Of a DNA stretch of 64,000 bases, positions 1 through 64,000 are shown piece by piece. Below the pieces are notes generated by a model that made no database searches, had not been told where the DNA came from, and saw only the letters and a list, made by a program, of their open reading frames with translations. How positions within the stretch are numbered: the first letter of the stretch is position 1; each line of letters starts with the position of its first letter. Where the stretch lies: NCBI GenBank assembly GCA_000165345.1, contig CM000434.1, positions 384,001 through 448,000 of the forward strand, read 5' to 3'. The translations under genes were made by a program, and so were the position numbers.

Positions 1-140
1 ATTAAATAATTTGTAGGATTATTTTCTTCTGATCGAGTAATTCCATATTCATGGAAGGATTTTATAATGTGTGGCCCTATTCCATATTTGTTTGAGCTTT
101 CAGATAGCTTTATATATAATTTATCTGTTTCCCAATCCAT
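1..140 (-). CDS. Possible 5' end of a gene running off the left edge (ATG on minus strand at 140-138; MDWETDKLYIKLSESSNKYGIGPHIIKSFHEYGITRSEENNPTNYL...)
   Basis: Minus-strand frame is open from the ATG at 140 to position 1. No family recognised. It lies ~100 bp past the SR-beta stop. Confidence 0.25.
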   Translation of the reverse strand, partial: MDWETDKLYIKLSESSNKYGIGPHIIKSFHEYGITRSEENNPTNYL

Positions 141-179
141 TTAGTGAAGCAAAAGACTTCAGAATATTTAGCGCTGCTA

Positions 180-197
180 AAAAAAAAAAAAAAAAAA
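180..197. repeat. A18 homopolymer (T18 on minus strand) in the 3' region downstream of the SR-beta stop
   Basis: Run of 18 A seen directly at 180-197. Confidence 0.9.
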
Positions 198-243
198 TCG
201 GAAATATAAAAATAAATGGAAACTTAAATTTTGCAAAAAAAAT

Positions 244-1077
244 TTATTGGAGAAATGAATCAATTTTAGATTTGAATTCATCATATGAATACTTAATGCT
301 GAGTTTCATAAATTGAAAATTTATATTGTGTAAATTTTCAAAACTAAATGGCATGTCATTGTCTATTAGATCGGATAAATCGTGATCTGAGTTGCAATAT
401 CGGACGTTAAACAATCGCTCTCTGCATTTGTCAAAGTTTTAAATCATTTTATTAGAAACTTACATGCTACGCTCTAATTCATCTTTAATATATGAAATGC
501 TTCGTGAAGTAATTAGATCTGATTTATTGAATAATATTAGCACTCTGTATATCTGTTTTTTTGTTTCGGAATCATTGTTCGAGTAAATTTTAATATTGTG
601 AATTTCTCTAATAATTGAAAACAAAATTTCCGCAGCATCTTTAAAAGACGATTTGTCGTTACTATCAATTACAAAAATTATTGAAACAGAGTTATTGAGA
701 TATTTCAGAATAAAATCATTAATAATTCTTCTGTTCCCAGGGATGTCAACCAAATATCTGTTATCTTTTATTCTTGTCACTCCAGGAACAATAGAAGTTG
801 TTGTTCTTGTTGTTTTATTTTTTTTTACCTAGATGCAATTAAAGATAACTTAGAATAATTAGAAAATTACCTTATAGAATAGTGTGGTCTTTCCCGATCC
901 AGAAGGACCAATTATGAGTGAATAAATATTCTGTGACTTTGTACCTTGGATGCTAAATAAAATAATGCTAATTATATAATTAGCTAAGTAAATTCCAATA
1001 TCAATAAACTTAAGGGAATGGAGTAGAGAGACTCCTATCACTATAGCTATTGTGTAAAATAATAGTTCCCAAAACAT
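244..1077 (-). CDS. SRPRB: Signal recognition particle receptor beta subunit (SR-beta, Arf-like GTPase with N-terminal TM anchor); 3 exons: 871-1077 (or from TTG at 1152), 464-828, 244-421; introns 829-870 and 422-463 (42 nt each)
   Basis: TM segment MFWELLFYTIAIVIGVSLL, then P-loop IIGPSGSGKTTLFYK. Exon 2 gives TTTSIVPG...LVDIPGN (switch/DxxG) and LFNKSDL (NKxD). The apparent stop of ORF 460-780 is a GTAAGT donor. Spliced exon 3 adds ...MPFSFENLHNINFQFMKLSIK (SAK-like G5) and gives ~274 aa, matching SR-beta architecture. Confidence 0.7.
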
Positions 1078-1333
1078 TTTTAATATAATCAAATTTGAAG
1101 ATAGTATCAAATTAAACAGCTTAAAATTGACCGCCTGAAGGTAATAAATCAAACTTTCTTAAAATAGATTGAAAATAATTAATCATCAAATAATGAAATT
1201 GTATGTATATCCACGCTCTAATAGATTTAGCTACATTATAAACATAAATAGTTTAGTTTATTTGAACAGCAATCGAATTTTTGTTCTGGGCTTTGTATTT
1301 GCATTCCTAAATATCAGTCAACTATAGAATTGT

Positions 1334-1370
1334 TCCCGCAATTTGTGTGAATGGACTGTATGCACATGCA
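1334..1370. promoter_or_regulatory. Upstream motifs before the TSP gene: E2F-like TTCCCGC (1334-1340) and TGCACATGCA (1361-1370)
   Basis: Motifs seen ~45-80 bp upstream of the ATG at 1413. E2F-like (TTTGGCGGGAAA) and GCATGCA-type motifs are over-represented upstream of Cryptosporidium and other apicomplexan genes. Confidence 0.35.
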
Positions 1371-1412
1371 ACATAGCTTAAACAGTAAAATTTAGCCATT
1401 ATTTGAATAATA

Positions 1413-4400
1413 ATGTCAGGTGTGTTTAATAAGTTTGTTATTTGCTCCTTTTTGGTAATATTTTTATGCTTGGGGCCAGAGCATGTAGAATTTCATTTGG
1501 TCAACGGAAATAAAGTGGATTTAAATCAAATAGAAGGAAATGGCAGGTTCGAAGTTGAAAATAGAAAACTAATTAAATCAAATAGCCAAATTAATGATGA
1601 TATTAATGCCACTACCAAATATTCTGATTATAATGGCTATAATTTACCTGAAAACTCATCAGTATTTTCTGATCGGGAATTAAAATTCAATGGCTTAAAT
1701 ATCACAAGCTATGAAAACAGACAGTTGTATATTGATTCAAATGGTAGTATATCATCAACAAATAACAACTCGGAAACCAACTCTCTAAATGGTGAAATCC
1801 CAAATAATTCAAGTGAATTTCCAATAAAATCTATTGGAAAAGAACACGTTATTTCAGAGCACATTGACAATCACGTAAATTCACAATATGGTAATAACCA
1901 TGAAAACTTTACAAACATTACAGGAAAAGAAGTTAATTACAACAATTTTAATATAAGCAACAATGAACAAATAAGATTAGACACTTTGCAAGCAATTAAT
2001 AATAGTTTTAATGTTTTGACTGTTGATTTTTCAATGATATATGATGATTTAACCTTTGAACCTAATCTCAAATCAAATGTTGAATATACAATATTTAATA
2101 CATCAAATATAGAAGTGAAGAAAAAAATAGCGAAAGAGATAAAAACTAATAACGATGGCAATTTTGTTGTAAACCTAGAAGATTATTCTTCATATGGATT
2201 TGTAACATGGATTAAACCTGTAGAATCTAACTCTACAAAAGTCGTATTACAATCTAACTCAGGAATAATGCCAAACATGAAAATTAAATTGTTAGAAAAA
2301 CTTTTCCCAAGAAGAAACTTTACTAACGATGAACTGGATGTAATAATTTTGAGCGAATCCCGAAATGAAATAAGGCCATACGGCTATAGGGGAAGCCCTA
2401 TGATACTGACTCAATTTATCGAAAATATTGACTTAAACAACGAGAATGAAGATATATTTTCATTTATAGAAACAATTGAAACATTAAATCAAACAAGCTA
2501 CCTAAAAAACTCTAATAATAGCCTTCAAATAATAGATGATACTGGGAATAATGCTGCTTTTGAATTTTGGAATAACAGTTTTTTATTGCATGATAACCCA
2601 GATATACTTTCAATAAATTGTAATTACTATAATGAATGGTCATCTTGGAGCGCATGTACAAATGAATGTGGATGGGGGATTCAAACAAGAGGAAGAAGAA
2701 TCAATGCAAATTTAATAGATAAGTCTTTTCAATTATCTGACTTTGAAATTAGTGAAATGCTCAGAAAATGTAAGGTGCAAGTTCAAACTCAGGGGTGTAC
2801 ATCCAAAATAGGTTGTTGTGAATACCAATCTCCTAAGGAAAATCTTTGGAAAAACTGTACAGCAACTTGTGATAAACATGGAACAGAGGAACAGACCGTT
2901 GAAATAATATCAAATAAAAAAGGAAAAGTAAAGGATTCTAAATGTGAAAACAAAAAAATATTAAAAAGAAAATGTCTACGTTTATTAGGTGATAAATGCA
3001 AAACTTGCGAAACTACAGAATGGTCTAGATGGTCTAGTTGCAATAACGAAAACGGAGATTTTATTCAAAAGAGAACAAGAGAACTAACCAATGGAAATTG
3101 TGTTTATTCTCAAACTAAGCTAGAGGAAAGGAGAATCTGCGAGAAAATACCTTTGTTTTCAACATCGCCAATGACAAACAATGAAAATAACAGCACCAAA
3201 CAGAAATTTTTAATATCTTCTGAAAATTTAAACGATAAAGAAGCCATTCATGAGGTTAAAGAATGTGAACTTCAGAAATCAGAAATGAAGTACAATTTAA
3301 TTGAAGGAGCATGTGAATGCCCCAATGGCGTTAGTTATTGCGATAATACAGTAATTGAAAATGACAAAACATCTTGGGAATCGCACCTAAAAGAAATTTG
3401 TAATAAAAAAACAGATGCATTTTCTGATAAAAATCTGATGATAATGGCAAAAGGAAAGAGATTATACAACTGCAAAACTAAAAATTGGGAAAAATACACA
3501 ACAACTCCACTTGATTCAGATTGTAAAAATACTTATATACTATGTAAAGTAGAGAGTAATTGCATGGTTTCTAGTTGGTCAGATTGGTCAGGATGTAGTT
3601 CACCATGCAAGTCATCAACAAATGATCTAGATTCCACGACAATATTGAGTACAAGATTCAAAACAAGGAAAGTTATTTCTGGCGAATGCAAGGAACACTC
3701 ACTATTTATGGAAGAAGAATGTTTGGATATAAAGGAGTGTCCTCAAACTAAATATAAATTATCAGTAGATAAGACATCTAAAGAGCTTACCAATTTATTA
3801 TATAGCGAGGATATAAAGAGCCATATAAAAAAAACATTTACTAAATTACAAATGTACAGTGTTCAAGACGATTCAGTTTCAAATATAATGAAAAATTTAT
3901 TTAATAATGTGAGAGATATTATAATTAGAAATAGCGAGTATATTTACGAGCTTAATTTCAATCTTAATGTGTTTGGAGGTGATGGAAATTACCATATTCA
4001 AAGTTATATTAGTTTTATCTTGTCTAAATATAATTTTGATGATAGTGAATTAGTGAAAGATATTATCATTTGGGTAACAATTCCTACAGATGAGAATAAG
4101 GAAGTTTTATATGAAAAGCTATCAAAAAATGACAGACAGATAATTGGGTCAAATAAAGATGAAACCAATAAGTTTCTGGAAAATTTATTTCCTTCAAAAC
4201 TATCATCTATTAAAAACGAAACTGAACAAAACTCTTCTATCCAAACAGGGGATTTATTAACAAAAAACTTTAGCAGTTCAAATAATTCCAACTTGAATAT
4301 AGAGAATTCACAAGCGGTGGGAAACTTTAACTCAGAGAAAGAAAACGAAATATTTTCTAAAATAATTAATCCTGAATTACTATTTAAACTAATTCAAACT

Positions 4401-4793
4401 GCCATATTGAAAAATACAAACTGTAAACCAATAGAAATAAATAAACAAAACTTAAATGAAAGCAATAGTAAAACTAAATGTGTATGCCCTCCTGGATACA
4501 CATTGTGCAGTTCAATTGATTATTATTTTGGAAATCATATTAGTACCTTTGATAAGAGTAGAAAGATAGAAATAAGAACTCCTGAAGGTATTTTTTCAGA
4601 TAATTTTGTTCTTAACCAAGGTGGGATATTCGATCAAGTTTATGAAGAAGATAAAGAAAAATATTGCAATAAACCAGGAGCAAAAGCCATGTGTAGTTCC
4701 AATTCTGAACTGCTAGATACATTAAAACATTTTGGAATAAAGGACTTGTATTCAATGTTTGTTCGCTTTCAAAGTGCTGAAGAATCTAGCTAA
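1413..4793 (+). CDS. Secreted thrombospondin type-1 repeat (TSP1) protein with EGF-like motif, apicomplexan TRAP/TSP-family adhesin-like, 1126 aa
   Basis: N-terminal signal peptide MSGVFNKFVICSFLVIFLCLG. Three WSxWSxC TSP1 cores (WSSWSACTNECGWG ~2640; WSRWSSCNNENG ~3020; SSWSDWSGCSSPC ~3570). C-terminal CVCPPGYTLC EGF-like motif (~4480). No C-terminal TM is evident. Confidence 0.85.
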   Translation: MSGVFNKFVICSFLVIFLCLGPEHVEFHLVNGNKVDLNQIEGNGRFEVENRKLIKSNSQINDDINATTKYSDYNGYNLPENSSVFSDRELKFNGLNITSYENRQLYIDSNGSISSTNNNSETNSLNGEIPNNSSEFPIKSIGKEHVISEHIDNHVNSQYGNNHENFTNITGKEVNYNNFNISNNEQIRLDTLQAINNSFNVLTVDFSMIYDDLTFEPNLKSNVEYTIFNTSNIEVKKKIAKEIKTNNDGNFVVNLEDYSSYGFVTWIKPVESNSTKVVLQSNSGIMPNMKIKLLEKLFPRRNFTNDELDVIILSESRNEIRPYGYRGSPMILTQFIENIDLNNENEDIFSFIETIETLNQTSYLKNSNNSLQIIDDTGNNAAFEFWNNSFLLHDNPDILSINCNYYNEWSSWSACTNECGWGIQTRGRRINANLIDKSFQLSDFEISEMLRKCKVQVQTQGCTSKIGCCEYQSPKENLWKNCTATCDKHGTEEQTVEIISNKKGKVKDSKCENKKILKRKCLRLLGDKCKTCETTEWSRWSSCNNENGDFIQKRTRELTNGNCVYSQTKLEERRICEKIPLFSTSPMTNNENNSTKQKFLISSENLNDKEAIHEVKECELQKSEMKYNLIEGACECPNGVSYCDNTVIENDKTSWESHLKEICNKKTDAFSDKNLMIMAKGKRLYNCKTKNWEKYTTTPLDSDCKNTYILCKVESNCMVSSWSDWSGCSSPCKSSTNDLDSTTILSTRFKTRKVISGECKEHSLFMEEECLDIKECPQTKYKLSVDKTSKELTNLLYSEDIKSHIKKTFTKLQMYSVQDDSVSNIMKNLFNNVRDIIIRNSEYIYELNFNLNVFGGDGNYHIQSYISFILSKYNFDDSELVKDIIIWVTIPTDENKEVLYEKLSKNDRQIIGSNKDETNKFLENLFPSKLSSIKNETEQNSSIQTGDLLTKNFSSSNNSNLNIENSQAVGNFNSEKENEIFSKIINPELLFKLIQTAILKNTNCKPIEINKQNLNESNSKTKCVCPPGYTLCSSIDYYFGNHISTFDKSRKIEIRTPEGIFSDNFVLNQGGIFDQVYEEDKEKYCNKPGAKAMCSSNSELLDTLKHFGIKDLYSMFVRFQSAEESS

Positions 4794-4807
4794 AATTTAA
4801 ATTTTCA

Positions 4808-6106
4808 CTATTTCTTCTCATCATAGCTAACTGTGGTAATTTTTATTACATTCATTTGGTTAGATAAAATATGATTTTCAGATATCTTAATCCCTCCCAC
4901 AGTTTCTATATTTACCAGGTTTTTCTCTAAATCAATATGTAAGGATTTTAAAAGTGTTTTAACCATAGTTCCGTTAGGAACAAGAATACAATCTTGAAAC
5001 GCAGAATTATTTGTTTCATCATGCAAATTGTTCGTAAAAGTTTTTATGTTCTTTACGGGATATATTGGTATCAGGCCTAATAAATCAACAGCCTTGTTAA
5101 CTGCATCTTGTACTCCTGTGACTCCATGTCTGAATAGTACCATATCTTTAATATTTTCTAACCTTGATTTTAACTTGTCATCTATTAACTTAAGACCGTG
5201 AGATTCTTCATTATGAATATCTTCGCTTGTGATAAATGAAGAATAATTGTAATTATTACTATCGTATACTAGTTTAATATAGTTTTGTCTTACCATCTTT
5301 TTAATGAAATACTCAGCTAAAGACGATGCTACTACAATTTCATGATCACTTCCATACTTTTCGTAAAACTTTACAATGTTTGAATCAGAACTCTCACTCA
5401 TTATGTCAGCCTTATTTAGCACAAGCACAAACGGAAATCTAATTTTAATGAATTGTCTTACTAAATCCAATATATTAGTTTTATCCCAGTTTGAAAAATC
5501 AACAGAATCTTTAAGCTTCATTGAAGATATAAGCTTGCTGATCATTAATTCGTTACACCCATATCCAGAAAACTGATTTAATAAGAGCTTGGAAATTGAT
5601 ATATCTGATGTTTTGCTTTTCCTAACAACACTGGACCAATTTGAATTAATATTATTAAAAATCCACATTTCAATTTCTATTCTAAGCCACTCGTGATCAT
5701 TTATTGGATTATAATTAGTTGTATACTCACCTTTTTCATTTGTATTTCCACTAATATCAATTATATGTAACAAAACATGTGCATGCCTAAGATCATCGAG
5801 AAACTTATTCCCAAGTCCATTCCCAAGATGAGCACCAGGTATCAATCCAGCAATGTCAAGCATCTTGATTGGTACATATCGGTATCCATTATTGCAATTT
5901 CCATACTTAGGTTTGCATATTACATTATATTTCTTGCATGGACATTCTGCAATGTAATGAGTTATTCCAACATTTGGCTCAATGGTAGTGAATGGGTAGT
6001 TACCTATTTTTGCTGGATTGTCAGTAATAGATGAGAAAAATGTAGACTTCCCGGAAGAAGGTTTACCAACACAACCAATTATATATTCCTTTTGTATAGA
6101 AGTCAT
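4808..6106 (-). CDS. OBG/YchF-superfamily GTPase, YGR210C-like, 432 aa
   Basis: G1 GCVGKPSSGKSTFF and G2-region NYPFTTIEPNVG. The length fits YGR210C-type OBG-like GTPases. Confidence 0.8.
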   Translation of the reverse strand: MTSIQKEYIIGCVGKPSSGKSTFFSSITDNPAKIGNYPFTTIEPNVGITHYIAECPCKKYNVICKPKYGNCNNGYRYVPIKMLDIAGLIPGAHLGNGLGNKFLDDLRHAHVLLHIIDISGNTNEKGEYTTNYNPINDHEWLRIEIEMWIFNNINSNWSSVVRKSKTSDISISKLLLNQFSGYGCNELMISKLISSMKLKDSVDFSNWDKTNILDLVRQFIKIRFPFVLVLNKADIMSESSDSNIVKFYEKYGSDHEIVVASSLAEYFIKKMVRQNYIKLVYDSNNYNYSSFITSEDIHNEESHGLKLIDDKLKSRLENIKDMVLFRHGVTGVQDAVNKAVDLLGLIPIYPVKNIKTFTNNLHDETNNSAFQDCILVPNGTMVKTLLKSLHIDLEKNLVNIETVGGIKISENHILSNQMNVIKITTVSYDEKK

Positions 6107-6259
6107 TATAGTTTTCGCTAAAAATTTGACTTGAGCGATTTAATTTGTTGAAAATATACCGCTTTATTCATACTATTTTAATTTAAAAATGGAAAATAAC
6201 TAATATATTCAAAGCTAGTTTAAACAAATTTCTCCTAGTTTACTAATGCATTCAGAATA

Positions 6260-7738
6260 ATGAAACTAAAAAATCAGAATGAATTGATTTATTCTAATTC
6301 ATCAAAATTTGATAAGGATTCTCGAGAATTTATTATATCTGATTTAGATAAAAAATTTTTTTTGAATGAAATTGATCAAATTCATTTTAATAATAATACT
6401 ATTGAATTTGGAACTATAGAACGAAGTTTGGCCAGAGATCATGCCACAAATTACCAAGAAAATTCTTTTAAAAAACAATGTTCCAACAAACATATCGCTA
6501 GTTATTCTGAGATACCTTCTGATATAAATCAATGTGAACTAACAGAAATAGTACCCGCAGGGACTGCTTATTTAAATTCCACTTCATTTACTTCAAAGCC
6601 TTTAAGGGAAGTCTACGTTGGGAATTTACCTCAGGGAATAACAGTCACAGAATTATTAGAATATATTAATCGTTCAATAATTAAAAATAGTGTATCTCAT
6701 ACTAATGGAAATCCAGTAGTATCAGCATGGATAAATTCCGATGGTAAATACGCGTTTTGTGAATGCAGATCAATAGAAGAAGCAAATACTTTGTTAAGAC
6801 TTAATAATTTACTTAGCTTCAAAGGAAATTTGCTGAGAATTGGAAAACCTAAGGTTAGCGAAAATATTATTGGAGATCAACCGTCAAATAACTCTACATT
6901 GATCAATCAAATCACACAAAGTACATCCATTATATCGCCATATTTTAATAACATTCCTTTGGTATTAAAAAAAAAGGAAACAATTCTAATTACTGGAATA
7001 AATAAGAAATTCGTTTTAGAGGATATTAAAGAAATGCTCAGTATTAAAAATATTGAAATACTGGAACTAATTGATTACCGTAATAAATATAAGATAGCAA
7101 TATGCGAAGGGGATCTTAACACAGATATTACCGATAAAGTTGTGAATAAACTTGGGACAGAAATTAAAATACTAAGAATGAAAAATTGTAATTCAAAAGT
7201 CATCCATGCTGTTAACAATCATCTTAAAAATTTGTCTTGCATAGTTAGGGAAAGTAATAAATTATTACTCAAGACAGAAAAGTTCGAAAATATTCAAAGT
7301 AAAAATGTGATATCTTTGCTCCTTCCTCAAAAACCATGCCGTTGTATTTTACTTTCAAATATTCTCACGGTTGAGGAGTTATTGATTCCTAGTACTTACT
7401 CTTCTATTCATGAAGAAATTCACGAAAAATGTTTAAAATATGGAGAAATATACAAAACCACTATTCCAATTCCGGAAAGAGCTCTTTCTAACAAAGATCA
7501 ATTTAATGATCCTTATTTTGGAAGAGCATTTATTTTTTTTTATAATGTGGAGAGCGCAATAAAAGCCAAGCTAGATTTATTTAAAATGAGGTTTCTCGGA
7601 AGAAATATGAAAATAAGTTATTATTGCGAGCATGAATTTCTTCATGGCAATTTATTTTCATGCGAGCCTAACAGATTCGATCCAATCGATGATCAAGAAC
7701 TTTTAAAAATTATAAATCCTATCCAAGTAGATTGCTAA
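6260..7738 (+). CDS. U2AF2: U2AF large subunit (U2AF65)-like splicing factor with RRMs and C-terminal UHM; no N-terminal RS domain
   Basis: REVYVGNLPQGITVTELLEY...NGNPVVSAWINSDGKYAFCECRSIEEANTLL...FKGNLLRIGKP closely parallels U2AF65 RRM1 (RLYVGNIP...[30 protein letters not shown]...QGQSLKIRRP). The C-terminus GRAFIFFYNVESAIKAK...RFLGRNMKISYY resembles the UHM. Confidence 0.7.
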   Translation: MKLKNQNELIYSNSSKFDKDSREFIISDLDKKFFLNEIDQIHFNNNTIEFGTIERSLARDHATNYQENSFKKQCSNKHIASYSEIPSDINQCELTEIVPAGTAYLNSTSFTSKPLREVYVGNLPQGITVTELLEYINRSIIKNSVSHTNGNPVVSAWINSDGKYAFCECRSIEEANTLLRLNNLLSFKGNLLRIGKPKVSENIIGDQPSNNSTLINQITQSTSIISPYFNNIPLVLKKKETILITGINKKFVLEDIKEMLSIKNIEILELIDYRNKYKIAICEGDLNTDITDKVVNKLGTEIKILRMKNCNSKVIHAVNNHLKNLSCIVRESNKLLLKTEKFENIQSKNVISLLLPQKPCRCILLSNILTVEELLIPSTYSSIHEEIHEKCLKYGEIYKTTIPIPERALSNKDQFNDPYFGRAFIFFYNVESAIKAKLDLFKMRFLGRNMKISYYCEHEFLHGNLFSCEPNRFDPIDDQELLKIINPIQVDC

Positions 7739-7746
7739 TTTATATT

Positions 7747-10131
7747 TTAATTCAATGGTTTATCATTTGCCATAATTTCGTTTTCGCTCCTACCTTTAAT
7801 AGATGAATGATGATTTATGACATCATTCAAAGTATCTTCTTGTTTTTCTAAACGTTCAACTTTGTTTCTGAGCTCACTTAATCTTGTATTAAGCGAATTT
7901 TGTAGTTCGGGATTCATCTGATTCATTGTTTGAATTAAAGTTCCCCATTGTTCCAGTGATAATAATTTCTCAACGGTTTCATTCTTTTCTCTTGATAGAT
8001 CATCTAAACAAGCTTTTGCATCGCTTAACTGTTGTTCAATCAACATATTTTTTTTGTCTATCTCCTGTATAATGTTTTCTTTAATCATTAACTCGTGCTC
8101 TTTATTCACTAAAGTTTCTGTAAGTCTAAGCTGTTTCTCATTTTCTAATTTTACTGCTTTATCTAGCTTTTCTGTAAAGTTATTTCTGATTAAATCAATT
8201 TCGTGTTCATATTCAATTCTCTTCCTTTCAAAACCATCATGTTGATCTAACATTTGATTAATTAATCGTTTTTCTCTTTCTTGCTGTATTTTACAAATTT
8301 CTTGAATTTTTTGATTATTTTCTTCCTCTTTTTTCCTAAGTTTCCCATCCATATAATCATTTAACTGTATAATTTCATTATCCCTGGCATCTAATAGTCT
8401 TCTGATATGACTTTCAAATGAACCAAATTTACGCTTCAACTCTTCATTTATTCTGATTTGTTCTTTCTCATCAATGATCTTTTCTTCCAGTTTCTCTTTT
8501 AGTGTTTCTATTTCTTCTGCTTGTTTTTTACATTGATGAAGAATTTCAATATACTTGTCATTTTCCTTCTTAATAATATGTTCATATTCTAATTTTTGTT
8601 CTTCTAAAGCCTTATCAATATCAGTCATTCTATATGAGCTGTCTTCTAATGCGGAAAGTAAGATAGACTCTCTGTGCTCTAATGATTTCATATTTTGTCT
8701 AACAGTATCAACTTCATCTTTTAAATTTTTCATTATTTTTTCTTGGTTTGTTTTCTCTTCTGTAGAAATTTCCAATTGGGCTTTTAATAACATTAAATGA
8801 TCTTGCAATACATTATTTAGCTCATATCCTCTTTTAAGCTCTTCCAGTGATATTTTATTTTCATCGTTACACGACTTGATGTTTTCTAATAATTTTTCAA
8901 TTTCTTTATTTGCATTTTCCTTTGTCTCTAATAAATGAAGCTTTTCGTCCGTAACCTGGTTTACTACCAGGTTTAACTTATGTATTTTTTCTTCTAATTG
9001 ACCTATCTTATCGTTTAGTTCAGCTTTTTCTGCTAATAATTTGTTCTTTTCTGTTTGCAATTGAATTAGAGCAATTTCCGAATTATTAAGATTAGATATA
9101 TTTCTTTCATTCTGGATTTTCATAGCTTCTATCTCCATTATGTAGTTATGTATTGTTCCGTCAACTTTCCCATCTTGAATATTACTCAGTAGTTTTTTCA
9201 TACTATCTTTATATTTCTCCTTACTTCTTTTTGCATTTATAAGATCTTTTTGTAATAAATCAACTTTTTGAGATAATTTTATTATTTCGAAATTACTTTT
9301 CTGCATCTGTTCTCTTAAAATAGCAGCAAAATTATCTTTTCCCATGACCATTTTTTTTAATTTAGATATTGATATGGTTAATTTACGAATCAGTTCATTA
9401 ATAATAGAGGCATTTTCGTAGTAATTATTAACATAATCATTTTTTCCGTTGATTTTTTGATCTGCCACAGTATTATATTCATTAATTGATGGGTTAATTG
9501 AAGATCCCGACGATCTACTATAACTAATTGATTCGTCACTATCTTGAAAACTCTCTTTTGAAACATTCGGTCTAATTATGCCATTACTATCATTTAAAAA
9601 GTGTTTAGCAAAACCTTTGTTATTATTTCCAGTATCAAACATTGGAGAGGTTAAGTTAATTGCGGTACTGTTATTTGTATTATATGAATCTGACATTTGA
9701 ATTGAAAGTTGCTCTAAGTCATTACTTACTGATCGAAATATCGATTCAAATTCACTTGAACTATCATGACCAATCTTGTTTAATCTTGTTTTAAAGTTAT
9801 TATCTTCTATTTCAATGGACTTACTCTCTTCAGATGAATATGAACTACTATCAGATAAGTTTTCAGAATGATCTATTTTCCCCAATACTTCATTTCGAAA
9901 ATTTATTTTGTTTTTGCGTGCATTAACTTCGCGTTTAACATTGAGTTTGTCATTTGGAAACTTTGCAGAAACAAGAAGCTTTTTACCTTCATTGGTATTC
10001 ATAATTAATGATTCACTGAATCTTGGAGGTATTCCAAACGCTTTTGATATATTACTATTATTTCCATGTAACTTAATTTCTTGTGATTTTTGAGTTTTTT
10101 TATTTAGTCTTCTCTCAAGTGGTGTCACCAT
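7747..10131 (-). CDS. Coiled-coil protein with Ser-rich N-terminal region, 794 aa; function unknown
   Basis: Long K/E/L-rich heptad-like sequence. No catalytic motifs recognised. Confidence 0.55.
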   Translation of the reverse strand: MVTPLERRLNKKTQKSQEIKLHGNNSNISKAFGIPPRFSESLIMNTNEGKKLLVSAKFPNDKLNVKREVNARKNKINFRNEVLGKIDHSENLSDSSSYSSEESKSIEIEDNNFKTRLNKIGHDSSSEFESIFRSVSNDLEQLSIQMSDSYNTNNSTAINLTSPMFDTGNNNKGFAKHFLNDSNGIIRPNVSKESFQDSDESISYSRSSGSSINPSINEYNTVADQKINGKNDYVNNYYENASIINELIRKLTISISKLKKMVMGKDNFAAILREQMQKSNFEIIKLSQKVDLLQKDLINAKRSKEKYKDSMKKLLSNIQDGKVDGTIHNYIMEIEAMKIQNERNISNLNNSEIALIQLQTEKNKLLAEKAELNDKIGQLEEKIHKLNLVVNQVTDEKLHLLETKENANKEIEKLLENIKSCNDENKISLEELKRGYELNNVLQDHLMLLKAQLEISTEEKTNQEKIMKNLKDEVDTVRQNMKSLEHRESILLSALEDSSYRMTDIDKALEEQKLEYEHIIKKENDKYIEILHQCKKQAEEIETLKEKLEEKIIDEKEQIRINEELKRKFGSFESHIRRLLDARDNEIIQLNDYMDGKLRKKEEENNQKIQEICKIQQEREKRLINQMLDQHDGFERKRIEYEHEIDLIRNNFTEKLDKAVKLENEKQLRLTETLVNKEHELMIKENIIQEIDKKNMLIEQQLSDAKACLDDLSREKNETVEKLLSLEQWGTLIQTMNQMNPELQNSLNTRLSELRNKVERLEKQEDTLNDVINHHSSIKGRSENEIMANDKPLN

Positions 10132-10482
10132 TACATAAAGTGATTACAATATACATTAATTTCTTTAATATTATAGTGATTTAACTTATACAATCAATTT
10201 AATAGTTTTAGCTAGTGATTTGCTTAGTTTAAAATAAACGTGTGTTTCTACCAACTTTGCACACAATATACAATTTAAAAGTGATTATAAATAATCTTCC
10301 TTGATATAAAAAATTAAATTTAATTCATACGATTATATTTAAATTAATTAAGATTAGGATCTCAAAATTTCATTAGAAAATTTCGCCTCATGACTTTTAT
10401 TCTGTAAACTGCAGTTATGTGGTAACTAGATACCGCCATAATATTAGTTATTAATAAATTAATATTTTAAACACGGACAGAA

Positions 10483-11124
10483 ATGTCATATTTATTTCAT
10501 GCAATTGGCCATGAATATTCTTATTTCGACAAAAAGAATTATTCTAAAGATGATTGGATAGCTAAAATTAGCAAATCTACAACTGTTTATGTTGGAAATC
10601 TTTCATTCTTTACGACGGAAGAGATAATTAGTGAAGTATTTGGTTTATGTGGGCCAATAAAAGCTATTTATTTGGGTTTGAACCATCAAACAATGCAGCC
10701 TTGCGGCTTCTGTTTTGTCCAGTACTATAGTCATGCTGACGCTTTAACTGCCGTAACATTCCTAAATCGTTCATATTGTGATGGCAGAGAAATACGTGTA
10801 GATTGGGATTCTGGAGAAGATATTTCAGGAAGTAGAAGGTATGGGCGCGGAAATTCAGGATTTCAATGGCGTGATGAGCTAAGAAATCAGATAGATCCCG
10901 ACCGTCAACTCGATGTAGTTGATACAAATAATCACTCTAAGAGTTATAAATTTTCTCATGGAAGTAATTCGAGCTTTCACAGAAGACATCCGGGAGGAAG
11001 AGGAAGGAATAGTCGTGGCACATTTAATATTTCACACTATAATAGACAAATTAAACATAAACATCAAGTATTTGATCAATTAAAGAATACCAACGGATCT
11101 CATGATAACTATCCTGATTATTAA
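10483..11124 (+). CDS. NCBP2: Nuclear cap-binding protein 20 kDa subunit (CBP20)
   Basis: STTVYVGNLSFFTTEEIISEVF...CGFCFVQYYSHADALTAV...DGREIRVDWDSG...RRYGRG is near-colinear with human CBP20 (TLYVGNLSFYTTEEQIYELF...CGFCFVEYYSRADAENAM...RIIRTDWDAG...RQYGRG). Confidence 0.9.
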   Translation: MSYLFHAIGHEYSYFDKKNYSKDDWIAKISKSTTVYVGNLSFFTTEEIISEVFGLCGPIKAIYLGLNHQTMQPCGFCFVQYYSHADALTAVTFLNRSYCDGREIRVDWDSGEDISGSRRYGRGNSGFQWRDELRNQIDPDRQLDVVDTNNHSKSYKFSHGSNSSFHRRHPGGRGRNSRGTFNISHYNRQIKHKHQVFDQLKNTNGSHDNYPDY

Positions 11125-11148
11125 TATATTTTTTACTAGATTGTTATT

Positions 11149-12906
11149 TTACACTAAATCTATCGGTTCTATTTCATCCATTCTCTCTCCATTCCTAATC
11201 AATAGTGTTTTTTTTTTATCAGGGGATTCTACTCTCAATTTATAAATTGAATTTCTTTTTAAGTTACACACTGTATCTACCTTGCATCTCGGGCAATATG
11301 GATTTAAGTAGCCATTTATGCTATATATACGTTCATTGCATGATTTGCATAACCAAGATTCTTTTATTGCGTTTTGGTTGAATATTATCGATTCTGGATG
11401 TTCATCTTTACAAATGAGATTTGCATTACCCTCTGTCCAAATACCGCATTTTTTACATCTTACTGCATTGCAAATTTTGACTGAATTGATATTTCTTTTA
11501 AGCTCAGTCGTTTTATCTGCATCTTCTAACTCCAATAGTTTTTTTCTAAGTTGATTAGACTCCAATTTTTGAATTGTGTCATCACAAGATGTATTTAGTG
11601 ACACAACTTGGTCAATCTTAGAAAAAATACTATTAAAGTTTGAGTTTTGTTTTCCACTATTCTGCTTCACACCTGTTAAACTTCCCAACAATAAATTTCT
11701 TTCTTTATTCTCTCCCTTTGAAATTTTATCTTCGAAAGATGAGATCTTTTTATACATATCTTTCCAGTTTACATCTAAATGGGCTTCTGGAACTCGAAAA
11801 TTTTCATTTTTTTCGGGTATTTCGATTTTTATCCTTGGCCAGTATCCTTTACTATTACAGAGCTTATGCCTAACTCTCAAGGCAAATATTGCAGTCTCAA
11901 TTTCCATGGTTTTTAGTTCTAGATTTGAAATGGAGTGAATAATTCCACTTTTTATTATGACATCAAGGGATGTGCTAAAAGTATCGAAGTTTGACAGATA
12001 TCTCAGAATGCTTAGTACTTCGCTATTATTATTTTCTTTAATTGCTTTATTTAACTTGCCATTAAGATCAAAAATTTCGCGTTTACTCGATGTATCTTCA
12101 TCAAGATCAGTCCAAACGCGTTTTAATTGACTAGTATTAGGATGCTCAAATCCATTAAGGTTGGATTTTACTAACCTTCTAAATTTCATCTTATTTTCTT
12201 TCGAAATATGTTTCAACAAATCTGTTCTTTTACTTTCTATTTCTCCATCGCATGAAGGCTTATTATCATTTTGCAAGGTTGAAGGATATACTAATCGATT
12301 TTCATTTGATTTTTTTTTTAGATTTTCTATTGTCTTGGAAGAAATATGATGTTTACATAATTGCCCTTGATAGTTGGAATCGATAGGATTTGTGCATAAT
12401 GTTCCATTTTTATTTACCCCTTTACAAATAGAGAATCCATTAACTTTACCTACTTTGATAATTTGACTTAATTTTGAAATGCTTAAATAACTTTTAAAAT
12501 TTTTCCCATCAGAAGTAATTATTGACGGGTTAATGATTAGATATAAATATCCAATCAATTCATTTTGAAATTGTTCGAATACTTCTCCGAAGAGATATAA
12601 CCTGCATTTGCTACCTTTTAGATCAGTGATATTCCATATAGTATATCTTTTATTAATTTCATCATTCGAGTAATTTAAATCATCTGAAATTGAATAAAAC
12701 ACGATAAATACGTAACTAAAATTAAAATTATCTTTAGAAGTTGTACTGATTTGATCTAATCCAGATAACTTTAACAAACTCCCATTTTCAATCAACTTTT
12801 TCAACCTAACTTTTGGAATTAAAATATTTTCTAGAAATAGAGATGAATTCTCTTCAAATATTCGAGTATTTTTTTTCAAATTTTTTTCAATTTCTTCCAT
12901 AAACAT
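11149..12906 (-). CDS. MCM10: Mcm10-like replication factor (OB-fold plus CCCH/CCCC zinc-finger regions), 585 aa
   Basis: Central ...FSICKGVNKNGTLCTNPIDSNYQGQLCKHHIS zinc motif following an OB-like segment. C-terminal CKKCGIWTEGN...CKDEH and CKSCNERIY...CPRCK zinc ribbons, as in eukaryotic Mcm10. Assignment from motif pattern only. Confidence 0.55.
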   Translation of the reverse strand: MFMEEIEKNLKKNTRIFEENSSLFLENILIPKVRLKKLIENGSLLKLSGLDQISTTSKDNFNFSYVFIVFYSISDDLNYSNDEINKRYTIWNITDLKGSKCRLYLFGEVFEQFQNELIGYLYLIINPSIITSDGKNFKSYLSISKLSQIIKVGKVNGFSICKGVNKNGTLCTNPIDSNYQGQLCKHHISSKTIENLKKKSNENRLVYPSTLQNDNKPSCDGEIESKRTDLLKHISKENKMKFRRLVKSNLNGFEHPNTSQLKRVWTDLDEDTSSKREIFDLNGKLNKAIKENNNSEVLSILRYLSNFDTFSTSLDVIIKSGIIHSISNLELKTMEIETAIFALRVRHKLCNSKGYWPRIKIEIPEKNENFRVPEAHLDVNWKDMYKKISSFEDKISKGENKERNLLLGSLTGVKQNSGKQNSNFNSIFSKIDQVVSLNTSCDDTIQKLESNQLRKKLLELEDADKTTELKRNINSVKICNAVRCKKCGIWTEGNANLICKDEHPESIIFNQNAIKESWLCKSCNERIYSINGYLNPYCPRCKVDTVCNLKRNSIYKLRVESPDKKKTLLIRNGERMDEIEPIDLV

Positions 12907-12928
12907 TCAGAATTCGCACAAAAAAAAA

Positions 12929-12938
12929 CATGTGGGGA
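12929..12938. promoter_or_regulatory. CATGTGGGGA motif in the Mcm10 upstream region (same decamer recurs at 58692-58701)
   Basis: Seen directly ~25 bp upstream of the Mcm10 ATG (12906, minus). Confidence 0.3.
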
Positions 12939-13246
12939 GAATTAAATAAGTAAAGTTTATAAAGAATTGAGCTTATGAACATTTATATTAATTTTTAAAA
13001 TAAATAATAAATATAAATATTTAATTTAACTGATGCATTTTTCTTATTAAAATTGAAATAAAGAGCTGTGTCCACATAAATAACTTCCACACGTATAATA
13101 TTTGGTAATGCCAATACAAAAAATATAAAGTGAGGAATAAAAAAATAATTTTGAATAGAATGTAAACATAGTTTTACGCAAGCATTTTTTTTTTTCATTT
13201 ATGAGGAGATAAATTAGGAAGTCTAATAATTGTTTTAATACAGCGA

Positions 13247-14092
13247 ATGCTATATAAAATGGATGAAGAATGTTTTAATGTACACTCTCCTGGAGTTTTT
13301 GAGGTTAGAAAGGCAGGGAAAAGTTTTAGGAAATCTGCTCCTGCTGTAGTTAGAGCGATACCAAGAGTAAATAAAAGATATGCTAAGCCACCTTTTTCTG
13401 TGGAACAATTGGAAAAAATATGTGCAGATTATATTCGTCCATATAGGCAGATTTATAGAAATGCTGTATTAACTTATACAGAGAGAAAAATAAAAAGTAA
13501 AAGGAAATGCGAGTTATTCAGAAAAGTCTTGTTGAACAGAGAAAATTTATATTTCAATAGTCTGAAAAAATGCGTAATTTTTGATACAGATTGGGCTAAA
13601 GAGAAACTTAAACAAGAAGAAAATAAAATAATATCATTGACAAATAATGAAACAAAATCTTTGATAGATATATATTTATTGAGATCAGTTGCAAATGAAA
13701 AGACAAATAAACAAAGAGAGCTTTTAGTAAAGCTCAAACAATTTTGGTCTGAATATCCAGAAAAACTTAACAAAAAAATCGAGTTTGAAAGAAATAAAGT
13801 ATTGGATATGATGAAATTAATTGGCGAGTCGAAGCTGAAGGGTGAACTAGTAATTGAAACGACCCAGGATATTTCAATAAATTCATCTCGACCGAATACA
13901 TTCACCAACAATGATAAGTTCTCTTTAGAACAACTAGAGCAAATTAGGCTGATGGCTACAGGATACGAGGTCACAACAGGAAAATTTTCAGTAATGATTA
14001 ATAATTTGACTCAAAGGATCGATCATATTCTAGGGGCAGAAAAAAGATTAAATAATGTTGCGAAAGCTTTAGTTTTGAACTCTGAAAAATAG
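13247..14092 (+). CDS. Hypothetical basic/coiled-coil protein, 281 aa
   Basis: Uninterrupted ORF with gene-like composition. No family recognised. Confidence 0.45.
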   Translation: MLYKMDEECFNVHSPGVFEVRKAGKSFRKSAPAVVRAIPRVNKRYAKPPFSVEQLEKICADYIRPYRQIYRNAVLTYTERKIKSKRKCELFRKVLLNRENLYFNSLKKCVIFDTDWAKEKLKQEENKIISLTNNETKSLIDIYLLRSVANEKTNKQRELLVKLKQFWSEYPEKLNKKIEFERNKVLDMMKLIGESKLKGELVIETTQDISINSSRPNTFTNNDKFSLEQLEQIRLMATGYEVTTGKFSVMINNLTQRIDHILGAEKRLNNVAKALVLNSEK

Positions 14093-14172
14093 ATGTAAAG
14101 AAATACATTTTAGCGCCATTAAATTCGTATTTTTCTCCATGAAACGTTGAATTACCGTGAGTCTTGATAAAA

Positions 14173-14709
14173 ATGAGTGCAAGGTTAAGTATTGAAGATG
14201 TAATTGAGAGGATGGAGGACGAAAAACTTCGCTTGCTACAAAATCAGTCTGTTACGAGATATGACCCTAATGTTAGAGGCCGACATTCTGTTGTTTGTAG
14301 GCATTGGATTAGAAATATGTGTATGAAGGGGGATTTTTGCGATTTTTTGCACCAATATAATTATGAGAGAATGCCACCATGCTTTATATATCAAAAGTAT
14401 GGCGTATGCGTGGATGAGGCACTAGGGAATTGCCCCTTCAAACACAAGGCAGATGACACACCACTTTGCGCGCAATATTTCCTTGGGTTTTGTAAATATG
14501 GGCCTAAGTGTAAAAGGCGTCATGAGCCAAAAGCAAGACACGAAATACCAGATTTTCTTCCCGACTCATTCCTATTATCTATAATACAGGACAAAAATTT
14601 AATACCTAAAATGGATCCAGAAACATCTTCCATCATCAAAGTATTAGATGACATTTGCAAAGAAAGCTATGCACAAGCTGTGTGCTCGGAAGTATCAAGT
14701 AATATTTAA
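14173..14709 (+). CDS. CPSF4: CPSF 30 kDa subunit (CPSF30/Yth1-like, tandem CCCH zinc fingers)
   Basis: VCRHWIRNMCMKGDFCDFLHQY...MPPCFIYQKYGVC...CPFKH...CAQYFLGFCKYGPKCKRRH parallels CPSF30 [22 protein letters not shown]...MPECYFYSKFGEC...CPFLH...CPWYDRGFCKHGPLCRHRH. ORF-track start 14164 is TTG; the first ATG is at 14173. Confidence 0.85.
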   Translation: MSARLSIEDVIERMEDEKLRLLQNQSVTRYDPNVRGRHSVVCRHWIRNMCMKGDFCDFLHQYNYERMPPCFIYQKYGVCVDEALGNCPFKHKADDTPLCAQYFLGFCKYGPKCKRRHEPKARHEIPDFLPDSFLLSIIQDKNLIPKMDPETSSIIKVLDDICKESYAQAVCSEVSSNI

Positions 14710-14796
14710 TAATCTCGCATTTACTATCTAATTTACTTAATTGATCGTTTTTGATCACTTTTTAGGGAATTTTGATCTAATTTTTTCAAAAATCAC

Positions 14797-17700
14797 TTAT
14801 AGCCACGGCATCCATGTTGGCTTCATGGCAGAAAGGTTTTTAGGATCCGTAGAACATTCTATCAGCTCAAGTACACTTCTGTCAATGAGTTGACTATTTT
14901 CATTGATTGGCCTAGGATTAGTTAATACTGCTATTTTCTCCATCATCCTGCGAACATTTCTATCTACTTTCTCCCTAATTTCAACGTTAGAAAGTAATCT
15001 TTGCTGCATTATCTGGGAAATTGTGTTCTGAGAATGGTCATTTGCTGTGTTGGGCGAGTTTATGACTGTTTGCGAACTATTATCAAAGTCCGATTCTACG
15101 GAAGGGTTATTTGGTTTTTGATATAAATTACGATTTTGAGGGATCTGTAAAGCTCTATGGACAGAAAATGCATGCAAATCGTCTCTAAGCAGGGAGCAGA
15201 GTAAATTTCTTACGTGAAACTCATATTTTTGTAGACATTGAGCAAATGCGAGCATAGTACCTGGAAGGATACCATTCTTACCGAAGGGACCCATTAAATG
15301 TTCCATATTTCTTGTTAACCTAAAAGGAACCTTTTCAGTTTTATCAATAAGCAGTGTGGATGAGACATAAGAGGATTTTAATTCTGATTGATAAACCTGC
15401 CCAGTATCCAACGAAATAAATAGTTTTCCGGGAGTAACATCATTTACACCTAGAATATATGAAAATATTGACAGTAAACCCAAGTGAGTAGTAAACTGTT
15501 TAGTGAATAAAAATGATTGGTCATGCGAGTTGAACTTTCTTAAAATACTTCTTTTAAAGATATTATCTGGGACCCAGTTATCACACAGCTCAGTATAAAT
15601 TTTTAGCATTTCCTTATCAAGTTGTGAATTATTTATATTATTCAACTTCCTGAGTGAGATATTGATAAGCTTTCTATGAAGTAATATCGGGAAGTCAAGG
15701 TCTTTTATTGGGCATGTACAGTTACTGCTATTCGCTTCCTCTTCAAAAAGTTCGGTAAAGCTCTTCTTATTTCCTGTATCTTCAATGATACGGCAACGTG
15801 GATGCAATGGTATACAAGGTTGTATTGCAAAAGAAATATTTCTGGACCTGGTTTCCTTATATTTATATAAAAGTGTATTTAGTGTAACTTGAAGATGAAG
15901 AATGCGTTCCTCAACCTTTTGTTGAAGCCCACTATATGGCTGAATTAAGAAGTGTATAGTACTTCCACTAGAAGTGATAAATCCTATTCTTTTCAGTGTG
16001 TATGATTGTCTTACAACCGTTTCAACTGTAGGCAATGATCTATGTAGGTATATAACACCACCAATCGGATTATTACTATTTGTGTTTTCTAAAACAGCAA
16101 AATTTCTTAAGTAGAGACTTTCAGAGACAATTCTCAAATATTGTCCAGGAACTTCCAAACGAATATTGATTCTATGGAATAGATCGCAGAGAGTAGTTGA
16201 GAAATCCGATAACAGAGACTTTCCTCTGATATTTTCATTTGAATACCTTTCTGTACATTTAGTAAAGTGATCTTTCCACTTCTTGAGCTTTTCCAAGACA
16301 TAGTCGAGTTTTAATTGTGAAACCCTTTCAATAGGAGGGTTTGTGTTATTACATAGATAAACATGAAAGTCATTTTTAAATTCGTTCCAATATTGTTTGA
16401 TAATGTTCTTAGATCTTTCGAAAGATTTATTATTCAAGGATGAAGACTTATTCAATAACTGCTCGTACCTTCTAATGATATTGTGTTCCAAAAAGTGTGT
16501 TCCTATATTTGGGAAAATGTCGGATGCTTTTGTATCACTCAAATTCGAATCTTGAACAATGATTGATTCATCATTAATGGGGGAGATTTCAATTGTCATT
16601 TGGAATAATGTACGTATTGCACATAAGAGTTCATCAAGTGGGTCAGGTTTACAGTGTAGTACAATGTCTTCAACCCAGTGTTCAAGAGCTAAAGTTAGTG
16701 CGCCGTGTCTAATTCTACAAGTATTCATCAGTGATTCAATTCTTTGCCATCCCAAAGAAATAAAACTTGGATAAATTCCAGAAGAAGGCGGAGGAGGAGG
16801 ACCCTGGCTTGTATTTTCAGTTTCAGAATTAGAGGATAAATACCAATACATGTGAGCCATTTCTCTTTTTTCAAGATAGCTACTTCTAATATTAAAATAA
16901 ATACTTTGTGGGAATATTAACACAATCTTGTTTAAAATATGCAAAATAGCACTTCCTTCAATTCTATCTATTCCAGCTATCAATTGAGGAATCCATGGAA
17001 GCCAAACAGCGCAAGGTAAATGATCCGAATATTTTTTAAATGCTAATGAGAGATATTTTCCATCAGGAGAGTCATGTGGCAATAACCAAAGTACCCTTGA
17101 AAGTAAAATAGAGTATTTATCTGGCCTTAAATATATTCCCATTAAGTAAGAGATTACTGCATTAACTGCATAACTCATGTTTTGGTGTATATATAATAGC
17201 CTATCAGTATATTGAGCCCAAGTGATCCATCCTCTTGCGAATAGTGGATATACCTTTAAAGAAGAAAGTAAGTCTGCATTAACACGAACAACTGAAGTAC
17301 TAATACCTGTAGCAGACGTATTATTTAAACCAGGGTGTCCTTGTTCTGAGTTTAATACATTGCTTCCTGTTACAGAGTTTGCATTATTTGGAATTTCGCC
17401 ATCAATATAATAATTAGGATATAATTTATTTGAAATAATCCCCTTTAACCTCAGAAATTCTGCCCTGTATTCATCAAAATAAGGTTCCGGGCATTTTTGG
17501 AAATCAGTCATATTAAGGATATTTAGGCCAGTTCTTAATTGAGTAGTATCAGATAAGCAAAGCTTAACTTTTTCCAAAGTCGCGAGAAATGTTTCTGCCC
17601 TATATGCATCTCCTCCTGAAACCTGTAAATGATTTTGTAATCTCTGTAGCAATGCAACCGAGACCTCTGGTAAACGATGGGATTTCCTCGCAATTGATGC

Positions 17701-20700
17701 GAATTTTATCATTGTCCAGGGCATATCCTGCAAATAACTTGGCCAAAGAGATTTTGCTTGAGAAGTTAAATGGTCTGACCTACTAATTAGATTCATAATG
17801 ATAGAGAAAACAAAGTTTCTCCATACAAAAAGATCGTTCCATAATATCATACTGTCCCACTTATTAGGCAATCTATCTCTCCATACATTCAACATTCTGG
17901 CCTCAAAATAACCTGGCGTTGAGTTGCTTGTATTCTGAAGGTTCGAATGTGAGTTAATATTTACATGGGAATTTGGATTCCCTGTATTAATTGATTGTGA
18001 GCTTTGAGCAAGATTATTTGCATTTGAGTGATGAATAATATAGTTTGAACCAAAATTTGCAGTATTCTGAACAATATTACCGTTTAAGGAGTGATTAATA
18101 TTGCTATTTGGACCATCTGGGTAAAGTTTTCTTTCTATATCTGATGAGAGTCTGAAGCCTTCTTGCAGCTCTATATATTGCTGGAAATTTAACAGTAGAG
18201 GAACATGACATGTAGTTACTACGCTTGGTAGCATAGCCCAAAAATTTAGCACAGTTCTATAGCCAATTGAACAGTGGCGTTCAAATTCGGCTAGTTTTGA
18301 TCTCGAACTATTTTGAATTATGCTTTGTGAAAACTGCTGGCAGTAAGCACCATTATTTAAGTTTTGACTATTTGTTGAATTATTTACTCGATTCTGGTTA
18401 CTTATATTAGTACTAGAGTTAGACAGCGATTCTTGAGTTCCCTTACTTTGCAAATTCCAATTGTTATTAATTCCTCCTAATAGCAAGTCATATAAAGAAT
18501 GATATGCTTGACATAACTTTGTAATAGGGTTATGCAGAATATACTTGTTGACTAGTTTCTCCACTAAAACCCAATCTTGTAGTTTTGATGAGCATTCCAA
18601 TTGAAGTTGAGGGTTTCTGCGCTCCTTAGCAAACTCGTTTAGGGTATTCCATTGATTTAGATGCTTTGCGCAAGCAACCCAACTATCTATCCAAATCATT
18701 GTTTCATTATTTAATAGTGATGAATCAGAGTTTTCAAAAATTCTTGCCCAATTTAGAATATTATGGCTACAATCTGCATTACTATTAGTAGCTTTAGAAC
18801 TTGAATTATATATTGCATCAAGGTTATTGTAAAATATTTCCTGTGCTTTACTCCACTCCGCCTGCTGCATTAGCGCTAATCCCATATGGGTTTCGAGACA
18901 ATTGGAAAATGACCTTCTAATGCCAATTACAATGTCTTCTTCTTGTAATTCCCCATAAATTTGTGCCAATATCATCCAAGAACTATCGGGTCCATCATCT
19001 TGAACTAAGTTATTTTTAAAATCATGATTACAATTCACTTTAGAAATAAAGTTATTTTCTTTCTTATTAATGTTTGCTTGGGAGTTACTCGTATTAATCT
19101 GGTTACTTAAATAGTTAGATGCAATATGCCAACATCTTAATTTCGTTGATAAATGCAAAAGCAAAGTTGCCGGTAAAATAGGTGGATTGTCACATGATAG
19201 TAGGGAATCAAGTATAACATGCGGTATTGTCCATTCAGAAGGCATTGCTGAACTCACTCTATGATGTCTTTCTTTAGAAAGCAATTCAATAATATCAAGC
19301 GTTAATTCATTTCTTTGTTGGTGCTCCAAGTTATTCCAAATCCACGGAAAAATAGTTTTCCAAAGAGAGATTGAAATGGATTCGCTTGTACTTGAGAAGA
19401 ACAATAAAGAGTCGATTGCTAAACCTGGATTCCGTTTCAGGTTCCCAATAACATCATCTAATAAATCGAATTTCACTTGCCCAGCTACAAAATTATTATG
19501 CTGTGGTCTGTTAATTAGCGAAGAATTAGATTGATCGCTACTTGAGCTGTCTAGTATGCAAATCAAAGATATATCACTACTAGTGCTCGCATTGTCATCT
19601 TCATAATTCTCTTTTAATTTTAAATTTTGTAGTTCCCACCATTCTAATTCTACTTCTGTTAAGTTAGTCTTAAAATCATTTGTCTTAAATGATTGATAGC
19701 TTTCATTTGAGGATTTATCTAATTTATTAATAATTTGTTGCTCTATTGAGGGAAGAATAGATGGGAATGCTCCCATTTTATTGCTGATGATTGAACTTTT
19801 TTCACTAAAAGTCATTGTAGGCATTAGCAATTCTAGAAATTGAGTTATATAGAATCTCTCTGCAAGCACATCAAAATTTGATGTTGTGAATAAATATCGA
19901 AGCCTACCGAACAAATCTTTTGGCAGCTTTTCATTAAACCATTTTAGAAATCCAAGTTTTATTTTTGGATGAGGCGAAGCCAAACCTAAAAGTGCGCATT
20001 TCTCAAGTTGAGTCAGTGCCTTTTCTGTAAAGACAAAGGTATTAGCTTGTTTAAGAACAATATTGTTAGAAGAGCCTTCGATTTTTGCTTTGAGATTTCC
20101 CTCATAATTTAAAATAATTTTCAGAATTTCATCCTCGTGATTATTTAGAATTTCCTCCAAAAACGAATGGTATATTAGATGCATTTCAAATCTACGATTT
20201 CTATCGCATATTAAAGACCATCCTGTCAAAAGCGTAATCACTAACTCGTATTTCAAAACTTTAATAGAAGTCTCATCAGTTTTGTTTTTGTAATCTAAAT
20301 TCGAATAGAATTTTAATATTTCATCTAAATTATACACTTTAATTCTTCTCTTTCCCTCAAAATCATTCTCGACCGATTCATTCGAATCAACTATCAAAGA
20401 GTTGCAAACAAACAAATTTGAACCTTCTTCTACCTCAATTTCTAGCTTCTCCGATAAATAACTATTGATATTCAACTGATGATTAAATATCCATCGTCCA
20501 AGAATACTCATTAATAGATGAACAATCCCACCTTGAAATGTTATCAATCCAAAATCTCTCAGTAGAACAATAATATGTTGTCTAAAAACATTGCTATTTA
20601 AGCTTTTCATTGTAAAATATGGTGAAATCAAAATTAGTTGAAACAAGTCCGCACAGTTATTTAGTATAGAAGTATTTGATCCATTCAAATGTTGTAGTGC

Positions 20701-23700
20701 ATTAGAGACCGTATGATTTAGATTTTGAGTGTTTGATCTTGAGGTTGAAATATTCGTGTTTTTATTAGCATTTGATATGTTTGATTTTCCGGATAAAGCG
20801 CTCGGCTGTAAGCTGTTTAAATTCTGCGAGTTAGAACTACTATAATAAGCGAGAGCCTTATCCAAAACATATATTATTAATGGAGAAAAGTATCTGAGAA
20901 ACATAACAGCAATTTCTGTTGTTTCTTCTTGAGATTTATGGACATCTTGTTCGTTCAAGGCAATACCCAAGACCATAAACGATGAAATAATTTTGATAGA
21001 AGTATGAAGCGAGATATTTCTTCCAGAACAATTCGTAGTTTGCTCTGAGTATTGTAGAAGATTCGAATTATCATTTGTTGTAGTCTGGTTATTTGATGTA
21101 ACTTTGGCTGGGAATAGTTCTGGTAACACCGATAATTCTTGATTTACTAGGGACCAAATACCAGAAGTTGAAATATCAATTAATCTAATATAGAATGAAT
21201 CTATTTTGTTATCTACTGTTAATTTTTTTGACAGAGGAACCTTGAAGTTGTCAACATAATTATAATCCAATTCTCTAGGCTGGCGATCACTATTTTGAAT
21301 ATTTTCTTCATTAGAATATATAAAATTTACAATTTTTGTTATAGAGTCTTTTAGTTGCGTCGAAGGATGAGGGATTATTTGAATTATCTTACAAATTAAC
21401 ACATATAGAGCTTCAGAGACATTCTTATCATTTGAAACAAAAGCAGGCTCAAGAATTTGTAGAATTGAATCTAATTGCATGATTATTGTGGCAGAGGTTT
21501 GATGGATGCAGAAAACCTGAAGCCCTGCGATAAGTGTCAATTGAAAAGCAATGAGGTTTGGCGAAATAGTTTGATGCTGACTGTTTAGCCCTTGGCTATT
21601 AGTACTCGGATTCTGTGAAATATTGGATCTGGTAGAGCTAGAAATCGATGATAAATGAGAATTATTACTTAAATTAAAACCTATATCCAACCAACTGATT
21701 TGTACTTTGCAATTTGGATAAATTAAAATAATTTTCGATATAGTGCTGAATGATTTTGAAACGATCTTGTGGTCACTACTAGATGCCAATAAAGCAAGCC
21801 TAAACCAAATTGTTATAACTAAATCAATAATTGAGACGGAAGATGTTTCATCTTCAATTTTTAATAATTCTGCAAGTTGCGGAATTGATGAAATATCAAT
21901 AGTTGCATTTGCAACATTTCTATATTCTTTACCAACTCCTGAACATATACTTTGGTTGTTTTTTTCATCTTTACTAATTGAATGGGATATCCTTCTTCTT
22001 TTTAATTCCAAGTTATCATCAGAATCGATACAATGACTCGAAACTCCTATATTCACTTCAGCATCAAAATTACACACCCAATTAGTGATTACAATTAATA
22101 TACCAAAAATCATTCTTTTCATTTCAGGTAGGAAGGGAATATTCAAAATATTATTTGAAGGGAATGCAGATTGACCAAAGTTGTTCGTCATACCAGAGTT
22201 GCTGCCTGCATAGGATGAACTTGTAGATTGAGAGCTATTTTGACCAACTGAACCAAACCCCCATAGTAATTTGGTTAAAGTTGATAAAACTGGAGAAAGA
22301 AGATAAATATATTCAAATGCAAATATATTAGGGCGAAGTGTGATAATATTCCAGTGATACAATTGTTGTTGTAAAGGCAAATTATAACTATCTTGAATTA
22401 GTATTGCAATCATCAACCTAAGCCAGTTAGAAAATAGCGTTTCAGGGGTTTTGTCTTTAATAAATAGTTTAGGAGGTGAAGGTATTAGAGAAAATAAGCT
22501 TTTATCACTTTCATTTTCTGGTGAAAAAATATTTAGTGTATCATCTTTGATGATCGGTTTGATATTGTGCAAAAGTGGAATAAATAAATTCAGAGCTCTT
22601 CGAACAGTAAGTCTAACTTCAGAAACTCCATAAAGCCTTGTAAGAGCTACCAACATTGAAAACAAAATCTTCTCTGGAAAAGGATATTTTTCTACAAAGT
22701 AACACATAGTAATGTAGCCCCAAGACTTGAGCAAAGAAGATTCAGTTCTCAAAATATTCCAAACATCCTTTATAAGTCTTTTTCTGTTATTGGATATTGT
22801 TTCTAGAGAGTATTTATTCTTCACAAGTAAAATAAGAAGTTTAAGTATCTCTATTTTAAGAGGATCATCTGTTGCAGAAAGTCCATTGGTTCCATGTAAT
22901 GGGATTACATTTCTTTCCAAACTTGGAAGTATTATTCTGGTTATTATACCTTCACAAATATAGTCATTTAACCATGAATCTTCACTATGACGAATTTTCT
23001 CATTGTTTCTATTGAATTCGTATTCTAACAGTGGAATCAGTATAAGCTGTATACATGCAATTTGAGTACCAGGTAGAATTGAAGATGTATCTATATTAGG
23101 TCCACTTGGATAATATCTTTGAATGAGTTGGTTAAAAAGTAAACGCTTTTCTTGATTTGAAAGAGTTTTTGGAACTGTACAAATAAGGAAATCGCGAAAA
23201 GCACCACTATCAAGAGTTGAACTTGTACCAAAAAGAGTAGCAATTGTCAAAATAACGTCAATCCTTCTTCTTTTCAAATGTTCTTTTACATCTTGCCCGT
23301 GAATAATTGTCGAGAGCAATGATATAATTAATTCTTTAGATGGGTAAATTGGTTGATTATTTAAGGTAGAGTTTGATGTTGAGCTAATTGAATTGTGAGA
23401 ATTATTTGCGTGCAAAGATGAATTCAAATTGTTATTAGAATTCTGTATATTCTGCCTCATCTGGTGTGAAGTAAACGAAAAGCTATTAGAAAATGTTTGA
23501 TCTTCAGTTAAATTTTGCCTCTGAAAAGATGAGGTAGAAGATTGAGAAAAGTTGGTAATCGATGAGGTATTTGAAGGAAGGCTAACTGCTGAATATAATA
23601 CACTTTTCATTGAATTCTGGACGGATAAAATATCGTTAATAATTTCGTCGCCCACCCTGTTACCATAGCATTTTTTTTCAAGGTATTCCTTATTTTGTAC

Positions 23701-26700
23701 ATTTTCAAGATTGTTTGTTGCAGTATAAAATCCAATAAGCATTTTATATAGCATAAAACACTCATTTGAGTGAAAAAAACTCCAAGGATGTTGCCATGCT
23801 ACAGTACCTTGATATGCTAATGATAGTTCAAATTTATTATCAAAATTTCCATGAGTGGAAATGCCTCCGCTTTTTGTGAATACAACTAGCCTGTTAAAAA
23901 TTGTATTATACATTGTAAGTAGTATATCAATAATTGTTAGGGCAGACCTATTACTAGATGCATAATACTCCAGGAAATCAATTACAAGCAAGCTCGGCCA
24001 CTCTTCGCAAAGACTATTTAAAACTCTTATTCCGTTCCACGCGCTACTATATGATTCAGTAAATGCAGGAGAAACCGGAATAACATTGGGGTTTGCTTTA
24101 TTAATGTTTTGCGGCGCCCCAACAACAGAGTTATTGATATTTTGTTGGACTGAAGATCCAGTGACTTGGGAAAAGTTTGCTGTGGGGATATATGAGTCAC
24201 ACTTATTCTCAACATTCTCTGCTTCTTCTAAAATCCTGTTTACTGTAGACTCAATGAGTTGAGTCCTTAGTTGATAGAGCTTTACTCTAATAACAGAACA
24301 TGGACTCATCTTAATCAAGTCTATAAGAAAATTAGCATATCGATCAGAAGCAAGTTGTTGAATTAGAAACAAGACAACGTTATGCGGAGAATGAGTCGCA
24401 AAAAGTGCCAAAGGAAGGCGAAAGGGTGATGAAATGGTCATTGATGTTGTATAAGATGTTATGAATGATGATATTGAGGACTGCATATTGCTGCTTCTAT
24501 CAAGCCCGGGAAAATTCCTCGTACCCAATATTGTCCCAACCACTTTTGAAACAAATTCGTCAGACCCTTGAGGTAATAAGTGAAAGATGCATACCATTGC
24601 AATTGCCATGTGCAAATCTTCCTCATATCGATTAAAAGTATCGATTTGAGTATTAGCCAGTCCCGTAGAAGAATTTTGAGCTTGCCTTATAGATGAGCTT
24701 GCTTGATTACTGGAATTTAAAACCTCTCTTTGATATTCATTTGGCCAACAAAGTCTTTGTAAGTGTTGCAAAAGCTTTTCACCTAGAGTTACATTAAAGC
24801 AAAAACATAGAAGTTCTAAAAGACGTGCCAATCCCTGAAGAACATGCACCGTTAATTTTGTTGCAGATGCCAGATGTACAAGTACGGGTCTAAGGCAATG
24901 CCTAAGCTGATCTTCAGGCAGAAGTTCGTACTGACTATTGTTTGTATTATTCATAGATGAATTGCAAATATTTGGGTTGCCATTTGAATCCTCAATACCA
25001 TCTATATTTAATAAATATCTCTCCAACCTTACAATAACCTTCAGAGTATGATGCGCAGCCTTGCAAATTTCTAAATCTTTTCTAGTCACGCAGCGGAAAA
25101 GAACTCCAATAATCTTCCATCTGAGCTCGTCTTGAGATGTTTTGGTTTGGTTGATTCCCAATTGACTATTCATTTGAAATTGTTGGTTAATATTTGTTTG
25201 ATGCTGGTTTTGATAAATTTGGTGTGGGTATTGCGTCTTCGATTGATTTACATTTTGTAAGTTTTGGTGGTTGGATTGAGTGCCAACCTGTGCAGGGTGA
25301 TTTACGGAAATATGCTGCGCCAATACTGGAATAGGCTGTTGTGTTTGCTGAAGTTGAACACCTTGATTTACATTTGTTTGGTGAGAATTGTGCTGCAATT
25401 GATTGCTTTGATTGAAATTAGAACTTTGATGTATTTGTGTTGAACAGTTTGAAGGAATTGCTGGAGAAATAACTGGTGAAATATTTGCAGAAACAGGAAC
25501 TGATATTGAGGAGTTGCTTCGGCTTCTGAGGAATTCGGACCAATTTGGATGAAGAAGTATAAGTTTTAAAAACCTGATTGAATAAATTTGAACTTGAACC
25601 TTATTTTTCCTAAAATCTGGGTTGCCTTTATTACCTTGACTATTTTGAGCATTAACTTGGATATTAGATTGAGAAAAGCTATTATTCGAATTTTTTTGTT
25701 GAGATTCATTCATCTCACAGTCTATTTCATCCCTTATTACAACAAAAACATCTTCAACGAACCTTCTGATAATTGTCGACGGAATTCCAATAGGCGATGG
25801 CCTAAGTGATGCTAGAAAACATAAAGTATCTAGGAAGGCAAGCTGATATGGGGTGCTACAGGTAGAGATTAATTTGGTCTGAAGCCTACTTAACAGCTGT
25901 TGTAGTAAGGTCGTTTGCGAAGTAGCATTAAGATTATTTGTATCGTTATTCCCAAACTGACTGCTGAAGCTGGTATTGAGTAAAGTTGCAACAGAAACAC
26001 CTGTAATATTAGATAACGTAATAAGACATTTTTGTGCCATTCTTCTACAGGCAGGTCTCAAAGATAATATATTTGGAGTTATTGAGTTCATACATAAATG
26101 GAATAAATGCTTACGCAAAATATCCAAAATTTCATCTGGAGGAGTATTGTTTGCCAAAGAATTCATAATTTCATCACGTATTGCAACTCCAGAGTACCAC
26201 TTATCCTTTGATTCAGTAATTAGCATTTCCATATAAACACGATAGCTATTACTCCACCAAAATTCAGAGTTATTTTTCTTTAATTCATTAGTTTCATTTA
26301 TCACAGTCAATAGATCCTCCCAATTTCTATCGTTTATATTAATAGACTCGCCAGATAATAAAGATAACTTATTTTTTGGAATAGTTATTCCGTATTTTGA
26401 TATGGGTATTTTAATAACTTTAGAGCTAAAATTTTCACAATTAACAAATAGTGCAAAAGGTTTTATTCCCGTGAAAACAGAGTAAATCAGCGCATCCAAC
26501 GCGTCCTCAGAACATCTTTCTGCAAAAGGATTACTATCCGCTCCAGAGTCTTTTGAAATGAAGAAAAGAGCGTCTGAAAGTTTCTGGAAATATGTCTGGG
26601 CCCAAATAGGTGGAATATGGTTAAGTAGCTCAATAATCAAGATACATGCAGCTGTTTTTTTACTCCATGAGATGTCATAGCACAAATTTACGATATTTGA

Positions 26701-29700
26701 CTCGAGTAGACATGGGAGTTGAGCGGTTTGAAACGCCCTATTAAAGTACAATAATGGAAAGTTTTCTACAAGATTGTAGTAAATATTTACCATGTTCTTT
26801 ACTGCTGCAAGGGCTATGTAGCTTGGCTCTGTATGTTTCAAATGGTTATTGTGAGAAATTGTAAACTGAACGTCGATCGTATCAAATAAAGCAGATAAGA
26901 TCGGAGCAACCGGGTCAGTTTTCGTATTAGACCAATATAGGTTCAAATTACAATGTTCGGGAATAAATGACCTTGATGCGGAATAAATAGCCAAATAATT
27001 TGTCAATCCATCACAAAATTCACCGACAGAGTCATGAAGTTCTTCAATAAGTGATAATGCCAAAATAAGTGATTTAGCAAATAGCTCAAGGTTATTCGAA
27101 TATGATGATTGGGCCTTAAAATTATTGCATTCAGAAATGTAGTCCATTGAAAAGGGAGTTGCCTCATTAGGATTCTCAATTTTCTCGGAATGCTTTTCGA
27201 GATAACTTGTTAGAAAATTGAAAAATGTTTTAATGGATTCCGTAGTTCCAATATCAGTCCAAAAGATCGAAAGATAGAGTAAAAGTAAATTTTTGATGTG
27301 CGTACTGCACATATTCTTAATTATTTTATTTGAGCTTATAAAATCTTTCTTAGAAATAGAAGATAAATATTTATAAACATGCTGCAGTGTATCATCAATT
27401 CTTAGAAACAAAGTTGTGTCTAGTTTATTGTTAATTGGGCTTGGTCTAATTAAAATGGGTACTTTTACACAAAGAGGGTCATTTACATCTAAAACTGCTG
27501 AATCTTTTAAGAACCATCTATTCTTCCCTCCCAATTTTCCTAGAATTCTTCCAACTAGTGTTGCATGCTGAAATGCTATAGATTGCAATGCATAGAAGGA
27601 TAAACTATTGTTCTTTTGATATCTGTGAAAGTTACTTAGCAATACTTGGGAGACAGGTAAAGGAATTGGAGGCGCAGGTTTCAATAGTTTACAAAGTGTT
27701 ACAAGAATTGATGGCCTTGTTTGAAATCTATGGGGCTGATGAAGTGAATTTGTAAGGATCGGATATAAGAAATCATGATGAAGATTATCAATCCAGAGAT
27801 CCAAACTTCTTAATGCCAATAAAACAAGCTCTGGATCATTGCTTTCAAGAGCATTAAGCATTGGACTAATTAATTGCCCCATATAAGGTAATAGTGACTT
27901 GAGCCTTGCCGGAACGGTAAGAGAGATTTCTAGCCAAATTTCACGATAAGGAGACTTAGTTTCTTTCTGCATTTTAATAGTCGTGTCTAGGAACCAGGGA
28001 AGAATAACTAAGAATTCCTTATAAATACCTGATGCTTTACCACCAGGGGTAATGCTTCTGAATAAAGATCTTAAGATTGACAGAAAGAAAATGTTATTTT
28101 GATATTTTGAGGCCATAGATGTACACAACGTGCATAAATCCACAACATATGGAATTAGAATAGTTTCATGTTGAGGATTCTGACCAATATATCTAAAGAG
28201 TTGCTTTAACAGCCTAGTAGATACAAGCCCAGATGCTATCTCATTGGTCTTATCCTTATTGACATTTTTTGAATTTCCCCCATAAATAAAAGTATCAGGT
28301 ATTGGTAAATCAATAATATTTTTCTGCATTTGAAATAATGAAATATTAATATTTTGAGTTAGAATATCAAATGGGAAAGGATGATCATCCGGATTTCCGT
28401 GTGGTGCAGCTGTGGGAGCAAAATTAATTAAATTATTTGGGTCATCTCTTGGATCAATAACGCTTTGAACTGCATCAGGAAATTGTATTGGTGTTCCAAA
28501 ATGGGAAATTCTTCCTCGAGAATATGGTATTTTCGAATGGCTTTCAACGTTGTCTATATGCGGGTCCACTACGTATCTTGAAAGAGCAAGTTTGTGATGT
28601 TCTGTTGGGTAGATTGAGCATGTCAAAGGTGTTGATGGGATATTCATGTTATTAACTTGTGCAATGAATGATGAAATGTCATATTGAGTAGATTCAGAAA
28701 ATAATTGTTTACCATTCAACGATTTCAGTAATATTTGAATAGGAGATAATTTACTACGTAATTCAGTAAATTTTGAGTTTGGCTCAACAGCTAAGGTATC
28801 TAATTTTAACATTAGATGTGGTAAAATCGATTCATAAAATACCTTTGCAGTGTGTTGTTGTACCCCCCAATAATGGAATATTAAAGAAATTTGTGGACTC
28901 ATACTTGTAGACCACTCGAATAATATCGAAAATGTAGCTTGAATTATATCTCCAAAAGATTGCGGGTGAATATAACACAGCACTGAAGCTAAAAGCTCTA
29001 AAAGCTCCTTCTCTTCTGGCATAATTGATAATGGAGAGTTTTGCTGAGGCTTAGCACCATTGTTCTGCCTTACAGCGTTATTGTGTTGATTTGCACCATA
29101 ATTACTCTGGATTGTGTTTGGAATGATTAGGGAGCTTGTTGGAATGATCTGGCATTCATTTCCACCTTCTTTTATTTTAAATAGGCCAGATGAGCTCATT
29201 GTGTACTGAAGACATTGACAGTATTCAACACTGCAGATTATGCCTTCAATTAATATCTTTTGTAGTAATTTACTTTCAGCCTCATTTAACATCACTCCAT
29301 TTGCAAGTTTTCTTACGTCAAAACGAGTAATATCAACATTGTTTGTATTGCTATTATTTGTTGTACCACTCATTCCTGAATGGTTATTATTTAAGATATT
29401 CTTGTTACTAATATCACTGCTTGGAATGGTATTCCTATTCAAAGTTGTAATATGAAAAATTGTTTGACGCGCACCAATTATGGTTGCACGAATAATAGGT
29501 CTAAGCTCTCTCAAAACATCAATGATTAATGGTTTGGTCTGATTTTCCATATCAGTTTCAGAATCAAGTCCTTTTTTCAATGCACTACAACCAGTTATCG
29601 AAATTTCACAATGACCTATCTGTGTATTTGCATAAGAAAACGAGTTATCTAACCAATTACCAATATTCGAAATTTCAATAAATTCATCAAGAAAATCGTT

Positions 29701-31425
29701 TAATACCGGCTTTAATGGTGTGAATGTAAGTGAATCGGTTTTTGAGTCGGGTAATCCTGGTATTTCCTTATTGATAGAGACGAGAACTAGATTATAAATT
29801 TGTCGTCGGAGCTGGTGAATTTTCAATGAAAAAATCGATAAAATATTCAATAAAATATCCCGAATAATAATATTTCTTTGAGTATTACTACTAGGAACAA
29901 AACCTTCTTTTTTTAATATATCTGGTAGAAATGCAGCAGATCTGATACAATAATGTTGCGCAGGTAAAGGAAGAGCTGTATCTAAAATATTTCTTGTGAG
30001 AGAATGTAGGCACTTCATAATTGAATCGAAAAAACTATCCTGATTCAAACTATTGCAGTATGAATTAAGGGAATGCTCAGCTCGCAAATATACAATTATT
30101 TCATGCAATATTGCAGAAGATAACACTTTAAGAGTTTCATAACCAGTACGTCCGTGCCCAATGAGAACTGCTTCATCAAGTAAAATTTCTATCCTATCGT
30201 AAAATCCCTGCCTAAATTCAGTATTCAAAATACTTCTTAGGCAAACCAATATTTCACGGCGCTGGTGAAGACAATATGGTGGGCAAAATAGTAATACCTG
30301 AATAAACCCCTGTATAAATGCTGACTGAGTTTGCCTTAGAGTTTCTGATATATGTTCGTCACCATTAAAACCCCTAAAAAAATGAACAAACCATAATATA
30401 ATTTTGCTACATGCAATCATATAATCCTGTACCAAAGATTTAAATGAAGATGAACGTATTATTTCTGGGATTTGTTCTGGGCTTATTTTTAGTTGACTTA
30501 TAGAATGGTTCTGGGATGCGCAAGATGATCCCATCAACTTTGGGTGGAAATCTCTAGGGAAAAGACTAACAATGTTTAAGCAAGAAACCAAATTAGGAGC
30601 AAAAATGGCGAAGTAACGTTCAATGAAGTGAGGATATAACTGAAAAATGTGCAATAAGGCCAGTGGTAGCTCTATCAGAATTCTTAATGATCGGTGACAT
30701 GGAAGGATCAAATTTTGAGAAGGGTTCGTATTATTTACATTAGTGGTGACGGGACCTCTATGAACATTTGATCTTACTTGATTTGTAATTTCAGTTAACT
30801 CTGGCAGAGTCGTTGAAAGAGCTCCACGAAAGAACAATTGATCAGGATCATCATTTACAGAGTTAATTTTGTCCGATTTAGTTGTTGAATTTCCACTTTG
30901 AATATAAATATCTTGCCCTTCAGTGCTAGAATTATTATTTCTATTTGAAATAACTTCCTGAATAAGTTGTGGCAAAGTGTGTTGTACATCTGTACATAAT
31001 CTTGATGCGAATCCAAGAAAGGATTCAACGACATTTTCTAATTTGTCTGTATAATTCTTGTGTAGAAAAACTAAATTACGAATTGCGAGTACTCCGACAT
31101 CATCGGTATCTCTATCAAGCAAATGTAAGCACAACTGCGCTAAATCTGAACAGTAGTTTGATATAACTTCATTCTGAGGCAACAATGATATAATCTCCAT
31201 ACATATTATACTTGATTTCTTATAATCATGTTTTTTTGCTGTATCATTCATAAGCAGTATGTTTCTGATCCCATCCAAACATTCTTCTAAAAATGAAAAG
31301 TAGGTTTGCTTATCAGTTGTGTATAGCTCAATTTGATCTCTTATATTTGTTAGAAATTCCAATTCCTCATTAAAATCATTTTGGCCAAATGATTTAAGTC
31401 TTGTGCCAACTTCTTTAATATTCAT
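14797..31425 (-). CDS. TRRAP: Tra1/TRRAP-family PIKK pseudokinase (SAGA/NuA4 scaffold), single ~16.6 kb exon, ~5540 aa with large Q/N/S-rich insertions
   Basis: C-terminus ...NLSAMKPTWMPWL matches the TRRAP/Tra1 FATC ending (...DPAWHPWL). The PI3K-like domain (FTTHLGLLSIFSYILGVNDVTPGKLFISLDTGQVYQSE) lacks the DRHxxN and DFG catalytic residues, as in Tra1/TRRAP. Long HEAT/FAT-like helical body. ORF-track start (31446) is TTG; the first ATG is at 31425. Confidence 0.8.
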   Translation of the reverse strand: MNIKEVGTRLKSFGQNDFNEELEFLTNIRDQIELYTTDKQTYFSFLEECLDGIRNILLMNDTAKKHDYKKSSIICMEIISLLPQNEVISNYCSDLAQLCLHLLDRDTDDVGVLAIRNLVFLHKNYTDKLENVVESFLGFASRLCTDVQHTLPQLIQEVISNRNNNSSTEGQDIYIQSGNSTTKSDKINSVNDDPDQLFFRGALSTTLPELTEITNQVRSNVHRGPVTTNVNNTNPSQNLILPCHRSLRILIELPLALLHIFQLYPHFIERYFAIFAPNLVSCLNIVSLFPRDFHPKLMGSSCASQNHSISQLKISPEQIPEIIRSSSFKSLVQDYMIACSKIILWFVHFFRGFNGDEHISETLRQTQSAFIQGFIQVLLFCPPYCLHQRREILVCLRSILNTEFRQGFYDRIEILLDEAVLIGHGRTGYETLKVLSSAILHEIIVYLRAEHSLNSYCNSLNQDSFFDSIMKCLHSLTRNILDTALPLPAQHYCIRSAAFLPDILKKEGFVPSSNTQRNIIIRDILLNILSIFSLKIHQLRRQIYNLVLVSINKEIPGLPDSKTDSLTFTPLKPVLNDFLDEFIEISNIGNWLDNSFSYANTQIGHCEISITGCSALKKGLDSETDMENQTKPLIIDVLRELRPIIRATIIGARQTIFHITTLNRNTIPSSDISNKNILNNNHSGMSGTTNNSNTNNVDITRFDVRKLANGVMLNEAESKLLQKILIEGIICSVEYCQCLQYTMSSSGLFKIKEGGNECQIIPTSSLIIPNTIQSNYGANQHNNAVRQNNGAKPQQNSPLSIMPEEKELLELLASVLCYIHPQSFGDIIQATFSILFEWSTSMSPQISLIFHYWGVQQHTAKVFYESILPHLMLKLDTLAVEPNSKFTELRSKLSPIQILLKSLNGKQLFSESTQYDISSFIAQVNNMNIPSTPLTCSIYPTEHHKLALSRYVVDPHIDNVESHSKIPYSRGRISHFGTPIQFPDAVQSVIDPRDDPNNLINFAPTAAPHGNPDDHPFPFDILTQNINISLFQMQKNIIDLPIPDTFIYGGNSKNVNKDKTNEIASGLVSTRLLKQLFRYIGQNPQHETILIPYVVDLCTLCTSMASKYQNNIFFLSILRSLFRSITPGGKASGIYKEFLVILPWFLDTTIKMQKETKSPYREIWLEISLTVPARLKSLLPYMGQLISPMLNALESNDPELVLLALRSLDLWIDNLHHDFLYPILTNSLHQPHRFQTRPSILVTLCKLLKPAPPIPLPVSQVLLSNFHRYQKNNSLSFYALQSIAFQHATLVGRILGKLGGKNRWFLKDSAVLDVNDPLCVKVPILIRPSPINNKLDTTLFLRIDDTLQHVYKYLSSISKKDFISSNKIIKNMCSTHIKNLLLLYLSIFWTDIGTTESIKTFFNFLTSYLEKHSEKIENPNEATPFSMDYISECNNFKAQSSYSNNLELFAKSLILALSLIEELHDSVGEFCDGLTNYLAIYSASRSFIPEHCNLNLYWSNTKTDPVAPILSALFDTIDVQFTISHNNHLKHTEPSYIALAAVKNMVNIYYNLVENFPLLYFNRAFQTAQLPCLLESNIVNLCYDISWSKKTAACILIIELLNHIPPIWAQTYFQKLSDALFFISKDSGADSNPFAERCSEDALDALIYSVFTGIKPFALFVNCENFSSKVIKIPISKYGITIPKNKLSLLSGESININDRNWEDLLTVINETNELKKNNSEFWWSNSYRVYMEMLITESKDKWYSGVAIRDEIMNSLANNTPPDEILDILRKHLFHLCMNSITPNILSLRPACRRMAQKCLITLSNITGVSVATLLNTSFSSQFGNNDTNNLNATSQTTLLQQLLSRLQTKLISTCSTPYQLAFLDTLCFLASLRPSPIGIPSTIIRRFVEDVFVVIRDEIDCEMNESQQKNSNNSFSQSNIQVNAQNSQGNKGNPDFRKNKVQVQIYSIRFLKLILLHPNWSEFLRSRSNSSISVPVSANISPVISPAIPSNCSTQIHQSSNFNQSNQLQHNSHQTNVNQGVQLQQTQQPIPVLAQHISVNHPAQVGTQSNHQNLQNVNQSKTQYPHQIYQNQHQTNINQQFQMNSQLGINQTKTSQDELRWKIIGVLFRCVTRKDLEICKAAHHTLKVIVRLERYLLNIDGIEDSNGNPNICNSSMNNTNNSQYELLPEDQLRHCLRPVLVHLASATKLTVHVLQGLARLLELLCFCFNVTLGEKLLQHLQRLCWPNEYQREVLNSSNQASSSIRQAQNSSTGLANTQIDTFNRYEEDLHMAIAMVCIFHLLPQGSDEFVSKVVGTILGTRNFPGLDRSSNMQSSISSFITSYTTSMTISSPFRLPLALFATHSPHNVVLFLIQQLASDRYANFLIDLIKMSPCSVIRVKLYQLRTQLIESTVNRILEEAENVENKCDSYIPTANFSQVTGSSVQQNINNSVVGAPQNINKANPNVIPVSPAFTESYSSAWNGIRVLNSLCEEWPSLLVIDFLEYYASSNRSALTIIDILLTMYNTIFNRLVVFTKSGGISTHGNFDNKFELSLAYQGTVAWQHPWSFFHSNECFMLYKMLIGFYTATNNLENVQNKEYLEKKCYGNRVGDEIINDILSVQNSMKSVLYSAVSLPSNTSSITNFSQSSTSSFQRQNLTEDQTFSNSFSFTSHQMRQNIQNSNNNLNSSLHANNSHNSISSTSNSTLNNQPIYPSKELIISLLSTIIHGQDVKEHLKRRRIDVILTIATLFGTSSTLDSGAFRDFLICTVPKTLSNQEKRLLFNQLIQRYYPSGPNIDTSSILPGTQIACIQLILIPLLEYEFNRNNEKIRHSEDSWLNDYICEGIITRIILPSLERNVIPLHGTNGLSATDDPLKIEILKLLILLVKNKYSLETISNNRKRLIKDVWNILRTESSLLKSWGYITMCYFVEKYPFPEKILFSMLVALTRLYGVSEVRLTVRRALNLFIPLLHNIKPIIKDDTLNIFSPENESDKSLFSLIPSPPKLFIKDKTPETLFSNWLRLMIAILIQDSYNLPLQQQLYHWNIITLRPNIFAFEYIYLLSPVLSTLTKLLWGFGSVGQNSSQSTSSSYAGSNSGMTNNFGQSAFPSNNILNIPFLPEMKRMIFGILIVITNWVCNFDAEVNIGVSSHCIDSDDNLELKRRRISHSISKDEKNNQSICSGVGKEYRNVANATIDISSIPQLAELLKIEDETSSVSIIDLVITIWFRLALLASSSDHKIVSKSFSTISKIILIYPNCKVQISWLDIGFNLSNNSHLSSISSSTRSNISQNPSTNSQGLNSQHQTISPNLIAFQLTLIAGLQVFCIHQTSATIIMQLDSILQILEPAFVSNDKNVSEALYVLICKIIQIIPHPSTQLKDSITKIVNFIYSNEENIQNSDRQPRELDYNYVDNFKVPLSKKLTVDNKIDSFYIRLIDISTSGIWSLVNQELSVLPELFPAKVTSNNQTTTNDNSNLLQYSEQTTNCSGRNISLHTSIKIISSFMVLGIALNEQDVHKSQEETTEIAVMFLRYFSPLIIYVLDKALAYYSSSNSQNLNSLQPSALSGKSNISNANKNTNISTSRSNTQNLNHTVSNALQHLNGSNTSILNNCADLFQLILISPYFTMKSLNSNVFRQHIIVLLRDFGLITFQGGIVHLLMSILGRWIFNHQLNINSYLSEKLEIEVEEGSNLFVCNSLIVDSNESVENDFEGKRRIKVYNLDEILKFYSNLDYKNKTDETSIKVLKYELVITLLTGWSLICDRNRRFEMHLIYHSFLEEILNNHEDEILKIILNYEGNLKAKIEGSSNNIVLKQANTFVFTEKALTQLEKCALLGLASPHPKIKLGFLKWFNEKLPKDLFGRLRYLFTTSNFDVLAERFYITQFLELLMPTMTFSEKSSIISNKMGAFPSILPSIEQQIINKLDKSSNESYQSFKTNDFKTNLTEVELEWWELQNLKLKENYEDDNASTSSDISLICILDSSSSDQSNSSLINRPQHNNFVAGQVKFDLLDDVIGNLKRNPGLAIDSLLFFSSTSESISISLWKTIFPWIWNNLEHQQRNELTLDIIELLSKERHHRVSSAMPSEWTIPHVILDSLLSCDNPPILPATLLLHLSTKLRCWHIASNYLSNQINTSNSQANINKKENNFISKVNCNHDFKNNLVQDDGPDSSWMILAQIYGELQEEDIVIGIRRSFSNCLETHMGLALMQQAEWSKAQEIFYNNLDAIYNSSSKATNSNADCSHNILNWARIFENSDSSLLNNETMIWIDSWVACAKHLNQWNTLNEFAKERRNPQLQLECSSKLQDWVLVEKLVNKYILHNPITKLCQAYHSLYDLLLGGINNNWNLQSKGTQESLSNSSTNISNQNRVNNSTNSQNLNNGAYCQQFSQSIIQNSSRSKLAEFERHCSIGYRTVLNFWAMLPSVVTTCHVPLLLNFQQYIELQEGFRLSSDIERKLYPDGPNSNINHSLNGNIVQNTANFGSNYIIHHSNANNLAQSSQSINTGNPNSHVNINSHSNLQNTSNSTPGYFEARMLNVWRDRLPNKWDSMILWNDLFVWRNFVFSIIMNLISRSDHLTSQAKSLWPSYLQDMPWTMIKFASIARKSHRLPEVSVALLQRLQNHLQVSGGDAYRAETFLATLEKVKLCLSDTTQLRTGLNILNMTDFQKCPEPYFDEYRAEFLRLKGIISNKLYPNYYIDGEIPNNANSVTGSNVLNSEQGHPGLNNTSATGISTSVVRVNADLLSSLKVYPLFARGWITWAQYTDRLLYIHQNMSYAVNAVISYLMGIYLRPDKYSILLSRVLWLLPHDSPDGKYLSLAFKKYSDHLPCAVWLPWIPQLIAGIDRIEGSAILHILNKIVLIFPQSIYFNIRSSYLEKREMAHMYWYLSSNSETENTSQGPPPPPSSGIYPSFISLGWQRIESLMNTCRIRHGALTLALEHWVEDIVLHCKPDPLDELLCAIRTLFQMTIEISPINDESIIVQDSNLSDTKASDIFPNIGTHFLEHNIIRRYEQLLNKSSSLNNKSFERSKNIIKQYWNEFKNDFHVYLCNNTNPPIERVSQLKLDYVLEKLKKWKDHFTKCTERYSNENIRGKSLLSDFSTTLCDLFHRINIRLEVPGQYLRIVSESLYLRNFAVLENTNSNNPIGGVIYLHRSLPTVETVVRQSYTLKRIGFITSSGSTIHFLIQPYSGLQQKVEERILHLQVTLNTLLYKYKETRSRNISFAIQPCIPLHPRCRIIEDTGNKKSFTELFEEEANSSNCTCPIKDLDFPILLHRKLINISLRKLNNINNSQLDKEMLKIYTELCDNWVPDNIFKRSILRKFNSHDQSFLFTKQFTTHLGLLSIFSYILGVNDVTPGKLFISLDTGQVYQSELKSSYVSSTLLIDKTEKVPFRLTRNMEHLMGPFGKNGILPGTMLAFAQCLQKYEFHVRNLLCSLLRDDLHAFSVHRALQIPQNRNLYQKPNNPSVESDFDNSSQTVINSPNTANDHSQNTISQIMQQRLLSNVEIREKVDRNVRRMMEKIAVLTNPRPINENSQLIDRSVLELIECSTDPKNLSAMKPTWMPWL

Positions 31426-31803
31426 ATTAACAAAAAGCCATATCAATTGAATAAAAAATAATTAATTTACTTAGATTCAAAAGTATAAAATAATAGAATA
31501 TCAAGTAACTACAAATTTCCTTTAATAATAGTTTTTTATAATTAGCTCTTAGCACAAAAAGAAATACGACATTTATCCTCTCACTAACTTTTATGACAAT
31601 AATTTATCCCGCATAATTAACGCAAGATCTTGGTACTGTATTAACTTGCGTCTACTAAATGTTAACAGAATTATAAGAAACAATTTTCAATTAAAGAATT
31701 TCATTAGTTAAACACTATGAACATTGCAAATTAGGAAGAGAATTAGCTATAAATACTAAACTAATTACATGAATTACGTTAAAAATATAGAATATATGTA
31801 GAC

Positions 31804-32796
31804 TTAGCTATCACCAGGTACTAAATTAAGAGGGACTGCGAAAATAGGGCTAATTATATTATCAATTGCGTCGAATCTTATTAAAGAAAGAGCAGAAATT
31901 CCAAAAAATGTATGAAATACATCTGATACATTTCCAGGTCTATCTGAGAATCCGCCTTTTGAAATGTCTTCTGAACAAAAAATGTATTCCTCCAATAAAT
32001 TCTTATCAATGTAGTTTGCTCTCCCCAAAAAGTAAAGCAGAGAGAATATCCACCATGAGTAACAAACATCTGGTGCCTTCTCAGGCCTACCATTAAATCC
32101 CCCACAAAGAAGTTGTCTTTCGCAAAGCCAGAAGGCAAGCCTATCAATATTTATTATATCCAGAGAGTTTAAAAGTGCAAGCGAAACAACACAGCAGTAT
32201 GTGTATGCTGCATGTGATTCTGAGCACGGAACTCCGCCAAATGCTCCATCAGAATTGTAACACCTTAATAAATAAGACCGGGCGCCTATTATGTCAATTT
32301 CGTTTATTCGGTTTAGAATTGTTAGGCTTGATAGTGCACAGTAGGAAAATCTGCAATCAGTCTCCAAATATTGATCGCAACGAAATGACCCATCCTTATT
32401 TTGGAGTGAAGATATCCACTTTGAAATTTTAGCTGAATCAGCTTGATCTAGTTTGCCAATCATAATTAGTATAAGGAGTGCGTAATGCGTGGAAACTATG
32501 TTAGCGTTTAACCCCTTATTCTGAGAATAACCAACCATCGTCACATCTCCATCAACAAATACTTTACAGCTCTCAACAAACTCAAAAATACGAGTCTCTA
32601 GTTTTTTAATTTGATTTCTATCTTCACTTTGTAAATTATTAAATAATAGCTTCATACTTCCAATACCCCAAAATAGACCTGACATTTTGATGGGGTAACT
32701 TAGAAGACTATTAACTGTTTCCTTATTGGAATACAGATCCAATAGAAACTCATAATGTTTCTGAGAATTTAATTTTTTAGTAGATAAACTTTGCAT
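31804..32796 (-). CDS. RABGGTB: Rab geranylgeranyltransferase (GGTase-II) beta subunit
   Basis: [54 protein letters not shown] and [20 protein letters not shown] match RabGGTB repeats ([68 protein letters not shown]). 330 aa. Confidence 0.9.
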   Translation of the reverse strand: [330 protein letters not shown]

Positions 32797-32875
32797 TTAG
32801 AATAATTAATAATACTTTAAGTTATCGCGGCAAGCAATACAAATATATAATGGTAAAAAAGGTGAACTTAAAATT

Positions 32876-35707
32876 TTAGGCCCAGTAGAGAGCCCAATCA
32901 TGAAGAGTATCAACAACTGCGGGAAAAAGTGCATTTGATGACGTCATAATTATTTCTCTTAAATACCTTTCTGCCTCTTTTTCTGATTGATCCAACCTGA
33001 ACTTATCTTTAATTCTTTCCAAAATAGCTGTATAGTTGTTTTCAGGTCTTGAATTGAGATCCTTTATACTACTATCAACCATCAATAACAAAACATTTAA
33101 TATTAGCCATGACTTCCTGCGAATATACCTATAATAATCGCAGCATTTGTCAACAAAAAGCTTGAATCCTAATGAGTTTAATCCGCCCATAGCTTCTATC
33201 ATTTCTGAACAAATTTTCATTGGTGGTGGGAAAGGTTTCGGATCTTCTCCAAATATATATCCAAAATCAACATGTAAAAAGTGGCCGCTTTTCCCGACCA
33301 GTAGATTATCAAGATGCCGATCTCCAACACCAAGTATAAATGTAATAACGCTATATGCTGCGCAACTAGTTATAAAGGTGGTTAGAACATTATGAGGAAT
33401 ATTGTTTATGTTAGTTTTATATGCATTTGCCCAATAATTCAATATGCAATTTTTTCCATATTTTTTTCTGATTGATCCGATTGAAGAAAAATCGTCAAGA
33501 AATTCAATTAATCCATCAAATTGCGAAAACGGCGTAACTTTATATGTGATAATTGAACTGTTCGCATTCCATTCGTTAAGTAGCTTATAAGATATCTCCA
33601 AAAGTTGTACAACTAATCTATCTTGTCTCAAATCATCCCCCACCTTGTACATATATTTTGATTCAACTACAGGATATATTGATTCGGATGTGTAAATATC
33701 CTCTCTCGGAACATTTGCCTGACTATTTTCTTTTTTGCTATTATTGACAATTGCCATTCTACAAGAAAATATAATTGGGCATTGAGAAGACTTGATAATA
33801 AAACTTTCGCTTGGAACAATACCAATTAACGCTCTATTAACATCAATTGGAAGTAGAAGAAGATCACTCAAGTTCGTTATATTTAACAATGGCAGCTCAA
33901 TTCCCTCGATTTTTGAAGGAAGACCCTTTAAACTTTCAATATTGTGACTACTAACAAATTTTAAAGAAAGTAAGTTTCTTTTTTTGCTACAATAATTCGA
34001 AAATTCGCTTTCAACTTTTAACATTAATTTGATCGAGTTGATTAATTTAACAGTTATTTTATCTATACCTGTTGAACGTGAAGAAATCTTTGATTGAGAA
34101 TAAGGCATCTTTCCTAGTTCAAAATCGCTCAATATACTTTGAAATTTTTGTATTTTTTTCTCTGCTCTTTCTCTCTTACAGTCTTCAACTGAAATACGAT
34201 GTATCCATAACAACGTTGCTCTAAATTGTATCTGGCAAAGAATTAGATCAATTATTTCTAAACAGAAATGATATTTACAGCAATGAGATTCCTCCATACT
34301 TTCTTTAATATTATAATTATTATAATCAGCAAGGCCATCAACTATTTCGAATATTGTCTGCTCAAAGACTTTAGGATATTCTTGAATTGAAATTTCCGAA
34401 ATTAACAACCAAAATAATTCAACACAAAATTCTAGATCGCATGTTGCTTTTCTTTTTAGAAACTTCATGAGCTCAGTTCCATTTTCATATCTAAGAGACT
34501 GAACCAGTTGTGGTAGAACAAGAAATAACTCTTCTTTTGTGCAAAATTCCAAGCTTTCTATTGCAAGCTTGCGAATATTCAAGAACTCCTTATATTTTCT
34601 TGAAAGCAAATTTAACGAGTCTTCAATATTCAAAATTCTTTTTTTATGAGTATCAATCGGTTCTTTAATTGTTTGAATGATTGAGCTGATTAAATAATCA
34701 ATTTCAACCATTATTTCTTTATCGCTTAAATTAATAAAATGAAACAACATAGGTATTCCTGCCTTAAATCTGAATAAATAAAACCTGTATTTCCAGATCA
34801 ATCCAACCTCATCCTCATATAAGTCTGTATTATTGAACTTTGTAATATATCCTATATATAATTGATTTATTGCTCTTTCTAACTCCAACCTCTCTTTATT
34901 CATTAAATAATTATTAATTAATGAATTCTCCACAGAAAAACAAGGTAAACGATCTATTGAACATTTGTTATTATTCATTAGAAGACTGAAATCAATTCTT
35001 TTCCCCGAATCTCCAACAGTTGATAGATTTATGTGATCCGAAATAATATTAAAAATGCAACTAGAATTAATTATTTGTTTTGTATTCAAAACGTTTTTAT
35101 TGGCCATTATGTAAGAAACCTTCTTTTCTTTAAAGTTAAATGATAAGCGTAAATAACCAAGTAATTTATCGCTAAATTTGCTCAAATAAATGTCATCTTG
35201 AAATTTATTTTCTTGTGGGAAAAGTATTTCATATATTTGTGCATTCAAATCAAAAATTAATTTTTCCTCGAATACCCCCGAAAAGTTTATTAGAATAGGT
35301 AAGTTAATAGATGAAAGTTTTTCAGTGTAATAAGCCGAAACCAAAGGAAGTATGGAGTACCCGAGTACAAATTCTCCATTACCAAGGTAATTTTCATCTA
35401 ACAGTTTAAAAATATAGACATTAGTATAGTTGCAAAGCGATGAAAAATTAACTGCTCCGCAATTAGGCAAGCCAATCTCACAATTAACACATATCTTCTC
35501 ACTTTTTTTATTTATGTTTTTATCAATTACAATCAGCTGCGATTGAATTGCAGTTTTACTATCTGAAATGATTTTTCCGGATGAATTTATTAAGTATTGC
35601 TCACAATGAACTCTTAGTGCAATTGGAAAGTATTTCATATTCATGAGCGAATATTTACTTTGTATTTTCTCAAATGAGAATGCAATGTAGTCTATGTTAA
35701 CATTCAT
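32876..35707 (-). CDS. PIK3C3: Class III phosphatidylinositol 3-kinase (Vps34)
   Basis: Catalytic region [53 protein letters not shown] is almost identical to Vps34 ([53 protein letters not shown]). 943 aa with N-terminal C2/helical regions. Confidence 0.9.
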   Translation of the reverse strand: [943 protein letters not shown]

Positions 35708-35876
35708 TAGTTATTGAGTTTCTTAAATCTACTTCATTTCATCCTACGAAAAAAATTGTTCACACTAAATAAATATTACCGGTATATGTAACAAAGTCTA
35801 CCGCCTTTATTTCAATTAAAAGCGTCTCTTAAAGTATTCATATTAAATGCGTTAGAGGCAGCTTTTTTTCACTCTC

Positions 35877-37883
35877 ATGATTGATAAATCGAGAAGAGGA
35901 CTTAGTCCGCTGATAAGCTATTCAATTCAAAGCCAAGGATGTCTGACGGCAGATCAACAAACTTATTTGCATCTTTCGAACCAGAATTTCAATGGTTTTA
36001 AAGATTTTTATTCTTCAGGCTTAATGACCTTTAAGCAGTTTACTTTAAGTCAAGACGATAATTTAGCTCCAAATGAACTTATTGAAATGTATGATTCTTA
36101 CAAGACTAAATACGTTCAAAAACATCAATTAGAATTTTTAGAAAATAATAGAAACTCGCCCCTAATTCTCGAAAAATTTCACCCAATTTGGATTAGAAAA
36201 ATTATTGATGAACGGAGAAATTTGGTTTTAAAGCGTATTGAAGTTTTTTCTCTGAAATTAAAAAGAGGAGGATTTAGTACAGTAAATAAAACAAACAATG
36301 ACGTCGAAAAAATAGGCTGTGAAATTACTATTACTGATACTAGTCACACTAATGAGAATGACTCGATTACGGTATTTGGAGATTATCCTAATTTTGAGAC
36401 TGATTTGAAATCTCACATTATGTTGCTTACAGACATTCCTAGTTATATTTCATATTTAGATATAACAAAGTTCTTTAACAGTGATTTTCCATTAACAGAT
36501 GGGGGGCTTGGGAAATGCGAAGGTTTCCTTGATATTCTTCTTTCTCCTCCCAGATTTACACGTGGTATTTTAAACAGACATTGTTATGTTTTATTTGATA
36601 ATATGAAGAATAGAGATTCTGCAATTGAATTAATAAAAGGCAAAACAATAAAGTCTTCAGTTACTACTAATTCAATTATTATGTCCTACTGTGATGCGAA
36701 TAATCAGATGGAAGATACAAATGAACATGAAGATCTAGTTGTACAACAACCTGGCGCAAAGTTTTCAATTTATATTATTCAAGCAAAGACTTACAATGAA
36801 AATTATTCCTTAAAAATTAGGCAAATTTCAAATACTTTCTTAACTCAAGAAAGACTTTCAAAAGACAAGAATAATATGAAAAGGATTATTGAAAAAATTG
36901 AAAATGATCAAAGTATTAACTCTAACATAATTGAAGTGATAGAAAGCGTAGGAGGTAGCGACCCCATGAATATTAAAACTGTTGTCGACTTGATGTCGTT
37001 ATATCTAAAGTTTGCGCATGGATTAGACTATTATTCATTATCTACATCACATCCTGTACAATTCATTTCATTTAGCCCTTCAAATCAACAGATTCTGGAA
37101 TGTTCTTCAGATCTTAATAATACGAAAGACTTGAATTTATCTGACACTTTCAGTCGAGAAAATCACGAAAATTCAACCAAAAATAACGAAAAGTCATTCA
37201 TTATATATAGCAATCTCACATTTTTATCTAAGGGATATATCGATACTTTATTTACGAATAAATTTAAAATTTGGTATCAAAGAGACGAAGGTAGTATTTC
37301 CGAATCGCAAATATGCAAGGAGAAAATGGATGAATTTCAAAATCAAGCTCTAGCTAATCAGCTTGAAGAAAATGTTAATATTTTGTTAAAGCTACCATCT
37401 ATTTTTGACCTATTACCCCAACCAATCGAAGATAATGATGAGTCACTCTCTTGTTCATGGAAGAGATATTGTGAACAGCATACATTAAGGAAAAAAGCTG
37501 ATAGATGGCAGTGTGGTAAATGTTTGAAGCAATTTAAAGGTGAAGAATATGTTCATAAACATCTTGCTAAAAAACATAAAGATTTTCTGGAAACAATTAG
37601 AGAAGAAATTACATTTGAAAGAATTATCAAGCCAATAGCAGAAAAATTTCCATATTTAATATACCCAATGAATGCTGACGAGCTTAATATAAGCTCAATA
37701 AATAGGAGAGTAAATGGCAATGGAAATTCTCAAGGTGTATATAGATCAAGAAACAACAAGCACTTACGTTCCAACCCATTCGAAAAAAGAAAGCATTTTA
37801 GAGACTGGGATACGCCAAAACAACAAACAACTATTAACTCATCAAATGATATGAGAACTTCGATAAAATATGATGACTTATAG
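35877..37883 (+). CDS. SRRT: ARS2/SERRATE (SRRT)-like protein, partner of the nuclear cap-binding complex
   Basis: C-terminal C2H2-like finger DRWQCGKCLKQFKGEEYVHKHLAKKHKDFLETIREEITF resembles the ARS2 C-terminal zinc finger ([36 protein letters not shown]). N-terminal YKTKYVQKHQLEF...FHPIWIRK region is ARS2 N-domain-like. Confidence 0.65.
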   Translation: MIDKSRRGLSPLISYSIQSQGCLTADQQTYLHLSNQNFNGFKDFYSSGLMTFKQFTLSQDDNLAPNELIEMYDSYKTKYVQKHQLEFLENNRNSPLILEKFHPIWIRKIIDERRNLVLKRIEVFSLKLKRGGFSTVNKTNNDVEKIGCEITITDTSHTNENDSITVFGDYPNFETDLKSHIMLLTDIPSYISYLDITKFFNSDFPLTDGGLGKCEGFLDILLSPPRFTRGILNRHCYVLFDNMKNRDSAIELIKGKTIKSSVTTNSIIMSYCDANNQMEDTNEHEDLVVQQPGAKFSIYIIQAKTYNENYSLKIRQISNTFLTQERLSKDKNNMKRIIEKIENDQSINSNIIEVIESVGGSDPMNIKTVVDLMSLYLKFAHGLDYYSLSTSHPVQFISFSPSNQQILECSSDLNNTKDLNLSDTFSRENHENSTKNNEKSFIIYSNLTFLSKGYIDTLFTNKFKIWYQRDEGSISESQICKEKMDEFQNQALANQLEENVNILLKLPSIFDLLPQPIEDNDESLSCSWKRYCEQHTLRKKADRWQCGKCLKQFKGEEYVHKHLAKKHKDFLETIREEITFERIIKPIAEKFPYLIYPMNADELNISSINRRVNGNGNSQGVYRSRNNKHLRSNPFEKRKHFRDWDTPKQQTTINSSNDMRTSIKYDDL

Positions 37884-38088
37884 GCATTTGTTTTTTGTGA
37901 TACTGACTAACTTTGTTTATTCACTAGAAAAAAAATAAATTGTGGATAATCAACAAATTTTGTGCATTATATAAAGCACACTTTTCCATTTCAACATGCC
38001 AATTTTTAATTTCCTTTAAGACGCATGTTCTGAAGCTAACCAAACAATTTTATTATTCTATTTCATTATTTTTTTAGAATATAAAATT

Positions 38089-39834
38089 TTAAGTTGTAAT
38101 TTCTATATGCCTCCAAGAGTTCAAAACAGTTCTATCTACATTAGTTATTTTTAAGTTGTTGATTGTCTCTTGATAATTTTGATAAATCTGATCAATATTT
38201 GAACATGAAGAATTTGTATTATCGCTTTTTTTATTTGGAAATTTACATCCTGGAACTTTAGGGCTGAACAAGACGCTTTCGCATGAGTTTAACTTTGATT
38301 GAGTGGGAACGGAGTCGTATAAATTCAAGTATAAATTATCGCATGTAAAAGGGTATGAACCACACTTTTTTTCTGGTTGCATGAAGCAATCTGAAAATCT
38401 TAAGGAATTTATTCCTAATTGATTAAAAAAATACAAAAATGAATCGTAGTCTTGCTTATTTGAAGGTATACAAATTACAATGCCCTTCTGCCCAAATCTA
38501 CCAGATCTACCTGCACGATGCAAAAAAGTCTCTCTATCAATAGGTACATCGATATTAATTATAAGATCAATCATTCTTATGTCAATTCCACGTGCAAGTA
38601 AGTCAGAACAGACTACAACCCTACACTTATTTTCAATTAATGAAGTAATTATTTCCTCTCTTTCAATTTGCGATCTTTTTCCATTTGTATATAAAGTTGG
38701 GATATTTAATGAATTTAAAGCAGACATAACTTTATATCCAACAGAACCATTATTAGTAAAAATAAGTGACTGCCTAAATGGAACTTTGATCAAAATATCG
38801 ACAATTGAATTCACTATATATGCCCACTGATGGTAATTGTTTTCAGTTAATCCATCTAGCTGAAATATTTCACTTAAAAAAGAATCGTATAGAAAAAATA
38901 TCATATTTTTTAGTACGGGGTTTTCAAGAGTGTTCGAAACCGATAATCTTGAATTTGGATACATGGCATCTGCATTTCTAATGTCTTGAACATGATTCAA
39001 TACTTCAAGATAGCCAACGTTTACATTTTTTGTTGTGAAGGATGAACATAATTGAATTTGCCTCAACTTAAATAGTTTCTCGTCCCTCGAATTTATGTTG
39101 ATTTTATACAATGTTCTTTTAAGTAGCTGTAATTTATCAATAGGGAAGGTAGCTGAACATGCTATAAATTGAGCAGCTGTAGAACCTAAACATAGTTCTA
39201 ATATATACTTTGATTGCTCAATAAAACAATCTTCAAGAAGACGATCAGCTTCATCAAAAATTATAAAAAAAAGTGAATCCTTCAAAATTTCTACAGAAAA
39301 AAAGTTGTTTGATTCACAATTTATTAATTGAATAAATCTCCCTGGTGTAGATACTAATAAAGTAGGAATGTTGAAATGAAACTTTCCAAAATCTTCGAAA
39401 ATAGGGCTTCCTCCTATACAGCAAACACTGTCTATAGAGTAAATATCTTTAATTGAATTCAAAAACATTGAGATCGTCTTGTTTATTTGAATGCAAATCT
39501 CTCTTGTTGGAGCGATAAAAAGAGATTTTAGTTCGAAACAAAGGCTTGATCGCTCCAAACAGTTATCTAAACTATCCAATAGTTTATTGAGAATAAATAA
39601 AACAAATGCAATAGTTTTTCCGGTTCCGGACTTTGCTTGGACTAATAAGTTTTCCTCTATAGCTCCTTGACTCAAAATATGATATTGCACAGGCGAAGGA
39701 AAAATAAAACCATTAGAGAAAAGTGCATCAATTAAGCACCTGTGAAGAGGAAAATCTGAAAACCTTATATTATGACTTACTTTAAGCCTGATATCATCAG
39801 GAAGTTCATTTTTTTTTAAGTCTTGTGAAAACAT
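38089..39834 (-). CDS. DEAD-box ATP-dependent RNA helicase with Cys-containing ~110 aa C-terminal extension
   Basis: Motifs present: Q (FPSPVQ), I (AKSGTGKT), II (IFDEADRLL), III (SAT), ARGIDI, VI (HRAGRSGRFGQKG). Confidence 0.85.
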   Translation of the reverse strand: MFSQDLKKNELPDDIRLKVSHNIRFSDFPLHRCLIDALFSNGFIFPSPVQYHILSQGAIEENLLVQAKSGTGKTIAFVLFILNKLLDSLDNCLERSSLCFELKSLFIAPTREICIQINKTISMFLNSIKDIYSIDSVCCIGGSPIFEDFGKFHFNIPTLLVSTPGRFIQLINCESNNFFSVEILKDSLFFIIFDEADRLLEDCFIEQSKYILELCLGSTAAQFIACSATFPIDKLQLLKRTLYKININSRDEKLFKLRQIQLCSSFTTKNVNVGYLEVLNHVQDIRNADAMYPNSRLSVSNTLENPVLKNMIFFLYDSFLSEIFQLDGLTENNYHQWAYIVNSIVDILIKVPFRQSLIFTNNGSVGYKVMSALNSLNIPTLYTNGKRSQIEREEIITSLIENKCRVVVCSDLLARGIDIRMIDLIINIDVPIDRETFLHRAGRSGRFGQKGIVICIPSNKQDYDSFLYFFNQLGINSLRFSDCFMQPEKKCGSYPFTCDNLYLNLYDSVPTQSKLNSCESVLFSPKVPGCKFPNKKSDNTNSSCSNIDQIYQNYQETINNLKITNVDRTVLNSWRHIEITT

Positions 39835-39886
39835 CTAAGTAATTCATGAATTTATTTATTGCGCCAAAAGCAAACAAATATTGAAA

Positions 39887-42766
39887 CTATGCCATAATAT
39901 TGGGATGAATATTCATTGGAAATAAATTTGAAATAGTTGAAACTAAACAACTTTTCTTATTAACCACAGCAGCATTCATAGTTACAGGGGAAGCAATAGG
40001 ATAATCAAATTTAATTTGTATTAAATCAGTCATTGAGATCCTTAATGTATCTTTAGCTATTGGAAAAACGTAAGCCTGTCTACTGTCAACCATCAATGGA
40101 ATTGTGTCATTTTTAATTGGGTCATCTTTTTTAGAATGAGTTGCAATAAACGATGTTGATTTGTTTATTTGGCAATATACATTGGCTGTATTATAGCTTT
40201 CAAAATTAATAGAGTTTACTTCATTCAAAATGGTATGTGGCCCACAAATTAAAGATTTTCTGTTATCATTGTCACCAAGCTGATTTAAATCTGAATTTTT
40301 AAATCCAAGGGCTTGAGGTGTTTGAATAAATAAGTGTACACTTTGATCAATTGACGTTTTTTCTTTATTTATCGATGAATGAACATCAAAACTAATACAT
40401 ACTGGAATTTTTTGTAAAACTTTGAATGGAAATGTATAAAACTTGGTCTTAGTTCTTTTGAGAATAATATCTTTTATTTTTGAAAAAACAACTTTTGAAG
40501 AACCATCTAAGTATTCAGGATGGCTTTCTTGATAATATGTGTTAAATTTACATATGATACATTGGCAAAATAAGCTCCTGAATTCAATCAACTTGTCAGT
40601 TAAATTCCCTAATAATAAGCAAAGCTTTTCATATTTGTTTTTTTTTGGCATATAATTTTCAAAAAAGTACGAAGATGATATTGATCCGCAAATATCAGGC
40701 GAAGAAATAATGAAGGATGAACAAATTAGCACATTATTATCAAATATTTTGCATAATTCACTGCTAAATTTACTGTTAACTGGCCATATAGAGTATGAAA
40801 TCGGTAAATTTACAGTTCTGAATTCTTTTGGACTAGCACCGAAATTAATGTGGCATTTGATCAAATTTGACTGAGTGAAAAATTTACTTCCCATTAGAAA
40901 CTGGACACTTGAGATGTTGAACATAACGTTAGTACGTGGGTTAATTTTTTTGATTTTCAAGTATGAAGTTAGTACTTCTAATAGATTAAAAAAGCTTTTC
41001 CTGTTCATGGTAATATATGTAATAGAAGTAAATTTACTTATTGAAAATTTAAATATACTTTCTATTGGAGAGTGTTCGCTAAGGCACATCTCCATGGTTG
41101 TGCTTTTCAAAAATTCATTTATTTGAATGTTCCCAATTGACACGAATAATCCCTTTTTGAATAAATTCGTATTTATAAATTTATTTTTTAATTTCATAGG
41201 ATAAAGTCCTAATGAATAATTCAAAATATTCGAATTATAGAGTTGTGGTTTAACTTCAAAATTATATGAACCTGCGTTCTCATTGGAAACCCTAATTCTG
41301 AGATCTGGGATATTTGATGAAAAATTAAATTTTGCAGCTGGATAAAGTAGCAGTAAATCAAAATTAATATTTTTTACAATGGAAGGAGTTTTCCAAATTG
41401 CCCAAAATAAAAAAATCGATATCGATGCATGATAAATCTCTTCTTCTTTGATATAATACTGTTCAAATAAAATGGGTATAATTTCGTGAGCAAAAGTCGA
41501 GTTCTTTATTGCTGCAGACGAAAAAACATTAAATACAAGTTTTTCGTCAAAATGTAGTAGCGGTGATTCAAGTACAGCAGTTAATGCTTTGTGAAGAGCT
41601 TCTACATCTTCAAAATATGAATTAGAGATTACTTTTAATATATTATACCTTGTATATATATTGCTGTCATTAATTATAGGCAATATTTTATTGATATTAT
41701 TTATTGAAATTGGAGAGGTTTCAGATAGATTAGTAATAATTTCTGAGACCAGTGATTGAATTGCGATATTTTCGTCTAAGAAACAGTCGTATACTATTTC
41801 ATTTATTGAATTTAATAGCGCTTTAGAATTTTTTATTTTAATATTTTCTATCAACTCATAAATCAAAATAAAAATCTCGAACCTTACTGCAGGGGATTCA
41901 TCGTCTAACCGTCTGGACAGCCAACCTTTGTCAAATAAATCGTTATTTGAACCACAGTTATTAATTATTCTCTCATAATTTATGATAGAAAATAAATGTG
42001 TAAAAGATTGTCTTGAATTTGCTTCGTGGAATTTGGGTATAGATGCAACAAATAATTCTGGATTAGTGGTATCGCCTTGAATCAAAAGACAATTATTTGT
42101 CTTAGAATCAAGGTAGTTTATGGGAGAAATTGGCGTTGAAAGTGCATCCTCAATAATTGACATATCGAACTCTTCTAATTTAGCAATTAGTGTCGTACAA
42201 TAAACGCAAGCAACCCGAACTCTAGTTTCTGTTGATACACTCAAACAACTGAATATCTGAATAGCTTTTTTCATAGATTTTTGAATAATTGTATTCAATT
42301 CTGAATGTTCTACATACTGTCTCTTTTTCACCCTAATATTAATACATTGACGTTTTAGATTAACTAAAATATCAATCAATAATGGAATTGAGTAAATAAT
42401 TGTAGTTAAAATTTTTGAATCGTTTACAGAGAGCCAAATAACTATTCCTTCAAATAGCTTCGCCATTTTATTAAATGTTTCAAAATAATTGGATTCATTA
42501 GTGAATATTATTGTCGAATTAAATATTCTCAATAGATCACCCAAGAGTACTAGAATGTGATTAAATAACTCATAATCTGCGCTATTTGTTCCATTGTTAT
42601 TTTTTGTCAAATCAAAGGTTATTTCAGGAATTTTTCTTGTAAGTTCATCTAGAGTCACATGAATATTTTCGTCAGATATAACTCCGCCAGAATTAGGTTC
42701 ATACCCAAATAAAATTCCTCTATGTTTTCTCTTTTTTTTTGATTCAATCTTCTTATTTAAAATCAT
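39887..42766 (-). CDS. Hypothetical large helical (HEAT/ARM-like?) protein, ~960 aa
   Basis: Long ORF with coding-like composition. ORF-track start 42775 is TTG; the first ATG is at 42766. No family recognised. Confidence 0.5.
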   Translation of the reverse strand: MILNKKIESKKKRKHRGILFGYEPNSGGVISDENIHVTLDELTRKIPEITFDLTKNNNGTNSADYELFNHILVLLGDLLRIFNSTIIFTNESNYFETFNKMAKLFEGIVIWLSVNDSKILTTIIYSIPLLIDILVNLKRQCINIRVKKRQYVEHSELNTIIQKSMKKAIQIFSCLSVSTETRVRVACVYCTTLIAKLEEFDMSIIEDALSTPISPINYLDSKTNNCLLIQGDTTNPELFVASIPKFHEANSRQSFTHLFSIINYERIINNCGSNNDLFDKGWLSRRLDDESPAVRFEIFILIYELIENIKIKNSKALLNSINEIVYDCFLDENIAIQSLVSEIITNLSETSPISINNINKILPIINDSNIYTRYNILKVISNSYFEDVEALHKALTAVLESPLLHFDEKLVFNVFSSAAIKNSTFAHEIIPILFEQYYIKEEEIYHASISIFLFWAIWKTPSIVKNINFDLLLLYPAAKFNFSSNIPDLRIRVSNENAGSYNFEVKPQLYNSNILNYSLGLYPMKLKNKFINTNLFKKGLFVSIGNIQINEFLKSTTMEMCLSEHSPIESIFKFSISKFTSITYITMNRKSFFNLLEVLTSYLKIKKINPRTNVMFNISSVQFLMGSKFFTQSNLIKCHINFGASPKEFRTVNLPISYSIWPVNSKFSSELCKIFDNNVLICSSFIISSPDICGSISSSYFFENYMPKKNKYEKLCLLLGNLTDKLIEFRSLFCQCIICKFNTYYQESHPEYLDGSSKVVFSKIKDIILKRTKTKFYTFPFKVLQKIPVCISFDVHSSINKEKTSIDQSVHLFIQTPQALGFKNSDLNQLGDNDNRKSLICGPHTILNEVNSINFESYNTANVYCQINKSTSFIATHSKKDDPIKNDTIPLMVDSRQAYVFPIAKDTLRISMTDLIQIKFDYPIASPVTMNAAVVNKKSCLVSTISNLFPMNIHPNIMA

Positions 42767-42862
42767 ATATTTCAAATTTTCAGCGATAAAGGTTAATTAT
42801 TTTATATTTTTTTCTTTCATGTGTAAAAAGAAATTAACTTGTACTGCCGCATAGAATTAATT

Positions 42863-43630
42863 ATGACTCAAATAATTAAGAATCAGAAAATTTCAAGGAA
42901 AAAATCAATAGCTATAAGTAGAAAGAATAAATATAAATGTTTAATTAAAGAAATTAGAAAGTCTAAAGACTTCTTTTTAAATCTGCTCCAAGACAAAAAT
43001 TTGATATACTTTAAGACAGAATTAACAAAAATATCAAATAGATCAAATCTTCACATTGCAAGAAGAAGTGATTTGTCCAGCACTCATATGGAAAATATAT
43101 TAAAAATTACGAGGGATAACATGAAAATTCTTTATGACGAAAATCCATGGGGCGATATTTGGAGTCAAGGTTGGGATGATCATTTGAAAATGAATGAATT
43201 ATGCCATAATTTGTCTAATTATATAATTATTTATGAAAGAAATACAGATAATGCTACTAATACTATAATGAGCACTGACTGCTCTTCAGATATAAGCTTC
43301 CACAATGACTTACGTACGGATATAAATATCTTGTCGTTTTTGAGCTTCCGCTTCGAGTTAGAGGATGAATTTGACTCATGTAATAAGCATATAATAGGAT
43401 ATATGTATGAATTGCAATCATTGGTTAAAGGGAAAGGTTATGGAAGACTTCTTATTGATTTGCTCCGTTTCATTTGTAATGAACTTCAGATATACAAAAT
43501 AATATGTACAGTATTAAGAAAGAATGTTGACGCAGTGAGATTTTATACTAAAAAGTGTGGCTTCGCTATTGACGAAACATCTCCAGAAAATGAGCCATAC
43601 ATCATTTTATCTACTAATACTTCAAAATAA
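42863..43630 (+). CDS. NAA40: GNAT N-acetyltransferase, NAA40 (NatD/Nat4)-like
   Basis: GYMYELQSLVKGKGYGRLLIDLLRFICNELQIYKIICTVLRKNVDAVRFYTKKCGFAIDETSPENE parallels NAA40 ([30 protein letters not shown]...KVMLTVFKHNHGAYQFF...FEIDDSSP). ORF-track start 42839 is TTG; the first ATG is at 42863. Confidence 0.65.
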   Translation: MTQIIKNQKISRKKSIAISRKNKYKCLIKEIRKSKDFFLNLLQDKNLIYFKTELTKISNRSNLHIARRSDLSSTHMENILKITRDNMKILYDENPWGDIWSQGWDDHLKMNELCHNLSNYIIIYERNTDNATNTIMSTDCSSDISFHNDLRTDINILSFLSFRFELEDEFDSCNKHIIGYMYELQSLVKGKGYGRLLIDLLRFICNELQIYKIICTVLRKNVDAVRFYTKKCGFAIDETSPENEPYIILSTNTSK

Positions 43631-43738
43631 TCTTATGCATGTAAAAAGACAATTAGGGCGCTTTCCCCCCTTCTTTTTGCAAGTTTAAATTAGTTCTCGT
43701 TCATATTTTGATTTTCGGAAATTATAAGACTTTGCTTA

Positions 43739-44413
43739 ATGGTGCAAAATTCGTTTGAACTATGTAAGACTTACAACCAGTTTAAACTTAAAAATCTTAC
43801 AGAATACTCGTATTGTACTCCTGATTTGTTAGAGCTCACTCAGTTTATTATATTTAACAGCAAGTCATCATTCGATACAATAAGTGAAGTGGTAGATGTA
43901 TTTAGTTTTTTTGATACTGTCAAGCGAATTTATTATTCGTGGCAAAAAAATCCTGTTGCATCAAGACAAGTCGATTATGATTTGTTGGCACTTTTGACTG
44001 TTTTCAGAGCATCAAATTGGCTGAACTCGAATCAACACAAAATTTTAGAAGAGTATATTACAGATTTGACGGATGGATATACAAATTGGGATGTACTTTT
44101 CCCCGTTCAAAATCTCCGTATTGCAGTTGAAAGAGCACTAAAGAGTCAAGTTACAGGGATTGTGCAAGGGAGAAATGGAGTCGAGGTATGGTTTAGAGAA
44201 GGGCATATTGGTTCTAATCAAGTTTCCGGGATGGTAATTTTATCTCCCTGTTACATTCAGATCAAAGATGTGATTGATGGAAGTATGTATACATATACTG
44301 GTGGCCCATTCCCCATGTCACCTCTAGACTTTGAGGACATTTTGATGAATTGCCCGAAATCGTGGGTTTATAATACATCTATATATTCATCCAATTCAGA
44401 CTCACAATTGTAA
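43739..44413 (+). CDS. Hypothetical protein, 224 aa
   Basis: Uninterrupted ORF tightly packed between neighbours. No family recognised. Confidence 0.45.
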   Translation: MVQNSFELCKTYNQFKLKNLTEYSYCTPDLLELTQFIIFNSKSSFDTISEVVDVFSFFDTVKRIYYSWQKNPVASRQVDYDLLALLTVFRASNWLNSNQHKILEEYITDLTDGYTNWDVLFPVQNLRIAVERALKSQVTGIVQGRNGVEVWFREGHIGSNQVSGMVILSPCYIQIKDVIDGSMYTYTGGPFPMSPLDFEDILMNCPKSWVYNTSIYSSNSDSQL

Positions 44414-44464
44414 AAAATTAGTAAGCTAAATCATAATTAAATATTAATCTAGTAAGTATTTAAA

Positions 44465-45302
44465 TTAACTAGTCATTTTAATATCTTCTTCTACTTCATA
44501 TTCGAGGTTAATTTTTTTCTTTTTTGAAAGAATTTCCCTCAACTCATGCTTATGCATCGCTTCAAGTTCATCTTCTGAGTCATCATCTATGCCCTCGATA
44601 TATTCGGCCAACTCATTTTCAAGAGAATCTCCATTACTAACTTCATCTTGAGTAACATTCTCAAGATTATCTAGTGTTTTCTCAAAATTATTAGTTGGAT
44701 AGTTGTATATTCCATCATACAATCCCTCTTTAAGTCTAAGTAATAACTCATTTTCAATTTCATTTTCAATCTTTGCCGCATTAAGTGCCTTATGCTCTCT
44801 TGACGCCTCTCTTCTTTCCGTTTTTTTCTTAATTGGTACAAGCTTGGGTCTTACGGTTAATGCCATCTTTCTTGCACGAATAAGAGTTTGTCTAATTCTA
44901 GTTAACCTATGTTTGCATTTTAGTATTTGATGCTCGGGATAAACATTCTTTAAATTATCATTTATTTGGGAGATTGCAACCAAAAAATTGTTACTAAGTT
45001 TAATTTTTTCCCAAAGATATCTAGGGGTATGAGCTCTCTCAGCAGTTTTCATATATAAATAGCAATCTCCTTCGTGTTCAATAACTGTTGCATATAGTAA
45101 ATTTGATAAGGGGCATGATGTACGATTGCATAGCCCTGTTACATTATATTCGTTTCTGCAAAAAGAGGTTTTGTCGCATCTAATAAATAAAACAAGAAAA
45201 GAGTAAAGTTCATTGATTATTTCGTTGTAATAAAACTTACTTTACTTTAAATGAGCAAAAATTATTGCTAACACTATTCCATATTAACTCAGGGTCGTTC
45301 AT
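44465..45302 (-). CDS. MAK16: MAK16 (60S ribosome biogenesis protein); 2 exons: 45241-45302 and 44465-45179; intron 45180-45240 (61 nt, GTAAGT...TAG)
   Basis: Spliced N-terminus MNDPELIWNSVSNNFCSFKVK|CDKTSFCRNEYNVTGLCNRTSCPLSNLLYATVIEHEGDCYLYMKTAERAHTPRYLWEKIKLS aligns with human MAK16 [84 protein letters not shown]. Acidic C-terminal tail. Confidence 0.85.
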
Positions 45303-45353
45303 TTTTTAATAACTTTTTTTTTATTCAAAAGGTACAATTTGACTATAAAACTT

Positions 45354-45363
45354 TTACGCGCCA
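45354..45363. promoter_or_regulatory. TTACGCGCCA E2F-like GGCGC-core motif in the divergent MAK16/CDC123 promoter
   Basis: Seen directly between the two divergent start codons (45302 and 45447). Confidence 0.3.
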
Positions 45364-45446
45364 GCAATTCATCTTGTAAATCTTAGGAAATTTTTTTTTA
45401 GTGTATACCTAAAAATTACATTGGTTCATTTCATGATTGATTAATA

Positions 45447-46922
45447 ATGCATTTATATGGCTCTAATCATACTAAAAATGCCTTTTCTTTAGGAAATACA
45501 CGATCATTCGTCAAATCCATATTGGCTAACGATTATAGACTGGAATTTTTTTTGAACGATACCTACAGGCTAGACAATAAATATGTTCCGGGCGAATTAC
45601 GTGGAATAATTAATTGTGAGCGAATAAACATAGATGAAGAGCATTTGATGATTAATCACTCAGTATTTTCATTAAAAAAACACGTTTTTCTATTGTTAAA
45701 ATTAAAGATTGATAAAAAAAATAAAATAATTCAGTTATTTCCAATTGAAATTAAATATAGCCAAAACGAAAAAAATGAATATTCTTTAATTGAAGAATTG
45801 ATAGTTGAAAATAATATTGAGATTGCCGATCCTATTTCAATTCTCGAGAAAAATTTTGATTATTTTCATTTAAATGAAGCCCTTGAAAATTTATTCACGC
45901 CTAACTTAGACTCATTAATGGACTTCATATTTTTTATTTGGGCTGCAGATGATGAGTTTTGGGACAAAAATAAATTATGTGACATGGGAATATCAAAATG
46001 GTATGAAAGGCTAAGTAATTACAAATCCAAGGTTACAATAGATGGGATTTTATTTAACATTCCAGATTCATTAATACTTGAGTATTTCGAATTAGATGGC
46101 TTTGACATAAACTATGAAGCCCTATCAGAGAGCTCAAGGAAGTGCCTAGAAGATATTAATAAATCGATCAGAGAAAATACAGAGTTTTTTAGTATGGGCT
46201 TTTCACCAAAATTTACATGGTCAGCTCCTACAGACGCAACTTGGATCAATTCAAATAGAAGTATTTGTTGCAGGACTTTAGAAGAATTATTTATTCTTTT
46301 AAAAGCATCTACAAAAGTTTCTGAGGACATTGATAGAGCGAAAGAAGGAAATATAAGTAACGTATTATTGCTTAGAGAGTATGTACCAACACTAAATGAA
46401 ATGTTCGAATTTAGAGTGTTCATTGGGGGATGTAGCCTACATTCTGAATATAAAATTTTAGGTATAAGCCAAAGGCATATATGTTACTATTACAAAGAGC
46501 TTTCTGAAAACTTCAAATTGAGAACTGATATTAAATCTTGTATCATGGAATTTTTTCTGTATTCAAAAAAAGAATTGATTTTAGAATTATTCGACATTTT
46601 TAACAGTATGTGTATTGCATTTGATATATATATCTCAAATTATAAAGACAAATTATCAATTCTTATAATTGATGTACAACCTTTATTGCACGCTTCGCCC
46701 CTTTTATTCAATTTATTCGAACTCAAACTCAATTTATTGACTGAAGAAGGAACAGAGTTAGGTTTTGATATTCTAAGAACAACAGAGAATAATTCAACAA
46801 AAAACATGATTAATAATAGTTATCTAAAAGGTTTCGTTCCGGACGAACTTTTATCCGTTTCTAACTCCGACTTTTATAATAATGAAACTCTAGATAAACT
46901 AGAATGGATTGATTATAAATAG
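45447..46922 (+). CDS. CDC123: CDC123 (D123 family, eIF2 assembly factor)
   Basis: FTWSAPTDATWINSNRSICCRTLEELFILLKAS...EFRVFIGGCSLHSEYKILGISQRHICYYY parallels CDC123 (LNWSSPKDAYWINGSLKCTCLADILLLLKSS...EFRCFVKENKLIGISQRDYTQYY). Confidence 0.8.
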   Translation: MHLYGSNHTKNAFSLGNTRSFVKSILANDYRLEFFLNDTYRLDNKYVPGELRGIINCERINIDEEHLMINHSVFSLKKHVFLLLKLKIDKKNKIIQLFPIEIKYSQNEKNEYSLIEELIVENNIEIADPISILEKNFDYFHLNEALENLFTPNLDSLMDFIFFIWAADDEFWDKNKLCDMGISKWYERLSNYKSKVTIDGILFNIPDSLILEYFELDGFDINYEALSESSRKCLEDINKSIRENTEFFSMGFSPKFTWSAPTDATWINSNRSICCRTLEELFILLKASTKVSEDIDRAKEGNISNVLLLREYVPTLNEMFEFRVFIGGCSLHSEYKILGISQRHICYYYKELSENFKLRTDIKSCIMEFFLYSKKELILELFDIFNSMCIAFDIYISNYKDKLSILIIDVQPLLHASPLLFNLFELKLNLLTEEGTELGFDILRTTENNSTKNMINNSYLKGFVPDELLSVSNSDFYNNETLDKLEWIDYK

Positions 46923-46953
46923 GCACTTTCTAGACAATCTGTTTTAATTTAGA

Positions 46954-48672
46954 TTATTTACTATAATATATAGGATTCCACAGGTCAGGCGCAGAAACAA
47001 AATGTTCTTTGTAGAAATTATAATTTTTTTTAGGTATTTTGAACCCATAATTCAAGTAATCATTTATGGACTTGTCAAACTTAAAAAAAGATGAGCTCCT
47101 CCTAATAGAATTTTTTTCATTAATAAATGTTAGATTATTTTTTATGCCGGAATTACGTTGGTTTTTATCAAATTCATCAATAATTTCCTCTTGTATTATC
47201 TCTTCAATTATATCTTCAAGAGTTGCAATCCCAATTATTTCACAGTTTTCTGGCAAGGGTGTATTTGTCTTAGTTGAATATGTGTACTCATCAACATAAT
47301 TTGTGAGAATAGCAACATGGCAACGACCTTGCTGAAACATATTTAGAGCATCATAGGGGTTTGTATCTGGGGCAGTGAAAATTGGTTCTACAATATATCT
47401 ATTACAAGCTTTAGAGTCAAACAATGACTTTATTGTTATTGAGTCGTCTGGGTCAATAGTAATTAATGACTTAACTAAAAGCAATCCTTTAATATCGTGT
47501 CTATTTCCTGAATAAATGGGAATCCTAGAATGCCCTACTCTTAGTATGTCTTCCAAAAGCAAGTGATCTAGCTTTGAGTCGATGTGTAACATATATACTT
47601 TATCTAAAGGGACTGAAAGTTCAAGAAGGCTCTTATTTGCCATATCTAGTACGCCTTGAATAATTGTCACTTCATCATTCGCCAATCCACAATTTTCGAT
47701 TGTTTTAGATCCAAGCGGATTTTTACTTTCTATTCGCTTTTGGGAGCCAATAATAAATCTTTCATTGCTATCCAATAATGTTTGAAAAAATGAAGGGCTT
47801 AAATGCATTTTTTCAAAACTTTGAATTTTTCCTTTAATGTCATTATGCTGATTCTTTCCTGAATCATTTACTTGAACCTCTTCAATATAAATTTTTTTTT
47901 CAACTCGTCCGTCCATAATGTTTGGTACGACTGAAAGTAGAGATATAGGGGCATTATCAAATTCACCAGTTCTTCGATGTAACGCTATTAGTGCTTTGAG
48001 TTGGCCTCTTGCGTAGAAATTATTTGTCTTACCATTCTCCCCAATGAAATAATCCAGAAATTTACTAATTGGCCATGAAAAAACAAATAGACAAATGATG
48101 AGGCATCTAACAAAGGTTGCACAACTCGCTGCTATTCTAAGTTGGTGTTTACCTGTACAAATTGCTTGTGGTAGTATTTCACCAAAAATTAAGATTGCAG
48201 TGACTGAACAAATGACCGCAACCCAGCTTGGGATTATTCTATCAAGAAAAAGTGGAAGCGCTTCCATACAAATAGAGTTAGCAAGTAATAGGGTAACCAA
48301 TAATAGATGGTGCCTTTTTATAAGGTCGAGGGCAATACTTGCCCACCTTTTTTCGTGCTCGTTCCCTGCTTCAATTAATACGCGTAATTGAACGCTATCT
48401 AATGACATTAAACCCGTCGTTAAACCTGATAAAATTCCTCCAAAAAAAATTAGTGCTATGCTAAATAAAATACATAAATAGAATTCGATCGAACCCGTCT
48501 TATATTTGCTTTCACCTGCATCAGATACTAATTCATTGTCTGTTGAATTGCTAATTTGTAAAGCATCACACAAAATACAATGATCAGTTAATCCTAAAAT
48601 TGCCAGATAAATTATTGCAGAAATGAGTTTAGTAGATAAATACTGGCAACTTAATTTGGAACACCTCACCAT
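46954..48672 (-). CDS. CNNM/ACDP-family (DUF21 + CBS pair) putative metal (Mg2+) transporter
   Basis: Multi-TM DUF21 region with GEILPQAICTGKHQLRIAA, followed by CBS-pair-like region. 572 aa. Confidence 0.8.
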   Translation of the reverse strand: MVRCSKLSCQYLSTKLISAIIYLAILGLTDHCILCDALQISNSTDNELVSDAGESKYKTGSIEFYLCILFSIALIFFGGILSGLTTGLMSLDSVQLRVLIEAGNEHEKRWASIALDLIKRHHLLLVTLLLANSICMEALPLFLDRIIPSWVAVICSVTAILIFGEILPQAICTGKHQLRIAASCATFVRCLIICLFVFSWPISKFLDYFIGENGKTNNFYARGQLKALIALHRRTGEFDNAPISLLSVVPNIMDGRVEKKIYIEEVQVNDSGKNQHNDIKGKIQSFEKMHLSPSFFQTLLDSNERFIIGSQKRIESKNPLGSKTIENCGLANDEVTIIQGVLDMANKSLLELSVPLDKVYMLHIDSKLDHLLLEDILRVGHSRIPIYSGNRHDIKGLLLVKSLITIDPDDSITIKSLFDSKACNRYIVEPIFTAPDTNPYDALNMFQQGRCHVAILTNYVDEYTYSTKTNTPLPENCEIIGIATLEDIIEEIIQEEIIDEFDKNQRNSGIKNNLTFINEKNSIRRSSSFFKFDKSINDYLNYGFKIPKKNYNFYKEHFVSAPDLWNPIYYSK

Positions 48673-48810
48673 CCAAATGAGATGAAAATAATACTTTGAA
48701 AGTTTTAAATTTTAATCTTTTATTCTACTTATTTTAGTCTGTAAAATTTTTCCTCGATTTAATATAATTTATTCCAGTTATTTTCATGACAATTATTTTA
48801 TAAAACATTC

Positions 48811-48820
48811 AAGGCGCCTT
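48811..48820. promoter_or_regulatory. Palindromic AAGGCGCCTT (E2F-like GGCGCC core) ~45 bp upstream of the APC10 ATG
   Basis: Seen directly in the divergent CNNM/APC10 intergenic region. Confidence 0.3.
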
Positions 48821-48862
48821 AATGTTCAGATTTTTAAAAGATTTTTTCAACTATAAAATCAA

Positions 48863-49738
48863 TGGACCTTACACTATTAGAGTCAAGTATTGGAATGCCA
48901 AGTCTCCCAAATCAAACTTGTGATGATTTTATGTCCAGCTTAATTGAAATAGGAGACTTGGCATCCTGGTCCCTTTCTTCTGCTAAAGTATGTTTTTACT
49001 TGCACTTGAAAAAATAAAATACATTTCAGCCAGGAAATGGAATACAACAGTTGAGAGATAATAACTCAAGCACATTTTGGCAAAGCGATGGCCAAAGCCC
49101 ACACACAATCACGCTGAGATTTCCTAAAAAAACAAAAGTTTCGGTAATTGATCTATACCTTGCATACAAAATAGATGAAAGTTATACTCCCCAAATTATT
49201 TCTATTAGGTCTGGAAATCAAGAAAGCGATTTGGAGGAGTTGAAAGAAATGCAACTTACTGAACCAGATGGATGGGTAAGAATTCCTCTCTCCCCAAGGG
49301 AAATCGCGGATAATTTTTTTAAAGATGCAATGTAAGTAAATAATAGGTAATTCAAACAATTAATTGTTATTTTTAAGGCCTATACAAATCAAGACAATGT
49401 GCGATTCTCAAAATTATATTTCTGCATTCTGCATTCAGGTAAGAAACATCTTAGAAAATATGAACATACTTATTTATTTTAGATAGCAATACTTGCAAAT
49501 CATCAAACTGGAAGAGATACACATGTCAGGTATGTAAAGTGTGTTTATTTGAATTATTTAATATGCCTTGTTAGACAAATAAGAGTTTGGGGGCCAAGAG
49601 AAGTGAATGACAACGTTGTAGGAAAGTAAGTTAAAAATATAACTTAAAAGATTGACTAAACCTTTCAGAGTCCCAATTTCACAACCAATAAAAATGGGCA
49701 CGACGATTGATACAAGAATGTATCAGATTTTAAGATAA
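48863..49738 (+). CDS. ANAPC10: Anaphase-promoting complex subunit 10 (APC10/DOC1); 6 exons: 48863-48988, 49030-49331, 49378-49438, 49483-49529, 49575-49625, 49669-49738; introns 41-46 nt
   Basis: Spliced product ...IEIGDLASWSLSSAK|PGNGIQQLRDNNSSTFWQSDGQSPHTITLRFPKKTKVSVIDLYLAYKIDESYTPQIISIRSGN...DGWVRIPL...FCIQ|IAILANHQTGRDTHVR|QIRVWGP...VVGK|VPISQPIKMGTTIDTRMYQILR aligns along human APC10 ([35 protein letters not shown]...SDESYTPSKISVRVGN...[25 protein letters not shown]...GKFPRCTTIDFMMYRSIR). All junctions are GTAAGT/GTATGT...YAG. Confidence 0.8.
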
Positions 49739-49924
49739 AATTGTAAAGTGCAAAATTAAAAAAAATTTATTAAATTAATTCGTAATTGACACGTAACCCA
49801 ACCATATAATCTTCCACATTAGAATAGGCAAAAAATTAAATGAACATGTTATTTTATGAATAATTCTCAAATATTTAGATATAGTATTAAGTACTAAATA
49901 ATAGGTTCTTAAACGTAACTAGAA

Positions 49925-50269
49925 ATGTTGAAAATATTAGGCTTTTTGATGGCATGCTTCCAGCAAAGCAATAACCAGTATTACAAAGATGATAAATTCA
50001 AAGATTGTAGCGATTCAAATTCGCTTGTGAAGTATACATCAATTGGAATAAAAATAATAGTATATTCAATTTCATGGATAATGGTGTTAATATGGGATGC
50101 TTATGAATATGGGATGGTTTTTTATGGGCTAATATTGAGTATTTATATCTTGAAATATTACTCAAAATACTCATGTTTAAGATGTGTATTTGAAGAGATT
50201 TTTAAAAAACAAATACTGAAACATATATTCCCAAAAAGTTTAAACAAAATAGTAGAATGGCAATCTTAA
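49925..50269 (+). CDS. Possible small two-TM protein (114 aa), uncertain
   Basis: ORF with two hydrophobic segments, ending 39 bp before the SRP19 ATG. No homolog recognised. Could be a chance ORF in AT-rich DNA. Confidence 0.25.
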   Translation: MLKILGFLMACFQQSNNQYYKDDKFKDCSDSNSLVKYTSIGIKIIVYSISWIMVLIWDAYEYGMVFYGLILSIYILKYYSKYSCLRCVFEEIFKKQILKHIFPKSLNKIVEWQS

Positions 50270-50308
50270 TACGCGCATTATTTAATTTGTTAGTAATTTG
50301 TTAATAAA

Positions 50309-50821
50309 ATGAACAAGGAACGAACACAAGCGGATCAAGATACTTCAAAGTGGAAGATTATTTACCCTTCATACTTAAATAGTAATAATACAAAGTCCAG
50401 TGGTAGATTATCTTCTCTAATTCATTGTGTAGAAGATCCAACTATTGCAGAAATAGCAGAAGTATGCATCCAATTGGGAATACCTTGTAAGGTTGAGAGC
50501 AAAAGATATTCAAAGGACTGCCGAACTCTTGGAAGAGTTAGGTTTCAACTTTTTGATGAAAGTGGGAGGGCTTTTAATGATAGAATTTTGACAAAAAAAA
50601 TTCTACTCAATCAAATTGGTATAATGATACCAAAATTAAAAAATAGACAAAATACTACATCATCTGTTATTGATCATGCGAATTCAAGAAATAATAAGGC
50701 AAATATTGATGACATTCATAATGAAAATAATTGCAAAATTAAGGAAACAGACTCGATAACTTATAGCGGTGTAAACATACATTCCAGCAATGCAAAGAGC
50801 AATTCAAAAAAAAAGAAATAA
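50309..50821 (+). CDS. SRP19: Signal recognition particle 19 kDa protein (SRP19)
   Basis: KWKIIYPSYLNSNNTKSSGRLSSLIHCVEDPTIAEIAEVCIQLGIPCKVESKRYSKDCRTLGRVRFQLFDESG...IMIPKLKNRQN aligns with human SRP19 RFICIYPAYLNNKKTIAEGRRIPISKAVENPTATEIQDVCSAVGLNVFLEKNKMYSREWNRDVQYRGRVRVQLKQEDG...AEMIPKLKTRTQ. Confidence 0.85.
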   Translation: MNKERTQADQDTSKWKIIYPSYLNSNNTKSSGRLSSLIHCVEDPTIAEIAEVCIQLGIPCKVESKRYSKDCRTLGRVRFQLFDESGRAFNDRILTKKILLNQIGIMIPKLKNRQNTTSSVIDHANSRNNKANIDDIHNENNCKIKETDSITYSGVNIHSSNAKSNSKKKK

Positions 50822-50938
50822 GTCAAGAAATTAAGTAGTATAAAAGAAATATTAAATATGAACAATTTTTATCTATAATTAAAAAAATTATATAACTGAA
50901 AAAAAATTCAAAAACATAGGCATAGAGGAAATAGCATC

Positions 50939-51793
50939 TTAATTGTAGTTTTTTTGAAATTGATCATAGCTTAAAATTGAAACCAAGAACTGCTGGTTCA
51001 TCAGATCTGTCTCATCTTTCTTGCCTGTTCCACAGAGTTGTTTTTTGTCTCCTTGCCAAATAATAGTATGCAAAGAATTAATAACGAGCTTTTCTTCTTC
51101 GTATTTTTGATATATTATAGTATTGCTATCAGGCGAAATATACCTAGTCGTAAGTAAAATTATGTAATCCCATTTGTAATACTCTCTTTCTTTATTTGGA
51201 ATATCAGTATATAAGTTATCTATCGTCCACTGTATATCGTCTTTTAAACAATTACAAAGGGCAGGAACTATTTCAAGGGGAGTATTTGGAAATCTTTCAT
51301 TAACCATCAATCCAACATTTTTCTCATATATAACGGAATTAAACAGATTTTCAAATTCTTTGTTGCGACTTTTCGAAATAACTCCACTTAAATAGTCAAC
51401 AATTTTATTTAAAGTTTCTTTGTATTGACGAAAGTTCAGAATTGTAGAAAATGCAATAATACTGTCAGAAATAGAAACTGTAGTTCCTATATTACCTTGA
51501 TTACAAATCAAATCAACAAATTCATGAAATTGAATGCCCTTAATTCGAGAATATTGCGACATTAGTAAAATGTTCTTTATGCTATGGTAATCATTTTCAT
51601 TAGGGTCGTTAAATTCAAATTCTCCATCAATAACAGATTCATTATCACTAGAGTCTGAATCAGTTCTTTTAGCTTTCTTTCCGTAAGATGGGCTTTCAGT
51701 TGCTGACAAAAAAATTTCTCCATCTATAGATTCATTGTTGAAGTTTAATTGGTTAGATTCATCATCAACTCGAATATGTTTTTTTGAGCTCAT
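50939..51793 (-). CDS. BCCIP: BCCIP/Bcp1-family protein
   Basis: VIDGEFEFNDPNENDYHSIKNILL...GLMVNERFPNTPLEIVPALCNCLKDDI...KWDYIILLT parallels BCCIP (IDVDFEAYSISDNDYDGIKKLLQQL...GLLLSERFINVPPQIALPMYQQLQKEL...KCYFYLLISKT). ORF-track start 51820 is TTG; the first ATG is at 51793. Confidence 0.7.
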   Translation of the reverse strand: MSSKKHIRVDDESNQLNFNNESIDGEIFLSATESPSYGKKAKRTDSDSSDNESVIDGEFEFNDPNENDYHSIKNILLMSQYSRIKGIQFHEFVDLICNQGNIGTTVSISDSIIAFSTILNFRQYKETLNKIVDYLSGVISKSRNKEFENLFNSVIYEKNVGLMVNERFPNTPLEIVPALCNCLKDDIQWTIDNLYTDIPNKEREYYKWDYIILLTTRYISPDSNTIIYQKYEEEKLVINSLHTIIWQGDKKQLCGTGKKDETDLMNQQFLVSILSYDQFQKNYN

Positions 51794-52046
51794 AATAAAT
51801 TTGATAATATGTATATTCAAAAATCAGTTATTAATAAAGAAGAGCTATATCTATAATTTATTTCGAAATAAATTTAAATCAAAAAAGACTAAACAACTAA
51901 CCGCGCCTTCTTTGATATACTTTGAAAAGTAATTTTGACCAAAAACTTAATTGAATTATCAAAACTAACGATATAAATTAACATTATGTTGTGTAGATAA
52001 TAATTTAACACAAGAATAATTGCAAGTTAAAAAAGAGCAAACGTTG

Positions 52047-52057
52047 TTGGCGCGAAA
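52047..52057. promoter_or_regulatory. Consensus E2F-type site TTGGCGCGAAA in the divergent promoter between BCCIP and the downstream small gene (a second CCGCGCCTT at 51901-51909)
   Basis: Exact TTTSGCGCSAA-type match seen 33 bp upstream of the ATG at 52090. Confidence 0.4.
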
Positions 52058-52089
52058 TCAACAGATTTATTTAGCAAAATCATTTTAAA

Positions 52090-52487
52090 ATGGATTCTAA
52101 AGGAAAAAAAAACCTACGCTCAAGTAATGGCGACCGTAAGAAAAATGCGGTCGCAAGAGCTACTGGAGAAATGAATAAAATATTTGAAACTATACTCAAT
52201 AAGAAAGCAACTCTCAAAGCTAATTCAAGAGCGCAAAAAGAGAAGAATAAACTGGCAAAACGAACAAAAAAAGACAGTGTAATTAGAGATAATACAAATA
52301 AGAGCTTGGATATTAATTATGGCTATATTAAACCTATAAGATATCTTAATGATGGGCTACCAGTTTATAGATTGGAAGATATTAATCTAGGTAAGTAAAA
52401 CCGCATAATAGCCCGGACGATTAATTCTCAATAGGTGATGGAGGAGGCACGCCTGACTGTCCATTTGATTGCAACTGCTGTTTCTAA
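52090..52487 (+). CDS. Small Lys-rich basic protein with a putative spliced Cys-rich C-terminus (...EDINLG|DGGGTPDCPFDCNCCF); exon 1 52090-52390, intron 52391-52434 (44 nt), exon 2 52435-52487
   Basis: ORF 52090-52398 ends in GGTAAGTAA, where GTAAGT is a canonical donor. A 44-nt intron ending CAATAG fits the window's intron length class and extends the protein by 17 aa with four Cys. The unspliced reading ends ...LGK instead. No family recognised. Confidence 0.4.
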
Positions 52488-52684
52488 TTCTTTGAGGGTA
52501 AGTGTTAATCACACGCTTGTAGATAAATTGGAAAATGGATAAGCTTTTTTCAACAGTTATCTTTCAAAAAAATAGCAAATAATTAAAATGTTAATTTATT
52601 ATCAATTTAATTGTTAATTTGGCTACATTTTTTGCATATCTTTTTTCAAAAGTTTAAGGTTTAAATTGTATGCAAATTTGTTCG

Positions 52685-52693
52685 CCCCCCCCC
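52685..52693. repeat. C9 homopolymer inside a short GC-rich island (TTCGCCCCCCCCCGCAAAATCCGTACTCCCCAC) in an otherwise AT-rich spacer upstream of the kinesin gene
   Basis: Seen directly. Unusual composition for this genome. Confidence 0.8.

Positions 52694-64000: not shown

What the first reader, a model, noticed from the sequence alone, without database searches (positions are those of the whole stretch)
244..1152. SR-beta apparent stop codon is a splice donor, and the real C-terminus is 178 bp further downstream
ORF 460-780 stops 17 aa after the NKxD motif, which is too short for a GTPase because there is no G5/SAK motif. The stop TAA overlaps ATGTAAGT. Splicing a 42-nt intron (422-463) appends a 59-aa exon containing ...FSFENL...FQFMKLSIK, a SAK-like G5, and gives a ~274 aa SR-beta-sized protein. 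A second 42-nt intron (829-870) joins the P-loop exon to the switch-region exon (TTTSIVPG).
Basis: partly seen in the sequence, partly recalled or inferred. Interest (0 to 1): 0.55.

Follow-up and report, generated by a model that had tools for sequence, protein, structure and literature searches.

The report
Known three-exon Cryptosporidium SR-beta gene
The apparent stop codon really is the start of a tiny intron, and the spliced gene encodes a normal signal-recognition-particle receptor beta subunit, but exactly this three-exon model is already in the public Cryptosporidium parvum annotation, so the finding is correct and ordinary.

Summary
The window is Cryptosporidium parvum: bases 1-4077 are identical to GenBank CP141123.1. 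On the minus strand, 1077..244 holds a three-exon gene:
- exon 1, 1077-871
- intron 1, 870-829 (42 nt, GT..AG, phase 0)
- exon 2, 828-464
- intron 2, 463-422 (42 nt, GTAAGT..CAG, phase 2)
- exon 3, 421-244

The "stop" TAA at 462-460 lies inside the GTAAGT donor. Any phase-2 GTAA donor gives an in-frame TAA when read unspliced.

The spliced product is 249 aa and 100% identical to QOY41045.1 (CPATCC_002687) and WRK32764.1, [quoted passage not shown]. The annotated exon structure of that record reproduces both introns exactly.

Five other Cryptosporidium species keep both introns at the same positions. Intron 2 is 42-52 nt long across them, mostly not a multiple of 3. C. bovis keeps the intron-2 donor.

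Exon 3 raises the Pfam SRPRB score from 68.7 to 76.7 bits. It aligns with the C-terminus of mammalian SR-beta ("FQFMKLSIK" opposite "VEFLECSAK") and forms the last strand and helix of the predicted GTPase fold.

The protein is 249 aa, not about 274, because the TTG at 1152 is not a start.

By-product: the public models for C. meleagridis UKMEL1, chipmunk genotype I and C. bovis are truncated or mis-ended at this donor.

Verdict: already known, low interest.

The parts
871..1077 (-). Exon 1 (207 nt, 69 codons). Start ATG at 1077-1075. It encodes a hydrophobic N-terminal membrane anchor (residues 1 to about 45) and the P-loop GPSGSGKT, and ends ...TTLFYK in phase 0.
   Evidence: Kyte-Doolittle means of 2.04 (residues 1-19) and 1.93 (residues 25-43). 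The AF2 model has a helix at 2-46. Matches the annotated model.
829..870 (-). Intron 1, 42 nt, GTAATT...TCTAG, phase 0. Read unspliced, it gives VIF* after 3 codons.
   Evidence: Identical to the intron in the annotated CP141123.1 gene. An intron sits at the same position in C. meleagridis (42 nt), chipmunk genotype I (43), C. ubiquitum (43), C. felis (43) and C. ryanae (49).
464..828 (-). Exon 2 (365 nt). It encodes switch I (TTTS), G3 (DIPG) and G4 (NKSD), and ends with AT of a split Ile codon (phase 2).
422..463 (-). Intron 2, 42 nt, GTAAGT...TGCAG, phase 2. The apparent stop TAA (462-460) is bases 2-4 of the donor.
   Evidence: A GTAAGT donor sits at the same codon phase in all seven Cryptosporidium species examined. 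Intron lengths are 42, 43, 45, 43, 50 and 52 nt in six of them, and C. bovis has the same donor.
244..421 (-). Exon 3 (178 nt: 1 nt completing the Ile codon, 58 codons, and stop TAA at 246-244). It encodes the end of helix alpha-4, the PFSFENL loop, the last beta strand (NFQFMKL), the G5-equivalent LSIK and the C-terminal helix.
1078..1152 (-). Not coding. It is 5' UTR or promoter sequence shared with the divergent TSP1-domain gene.
   Evidence: There is no ATG between the upstream stop and 1077. The annotated gene starts at the position equivalent to 1077. Six of the seven orthologue models start at the homologous Met; the C. bovis public model does not.

Best explanation
Window 1077..244 (minus strand) is the Cryptosporidium parvum gene for the beta subunit of the signal recognition particle receptor (SR-beta). 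SR-beta is an Arf-like small GTPase anchored in the ER membrane by an N-terminal hydrophobic segment. The gene has three exons separated by two 42-nt spliceosomal GT-AG introns.

The second intron is in phase 2 and begins GTAAGT. In unspliced DNA the frame therefore reads NNG TAA and seems to stop right after helix alpha-4. Splicing joins AT|A into Ile191 and adds 58 more residues. These supply the last beta strand, the G5-equivalent loop (LSIK, aligned with CSAK of mammalian SR-beta) and the C-terminal helix, giving a complete 249-aa GTPase.

What is shown and what is inferred:
- Shown here: the sequence anatomy, identity to the public annotated product, positional conservation of both introns in other species, and homology and predicted fold of the exon-3 peptide.
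- Taken from the literature: RNA-seq support for the annotated introns.
- Inferred from family membership: GTP binding and pairing with SR-alpha at the ER.
For: 1. Anatomy: GT..AG boundaries, a consensus GTAAGT donor, frame restoration, and 750 nt of CDS with no internal stop.
2. The spliced product is 100% identical over 249/249 aa to QOY41045.1 (CPATCC_002687), WRK32764.1 and UniRef100_A0A7S7LF97, [quoted passage not shown]. The gene DNA is identical to CP141123.1, and the annotated exon structure gives the same two introns.
3. Orthologous introns sit at identical positions in C. meleagridis, chipmunk genotype I, C. ubiquitum, C. felis and C. ryanae. Intron 1 is 42-49 nt and intron 2 is 43-52 nt. 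Indels inside introns are not multiples of 3, whereas exon indels are 0, 3, 9 or 12 nt, with a single exception of 14 alignment-gap columns in exon 2 of the most distant pair, C. parvum vs C. ryanae. C. bovis has the same AT|GTAAGT donor and a conserved exon 3.
4. Pfam SRPRB scores 76.7 bits (cut-off 25) over profile positions 6-157 for the spliced form, against 68.7 bits over 6-136 for the truncated form.
5. The best PDB sequence hits are SR-beta. The family profile aligns to mammalian SR-beta through its last residues at E = 1e-64.
6. The AF2 model (pLDDT 78.6) puts strand 224-231 and helix 237-248 in exon 3. The top Foldseek hits are SR-beta 6frk_v, 2fh5_B and 1nrj_B, with TM 0.76-0.82 normalised on the target.
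7. An exon-3-only profile hits the collinear C-terminal columns of a non-Cryptosporidium SR-beta profile, P = 0.0016.
8. Baptista et al. 2022 (PMC8744675) state that the introns of the IOWA-ATCC (CPATCC_) annotation are 100% supported by RNA-seq.
Against: - RNA support rests on a general statement in the annotation paper, not on a read-level check of this gene.
- The G5 equivalence (LSIK against SAK) rests on alignment and a predicted fold, and several metazoan SR-beta sequences in the alignment lack an obvious SAK.
- The exon-3-only profile hit is modest (hhalign probability 16%, P = 0.0016). It is convincing mainly because it lands at the expected collinear position.
Confidence: 0.97

Rival explanations
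1. The gene really ends at TAA 462-460. It would give a 191-aa GTPase without G5, and the downstream 56-59-codon open frame would be chance or a separate small gene.
For: Public models for C. meleagridis UKMEL1 (POM82884.1, 191 aa) and chipmunk genotype I (KAH8584489.1, 190 aa) end exactly there.
Against: Those models come from annotations that missed a conserved GTAAGT donor. A newer C. meleagridis record (KAK9171990.1) is 249 aa. Exon 3 is conserved at protein level in seven species, but only in the splice-defined frame. It aligns to SR-beta C-termini. A truncated protein would lack the last strand and helix of the GTPase fold. An open frame this long has p of about 0.004 by chance.
Confidence: 0.01
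2. The introns are real, but intron 2 is retained in a regulated way. Retention gives an immediate stop, so it would yield a truncated inactive isoform or an NMD target that tunes SR-beta dosage.
For: Retention of a phase-2 GTAA intron necessarily terminates translation. Nothing examined here excludes some retention.
Against: No evidence for it was found. The annotation paper lists only three putative alternatively spliced genes for the whole genome, and its CPATCC numbering did not let me tell whether this gene is one of them. The in-frame TAA is an automatic by-product of a consensus donor in phase 2, not a sign of design.
Confidence: 0.03
3. One reading: the same introns, but translation starts at the TTG at 1152, giving about 274 aa.
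For: The frame is open from 1152.
Against: TTG is not a normal eukaryotic start, and the ORF listing uses bacterial start rules. The first ATG is at 1077. The public model and the orthologues in the other species, except the C. bovis public model, start at the homologous Met.
Confidence: 0.01

Closest known systems
C. parvum SRP receptor beta subunit, QOY41045.1 (CPATCC_002687, IOWA-ATCC annotation) and WRK32764.1 (CP141123.1)
   Same: It is the same gene. The DNA is identical over the gene and over window 1-4077, the protein is identical over 249/249 aa, and the two 42-nt introns are the same.
   Different: Nothing.
Mammalian and yeast SR-beta (PDB 2fh5_B, 6frk_v, 7nfx_v, 1nrj_B)
   Same: An N-terminal membrane anchor followed by an Arf-like GTPase domain. 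It has G1 GxxxSGKT, G3 DxPG, G4 NKxD, a long alpha-4 helix, a conserved F-x-F loop and a V/F-x-F-x-E-x-S strand before G5. These are the top sequence and fold matches.
   Different: - Only about 23-27% identity.
- The residue after DxPG is Asn (DIPGN) instead of His (DLPGH).
- G5 reads LSIK rather than CSAK.
- An insertion of about 11 residues (roughly 148-160, low pLDDT) precedes beta-5.
- The loop between alpha-4 and the FxF motif is shorter.
Arf and Arl small GTPases (Pfam PF00025)
   Same: The same GTPase fold and a weaker Pfam hit (45.9 bits).
   Different: The Arf match stops at profile position 141/174 and does not cover exon 3. There is no N-terminal myristoylation glycine, and a membrane anchor stands in its place. 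SRPRB scores 30 bits higher.

Membership tests
SR-beta (Pfam SRPRB, PF09439) | Scores above the curated Pfam gathering threshold, and higher than the sister family Arf | tested here: met
   SRPRB 76.7 bits (cut-off 25) against Arf 45.9 bits.
SR-beta (Pfam SRPRB, PF09439) | N-terminal hydrophobic membrane anchor preceding the GTPase domain | tested here: met
   Kyte-Doolittle 19-residue means of 2.04 (residues 1-19) and 1.93 (residues 25-43). The AF2 model has a helix at 2-46. Tested by hydropathy only, with no dedicated TM predictor.
SR-beta (Pfam SRPRB, PF09439) | GTPase motifs G1 (GxxxxGKT), G3 (DxPG) and G4 (NKxD) | tested here: met
   GPSGSGKT at 57-64, DIPG at 97-100 and NKSD at 170-173. 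G57, S61-T64, D97-G100, N170, K171 and D173 are invariant in alignment A1.
SR-beta (Pfam SRPRB, PF09439) | G5 (SAK-type) loop after the last beta strand | tested here: inconclusive
   LSIK (231-234) aligns with CSAK of mammalian SR-beta and follows predicted strand 224-231. The Ser is invariant in seven Cryptosporidium species. However, the motif is degenerate across SR-beta, and no contact with the guanine base was examined.
SR-beta (Pfam SRPRB, PF09439) | Solved SR-beta structures are the closest folds | tested here: met
   Foldseek ranks 1-4 are 6frk_v, 2fh5_B, 1nrj_B and 7obq_v, with target-normalised TM 0.73-0.82.
SR-beta (Pfam SRPRB, PF09439) | GTP-dependent binding of the SRX domain of SR-alpha at the ER membrane | not testable with these tools
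   Needs biochemistry or a co-fold with the C. parvum SR-alpha, which is not in this window as far as examined.
Spliceosomal GT-AG intron | GT...AG boundaries with a consensus-like donor | tested here: met
   Intron 1 is GTAATT...CTAG and intron 2 is GTAAGT...GCAG.
Spliceosomal GT-AG intron | Removal restores a single open frame collinear with homologues | tested here: met
   The 750-nt CDS has no stop. The alignment across both junctions is gap-free against metazoan SR-beta.
Spliceosomal GT-AG intron | Position conserved in orthologues while length and sequence drift out of frame | tested here: met
   Positions are the same in six species. Lengths are 42/42, 42/43, 43/45, 43/43, 43/50 and 49/52 nt (intron 1/intron 2). 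C. bovis has the same donor.
Spliceosomal GT-AG intron | Branch-point motif upstream of the acceptor | tested here: inconclusive
   Candidates were seen by eye. TTGAC, TTAAC or TTAAT lies about 9-17 nt before the acceptor of intron 2 in most species, and TTCTAAT lies at intron positions 7-13 in both C. parvum introns. Which one is used cannot be told from sequence.
Spliceosomal GT-AG intron | Spliced junctions observed in RNA | not testable with these tools
   No read data were available here. PMC8744675 states that all introns of the CPATCC_ annotation, which contains this model, are supported by RNA-seq.

The most novel reading that the evidence does not exclude
Retention of intron 2 might be used by the parasite as an on/off switch for SR-beta. 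Retention puts a stop codon immediately after the exon, and the result would be a G5-less, presumably non-functional protein or an unstable mRNA. Nothing here supports this. It is simply not excluded without read-level RNA data.
Probability: 0.03. Interest if true: 0.3.

Novelty: already known. Interest (0 to 1): 0.08.

Why it matters
It matters little for biology. The gene, its two introns and its product are already in GenBank, UniProt and the CPATCC_ annotation of C. parvum.

The practical value is for curation. A phase-2 GTAAGT donor always mimics a stop codon, and at this locus it has produced truncated or mis-ended public protein models in at least three other Cryptosporidium genomes:
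- C. meleagridis UKMEL1, POM82884.1
- Cryptosporidium sp. chipmunk genotype I, KAH8584489.1 / XP_067202201.1
- the C. bovis FG379_001035 model

These could be corrected from the evidence gathered here. The case also shows that the first-stage reader can infer tiny introns correctly from raw sequence.

Tried and rejected
1. Bacterial-style ORF calls split the gene into three ORFs and suggest a TTG start at 1152. I rejected that start because the first ATG is at 1077 and the orthologues agree (apart from the C. bovis public model).
2. Alternative donor/acceptor pairs: 53 GT..AG combinations near the false stop were enumerated. The others that reach the exon-3 frame either use non-consensus donors (GTAGCA, GTGCTA, GTTTTC) or delete conserved parts of exon 2, including NKSD. 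All were rejected.
3. Plus-strand ORFs 464-586 and 653-832 are antisense to conserved coding sequence and were treated as chance.
4. I looked for an older C. parvum (cgd-numbered) model of this gene. None appeared among the protein hits or cluster members, and a literature search found nothing. Whether the 2004 annotation had it right is left open.
5. The genome-contig collection holds only bacteria and archaea, so it could not supply further apicomplexan loci and was not scanned.
6. The identity hit had already settled the question.

Full report
**What is in the sequence**

The region is AT-rich (about 28% G+C) and the gene lies on the minus strand. Its parts are:

- The first ATG of the open frame is at 1077-1075. 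From there 207 nt encode a hydrophobic N-terminus and the P-loop ...IIGPSGSGKTTLFYK.
- Next comes GTAATT...TCTAG (870-829, 42 nt).
- At 828 the frame continues VKKNKTTRTTTSIVPGVTRIKDNRYLVDIPGN...LFNKSDLITSRSISYIKDELERS, up to AT at 465-464.
- Then comes GTAAGT...TGCAG (463-422, 42 nt).
- From 421 the frame reads A|GAG CGA..., giving IERLFNVRYCNSDHDLSDLIDNDMPFSFENLHNINFQFMKLSIKYSYDEFKSKIDSFLQ and the stop TAA at 246-244.

The intron is in phase 2, so unspliced reading necessarily gives NNG TAA. A consensus GTAA donor in phase 2 always looks like a stop codon. Joining the three exons gives 750 nt and 249 aa with no internal stop.

All coordinates and both 42-nt introns are as stated. Two details are wrong.

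- The product is 249 aa, not about 274. There is no ATG between the upstream stop and 1077, and the correctly started orthologue sequences begin at the homologous Met.
- 178 bp is the length of exon 3. The true stop lies 216 nt beyond the false one.

Chance is an unlikely explanation. An open frame of 58 or more codons occurs with p of about 0.004 in shuffles of this region. Of 53 GT..AG pairs near the false stop, only 463/422 combines a consensus donor with retention of all of exon 2.

**Identity of the locus**

The spliced protein is 100% identical over its full length to a database protein named [quoted passage not shown]. Its accessions are QOY41045.1 (CPATCC_002687), WRK32764.1 and UniRef100_A0A7S7LF97.

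The gene is recorded on CP141123.1 (assembly GCA_035232765.1) as an 834-nt gene with a 249-aa product. The window gene is identical to it, and window 1-4077 matches that record with no mismatch. A brute-force search for the exon structure that turns the annotated gene into the annotated protein returns introns at offsets 207-249 and 614-656, exactly window 870-829 and 463-422.

[quoted passage not shown] I could not examine reads for this gene myself.

**Comparative evidence for splicing**

I fetched orthologous loci from six further Cryptosporidium genomes.

| Species | Intron 1 (nt) | Intron 2 (nt) | Source |
|---|---|---|---|
| C. parvum | 42 | 42 | annotated model |
| C. ubiquitum | 43 | 43 | annotated model |
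| C. felis | 43 | 50 | annotated model |
| C. ryanae | 49 | 52 | annotated model |
| C. meleagridis UKMEL1 | 42 | 43 | intron 1 annotated; intron 2 inferred downstream of the annotated stop |
| chipmunk genotype I | 43 | 45 | intron 1 annotated; intron 2 inferred downstream of the annotated stop |

- In C. ubiquitum, C. felis and C. ryanae, the annotated models have introns at the same two codon positions.
- In C. meleagridis UKMEL1 and chipmunk genotype I, the public models stop at the same TAA (191 and 190 aa). The DNA there reads ATGTAAGT, and a 43- or 45-nt GT..AG intron leads into a conserved 59-residue exon 3.
- C. bovis has the same AT|GTAAGT donor and a conserved exon 3. Its 172-aa public model is wrong at both ends.
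- Between C. parvum and C. meleagridis the exons are 93-94% identical with no gaps, yet intron 2 differs by a 1-nt indel. Exon-length differences between the species are multiples of 3.

This pattern is that of real introns flanked by coding exons.

**Does exon 3 belong to SR-beta?**

- **Pfam.** SRPRB scores 76.7 bits over profile positions 6-157 for the spliced protein, against 68.7 bits over 6-136 without exon 3. Arf scores 45.9 bits.
- **Pairwise alignment.** Alignment with mammalian SR-beta runs straight across the exon 2/3 junction, with DELERSIERLFNVRY opposite QQLEKELNTLRVTRS.
- **Multiple alignment.** In an alignment of Cryptosporidium and metazoan SR-beta, exon-3 residues F216 and F228 are invariant and F218 nearly so.
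- **Profile against PDB.** A profile of that alignment matches mammalian SR-beta to its last residues at E = 1e-64. The strand NFQFMKLS lies opposite KVEFLECS, and so LSIK lies opposite the G5 motif CSAK.
- **Exon 3 alone.** A profile made only of exon-3 peptides from seven species hits the collinear C-terminal columns (201-230 of 242) of a profile of non-Cryptosporidium SR-beta, P = 0.0016. This is modest, but it lands in the right place.
- **Predicted structure.** The AlphaFold2 model (mean pLDDT 78.6) has an N-terminal helix at 2-46 followed by a GTPase fold. Its last strand (224-231) and helix (237-248) are encoded by exon 3. Its best PDB matches are SR-beta 6frk_v, 2fh5_B and 1nrj_B, with target-normalised TM 0.76-0.82.

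I rate it inconclusive as a motif, because G5 is degenerate among SR-beta sequences.

**Mechanism**

Shown: a three-exon gene whose spliced product has every sequence and fold hallmark of SR-beta. Inferred from the established biology of the family: the protein sits in the ER membrane through its N-terminal anchor, binds GTP, and in that state holds the SRX domain of SR-alpha, forming the receptor that accepts SRP-ribosome complexes. A protein ending at the false stop would lack the last strand, the G5 loop and the C-terminal helix, so it could hardly fold or bind guanine nucleotide.

**Surroundings**

- Upstream and divergent, at 1413-4793 (+), lies a 1126-aa protein with thrombospondin type-1 repeats. 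The 335-nt spacer between the two start codons must hold both promoters.
- Downstream on the minus strand, the next gene (367 aa in the public record) starts at ATG 140-138, only 103 nt after the SR-beta stop. A T18 run on the minus strand (181-198) lies between them.
- This order is conserved: the downstream neighbour follows SR-beta in all six orthologous loci, and the TSP1-domain gene lies upstream in the five whose fetched flank shows a called gene.

**Verdict**

The result is already known. Its only added value is to flag truncated models in three related genomes. Interest is low.

Noticed in passing
L007:1501-2118 (C. meleagridis UKMEL1, POM82884.1); L003:1501-2116 (chipmunk genotype I, KAH8584489.1 / XP_067202201.1): The public protein models of the SR-beta orthologue end at the pseudo-stop inside the GTAAGT donor (191 and 190 aa). 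A 43- or 45-nt intron and a conserved 59-residue exon 3 follow in the DNA. These models appear truncated and could be corrected.
   Followed up: yes
L006:1501-2243 (C. bovis, FG379_001035): The 172-aa public model looks wrong at both ends. It starts at an upstream ATG (1501) with a spurious first intron, instead of the conserved MFLSLFFYL... Met at about 1553, and it ends ...ELERNIC instead of continuing through a GTAAGT...TTTAG intron into ...KHFNFETLTSLDLKFLETSLVSPDENISEMIEHVLSS*.
   Followed up: partly
window 789-775 (-), residues 97-101 of the product: The G3 motif reads DIPGN in C. parvum and most Cryptosporidium species, and DIPGD in C. bovis. Mammalian and yeast SR-beta have DxPGH, and Arf has a catalytic Gln at this position. 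Other SR-beta homologues in the alignment have H, Q or S. This might bear on how GTP hydrolysis is triggered.
   Followed up: no
window about 634-596 (-), residues about 148-160: Cryptosporidium SR-beta carries an insertion of about 11 residues (IKIYSNNDSETKK) between helix alpha-3 and strand beta-5 that is absent from metazoan SR-beta. It is the only segment of the model with pLDDT below 50 (residues 151-159).
   Followed up: no
window 181-198: An A18 run on the plus strand (T18 on the gene strand) lies in the 103-nt spacer between the SR-beta stop (244) and the ATG of the next minus-strand gene (140-138). The spacer must hold both a 3' end and a promoter.
   Followed up: no
window 1413-4793 (+): A divergently transcribed single-exon ORF of 1126 aa with several thrombospondin type-1 repeats (WSxWSxC motifs; precomputed Pfam TSP_1 and TSP1_spondin hits, weak or faint). 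It resembles an apicomplexan TRAP/TSP-family adhesin. It is conserved next to SR-beta in five of the six other species examined; the fetched C. ubiquitum flank shows no called gene upstream.
   Followed up: partly
window 870-858 and 463-451 (-): Both introns of the gene begin GTAAnTTTCTAAT. The TTCTAAT element resembles a branch-point consensus but lies only 7-13 nt from the donor. A second candidate (TTGAC or TTAAT) lies about 9-13 nt from the acceptor. Which one serves as the branch point in these 42-nt introns is unclear.
   Followed up: no

What the first reader, a model, noticed from the sequence alone, without database searches (positions are those of the whole stretch)
14797..31446. Giant single-exon Tra1/TRRAP pseudokinase expanded to ~5.5 kaa by low-complexity insertions
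The FATC terminus (…KPTWMPWL) and a catalytically dead PI3K-like domain (DRH replaced by NDV, DFG replaced by SLD.TG) identify Tra1/TRRAP. The protein is ~1,800 aa longer than yeast or human orthologs. The extra length is Q/N/S/T-rich, for example the QNQHQTNINQQFQ... block at ~25150-25560 and the N/S-rich blocks at ~18000-18450 and ~20700-20830. The 16.6 kb ORF is uninterrupted even though neighbouring small genes carry multiple introns.
Basis: partly seen in the sequence, partly recalled or inferred. Interest (0 to 1): 0.5.

Follow-up and report, generated by a model that had tools for sequence, protein, structure and literature searches.

The report
Cryptosporidium parvum giant Tra1/TRRAP gene
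This is the already-annotated Cryptosporidium parvum chromosome 6 gene for Tra1/TRRAP, a catalytically dead kinase-like scaffold of histone acetyltransferase complexes; its large size (5,542 aa) is shared by the whole genus and is only partly due to low-complexity insertions, so the finding is correct in outline but ordinary.

Summary
The ORF is real. It runs 14797..31446 on the minus strand, and the true CDS starts at the ATG at 31425 (5,542 aa, about 631 kDa). Pfam finds Tra1_central, Tra1_ring, FAT, PI3_PI4_kinase and FATC in order. Solved TRRAP/Tra1 chains match at E about 1e-72, against 1e-12 for TOR.

The window is identical to three C. parvum chromosome 6 records. The exact protein is public (CAD98717.1, EAK89842.1), named 'Tra1p-like; C-terminal FAT domain plus phosphoinositide 3-kinase domain; very large protein'.

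TOR2 GLGDRHPSN aligns with GVNDVTPGK, and HIDFGD aligns with QSELKS.

The extra length, about 1,650 aa against a fungal Tra1, sits in at least 13 places. Fifteen N/S/Q/T-rich blocks total 756 aa and can explain at most 43% of it (71% with a lenient cut-off). The rest is ordinary sequence. One example is a 180-aa insertion (aa 873-1065) that is well conserved across the genus.

Syntenic orthologs in seven other Cryptosporidium species are 5,471-5,879 aa, so the expansion is old. No immediate neighbour has an intron. Some newer gene models splice out 69 nt that encode a conserved Tra1 segment, which is probably an annotation error.

Verdict: already known, low interest.

The parts
14797..31425 (-). 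Complete Tra1/TRRAP coding sequence: ATG at 31425, stop at 14797-14799, 5,542 aa, about 631 kDa, no intron
   Evidence: Annotated start and product length agree with BX526834.1 and CP141123.1. The exact protein is CAD98717.1 / EAK89842.1.
30070..30756 (-). N-terminal HEAT region, aa 224-452, aligned to fungal Tra1 residues 220-432
   Evidence: domain 1 (i-Evalue 3.5e-08)
28231..28809 (-). Insertion of about 180 aa relative to fungal Tra1 (aa 873-1065). It is not low-complexity. It carries motifs conserved across the genus, such as DPHIDNV and IDPRDDPNNLI.FAPTAAPHGN
   Evidence: 193 residues against 13 in the reference, no residues in N/S/Q/T-rich windows; identity to the other three species is 0.45 at aa 901-950 and 0.62-0.70 at aa 951-1050.
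27676..28236 (-). Tra1_central (PF20175) best stretch, aa 1064-1250
   Evidence: E 1.1e-80. domain 3 aligns aa 1066-1225 without net indel to fungal Tra1 736-895.
25708..27549 (-). Tra1_ring (PF20206), profile positions 1-462, aa 1293-1906
   Evidence: E 2e-26
25120..25473 (-). They lie between two Tra1_ring segments
   Evidence: One search shows homologous blocks in C. felis and C. ryanae, and a shorter S/T/P-rich block in C. andersoni.
24310..24378 (-). 69 nt (aa 2350-2372, VVLFLIQQLASDRYANFLIDLIK) spliced out as an intron in the 5,519/5,520-aa GenBank models. Most likely coding
   Evidence: The segment aligns to fungal Tra1 [23 protein letters not shown] (domain 5). Identity is 0.80 with no gaps across four species.
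22564..25143 (-). Tra1_ring, profile positions 495-1013, aa 2095-2954. It is interrupted by the S/N-rich block at aa 2601-2698 (window 23332-23625)
20653..20847 (-). N/S-rich block, aa 3527-3591
   Evidence: Identity to orthologs is 0.33, against 0.64 outside the blocks.
19237..20022 (-). Tra1_ring C-terminal part, profile positions 1482-1670, aa 3802-4063
   Evidence: E 3.2e-17
17905..18483 (-). Two N/S-rich blocks inside the FAT region: aa 4315-4379 and 4465-4507
   Evidence: At the site of the first block Cardiosporidium carries a G/R/K/E-rich insertion. The second block is absent from Cardiosporidium.
17086..17901 (-). FAT domain (PF02259) best stretch, aa 4509-4780
   Evidence: E 5e-14
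15169..15918 (-). PI3K-like kinase domain (PF00454), aa 5170-5419
   Evidence: E 3.3e-20
15373..15450 (-). Degenerate catalytic and Mg-binding motifs. GVNDVTPGK (aa 5326-5334) lies opposite TOR2 GLGDRHPSN. QSELKS (aa 5346-5351) lies opposite TOR2 HIDFGD
   Evidence: gapless alignment to 5fvm_A and 6emk_A
14800..14874 (-). FATC domain, aa 5518-5542, ending KPTWMPWL
   Evidence: 23.7 bits, just under the 25.3-bit Pfam cut-off. One search aligns it to TRRAP ...PAWHPWL and fungal ...LWMPYL.

Best explanation
The ORF is the single-exon Cryptosporidium parvum (chromosome 6) ortholog of Tra1/TRRAP, the one member of the PI3K-related kinase family that has lost catalysis and acts as a very large alpha-solenoid scaffold.

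Shown here:
- The family's full domain order is present: HEAT 'central' and 'ring' regions, FAT, kinase fold, FATC.
- The His and Asn of the catalytic loop and the Asp of DFG are lost.
- The protein is about 1,650-1,800 aa longer than fungal or human orthologs. The extra residues lie in at least 13 separate places between conserved segments.
- Fifteen N/S/Q/T-rich blocks (756 aa) account for at most 43-71% of the excess. The remainder is ordinary sequence, part of it well conserved within the genus.
- The whole enlarged layout is shared by eight Cryptosporidium species (5,471-5,879 aa). It therefore predates the split between gastric and intestinal lineages.
- The biased blocks keep their positions. 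They evolve about twice as fast as the rest and are not encoded by tandem repeats.

Inferred:
- As in yeast, human and Plasmodium, the protein most likely serves as the activator-binding scaffold of a MYST/NuA4-type histone acetyltransferase complex. Whether it also joins a GCN5/SAGA-type complex is doubtful in Apicomplexa.
- The biased blocks are most likely tolerated surface loops between helices.
- The conserved non-biased insertions may be lineage-specific interaction surfaces.
For: Domains and identity:
- Pfam: Tra1_central 1.1e-80, Tra1_ring 5.2e-78 / 2e-26 / 3.2e-17, FAT 5e-14, PI3_PI4_kinase 3.3e-20, FATC 4e-05.
- Solved structures: TRRAP/Tra1 4e-72 to 1.7e-60, against TOR2 1.7e-12 and DNA-PKcs 7e-11. 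Ordered collinear anchors run along the whole length of fungal Tra1 9ynu_A.
- Dead motifs. The one retained Asp is Glu in C. ryanae.
- Public identity: the DNA is identical to BX526834.1, CP029785.1 and CP141123.1. The exact protein is named Tra1p-like.

Size and its history:
- Genus-wide size and synteny.
- Distribution of extra length and the share that is low-complexity.
- Conservation: identity 0.36-0.41 inside the blocks against 0.64-0.66 outside; gap fraction 0.11-0.14 against 0.03-0.06.
- No tandem repeats.
- C. hominis differs by 109 residues and a net +1 aa.

Function in relatives:
- P. falciparum Tra1 co-purifies with MYST/NuA4 and was not found in the GCN5 complex (PMC11036802).
- T. 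gondii Tra1 is about 850 kDa and was not recovered with GCN5b (PMC13601556).
Against: - There is no expression, proteomic or interaction data for the Cryptosporidium protein here, so complex membership is inference from homologs.
- The FATC Pfam score is slightly below the curated cut-off.
- The anchor map rests on pairwise phmmer segments, two of them weak (domains 2 and 4). Individual insertion boundaries are therefore approximate.
- The low-complexity share depends on the threshold chosen.
- No structural model was made, so 'surface loops' is untested.
Confidence: 0.93

Rival explanations
1. The gene is not single-exon. It contains a real 69-nt in-frame intron at window 24310-24378, as modelled in the 5,519/5,520-aa GenBank entries.
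For: - Three deposited models (WKS78283.1 Cryptosporidium sp. 43IA8, KAL5368047.1 C. parvum, KAL3127521.1 C. hominis) omit exactly aa 2350-2372 although the DNA is identical to the window.
- The segment starts with GT and ends with AG.
- These models may have been guided by RNA-seq.
Against: - The 23 residues align to fungal Tra1 (VVLFLIQQLASDRYANFLIDLIK against [23 protein letters not shown], domain 5).
- Identity is 0.80 with zero gaps among four Cryptosporidium species.
- The segment is in frame and stop-free in every species.
- Its 5' end (GTTGTC) is one of 33 GT...AG 69-mers in the ORF expected by chance.
- Other models, including the earliest ones (CAD98717.1, EAK89842.1, QOY41054.1, WRK32772.1), keep it.
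- The C. ryanae model similarly drops 9 conserved residues (27 nt), which is too short for an intron.
Confidence: 0.1
2. The size excess is essentially neutral low-complexity growth driven by the AT-rich genome and replication slippage, with no conserved or functional content.
For: - Fifteen N/S/Q/T-rich blocks exist. They evolve faster than the rest.
- At one FAT site Cardiosporidium carries an insertion of quite different composition (G/R/K/E), as expected for a permissive loop filled according to genome bias.
Against: - The blocks can account for at most 714 of 1,670 extra residues (strict) or 1,181 (lenient).
- The 180-aa insertion at aa 873-1065 has no biased windows and is conserved in the genus.
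- No tandem repeats are present.
- Block lengths are nearly fixed between C. parvum, C. hominis and C. meleagridis.
- Block positions are shared across the genus.
- C. parvum is among the apicomplexans with the lowest low-complexity-region frequency (under 20%) (PMC4770516).
Confidence: 0.15
3. The ORF encodes a different PI3K-related kinase (TOR, ATM, ATR, DNA-PKcs or SMG1), or is a fused or mis-assembled gene model.
For: The kinase-fold region gives secondary matches to TOR2, ATM, mTOR, DNA-PKcs, ATR and SMG1, as expected within one superfamily.
Against: - Tra1-specific HEAT models match strongly and in order.
- Tra1/TRRAP chains outscore every other PIKK by about 60 orders of magnitude.
- The catalytic motifs are degenerate.
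- The sequence is identical in three independent assemblies.
- The gene is collinear and syntenic in the species whose loci were fetched.
Confidence: 0.01

Closest known systems
Saccharomyces cerevisiae Tra1 / human TRRAP (PIKK pseudokinase scaffold of SAGA and NuA4/TIP60; e.g. PDB 5ojs, 6ig9, 7kts, 8h7g)
   Same: - Same domain order, and collinear alignment from the N-terminal HEAT region to FATC.
- Degenerate catalytic loop and DFG motif.
- FATC ends in a W-x-P-W/Y-L type motif.
   Different: - It is 1,650-1,800 aa longer, with extra residues at 13 or more sites.
- It has 15 N/S/Q/T-rich blocks.
- It keeps by chance an Asp at the catalytic-Asp position where human TRRAP has Arg. That Asp is not conserved in the genus.
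- Its partner complexes are untested.
Tra1 orthologs of other Cryptosporidium species: C. hominis 5,543 aa, C. meleagridis 5,521-5,540, C. felis 5,487, C. canis 5,471, C. ryanae 5,524-5,533, C. andersoni 5,835, C. muris 5,879
   Same: - All lie in the same syntenic slot, between the RabGGT-beta and CPSF30-like genes.
- Every fetched part is a stop-free ORF.
- Identity over the fetched parts is 58-71% in the species fetched by synteny (C. felis, C. canis, C. ryanae, C. andersoni, C. muris). C. hominis and C. meleagridis are much closer (109 and about 370-390 differing residues of 5,542).
- The insertion positions and the dead motifs are the same.
   Different: - The sequence and composition of the biased blocks differ. 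The Q-rich block, for example, is shorter and S/T/P-rich in C. andersoni.
- The gastric species are about 300 aa longer.
Toxoplasma gondii TgTra1 (TGME49_268370, about 850 kDa) and Plasmodium falciparum Tra1 (PF3D7_1303800)
   Same: - These are apicomplexan Tra1 proteins. [quoted passage not shown]
- Partial T. gondii entries align collinearly with the window protein.
- PfTra1 is a NuA4 (MYST) subunit (PMC11036802).
   Different: - T. gondii is even more expanded: about 4,480 aa where C. parvum has about 2,930 between shared anchors.
- T. gondii also has extra insertions inside the kinase domain that C. parvum lacks.

Membership tests
Tra1/TRRAP | Tra1-specific HEAT-repeat regions (Pfam Tra1_central PF20175 and Tra1_ring PF20206) N-terminal to the FAT domain | tested here: met
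   Tra1_central E 1.1e-80. Tra1_ring matches in three collinear pieces (profile 1-462, 495-1013, 1482-1670), all far above the 27-bit cut-off.
Tra1/TRRAP | PIKK C-terminal architecture: FAT, then PI3K-like kinase fold, then FATC at the extreme C-terminus | tested here: met
   FAT 52.7 bits (cut-off 24.2), PI3_PI4_kinase 73.4 bits (cut-off 27.1), FATC 23.7 bits (cut-off 25.3, marginally below). The FATC tail aligns to the TRRAP and fungal Tra1 termini.
Tra1/TRRAP | Closer to Tra1/TRRAP than to any catalytically active PIKK | tested here: met
   TRRAP/Tra1 chains at E 4e-72 to 1.7e-60. The next family is TOR2 at 1.7e-12. No phylogeny was built.
Tra1/TRRAP | Loss of the residues needed for phosphotransfer (catalytic-loop DRH...N and DFG) | tested here: met
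   gapless alignment to TOR2: GLGDRHPSN against GVNDVTPGK (Arg, His and Asn lost, Asp kept); HIDFGD against QSELKS (DFG becomes ELK). The kept Asp is Glu in C. ryanae. The ATP-binding Lys could not be placed unambiguously.
Tra1/TRRAP | Physical subunit of NuA4/TIP60 and/or SAGA acetyltransferase complexes that binds transcription activators | not testable with these tools
   Only indirect evidence: the P. falciparum ortholog purifies with MYST/NuA4 (PMC11036802), and the T. gondii ortholog was not recovered with GCN5b (PMC13601556).
Active PIKKs (TOR, ATM, ATR, DNA-PKcs, SMG1) | Intact DRH...N catalytic loop and DFG motif, plus family-specific N-terminal regions (e.g. FRB in TOR) | tested here: not met
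   (motifs degenerate). (no family-specific domains other than those of Tra1). The neighbouring PI3K gene in the same window serves as an internal positive control with GDRH...DFG intact.

The most novel reading that the evidence does not exclude
The non-low-complexity insertions that are conserved across the genus (for example aa 873-1065, with the DPHIDNV and IDPRDDPNNLI.FAPTAAPHGN motifs) may not be filler. They could be parasite-specific docking modules that adapt the Tra1 scaffold to apicomplexan partners such as ApiAP2 factors, or to a NuA4-only role. That would help explain why apicomplexan Tra1 is not recovered with GCN5 complexes.
Probability: 0.2. Interest if true: 0.4.

Novelty: already known. 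Interest (0 to 1): 0.12.

Why it matters
It matters little as a discovery. The gene has been deposited and correctly named since the first C. parvum chromosome 6 and genome annotations. Oversized Tra1 has also been described in print for Toxoplasma.

Three smaller points are useful:
- Only part of the size excess is low-complexity sequence, and the enlarged layout is ancient within the genus.
- Several recent GenBank models probably carry a false 69-nt intron that removes a conserved Tra1 segment.
- The conserved lineage-specific insertions are candidate interaction surfaces, should anyone study the poorly understood NuA4/SAGA machinery of Cryptosporidium.

Tried and rejected
- The first homolog search with the C-terminal 1,400 aa returned only a Cardiosporidium fragment and one weak hit. 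None of the Cryptosporidium orthologs (all over 5,400 aa) came back. Orthologs were reached instead through the syntenic neighbours and by exact look-up.
- Aligning the Tra1 kinase domain to the window's own PI3K gave only a weak local match. It was used only as a register check. The TOR2 alignment is the real evidence.
- An attempt to place the ATP-binding Lys through an N-lobe query did not display an active-kinase alignment, so that point is left open.
- Tandem-repeat origin of the biased blocks is rejected: no arrays were found.
- Babesia caballi's 5,562-aa model was considered as another giant Tra1. Its Tra1 match ends near residue 4,626, so its length was not relied on.
- Structure prediction of the conserved insertion was considered and dropped. 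Ortholog sequences from loci cannot be submitted, and a single-sequence model would not distinguish disorder from lack of alignment depth.
- Literature searches for the assembly accession and for 'Tra1p-like' found nothing.

Full report
**Observation.** The window has one open frame from 14797 to 31446 on the minus strand, 5,549 codons counted from a TTG. No other ORF of 150 aa or more overlaps it. The first ATG is codon 8 (window 31425), giving 5,542 aa and about 631 kDa. The public annotations use this start. The region is about 31-37% G+C. Random sequence of that composition would hit a stop roughly every 14 codons, so the frame is not chance. The protein ends in ...KPTWMPWL.

**What it is.** Pfam finds the full Tra1 architecture in order:
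- Tra1_central, E 1.1e-80.
- Tra1_ring in three collinear pieces, E 2e-26, 5.2e-78 and 3.2e-17.
- FAT, E 5e-14.
- PI3_PI4_kinase, E 3.3e-20.
- FATC, 23.7 bits, just under the 25.3-bit cut-off.

Against solved structures, the C-terminal 1,942 aa match human TRRAP and fungal Tra1 at E 4e-72 to 1.7e-60. The best other PIKK, TOR2, reaches 1.7e-12. Collinear anchors run along the entire length of the 3,893-aa fungal Tra1 chain 9ynu_A.

**Source and prior knowledge.**
- Neighbouring proteins are found exactly on NCBI records BX526834.1 (C. parvum chromosome 6), CP029785.1 and CP141123.1.
- All four fetched stretches of these records have zero differences from the window.
- The exact 5,542-aa protein is in the public collection as CAD98717.1, EAK89842.1, QOY41054.1 and WRK32772.1. 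It is named 'Tra1p-like; C-terminal FAT domain plus phosphoinositide 3-kinase domain; very large protein'.
- Oversized apicomplexan Tra1 is also in the literature. [quoted passage not shown]

The finding is therefore already known.

**Pseudokinase status.** An 81-aa query around the catalytic region aligns without gaps to TOR2 (5fvm_A, 6emk_A).
- TOR2 GLGDRHPSN lies opposite GVNDVTPGK (aa 5326-5334).
- TOR2 HIDFGD lies opposite QSELKS (aa 5346-5351).
- The Arg and His of DRH, the metal-binding Asn and the DFG Asp, Phe and Gly are all replaced. Only the first Asp is kept.
- The window's own PI3K gene (32876-35707, intact GDRH...DFG) gives the same register.
- The kept Asp is Glu in C. ryanae, and the preceding residues differ in C. 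muris, so it is not under catalytic constraint.

'NDV' is shifted by one residue, and 'SLD.TG' lies opposite TOR2 'DRITG', not DFG. I could not place the ATP-binding Lys unambiguously.

**Where the extra length lies.** I used the phmmer anchors to 9ynu_A and compared segment lengths. The total excess is 1,649 aa, spread over at least 13 places:

| Segment of the C. parvum protein (aa) | Extra residues |
|---|---|
| 453-799 | +129 |
| 873-1065 | +180 |
| 1226-1286 | +39 |
| 1310-2167 | +319 |
| within 2168-2379 | +47 |
| 2380-2850 | +249 |
| 2958-3787 | +323 |
| 3873-4014 | +70 |
| several sites in FAT | +41 to +63 each |
| between kinase and FATC | +53 |

Windows of 30 aa with at least 60% N+S+Q+T define 15 blocks totalling 756 aa. 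Counting per interval, these blocks can explain at most 714 of 1,670 extra residues (43%). With a lenient 50% threshold the ceiling is 1,181 (71%). The lenient threshold also captures ordinary sequence, because the whole protein is 30% N+S+Q+T.

At least about 30% of the excess is therefore not compositionally biased. The clearest case is aa 873-1065: 193 residues against 13 in the reference, with no biased windows. It carries motifs such as DPHIDNV and IDPRDDPNNLI.FAPTAAPHGN that are conserved in four species.

**Comparison within the genus.** I found orthologs of the upstream neighbour (RabGGT-beta) and the downstream neighbour (a CPSF30-like CCCH protein), then fetched their contigs.
- The Tra1 slot is syntenic in C. 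andersoni (5,835 aa), C. muris (5,879), C. ryanae (5,524), C. felis (5,487) and C. canis (5,471).
- C. hominis (5,543) and C. meleagridis (5,521-5,540) fall in the same 90% cluster.
- All fetched parts, about 3,100-3,300 codons from either end, are free of stops.
- Identity to C. parvum over those parts is 58-71%.
- Inside the biased blocks, identity to the other species is 0.36-0.41 and the gap fraction 0.11-0.14. Outside them the values are 0.64-0.66 and 0.03-0.06. The blocks hold their positions but drift about twice as fast.
- The Q-rich block is recognisably homologous in C. felis and C. ryanae. It is shorter and S/T/P-rich in C. andersoni.
- There are no tandem repeats in the gene.
- C. 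hominis differs by 109 residues with a net length change of +1.

The expansion is old and stable, not recent slippage.

**Comparison outside the genus.**
- The Cardiosporidium fragment has a G/R/K/E-rich insertion at the very site of the C. parvum N/S-rich block aa 4315-4379. It lacks the block at aa 4465-4507 and has its own roughly 140-aa insertion in the kinase domain.
- T. gondii partial entries are still more expanded.
- Among the 150 best representatives in a library of 1.84 billion proteins, most full-length Tra1 relatives are 3,500-3,900 aa. A minority exceed 5,000 aa.

**Single exon and neighbours.** The CP029785.1 model gives 5,519 aa for DNA identical to the window. It omits aa 2350-2372, which is window 24310-24378, a GT...AG 69-mer. 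A second C. parvum model (KAL5368047.1) and a C. hominis model (KAL3127521.1) omit the same residues.
- The segment aligns to fungal Tra1 (domain 5).
- It is 80% identical with no gaps across four species.
- It is one of 33 chance GT...AG 69-mers in the ORF.
- Other models keep it.

- All 14 other genes called within window 1149-42796 have gene spans equal to three times (product length + 1), so they are single-exon.
- In the section 36954-58672, three small genes 13-21 kb from the Tra1 start carry introns: Mak16 at 44465-45302 (61 nt), ANAPC10 at 48862-49738 (175 nt) and DUF1764 at 52090-52487 (44 nt).

**Mechanism.**
- Shown: a catalytically dead PIKK with the complete Tra1 solenoid.
- Inferred from established knowledge of Tra1/TRRAP: it is a scaffold and activator-binding platform of histone acetyltransferase complexes.
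- For Apicomplexa, the published data point to NuA4/MYST rather than SAGA/GCN5. PF3D7_1303800 co-purifies with PfMYST and was found only in the NuA4-like complex (PMC11036802). TgTra1 was not confidently recovered with TgGCN5b (PMC13601556).
- The biased blocks are most plausibly tolerated inter-helix loops. The conserved non-biased insertions could be lineage-specific interaction surfaces. Neither point was tested structurally.

**Verdict.** However, the gene is already annotated and named, the gigantism is a known and genus-wide trait, the motif mapping was off register, and low-complexity sequence explains only part of the excess. Interest is low.

Noticed in passing
window 24310-24378 (minus strand; aa 2350-2372): GenBank models WKS78283.1, KAL5368047.1 (5,519 aa) and C. 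hominis KAL3127521.1 (5,520 aa) splice out 69 nt that encode a segment homologous to fungal Tra1 and 80% conserved in the genus. This is probably a false intron. The C. ryanae model similarly drops 9 conserved residues (VCIFHLLPQ).
   Followed up: yes
window 32876-35707 (minus strand): A 943-aa PI3K-type lipid kinase (PI3Ka + PI3_PI4_kinase) with intact GDRH...DFG lies two genes upstream of the dead-kinase Tra1. Two members of the same kinase superfamily are therefore about 1.4 kb apart, separated only by RabGGT-beta. The arrangement is conserved in C. andersoni, C. ryanae and C. felis.
   Followed up: partly
window 44465-45302, 48862-49738, 52090-52487: By span versus product length in CP029785.1, the only intron-bearing gene models among those checked (window 1149-58672) are Mak16 (61 nt), ANAPC10 (175 nt, possibly several introns) and a DUF1764 protein (44 nt). 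All are small genes far from Tra1.
   Followed up: partly
window 1149-42796 compared with L008-L013: Gene order is conserved from C. parvum to the gastric species C. muris and C. andersoni: TSP1 protein, GTPase, RRM protein, MCM10, 281-aa protein, CPSF30-like, Tra1, RabGGT-beta, PI3K, ARS2/SERRATE, DEAD helicase. C. andersoni has one extra small gene (zf-NOSIP-like).
   Followed up: partly
P0001 (Cardiosporidium cionae) against window 18289-18483: At the FAT-domain site where C. parvum has an N/S-rich block, Cardiosporidium has a G/R/K/E-rich insertion of similar length. This looks like a shared permissive site filled with lineage-specific composition.
   Followed up: partly
P0170 (Babesia caballi GIX61556.1, 5,562 aa): The Tra1-like match ends near residue 4,626, leaving about 900 unexplained C-terminal residues after the kinase domain and no terminal FATC match. 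The gene model may be fused or mis-extended.
   Followed up: no
window 39887-42775 and 35877-37883 (BX526834.1 against newer records): The 2003 BX526834.1 models differ from the newer ones for two neighbours: 832 aa with an intron against 959 aa single-exon, and ARS2 at 598 against 668 aa. This shows annotation drift in the region.
   Followed up: no

Follow-up and report, generated by a model that had tools for sequence, protein, structure and literature searches.

A six-exon gene for the APC10/DOC1 subunit of the anaphase-promoting complex in Cryptosporidium parvum and the conflicting public models of its structure

The closest described relatives of the protein considered here are human ANAPC10 (PDB 1jhj; chain L of 4ui9, 5khu, 9gaw, and others) and Saccharomyces cerevisiae Doc1 (PDB 1gqp and chain A of 8a3t), with APC10/DOC1 being the DOC-domain subunit of the anaphase-promoting complex/cyclosome (APC/C). 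In the solved structures of the APC/C, the hydrophobic-Arg tail of APC10 must be a free C-terminus. The apicomplexan APC/C is reduced and poorly studied, and the phylogenomic survey of 2011 reported the partner subunits Apc1, Apc3, Apc6, Apc8, and Apc11 in C. hominis, with Apc10 being unlisted (PMC3195147). The absence of Apc10 from that list is probably, and plausibly, due to a fragmented gene model, and arguments for a “reduced” apicomplexan APC/C should reckon with this omission; a clear orthologue of conserved structure is present across the genus. As for the genes of the parasite in general, introns are found in about 10.8% of the C. parvum genes, the intron-bearing ones having 2-10 exons (mean 2.6) and introns with a mean length of 99 bp and a GC content of 22% (PMC4637869), while an earlier survey gave a median intron of 61 nt and a GTAAGT start in 84% (PMC2483917).

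The locus described in this report lies in a 64-kb stretch of genomic DNA (hereafter the window; 30.7% GC as a whole), and, with a probability of about 95%, it is the chromosomal gene of Cryptosporidium parvum for APC10/DOC1, from which five canonical GT-AG introns are removed to give a 218-aa product. The 6877 nt around the gene align with C. parvum CP141123.1:427255-434131 with 0 mismatches, and APC10 as called on CP141123.1 covers the identical 877-nt span, window positions 48862-49738 corresponding to 430255-431131 there. Joining the six exons, which was done by hand splicing and with an exact protein-to-genome mapper, yields a CDS of 657 nt without an internal stop, encoding 218 aa followed by TAA and ending in ...TTIDTRMYQILR-TAA. 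This bears out the central claim of the first-pass annotation, made from the DNA letters, that an APC10 gene is split here into six exons by five short introns; the joined frame is identical to QOY41065.1 (CPATCC_002707, C. parvum IOWA-ATCC) and to WRK32784.1, “Anaphase-promoting complex, subunit 10 (APC10)”, both of which were retrieved from GenBank by an exact-sequence look-up. The six-exon model is correct but already public, nothing in it differs from the deposited gene, and, with gene, protein, and precise exon layout all available from public databases beforehand, it carries little weight as a discovery.

The gene is not apparent from any one reading frame. Conserved APC10-like peptides shift between the three forward frames, and the gaps between them are AT-rich (17-24% GC) and have the form GTA...AG. 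The only entry of the ORF track over the DOC core is a 94-aa frame with a TTG start, as had been stated before, which was found at 49051-49335 (+), and on the minus strand of the APC10 region there is no ORF of more than 68 aa. The exons measure 126, 302, 61, 47, 51, and 70 nt and the introns 42, 46, 44, 45, and 43 nt, so that the earlier range of 47-70 nt for the last three exons is exact, while that of 41-46 nt given for the introns is right in its upper bound, the shortest being 42 nt and not 41. The 5′ splice sites resemble the consensus of spliceosomal introns of the U2 type and read GTAAGT (two introns), GTATGT (two), and GTAAGA (one).

All of the exons and introns lie on the plus strand. 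Exon 1 (48862-48987; 126 nt, codons 1-42; MDLTLLESS...SWSLSSAK) begins with the ATG at 48862, not at 48863 where the gene had initially been made to start, and its N-terminus (MDLTL/MSLTL/MNLTL) is kept in 6 of 7 Cryptosporidium species. Intron 1 (48988-49029; 42 nt, phase 0, GTATGT...TTTCAG), which would introduce an in-frame TAA if retained, is found at the same position and in the same phase in seven species with a length of 42-63 nt, and the human APC10 alignment is unbroken over the K42|P43 junction of exons 1 and 2 (SCK-PG). Exon 2 (49030-49331; 302 nt) provides the DOC-domain core, including the 94-aa TTG ORF, and is followed by intron 2 (49332-49377; 46 nt, phase 2 with an AT|G codon split, GTAAGT...TTTAAG), read-through of which meets a TAA at once, directly after codon 142, which is the reason why the truncated 132-aa RefSeq model ends there. 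Exon 3 (49378-49438; 61 nt), encoding PIQIKTMCDSQNYISAFCIQ, comprises a lineage-specific loop and the start of a conserved beta-strand; intron 3 (49439-49482; 44 nt, phase 0, GTAAGA...TTTTAG) shifts the frame if retained. Exon 4 (49483-49529; 47 nt), with the peptide IAILANHQTGRDTHV(R), aligns with its counterpart in human APC10, and is separated by intron 4 (49530-49574; 45 nt, phase 2, GTATGT...TGTTAG), which in C. parvum contains no stop and would keep the frame, from exon 5 (49575-49625; 51 nt), (R)QIRVWGPREVNDNVVG(K), whose human counterpart is RQIKIYTPV..SIGK. Intron 5 (49626-49668; 43 nt, phase 2, GTAAGT...TTTCAG) precedes exon 6 (49669-49738; 70 nt), which encodes (K)VPISQPIKMGTTIDTRMYQILR with the C-terminal L-R tail and the TAA stop. 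A continuous human APC10 alignment spans junctions 1, 3, 4, and 5, and junction 2, the only one to lie in the lineage-specific loop, is backed by the seven-species comparison described below and by there being zero alternative in-frame pairs of splice sites for it. The two C-terminal peptide blocks which the first-pass annotation had quoted as reproduced by the joined exons turned out to be those of human APC10 and are not encoded here; the window has IAILANHQTGRDTHVRQIRVW (15/21 identical) and the terminal block of the CDS given above (7/12 identical) in their place.

Splicing was assessed comparatively, for which the C. parvum locus was set beside its orthologues in six further species (C. 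meleagridis, C. canis, C. felis, C. bovis, C. ryanae, and C. muris), with each orthologous protein being mapped exactly onto its own DNA. The seven loci are all syntenic (CNNM, APC10, small ORF, SRP19, BCCIP), and the five introns are present in 7/7 species with identical codon and phase (0, 2, 0, 2, 2); all 35 of the 35 introns start with GT and end with AG. Exons 2-6 have lengths of 302, 61, 47, 51, and 70 nt in every one of the seven species, with the introns varying between 42 and 79 nt, and for the five species that are further removed from C. parvum than C. meleagridis is, the identity to C. parvum amounts to 0.67-0.89 for exons and 0.21-0.60 for introns. Differences at codon positions 1/2/3 number 46/15/247 in exon 2, 12/4/58 in exon 3, 9/0/32 in exon 4, 18/14/41 in exon 5, and 24/9/63 in exon 6, which means that every small exon has a strong third-position excess in the frame predicted by the model. 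It has to be kept in mind that some of the orthologous gene models may be homology transfers from C. parvum, but the constancy of the exon lengths, the GT-AG boundaries, and the pattern of substitutions can be read from the DNA itself and do not depend on the annotation. The reannotation of C. parvum IOWA-ATCC, which includes the 218-aa model, describes its introns in a blanket statement as 100% supported by RNA-seq (PMC8744675), and neither anaphase nor APC10 is mentioned in the supplement of PMC4637869. The comparative and homology evidence, together with the blanket statement of PMC8744675, supports the predicted splicing of APC10.

The choice of splice sites was further evaluated by enumerating the GT donors and AG acceptors within 45 nt of each APC10 junction and keeping those combinations that gave in-frame stop-free products, of which there were 3, 0, 1, 7, and 1 for introns 1-5, respectively. 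These were scored with an APC10 HMM built from non-Cryptosporidium homologues only, by which the 218-aa model was the best of all alternatives at 249.2 bits (127.8 for the 94-aa ORF alone), closely followed by a 25-nt alternative for intron 5 (248.4 bits) and an alternative for intron 4 (246.9 bits). Since these margins are small, the HMM alone cannot fix the junctions of introns 4 and 5, which are fixed by the invariance of exon lengths across species. Several alternative sites for these two introns lie within 1-5 bits, and they were ruled out by the seven-species comparison.

The public models for APC10 are in conflict with each other, having lengths of 132, 205, 211, 233, 285 (C. felis), and 313 aa, and three different readings of the locus are represented among them. 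In one of these, intron 4 (49530-49574) is kept and the main product has 233 aa with a 15-residue insert (YVKCVYLNYLICLV-type). It is used by three deposits (KAL5368058.1, WKS78294.1, and C. hominis KAL3127532.1), and such models are explained by the 45 nt of intron 4 keeping the frame and containing no stop in C. parvum, as well as in C. hominis and C. meleagridis. By our estimate, however, a stop-free stretch of 15 codons would arise by chance in about 1 of 4 cases at the local base composition, and the segment has consensus splice boundaries (GTATGT...TAG). The insert also breaks the GRDTH-x-RQ block, in which none of the residues G173, R174, D175, H177, and R179 varies among 67 homologues, and the independent APC10 HMM gives the 233-aa form 239.1 bits vs 249.2 for the 218-aa one. 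In C. canis, C. felis, C. bovis, C. ryanae, and C. muris, where the orthologous introns have 52, 49, 60, 57, and 61 nt, retention leads to a stop and/or a frameshift, so that, judged from these loci, it would be possible only in the parvum/hominis/meleagridis clade, and we regard a main product of 233 aa as very unlikely.

The 132-aa form (XP_001388316.1/EAZ51510.1), in which exons 1-2 alone are coding and the later “exons” belong to the 3′ UTR, is the reference model of C. parvum Iowa II and was copied in C. hominis CUV06610.1; what speaks for it is the TAA after codon 142 that is met on reading through intron 2. It is contradicted by exons 3-6 being invariant in length and showing a third-position-biased substitution over seven species, and by what they encode, namely the NHQ-GRDTH motif, which is strongly conserved, and the hydrophobic-Arg end of the protein; the 132-aa product would also be without the last beta-strands of the DOC sandwich, and the Pfam score (PF03256), which is 115 bits if the 94-aa ORF is taken alone, reaches 204 bits with all six exons. 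The four downstream exons that the 132-aa model ignores are under clear purifying selection, and a gene ending with exon 2, which already fails on conservation, is hardly credible. An equally improbable structure is the one in which a further intron fuses APC10 to the 114-aa ORF downstream (49925-50269, +; no Pfam match) into a product of about 285-313 aa, as in the models deposited for C. felis (P0003), C. ubiquitum (OII73079.1), and C. hominis (OLQ17591.1). The two frames do lie on the same strand, 186 nt apart, and RNA-seq reads often span neighbouring genes in the compact Cryptosporidium genome, but the same study terms such read-through fusions false (PMC8744675). The stop (TAA or TAG) stands directly after ...LR in 7/7 species, the downstream ORF is annotated separately, with 110-114 aa, in several Cryptosporidium species, and the fusion would bury a tail that is conserved in the family: Arg is the last residue in 114 of the 120 homologues listed, and in 113 of them it follows I, V, or L. 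For the models of 132, 233, 285, and 313 aa (those of 205 and 211 aa being outside this comparison), the comparative evidence from the DNA of the seven loci clearly favours the predicted six-exon form of 218 aa, and these four rivals look like annotation errors. The present analysis has some practical value for curation, the RefSeq entry of Iowa II (XP_001388316.1, 132 aa) being truncated and APC10 having at least five further conflicting models among C. parvum, C. hominis, and their relatives.

With the 218-aa six-exon gene as the preferred structure, its intron content can be set against that of its surroundings. In the annotated 21 kb around APC10, introns occur in 3 of 14 complete genes, and APC10 has 5 of the 7 implied introns; in the annotation of CP141123.1, a Mak16/L28e-domain gene (44465-45302, -) has 838 nt for 258 aa, implying an intron of 61 nt, and a DUF1764 gene (52090-52487, +) has 398 nt for 117 aa, implying one of 44 nt. 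The intron packing had been called dense at the outset, which is fair, but the excess is modest: six exons are unusual for the C. parvum genome, being in the upper tail yet inside the published range of 2-10 exons (PMC4637869), and intron lengths of 42-46 nt are normal, if rather short. The contrast that had been drawn with a neighbouring 16-kb TRRAP gene without introns holds only in part. The Tra1/TRRAP ORF (14797-31446, -; 5549 codons, 16.6 kb, the mechanical ORF starting with TTG) is indeed a single uninterrupted frame which carries Tra1_central, Tra1_ring, FAT, PI3_PI4_kinase, and FATC and is intronless over this whole domain set, but it is about 17 kb away with some 11 genes in between, and hence no immediate neighbour.

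The introns of APC10 fall at positions 126, 428, 489, 536, and 587 of the 657-nt CDS, i.e., 4/5 of them are in its last 35%. Intron-poor genomes typically have a 5′ bias, of which this crowding is the reverse. In Coccomyxa, a green alga, APC10 is interrupted three times, behind codons 2, 56, and 114, and none of these introns clearly matches a Cryptosporidium position; the Chromera APC10 entry is a transcript and as such carries no intron information, and orthologues from Toxoplasma and Plasmodium were not among the 120 matches listed. It is an improbable, if not quite negligible, idea that the fixed-position introns of APC10 are no passive leftovers, having been gained in this lineage or kept because splicing regulates the dosage of APC10. 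Such dosage control might involve intron 4, which could be retained in frame in the parvum/hominis clade and would then interrupt the GRDTH-RQ motif of the DOC domain.

Upstream of APC10 lies the divergent CNNM gene (46954-48672, -), and the intergenic region between the two (48673-48861), which has 189 nt and a GC content of 21%, is presumed to be their common promoter. A GGCGCC palindrome is found in it at 48813-48818, 44 nt before the APC10 ATG, and the block around it, ATTCAAGGCGCCTTA, is unchanged in C. meleagridis and C. canis; C. felis, C. bovis, C. ryanae, and C. muris have GCGC-core variants in the last 120 nt upstream of the ATG, and in most species a TTTT(A)CATG block precedes the GCGC-core element. 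We take the palindrome to resemble the E2F-like motif reported for Cryptosporidium promoters. Enrichment of GGCGCC in the window is not significant, with 3 occurrences vs 0.83 expected and 6 of 100 shuffles matching that number. Further downstream, a gene for a cysteine-protease inhibitor of the chagasin family (55165-55701, -; 178 aa, Pfam Inhibitor_I42) has a kinesin motor gene on either side, the two lying on opposite strands (52868-55012, +; 55761-58538, -). Rfam and tRNA scans of the whole 64-kb window gave no Rfam family at the gathering threshold and no tRNA genes.

The assignment of the product to its family rests on several lines of evidence. The full-length domain match that the first-pass annotation had anticipated for the spliced protein was obtained: Pfam ANAPC10 (PF03256) is hit with E=1.8e-60 and 204.2 bits (cut-off 21) over profile positions 18-171 of 185. 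A protein search with the 218 aa retrieves Cryptosporidium APC10 entries with an identity of 77-100%, and the named database matches carry the APC10 annotation. In an HMMER search of PDB sequences, the human APC10 chains are the best (E=4.7e-46; query 26-217 vs human 21-184 of 185), ahead of yeast Doc1 (E about 1e-22, 6e-22) and HECTD3 (E=6.5e-4). An AlphaFold2 model from a 67-sequence alignment has a mean pLDDT of 77.8, exceeding 90 at approximately residues 30-130 and 160-170 and falling to near 68 in the loop 131-150, and Foldseek finds APC10 in the human APC/C and 1jhj as its best matches (E about 1e-19); the superposition on 1jhj (E=8.5e-19, TM to target 0.85, rmsd 2.4 Å over 165 columns) has the beta-sandwich (jelly-roll) of the DOC fold. 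In 67 APC10 sequences including that of C. parvum, 26 columns are invariant, among them W59-G63, D91-P96, H170, G173-D175, H177, and R179, and the surface motifs WQSDG, DESYTP, and H-x2-GRD-x-H-x-R are kept in C. parvum. These results support the spliced product being a full-length APC10/DOC1.

The protein ends in ...YQILR, i.e., with L-R in place of the canonical I-R, and LR is found in all seven Cryptosporidium species. Among the 120 homologues listed, the terminal dipeptide is IR in 66, VR in 36, and LR in 11, 7 of these 11 being the Cryptosporidium entries themselves; given this mix of IR, VR, and LR, the L-R tail can be read as a conservative variant of the family hallmark.

From its membership in this family, we infer that C. 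parvum APC10 has the role in the APC/C that is described for its relatives. Transcription of the gene would start at the short divergent promoter that it has in common with the CNNM gene and run from left to right, and the spliceosome would excise the five GT-AG introns of 42-46 nt, leaving a 657-nt coding mRNA for the 218-aa protein. By homology, APC10 would adjoin the module of the APC2 cullin and the APC11 RING subunit, with its C-terminal hydrophobic-Arg tail, here Leu-Arg, presumably docking in the TPR groove of APC3. With Cdc20/Cdh1 as the co-activator, APC10 would, in analogy to the known complexes, form a bipartite receptor for the destruction-box degron, leading to processive ubiquitination of the substrate.

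Compared with these known systems, C. parvum APC10 is closest to the human protein, with which it has in common the DOC beta-sandwich, at a Foldseek identity of about 40-44%, the WQSDG, DESYTP, and NHQ-GRDTH motifs, and a C-terminal hydrophobic-Arg tail. It differs from human APC10 in a 20-residue insertion after the LSP/LT strand (human gap within query residues 129-157), which has a lower model confidence and two short predicted helices, in about 20 extra N-terminal residues, which are disordered, and in the tail being L-R instead of I-R. S. cerevisiae Doc1 belongs to the same family and has the same fold (Foldseek E about 1e-15), but it is only 27-29% identical to the C. parvum protein and has a long N-terminal extension. 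HECTD3, HERC2, and CUL7/CUL9 also have the DOC/galactose-binding-like fold, but their similarity is far weaker (Foldseek about 1e-9), and they are multidomain E3 ligases, whereas the C. parvum protein is a stand-alone DOC domain with a tail of the APC10 type.

What the first reader, a model, noticed from the sequence alone, without database searches (positions are those of the whole stretch)
52090..52560. Small Lys-rich protein with an intron-encoded Cys-rich tail (CPFDCNCCF); alternatively a short non-coding element
ORF 52090-52398 ends exactly at GGTAAGTAA. A 44-nt intron ending CAATAG continues the frame into DGGGTPDCPFDCNCCF*, giving four Cys in the last 10 residues. This segment (52435-52500) is much more GC-rich than its surroundings and is followed by a T6 run at ~52545. 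I could not place the protein in a known family. The Cys tail could be a metal-binding or lipidation motif.
Basis: inference. Interest (0 to 1): 0.55.

Follow-up and report, generated by a model that had tools for sequence, protein, structure and literature searches.

The report
Two-exon DUF1764 gene, conserved Cys tail
This is a real, already annotated Cryptosporidium parvum gene for a small basic protein of the widespread but uncharacterised DUF1764 family, and the 44-base intron must be spliced out to add the four-cysteine tail that defines that family.

Summary
Exon 1 is 52090-52390, the intron is 52391-52434 (44 nt, GTAAGT...AATAG, phase 1) and exon 2 is 52435-52487. The spliced product ends ...EDINLGDGGGTPDCPFDCNCCF.

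The window is C. parvum chromosome 6. The exact 117-aa protein is already deposited (QOY41069.1 / CPATCC_0013390, CPHLJ_6g1890). The unspliced 102-aa reading is the old Iowa II model XP_001388317.1.

The spliced protein matches Pfam PF08576 (DUF1764) end to end at 75.5 bits. The unspliced ORF scores 31.6 bits and lacks the last 17 profile positions. The intron sits at the same codon and phase in nine Cryptosporidium genomes of eight species or lineages, window included, and in Hepatocystis. Exon 2 shows mainly synonymous change.

Of 149 family representatives, 148 carry C-P-F-D-C-x-C-C-[F/Y], and 145 carry it at the exact C-terminus.

The non-coding alternative is rejected: Rfam finds nothing at threshold and the RNA fold z-score is -0.43.

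Function is unknown. I found no solved relative, no second domain and no literature. My best inference, at about 0.35, is a metal-thiolate centre formed by the tail, probably with a partner or as a dimer, attached to a basic helical region.

Already known; low interest. The useful by-product is a set of mis-modelled orthologues in public annotations.

The parts
52090..52390 (+). Exon 1 of the DUF1764 gene. It encodes M1 to L100 plus the first base of the Gly101 codon. The product has a Lys-rich basic N-terminal part and the start of the conserved C-terminal module.
   Evidence: ORF; splice computation; Pfam PF08576. The N-terminus MDSKGKKNL... is conserved in C. hominis, C. meleagridis, C. tyzzeri, chipmunk genotype I and C. 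ubiquitum.
52168..52185 (+). Codons E27-F32 (EMNKIF). This is the Cryptosporidium form of the family's N-terminal E-I-D-D-L-F motif and lies in the most confident predicted helix.
   Evidence: The motif is found in 109 of 137 family members of at least 100 aa. F32 is nearly invariant in alignments A3 and A6. Residues 21-40 have pLDDT about 92.
52354..52368 (+). Codons G89-Y93 (GLPVY), the core of the conserved C-terminal module, in a predicted small beta-hairpin.
   Evidence: In the family, Gly at -29 is 0.97 conserved and Tyr at -25 is 0.97 conserved. G89 is invariant in A3 and A6. The hairpin 84-85/91-92 has pLDDT about 89.
52391..52434 (+). Spliceosomal intron of 44 nt, phase 1, inside the Gly101 codon. 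It has a GTAAGT donor, a TTAAT branch-like element about 10 nt upstream of the acceptor, and an AATAG acceptor.
   Evidence: The donor GGTAAGT, the TAA of the branch-like element and the AG|GT acceptor are invariant in six intestinal-clade sequences. The rest of the intron diverges (41-95% identity) and its length varies (44, 45 or 79 nt). The position and phase are the same in Hepatocystis, where the intron is 169 nt.
52435..52487 (+). Exon 2 (53 nt). It holds the last two bases of Gly101, D102 to F117, and the stop TAA at 52485-52487. It encodes the Gly linker GDGGGT and the Cys tail.
   Evidence: Its length is fixed at 53 nt in all eight Cryptosporidium sequences compared, at 75-100% identity. 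Changes are mostly at third codon positions, and all four Cys codons alternate between TGC and TGT.
52458..52484 (+). Codons C109-F117 (CPFDCNCCF), the family-defining C-x3-C-x-C-C-aromatic C-terminus.
   Evidence: Present in 148 of 149 family representatives and at the exact C-terminus in 145. All four Cys are 100% conserved; P at -8 is 1.00, F at -7 is 0.99, D at -6 is 0.98 and F at -1 is 0.96.
52047..52057 (.). TTGGCGCGAAA, a G/C box about 41 nt upstream of the ATG in the 269-bp region shared with the divergent BCCIP gene. It is a candidate E2F-type promoter element. The assignment to the gene is inferred.
   Evidence: Seen. A similar box lies at -41 to -47 in C. ubiquitum and the Logan species, and degenerate copies occur in C. 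hominis, C. meleagridis and chipmunk genotype I. The E2F reading rests on my own recollection of Cryptosporidium promoter-motif studies and was not tested.

Best explanation
SHOWN. This is the Cryptosporidium parvum chromosome 6 orthologue of the eukaryotic DUF1764 family (Pfam PF08576). It is a two-exon gene. A 44-nt phase-1 intron (52391-52434) has to be removed to join exon 1 (52090-52390) to a 53-nt terminal exon (52435-52487). The 117-aa product has three parts:
- a strongly basic N-terminal half, predicted as one long helix, that carries the family's EIDDLF-type motif;
- a short conserved module (R..D..GLPVY....L.G);
- an invariant Gly-rich linker (G-x-G-G-G-T) followed by C-P-F-D-C-x-C-C-F at the free C-terminus.
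The unspliced 102-aa reading (...LGK) lacks the family's defining element. It is an annotation artefact that persists in several public genomes.

INFERRED (about 0.35 for this sub-claim). The four invariant cysteines are normally the only cysteines in the protein. I propose they form a metal-thiolate centre (zinc, or an Fe-S or Cu(I)-type cluster). It probably forms only together with a second chain or a partner protein. The basic helix would provide nucleic-acid or partner binding. On this view the protein is a small soluble adaptor or cofactor-carrying factor with a housekeeping role, not a membrane protein.
For: Gene structure and family membership:
- Pfam gives 75.5 bits spliced, against 31.6 bits unspliced, and the tail alone supplies profile positions 84-100.
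- The identical 117-aa protein is deposited for C. parvum as QOY41069.1/CPATCC_0013390, WKS78298.1, WRK32788.1 and KAL5368062.1.
- That annotation's authors state that its introns are 100% supported by RNA-seq (PMC8744675).
- The neighbouring kinesin is 100% identical to C. parvum XP_001388318.1.
- The intron is at the same codon and phase in C. hominis, C. meleagridis, chipmunk genotype I, C. ubiquitum, a Logan-assembled species, C. muris and C. serpentis and in Hepatocystis.
- Exon 2 is constant in length and changes mostly synonymously, while the intron diverges and changes length.
- The tail motif is present in 148 of 149 representatives, 145 of them at the exact C-terminus.

Mechanism:
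- The median number of Cys outside the tail is 0.
- Spacing is strictly invariant, as are P, F and D between the cysteines and the terminal aromatic residue. That degree of constraint fits a defined three-dimensional centre or a specific recognition event.
- Cys-Pro at the start of a metal knuckle, and a vicinal Cys-Cys pair bound to one Zn (RPB10, CX2CXnCC), both have precedents. This is my own knowledge and was not tested here.
- The protein has pI 9.7. Residues 1-70 have pI 10.7 with 21 Lys/Arg.
- AF2 predicts a long helix and no hydrophobic segment.
- The family is retained in very reduced parasites: Cryptosporidium and the microsporidian Conglomerata.
Against: - No experiment or paper bears on function. 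'DUF1764' occurs in one paper, only in a gene list. PF08576, IPR013885, the motif string and the gene IDs give nothing relevant.
- AF2 leaves the tail unfolded (pLDDT about 56-65) even with 143 sequences. Self-contained zinc knuckles are usually modelled confidently, so an intramolecular Zn(Cys)4 knuckle is not favoured.
- Four ligands within eight residues is unusually compact for a mononuclear site.
- No solved structure or other Pfam family resembles the module.
- RNA-seq support for this particular junction is indirect. It rests on a general statement by the annotation's authors, not on reads that I saw.
Confidence: 0.85

Rival explanations
1. The tail is a lipidation signal. The clustered cysteines are S-acylated, or non-canonically prenylated (a Rab-like XCCX ending), and anchor the small basic protein to a membrane.
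For: A Cys cluster sits at the extreme C-terminus with a hydrophobic last residue, and its position at the free end is strictly kept in 145 of 148 members. AF2 leaves the tail flexible. Polybasic regions often cooperate with lipid anchors (general knowledge).
Against: There is no CaaX box. Position -4 is D, N, S or another residue, and never Cys, in all 148 tails. Rab geranylgeranylation needs a Rab GTPase fold bound to REP, and none is present, since PF08576 is the only domain. S-acylation sites rarely show such strict invariance of spacing and of the intervening P-F-D. Acidic residues flank the cysteines. The basic region lies far from the tail and looks like a nucleic-acid-binding helix.
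Confidence: 0.15
2. The tail is a flexible redox or metal-transfer 'swinging arm'. A vicinal dithiol on a Gly-rich linker would shuttle electrons, sulfur or a soft metal ion to a partner, like the C-terminal Cys pairs of mercuric reductase or thioredoxin reductases.
For: The invariant Gly-rich linker G-x-G-G-G-T directly precedes the Cys tail, and the CC pair is invariant. The tail has low predicted order. The analogy to MerA and TrxR tails is from my own knowledge.
Against: In the known examples the arm belongs to a large enzyme with its own redox centre. Here there is no catalytic domain at all. No partner is known. The hypothesis overlaps with the best explanation and cannot be separated from it in silico.
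Confidence: 0.15
3. The unspliced 102-aa protein ending ...LGK, as in the Iowa II, TU502, C. tyzzeri, C. ubiquitum and chipmunk genotype I annotations, is the true or main product, and the downstream Cys-coding stretch is fortuitous.
For: Several deposited models have this form. The unspliced ORF still passes the Pfam threshold weakly, at 31.6 bits against a cut-off of 27.
Against: The tail is the most conserved part of the whole family. It is conserved in frame behind the intron in every Cryptosporidium genome examined, with synonymous substitutions. The spliced model is the one in the RNA-seq-based annotation.
Confidence: 0.02
4. The segment 52435-52560 is a short non-coding RNA or regulatory element, not coding sequence.
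For: There is a local GC rise. Two very weak C/D-box snoRNA-like Rfam matches lie nearby, at 24.3 and 21.8 bits against gathering scores of 50.
Against: No Rfam family reaches threshold anywhere in the window. The fold energy is no better than shuffles, z = -0.43. There is no tRNA. The substitution pattern is codon-like. Conservation drops immediately after the stop codon, to 50-86% identity.
Confidence: 0.01

Closest known systems
Pfam PF08576 / InterPro IPR013885, 'Eukaryotic protein of unknown function (DUF1764)'
   Same: Full-length match to the profile (75.5 bits, positions 7-100 of 100). It shares the Lys-rich N-terminus, the EIDDLF-type motif, the GLPVY block, the GxGGGT linker and the CPFDCxCC[F/Y] C-terminus.
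   Different: Nothing essential. The Cryptosporidium proteins are short (116-117 aa against a family median of 150). They belong to the 'short' variant of the C-terminal module, which lacks the IISPEAPLERID extension and has D/E instead of L at -10. Their N-terminal motif is degenerate (EMNKIF).
C. parvum CPATCC_0013390 (QOY41069.1) and CPHLJ_6g1890, and C. hominis CUV06614.1 'DUF1764 domain-containing protein'
   Same: Identical 117-aa sequence for the C. parvum entries. The C. hominis entry has the same gene structure.
   Different: None. This is the same gene. The older model XP_001388317.1/EAZ51511.1/CAD98480.1 (102 aa) is the unspliced version.
RNA polymerase subunit RPB10/RpoN zinc site (CX2CXnCC). 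From my own knowledge, not tested.
   Same: It is a precedent for a vicinal Cys-Cys pair taking part in a Cys4 zinc site.
   Different: In RPB10 the two halves are about 30 residues apart inside a folded helical bundle. Here all four Cys lie within eight residues at a flexible C-terminus. There is no sequence or fold similarity.
Rab-type C-terminal CC/CXC/XCCX geranylgeranylation motifs and CaaX boxes. From my own knowledge.
   Same: Cysteines in the last five residues, and an XCCX-like ending (NCCF).
   Different: There is no GTPase domain and no Cys at -4, so it is neither a Rab nor a CaaX substrate by definition.
Radical-SAM CX3CX2C cluster-binding motif. From my own knowledge.
   Same: C109, C113 and C116 reproduce the CX3CX2C spacing.
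   Different: There is no radical-SAM core domain. The residue before the third Cys is itself Cys, not the usual aromatic. The protein is far too small.

Membership tests
Pfam PF08576 (DUF1764) | Whole-protein score at or above the curated gathering threshold (27 bits), covering the full profile | tested here: met
   75.5 bits, E = 6.3e-21, protein residues 24-117 on profile positions 7-100 of 100.
Pfam PF08576 (DUF1764) | C-P-F-D-C-x-C-C-[F/Y] at the exact C-terminus | tested here: met
   The window protein ends CPFDCNCCF then stop. In the family the motif is in 148 of 149 representatives, 145 of them terminal.
Pfam PF08576 (DUF1764) | Gly-rich linker G-x-G-G-G-T immediately before the Cys tail | tested here: met
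   G101-D-G-G-G-T106. Family frequencies are 0.90-0.99.
Pfam PF08576 (DUF1764) | Conserved R..D..G-L-P-V-Y....L block upstream of the linker | tested here: met
   R84, D88, G89-L-P-V-Y93 and L98 align to invariant or nearly invariant columns.
Pfam PF08576 (DUF1764) | N-terminal acidic-aliphatic-aromatic motif (E-I-D-D-L-F) within a Lys-rich region | tested here: met
   Present in degenerate form, E27-M-N-K-I-F32. F32 falls in the nearly invariant Phe column. Residues 1-70 contain 21 Lys/Arg.
CaaX prenylation substrates | Cysteine at position -4 from the C-terminus, followed by two aliphatic residues and X | tested here: not met
   Position -4 is Asn in the window protein. It is D, N, S or another residue, never Cys, in 148 family tails.
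Rab GTPases (CC/CXC geranylgeranylation) | Small-GTPase domain recognised by REP, in addition to the C-terminal Cys motif | tested here: not met
   PF08576 is the only significant Pfam family for the window protein and the only one shared by the 35 long relatives; their few other matches are weak hits to unrelated families, none a GTPase.
Radical SAM superfamily | Radical-SAM core domain carrying the CX3CX2C motif | tested here: not met
   The spacing C109-x3-C113-x2-C116 is present, but there is no PF04055 or any other domain hit. The protein is 117 aa.
C/D-box snoRNA (Rfam SNORD47, SNORD28) | Score at or above the Rfam gathering threshold (50 bits) | tested here: not met
   24.3 and 21.8 bits. 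Nothing reaches threshold in the whole window.
LYAR / yeast YCR087C-A | Orthology to the LYAR-type zinc-finger nucleolar proteins | tested here: not met
   I had recalled YCR087C-A as a DUF1764 member. PMC2387231 identifies it as the LYAR orthologue, and the window protein hits only PF08576. The lead was dropped.
Structural Zn(Cys)4 knuckle (generic) | Stoichiometric metal bound by the four cysteines | not testable with these tools
   Needs metal analysis of purified protein. AF2 gives only low confidence for the tail.

The most novel reading that the evidence does not exclude
The G-x-G-G-G-T / C-x3-C-x-C-C-aromatic free C-terminus of DUF1764 proteins would be an undescribed cofactor-binding or post-translational-modification module. 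One possibility is an intermolecular metal or Fe-S bridging site. Another is a new C-terminal recognition signal. It would belong to a housekeeping factor that is kept from plants and fungi down to the most reduced parasites (Cryptosporidium, microsporidia) and that was not seen among the named animal or budding-yeast sequences here. Standard C-terminal tagging in localisation screens would mask it.
Probability: 0.3. Interest if true: 0.55.

Novelty: already known. Interest (0 to 1): 0.2.

Why it matters
For this window it matters little. The gene, its intron and its family are already in public databases. There are two practical points.

1. Mis-modelled orthologues. Many public Cryptosporidium annotations still carry a truncated or chimeric model that lacks the only strongly conserved part of the protein:
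- C. parvum Iowa II XP_001388317.1
- C. hominis TU502 XP_666842.1
- C. hominis GY17_00000193
- C. tyzzeri TRY51216.1
- C. ubiquitum cubi_02313
- chipmunk genotype I ELE39_002335
- the C. hominis DUF1764-kinesin fusions OLQ17594.1 and PPA64850.1
These distort orthology and 'species-specific gene' analyses.

2. An uncharacterised family with an accessible test. DUF1764 is a widely conserved eukaryotic family with a striking invariant four-Cys C-terminus and no functional data at all. Any study of it must keep the C-terminus free, so C-terminal epitope tagging, the usual approach in Cryptosporidium, would probably inactivate or mislocalise it.

Tried and rejected
- YCR087C-A. I recalled yeast YCR087C-A as a DUF1764 member with nucleolar localisation. 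The literature check showed it is the LYAR orthologue, so I dropped it.
- First homology search. One search missed the exact C. parvum protein. Its 90% cluster is represented by the neighbouring kinesin, because fused gene models link the two. The exact look-up recovered it.
- PDB by sequence. A single-sequence search, a full-length profile and a profile of the C-terminal module alone gave only non-significant Lys-rich low-complexity matches (eL19, eIF2-beta K-boxes, eL24) or noise.
- Foldseek against the PDB gave nothing with E below 5. The model is low-confidence, so this says little.
- Deeper AF2 alignment. A run with 143 sequences did not order the tail.
- Rosetta-stone test. 35 long family members have no second domain. 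One weak BUD22 hit is compositional.
- Literature. Searches for DUF1764, PF08576, IPR013885, the motif strings, cgd6_1890, CPATCC_0013390 and A3FPT8 found nothing on function.
- Alternative acceptors. AGs at 52443 and 52446 (53- and 56-nt introns) also keep the frame, but they delete part of the invariant GxGGGT linker. I rejected them in favour of the 44-nt intron.
- Non-coding alternative. Rfam, ARAGORN and RNA folding gave nothing.
- Print error. In one search the amino-acid percentages were printed 100-fold too high. The correct values are Lys 14.5% and Asn 11.1%.

Full report
**1. What is in the sequence**

The window is AT-rich (about 30% GC). It carries long eukaryote-style ORFs. Reading 51400-53200 and listing ORFs shows a 102-aa ORF at 52090-52398 that ends ...cta GGT AAG TAA.

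A script confirmed the following layout:
- Exon 1 is 52090-52390.
- The intron is 52391-52434, 44 nt: GTAAGTAAAACCGCATAATAGCCCGGACGATTAATTCTCAATAG.
- Exon 2 is 52435-52487, with the stop TAA at 52485-52487.

Removing the intron joins the frame to 53 further bases. It ends ...EDINLGDGGGTPDCPFDCNCCF.

Exon 2 is 49% GC against 24-29% in the flanks. That is the 99.3rd percentile of 53-nt windows. Gly, Cys, Pro and Thr codons explain it.

The T6 run at 52545-52550 is real but trivial. There are 123 T runs of six or more in the 64 kb.

**2. Which organism and which gene**

The spliced protein is 87% identical to a C. meleagridis protein named 'DUF1764 family protein'.

An exact-sequence look-up found both forms in public collections:
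- The 117-aa spliced form is C. parvum QOY41069.1 (CPATCC_0013390), WKS78298.1, WRK32788.1 and KAL5368062.1 (CPHLJ_6g1890).
- The 102-aa unspliced form is the older C. parvum Iowa II model XP_001388317.1 / EAZ51511.1 / CAD98480.1.

The downstream kinesin ORF (52868-55012) is 100% identical to C. parvum XP_001388318.1. The window is therefore C. parvum chromosome 6.

[quoted passage not shown] This is indirect support for this junction. I did not see the reads.

**3. Is the splice real? Homology evidence**

Against Pfam, the spliced protein scores 75.5 bits on PF08576 (DUF1764). It covers profile positions 7-100 of 100. The unspliced ORF scores 31.6 bits and stops at position 83. The 17 tail residues therefore add about 44 bits and complete the domain.

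**4. Is the splice real? Comparative evidence**

I fetched the orthologous loci from these genomes:
- chipmunk genotype I
- C. ubiquitum
- an unnamed species assembled from SRR31860986
- C. meleagridis (two assemblies)
- C. hominis
- C. muris
- C. serpentis

Synteny is the same in the intestinal-clade genomes: ANAPC10, SRP19, BCCIP on the minus strand, DUF1764, kinesin, chagasin-type inhibitor. The C. muris and C. serpentis loci show the same order from SRP19 onward, with no ANAPC10 called in the stretch fetched.

In every genome a GTAAG[T/C] donor (GTAAGC in C. serpentis, GTAAGT in the others) follows the first base of the Gly codon after ...ED[IL][NK][LI]. An intron of 44, 45 or 79 nt ends in AG. 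The next 53 nt encode G[DNQ]GGGT[PS][DE]CPF[DN]C[NSTE]CC[FY] and a stop.

Identity to the window, by segment:

| Segment | Identity to window | Length |
|---|---|---|
| Exon 2 | 75-100% | fixed at 53 nt |
| Intron | 41-95% | 44, 45 or 79 nt |
| 100 nt after the stop | 50-86% | not applicable |

All four Cys codons alternate between TGC and TGT. Three of the four Gly codons vary at the third position. This is the signature of selection on the protein.

An alignment of the six intestinal-clade introns shows three invariant elements in otherwise diverging sequence:
- the donor GGTAAGT
- the TAA of a TTAAY/CTAAT branch-like element about 10 nt before the acceptor
- the AG|GT acceptor

The Hepatocystis orthologue has only one possible GT...AG intron (169 nt). 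It lies at exactly the same codon and phase. The intron is probably old within Apicomplexa. An orchid orthologue has no intron, and Phytophthora sojae has introns elsewhere.

**5. The non-coding alternative**

- Rfam finds nothing at gathering thresholds anywhere in the window.
- A permissive scan of 51800-52900 gives only two snoRNA-like matches, at 24 and 22 bits against thresholds of 50.
- The RNA fold of 52435-52560 is no better than shuffles, z = -0.43.
- There are no tRNAs.

Together with the codon-like substitution pattern, this alternative is rejected.

**6. The family**

A profile search of 1.84 billion representatives found 568 relatives at E <= 1e-3. I examined 149 of them.
- 148 contain C-P-F-D-C-x-C-C-[F/Y].
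- 145 have it at the exact C-terminus.
- The four Cys and the Pro are 100% conserved.
- F at -7 is 0.99, D at -6 is 0.98 and the terminal F is 0.96 (Y in most of the rest).
- The motif is preceded by an almost invariant G-x-G-G-G-T.
- Further upstream lies R..D..G-L-P-V-Y....L.

A second conserved element, E-I-D-D-L-F, lies in the Lys-rich N-terminal part. It occurs in 109 of 137 members. In the window protein it is EMNKIF, residues 27-32.

Most members have no cysteine outside the tail. Median length is 150 aa and median pI is 9.1.

Named members come from the following groups:
- oomycetes
- Mucoromycota, Glomeromycota, Zoopagomycota and Basidiomycota
- a microsporidian (Conglomerata obtusa)
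- land plants, Chara and green algae
- a brown alga and a chrysophyte
- a ciliate
- Perkinsus, Chromera, Hepatocystis and Cryptosporidium

No animal or budding-yeast name appeared among those listed. This is an observation, not a formal absence test. Every name is 'DUF1764 domain-containing', 'hypothetical' or 'conserved, unknown function'.

**7. Attempts to get at function**

- No solved structure is related by sequence. A single-sequence search, a full-length profile and a profile of the C-terminal module alone all failed.
- No other Pfam family matches the module.
- 35 long members carry no second domain.
- AlphaFold2 with 46 and then 143 sequences gave low-confidence models, pTM 0.26 and 0.29.
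  - A long helix covers residues 13-60, and pLDDT reaches about 92 around the EIDDLF-type motif.
  - A small confident hairpin forms at 84-92.
  - The Cys tail stays unstructured, with pLDDT about 56-65.
- Foldseek against the PDB returned nothing meaningful.
- The literature holds nothing on function.
- My recollection that yeast YCR087C-A belongs here was wrong. It is the LYAR orthologue.

**8. Most likely mechanism (inference)**

The constraint on the tail is extreme. It covers four Cys, fixed spacing, the intervening P-F-D, an aromatic last residue, a free C-terminus and a preceding Gly loop. The rest of the protein has no other Cys.

I take this as pointing to a defined thiolate centre or a very specific recognition event. 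A generic lipidation patch would not need this much constraint.

AF2 does not fold the tail on its own, and four ligands in eight residues is very compact. I therefore favour, at about 0.35, a metal-thiolate centre that forms with a second chain or a partner protein. The metal could be Zn, or an Fe-S or Cu(I)-type cluster.

The basic helix (residues 1-70, pI 10.7) would bind nucleic acid or a partner.

Precedents from my own knowledge:
- vicinal Cys-Cys pairs in the Zn site of RPB10
- Cys-Pro knuckles in rubredoxin-type sites
- intermolecular Cys sites such as the Rad50 zinc hook

Rivals:
- Lipid anchor, 0.15. Canonical CaaX and Rab mechanisms are excluded, because there is never a Cys at -4 and there is no GTPase domain. 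S-acylation is not excluded.
- Flexible redox or metal-transfer arm, 0.15.

None of these can be separated without experiments.

**9. Verdict**

The gene model is already in the current C. parvum annotation, and the protein belongs to a Pfam family described long ago. The finding is 'already known'.

The residual value has two parts:
- a list of public orthologue models that are truncated or fused;
- the reminder that DUF1764 is a broadly conserved eukaryotic family with a remarkable invariant C-terminus and no functional data.

Noticed in passing
L006 (C. hominis) and the cluster; corresponds to window 52090-55012: Two C. hominis annotations (OLQ17594.1, PPA64850.1; 818 aa, P0159) splice the same GTAAGT donor past the 53-nt tail exon into the downstream kinesin (...EDINL|DLIIMSMENWQ...). 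The result is a chimeric DUF1764-kinesin protein. This chimera pulls the DUF1764 proteins and the kinesins into one 90% cluster whose representative is a kinesin, which is why the first homology search missed the exact C. parvum protein.
   Followed up: yes
Orthologues of window 52090-52487 in L001, L002, L003 and L006, and proteins P0155, P0162 and P0165: Truncated models that end ...LGK (or LGKCNDI), or that start at Met28, are deposited for C. parvum Iowa II, C. hominis TU502 and GY17, C. tyzzeri, C. ubiquitum, chipmunk genotype I and a Logan assembly. All of these genomes that I could examine encode the intron and the Cys tail.
   Followed up: yes
window 52047-52057 and 51902-51907: The G/C boxes TTGGCGCGAAA (41 nt upstream of the DUF1764 ATG) and CGCGCC (188 nt upstream) lie in the 269-bp AT-rich region between the divergent BCCIP-like gene (50939-51820, minus strand) and the DUF1764 gene. 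A similar box sits at -41 to -47 in C. ubiquitum and the Logan species. It resembles the E2F-type motif reported upstream of many Cryptosporidium genes (from memory).
   Followed up: partly
window 52685-52693: A run of nine C residues (gttcgCCCCCCCCCgcaaaa) lies in the AT-rich intergenic region between the DUF1764 stop and the kinesin start. This is unusual for a genome of about 30% GC.
   Followed up: no
L009 (Hepatocystis) 1501-2047: The Hepatocystis orthologue has a 169-nt intron at exactly the same codon and phase (phase 1 in the Gly codon 17 residues from the end) as all the Cryptosporidium species. An orchid orthologue (L010) has no intron, and Phytophthora sojae (L011) has three introns at other positions.
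   Followed up: partly
Family proteins P0006-P0154: The C-terminal module comes in two forms. The 'long' form is IISPEAPLERID..SGLPVYKAHLLKVGEGGGT.L-CPFDC.CCF. The 'short' form is R.Y.EDGLP[IV]Y..EEL.IG.GGGTP[DE]-CPFDC.CCF, and Cryptosporidium, Hepatocystis, Chromera and oomycetes belong to it. I did not resolve whether these are paralogues or lineage variants.
   Followed up: no
P0129 (Conglomerata obtusa, microsporidian) and P0126: A microsporidian keeps the family with a degenerate tail (CPLDCDCCH). One member of unknown origin (P0126, 180 aa) has what looks by eye like an N-terminal GATA-like C4 finger (CWRC...CNGC) ahead of the DUF1764 module. The Pfam scan at E <= 0.01 reported no such domain.
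   Followed up: no
window 52018-52096 (-) and 52460-52533 (+): Sub-threshold Rfam matches to the C/D-box snoRNA models SNORD47 (24.3 bits, E = 0.062) and SNORD28 (21.8 bits, E = 0.96), against gathering scores of 50. I treated them as noise.
   Followed up: partly
window 49925-50269, 50309-50821 and 50939-51820: Neighbouring genes identified by synteny with annotated relatives: a small 112-114-aa ORF without Pfam hits, SRP19 (PF01922, + strand) and a BCCIP-family protein (PF13862, - strand). The window ORF for BCCIP is listed from a TTG; the orthologues are 284-294 aa.
   Followed up: partly
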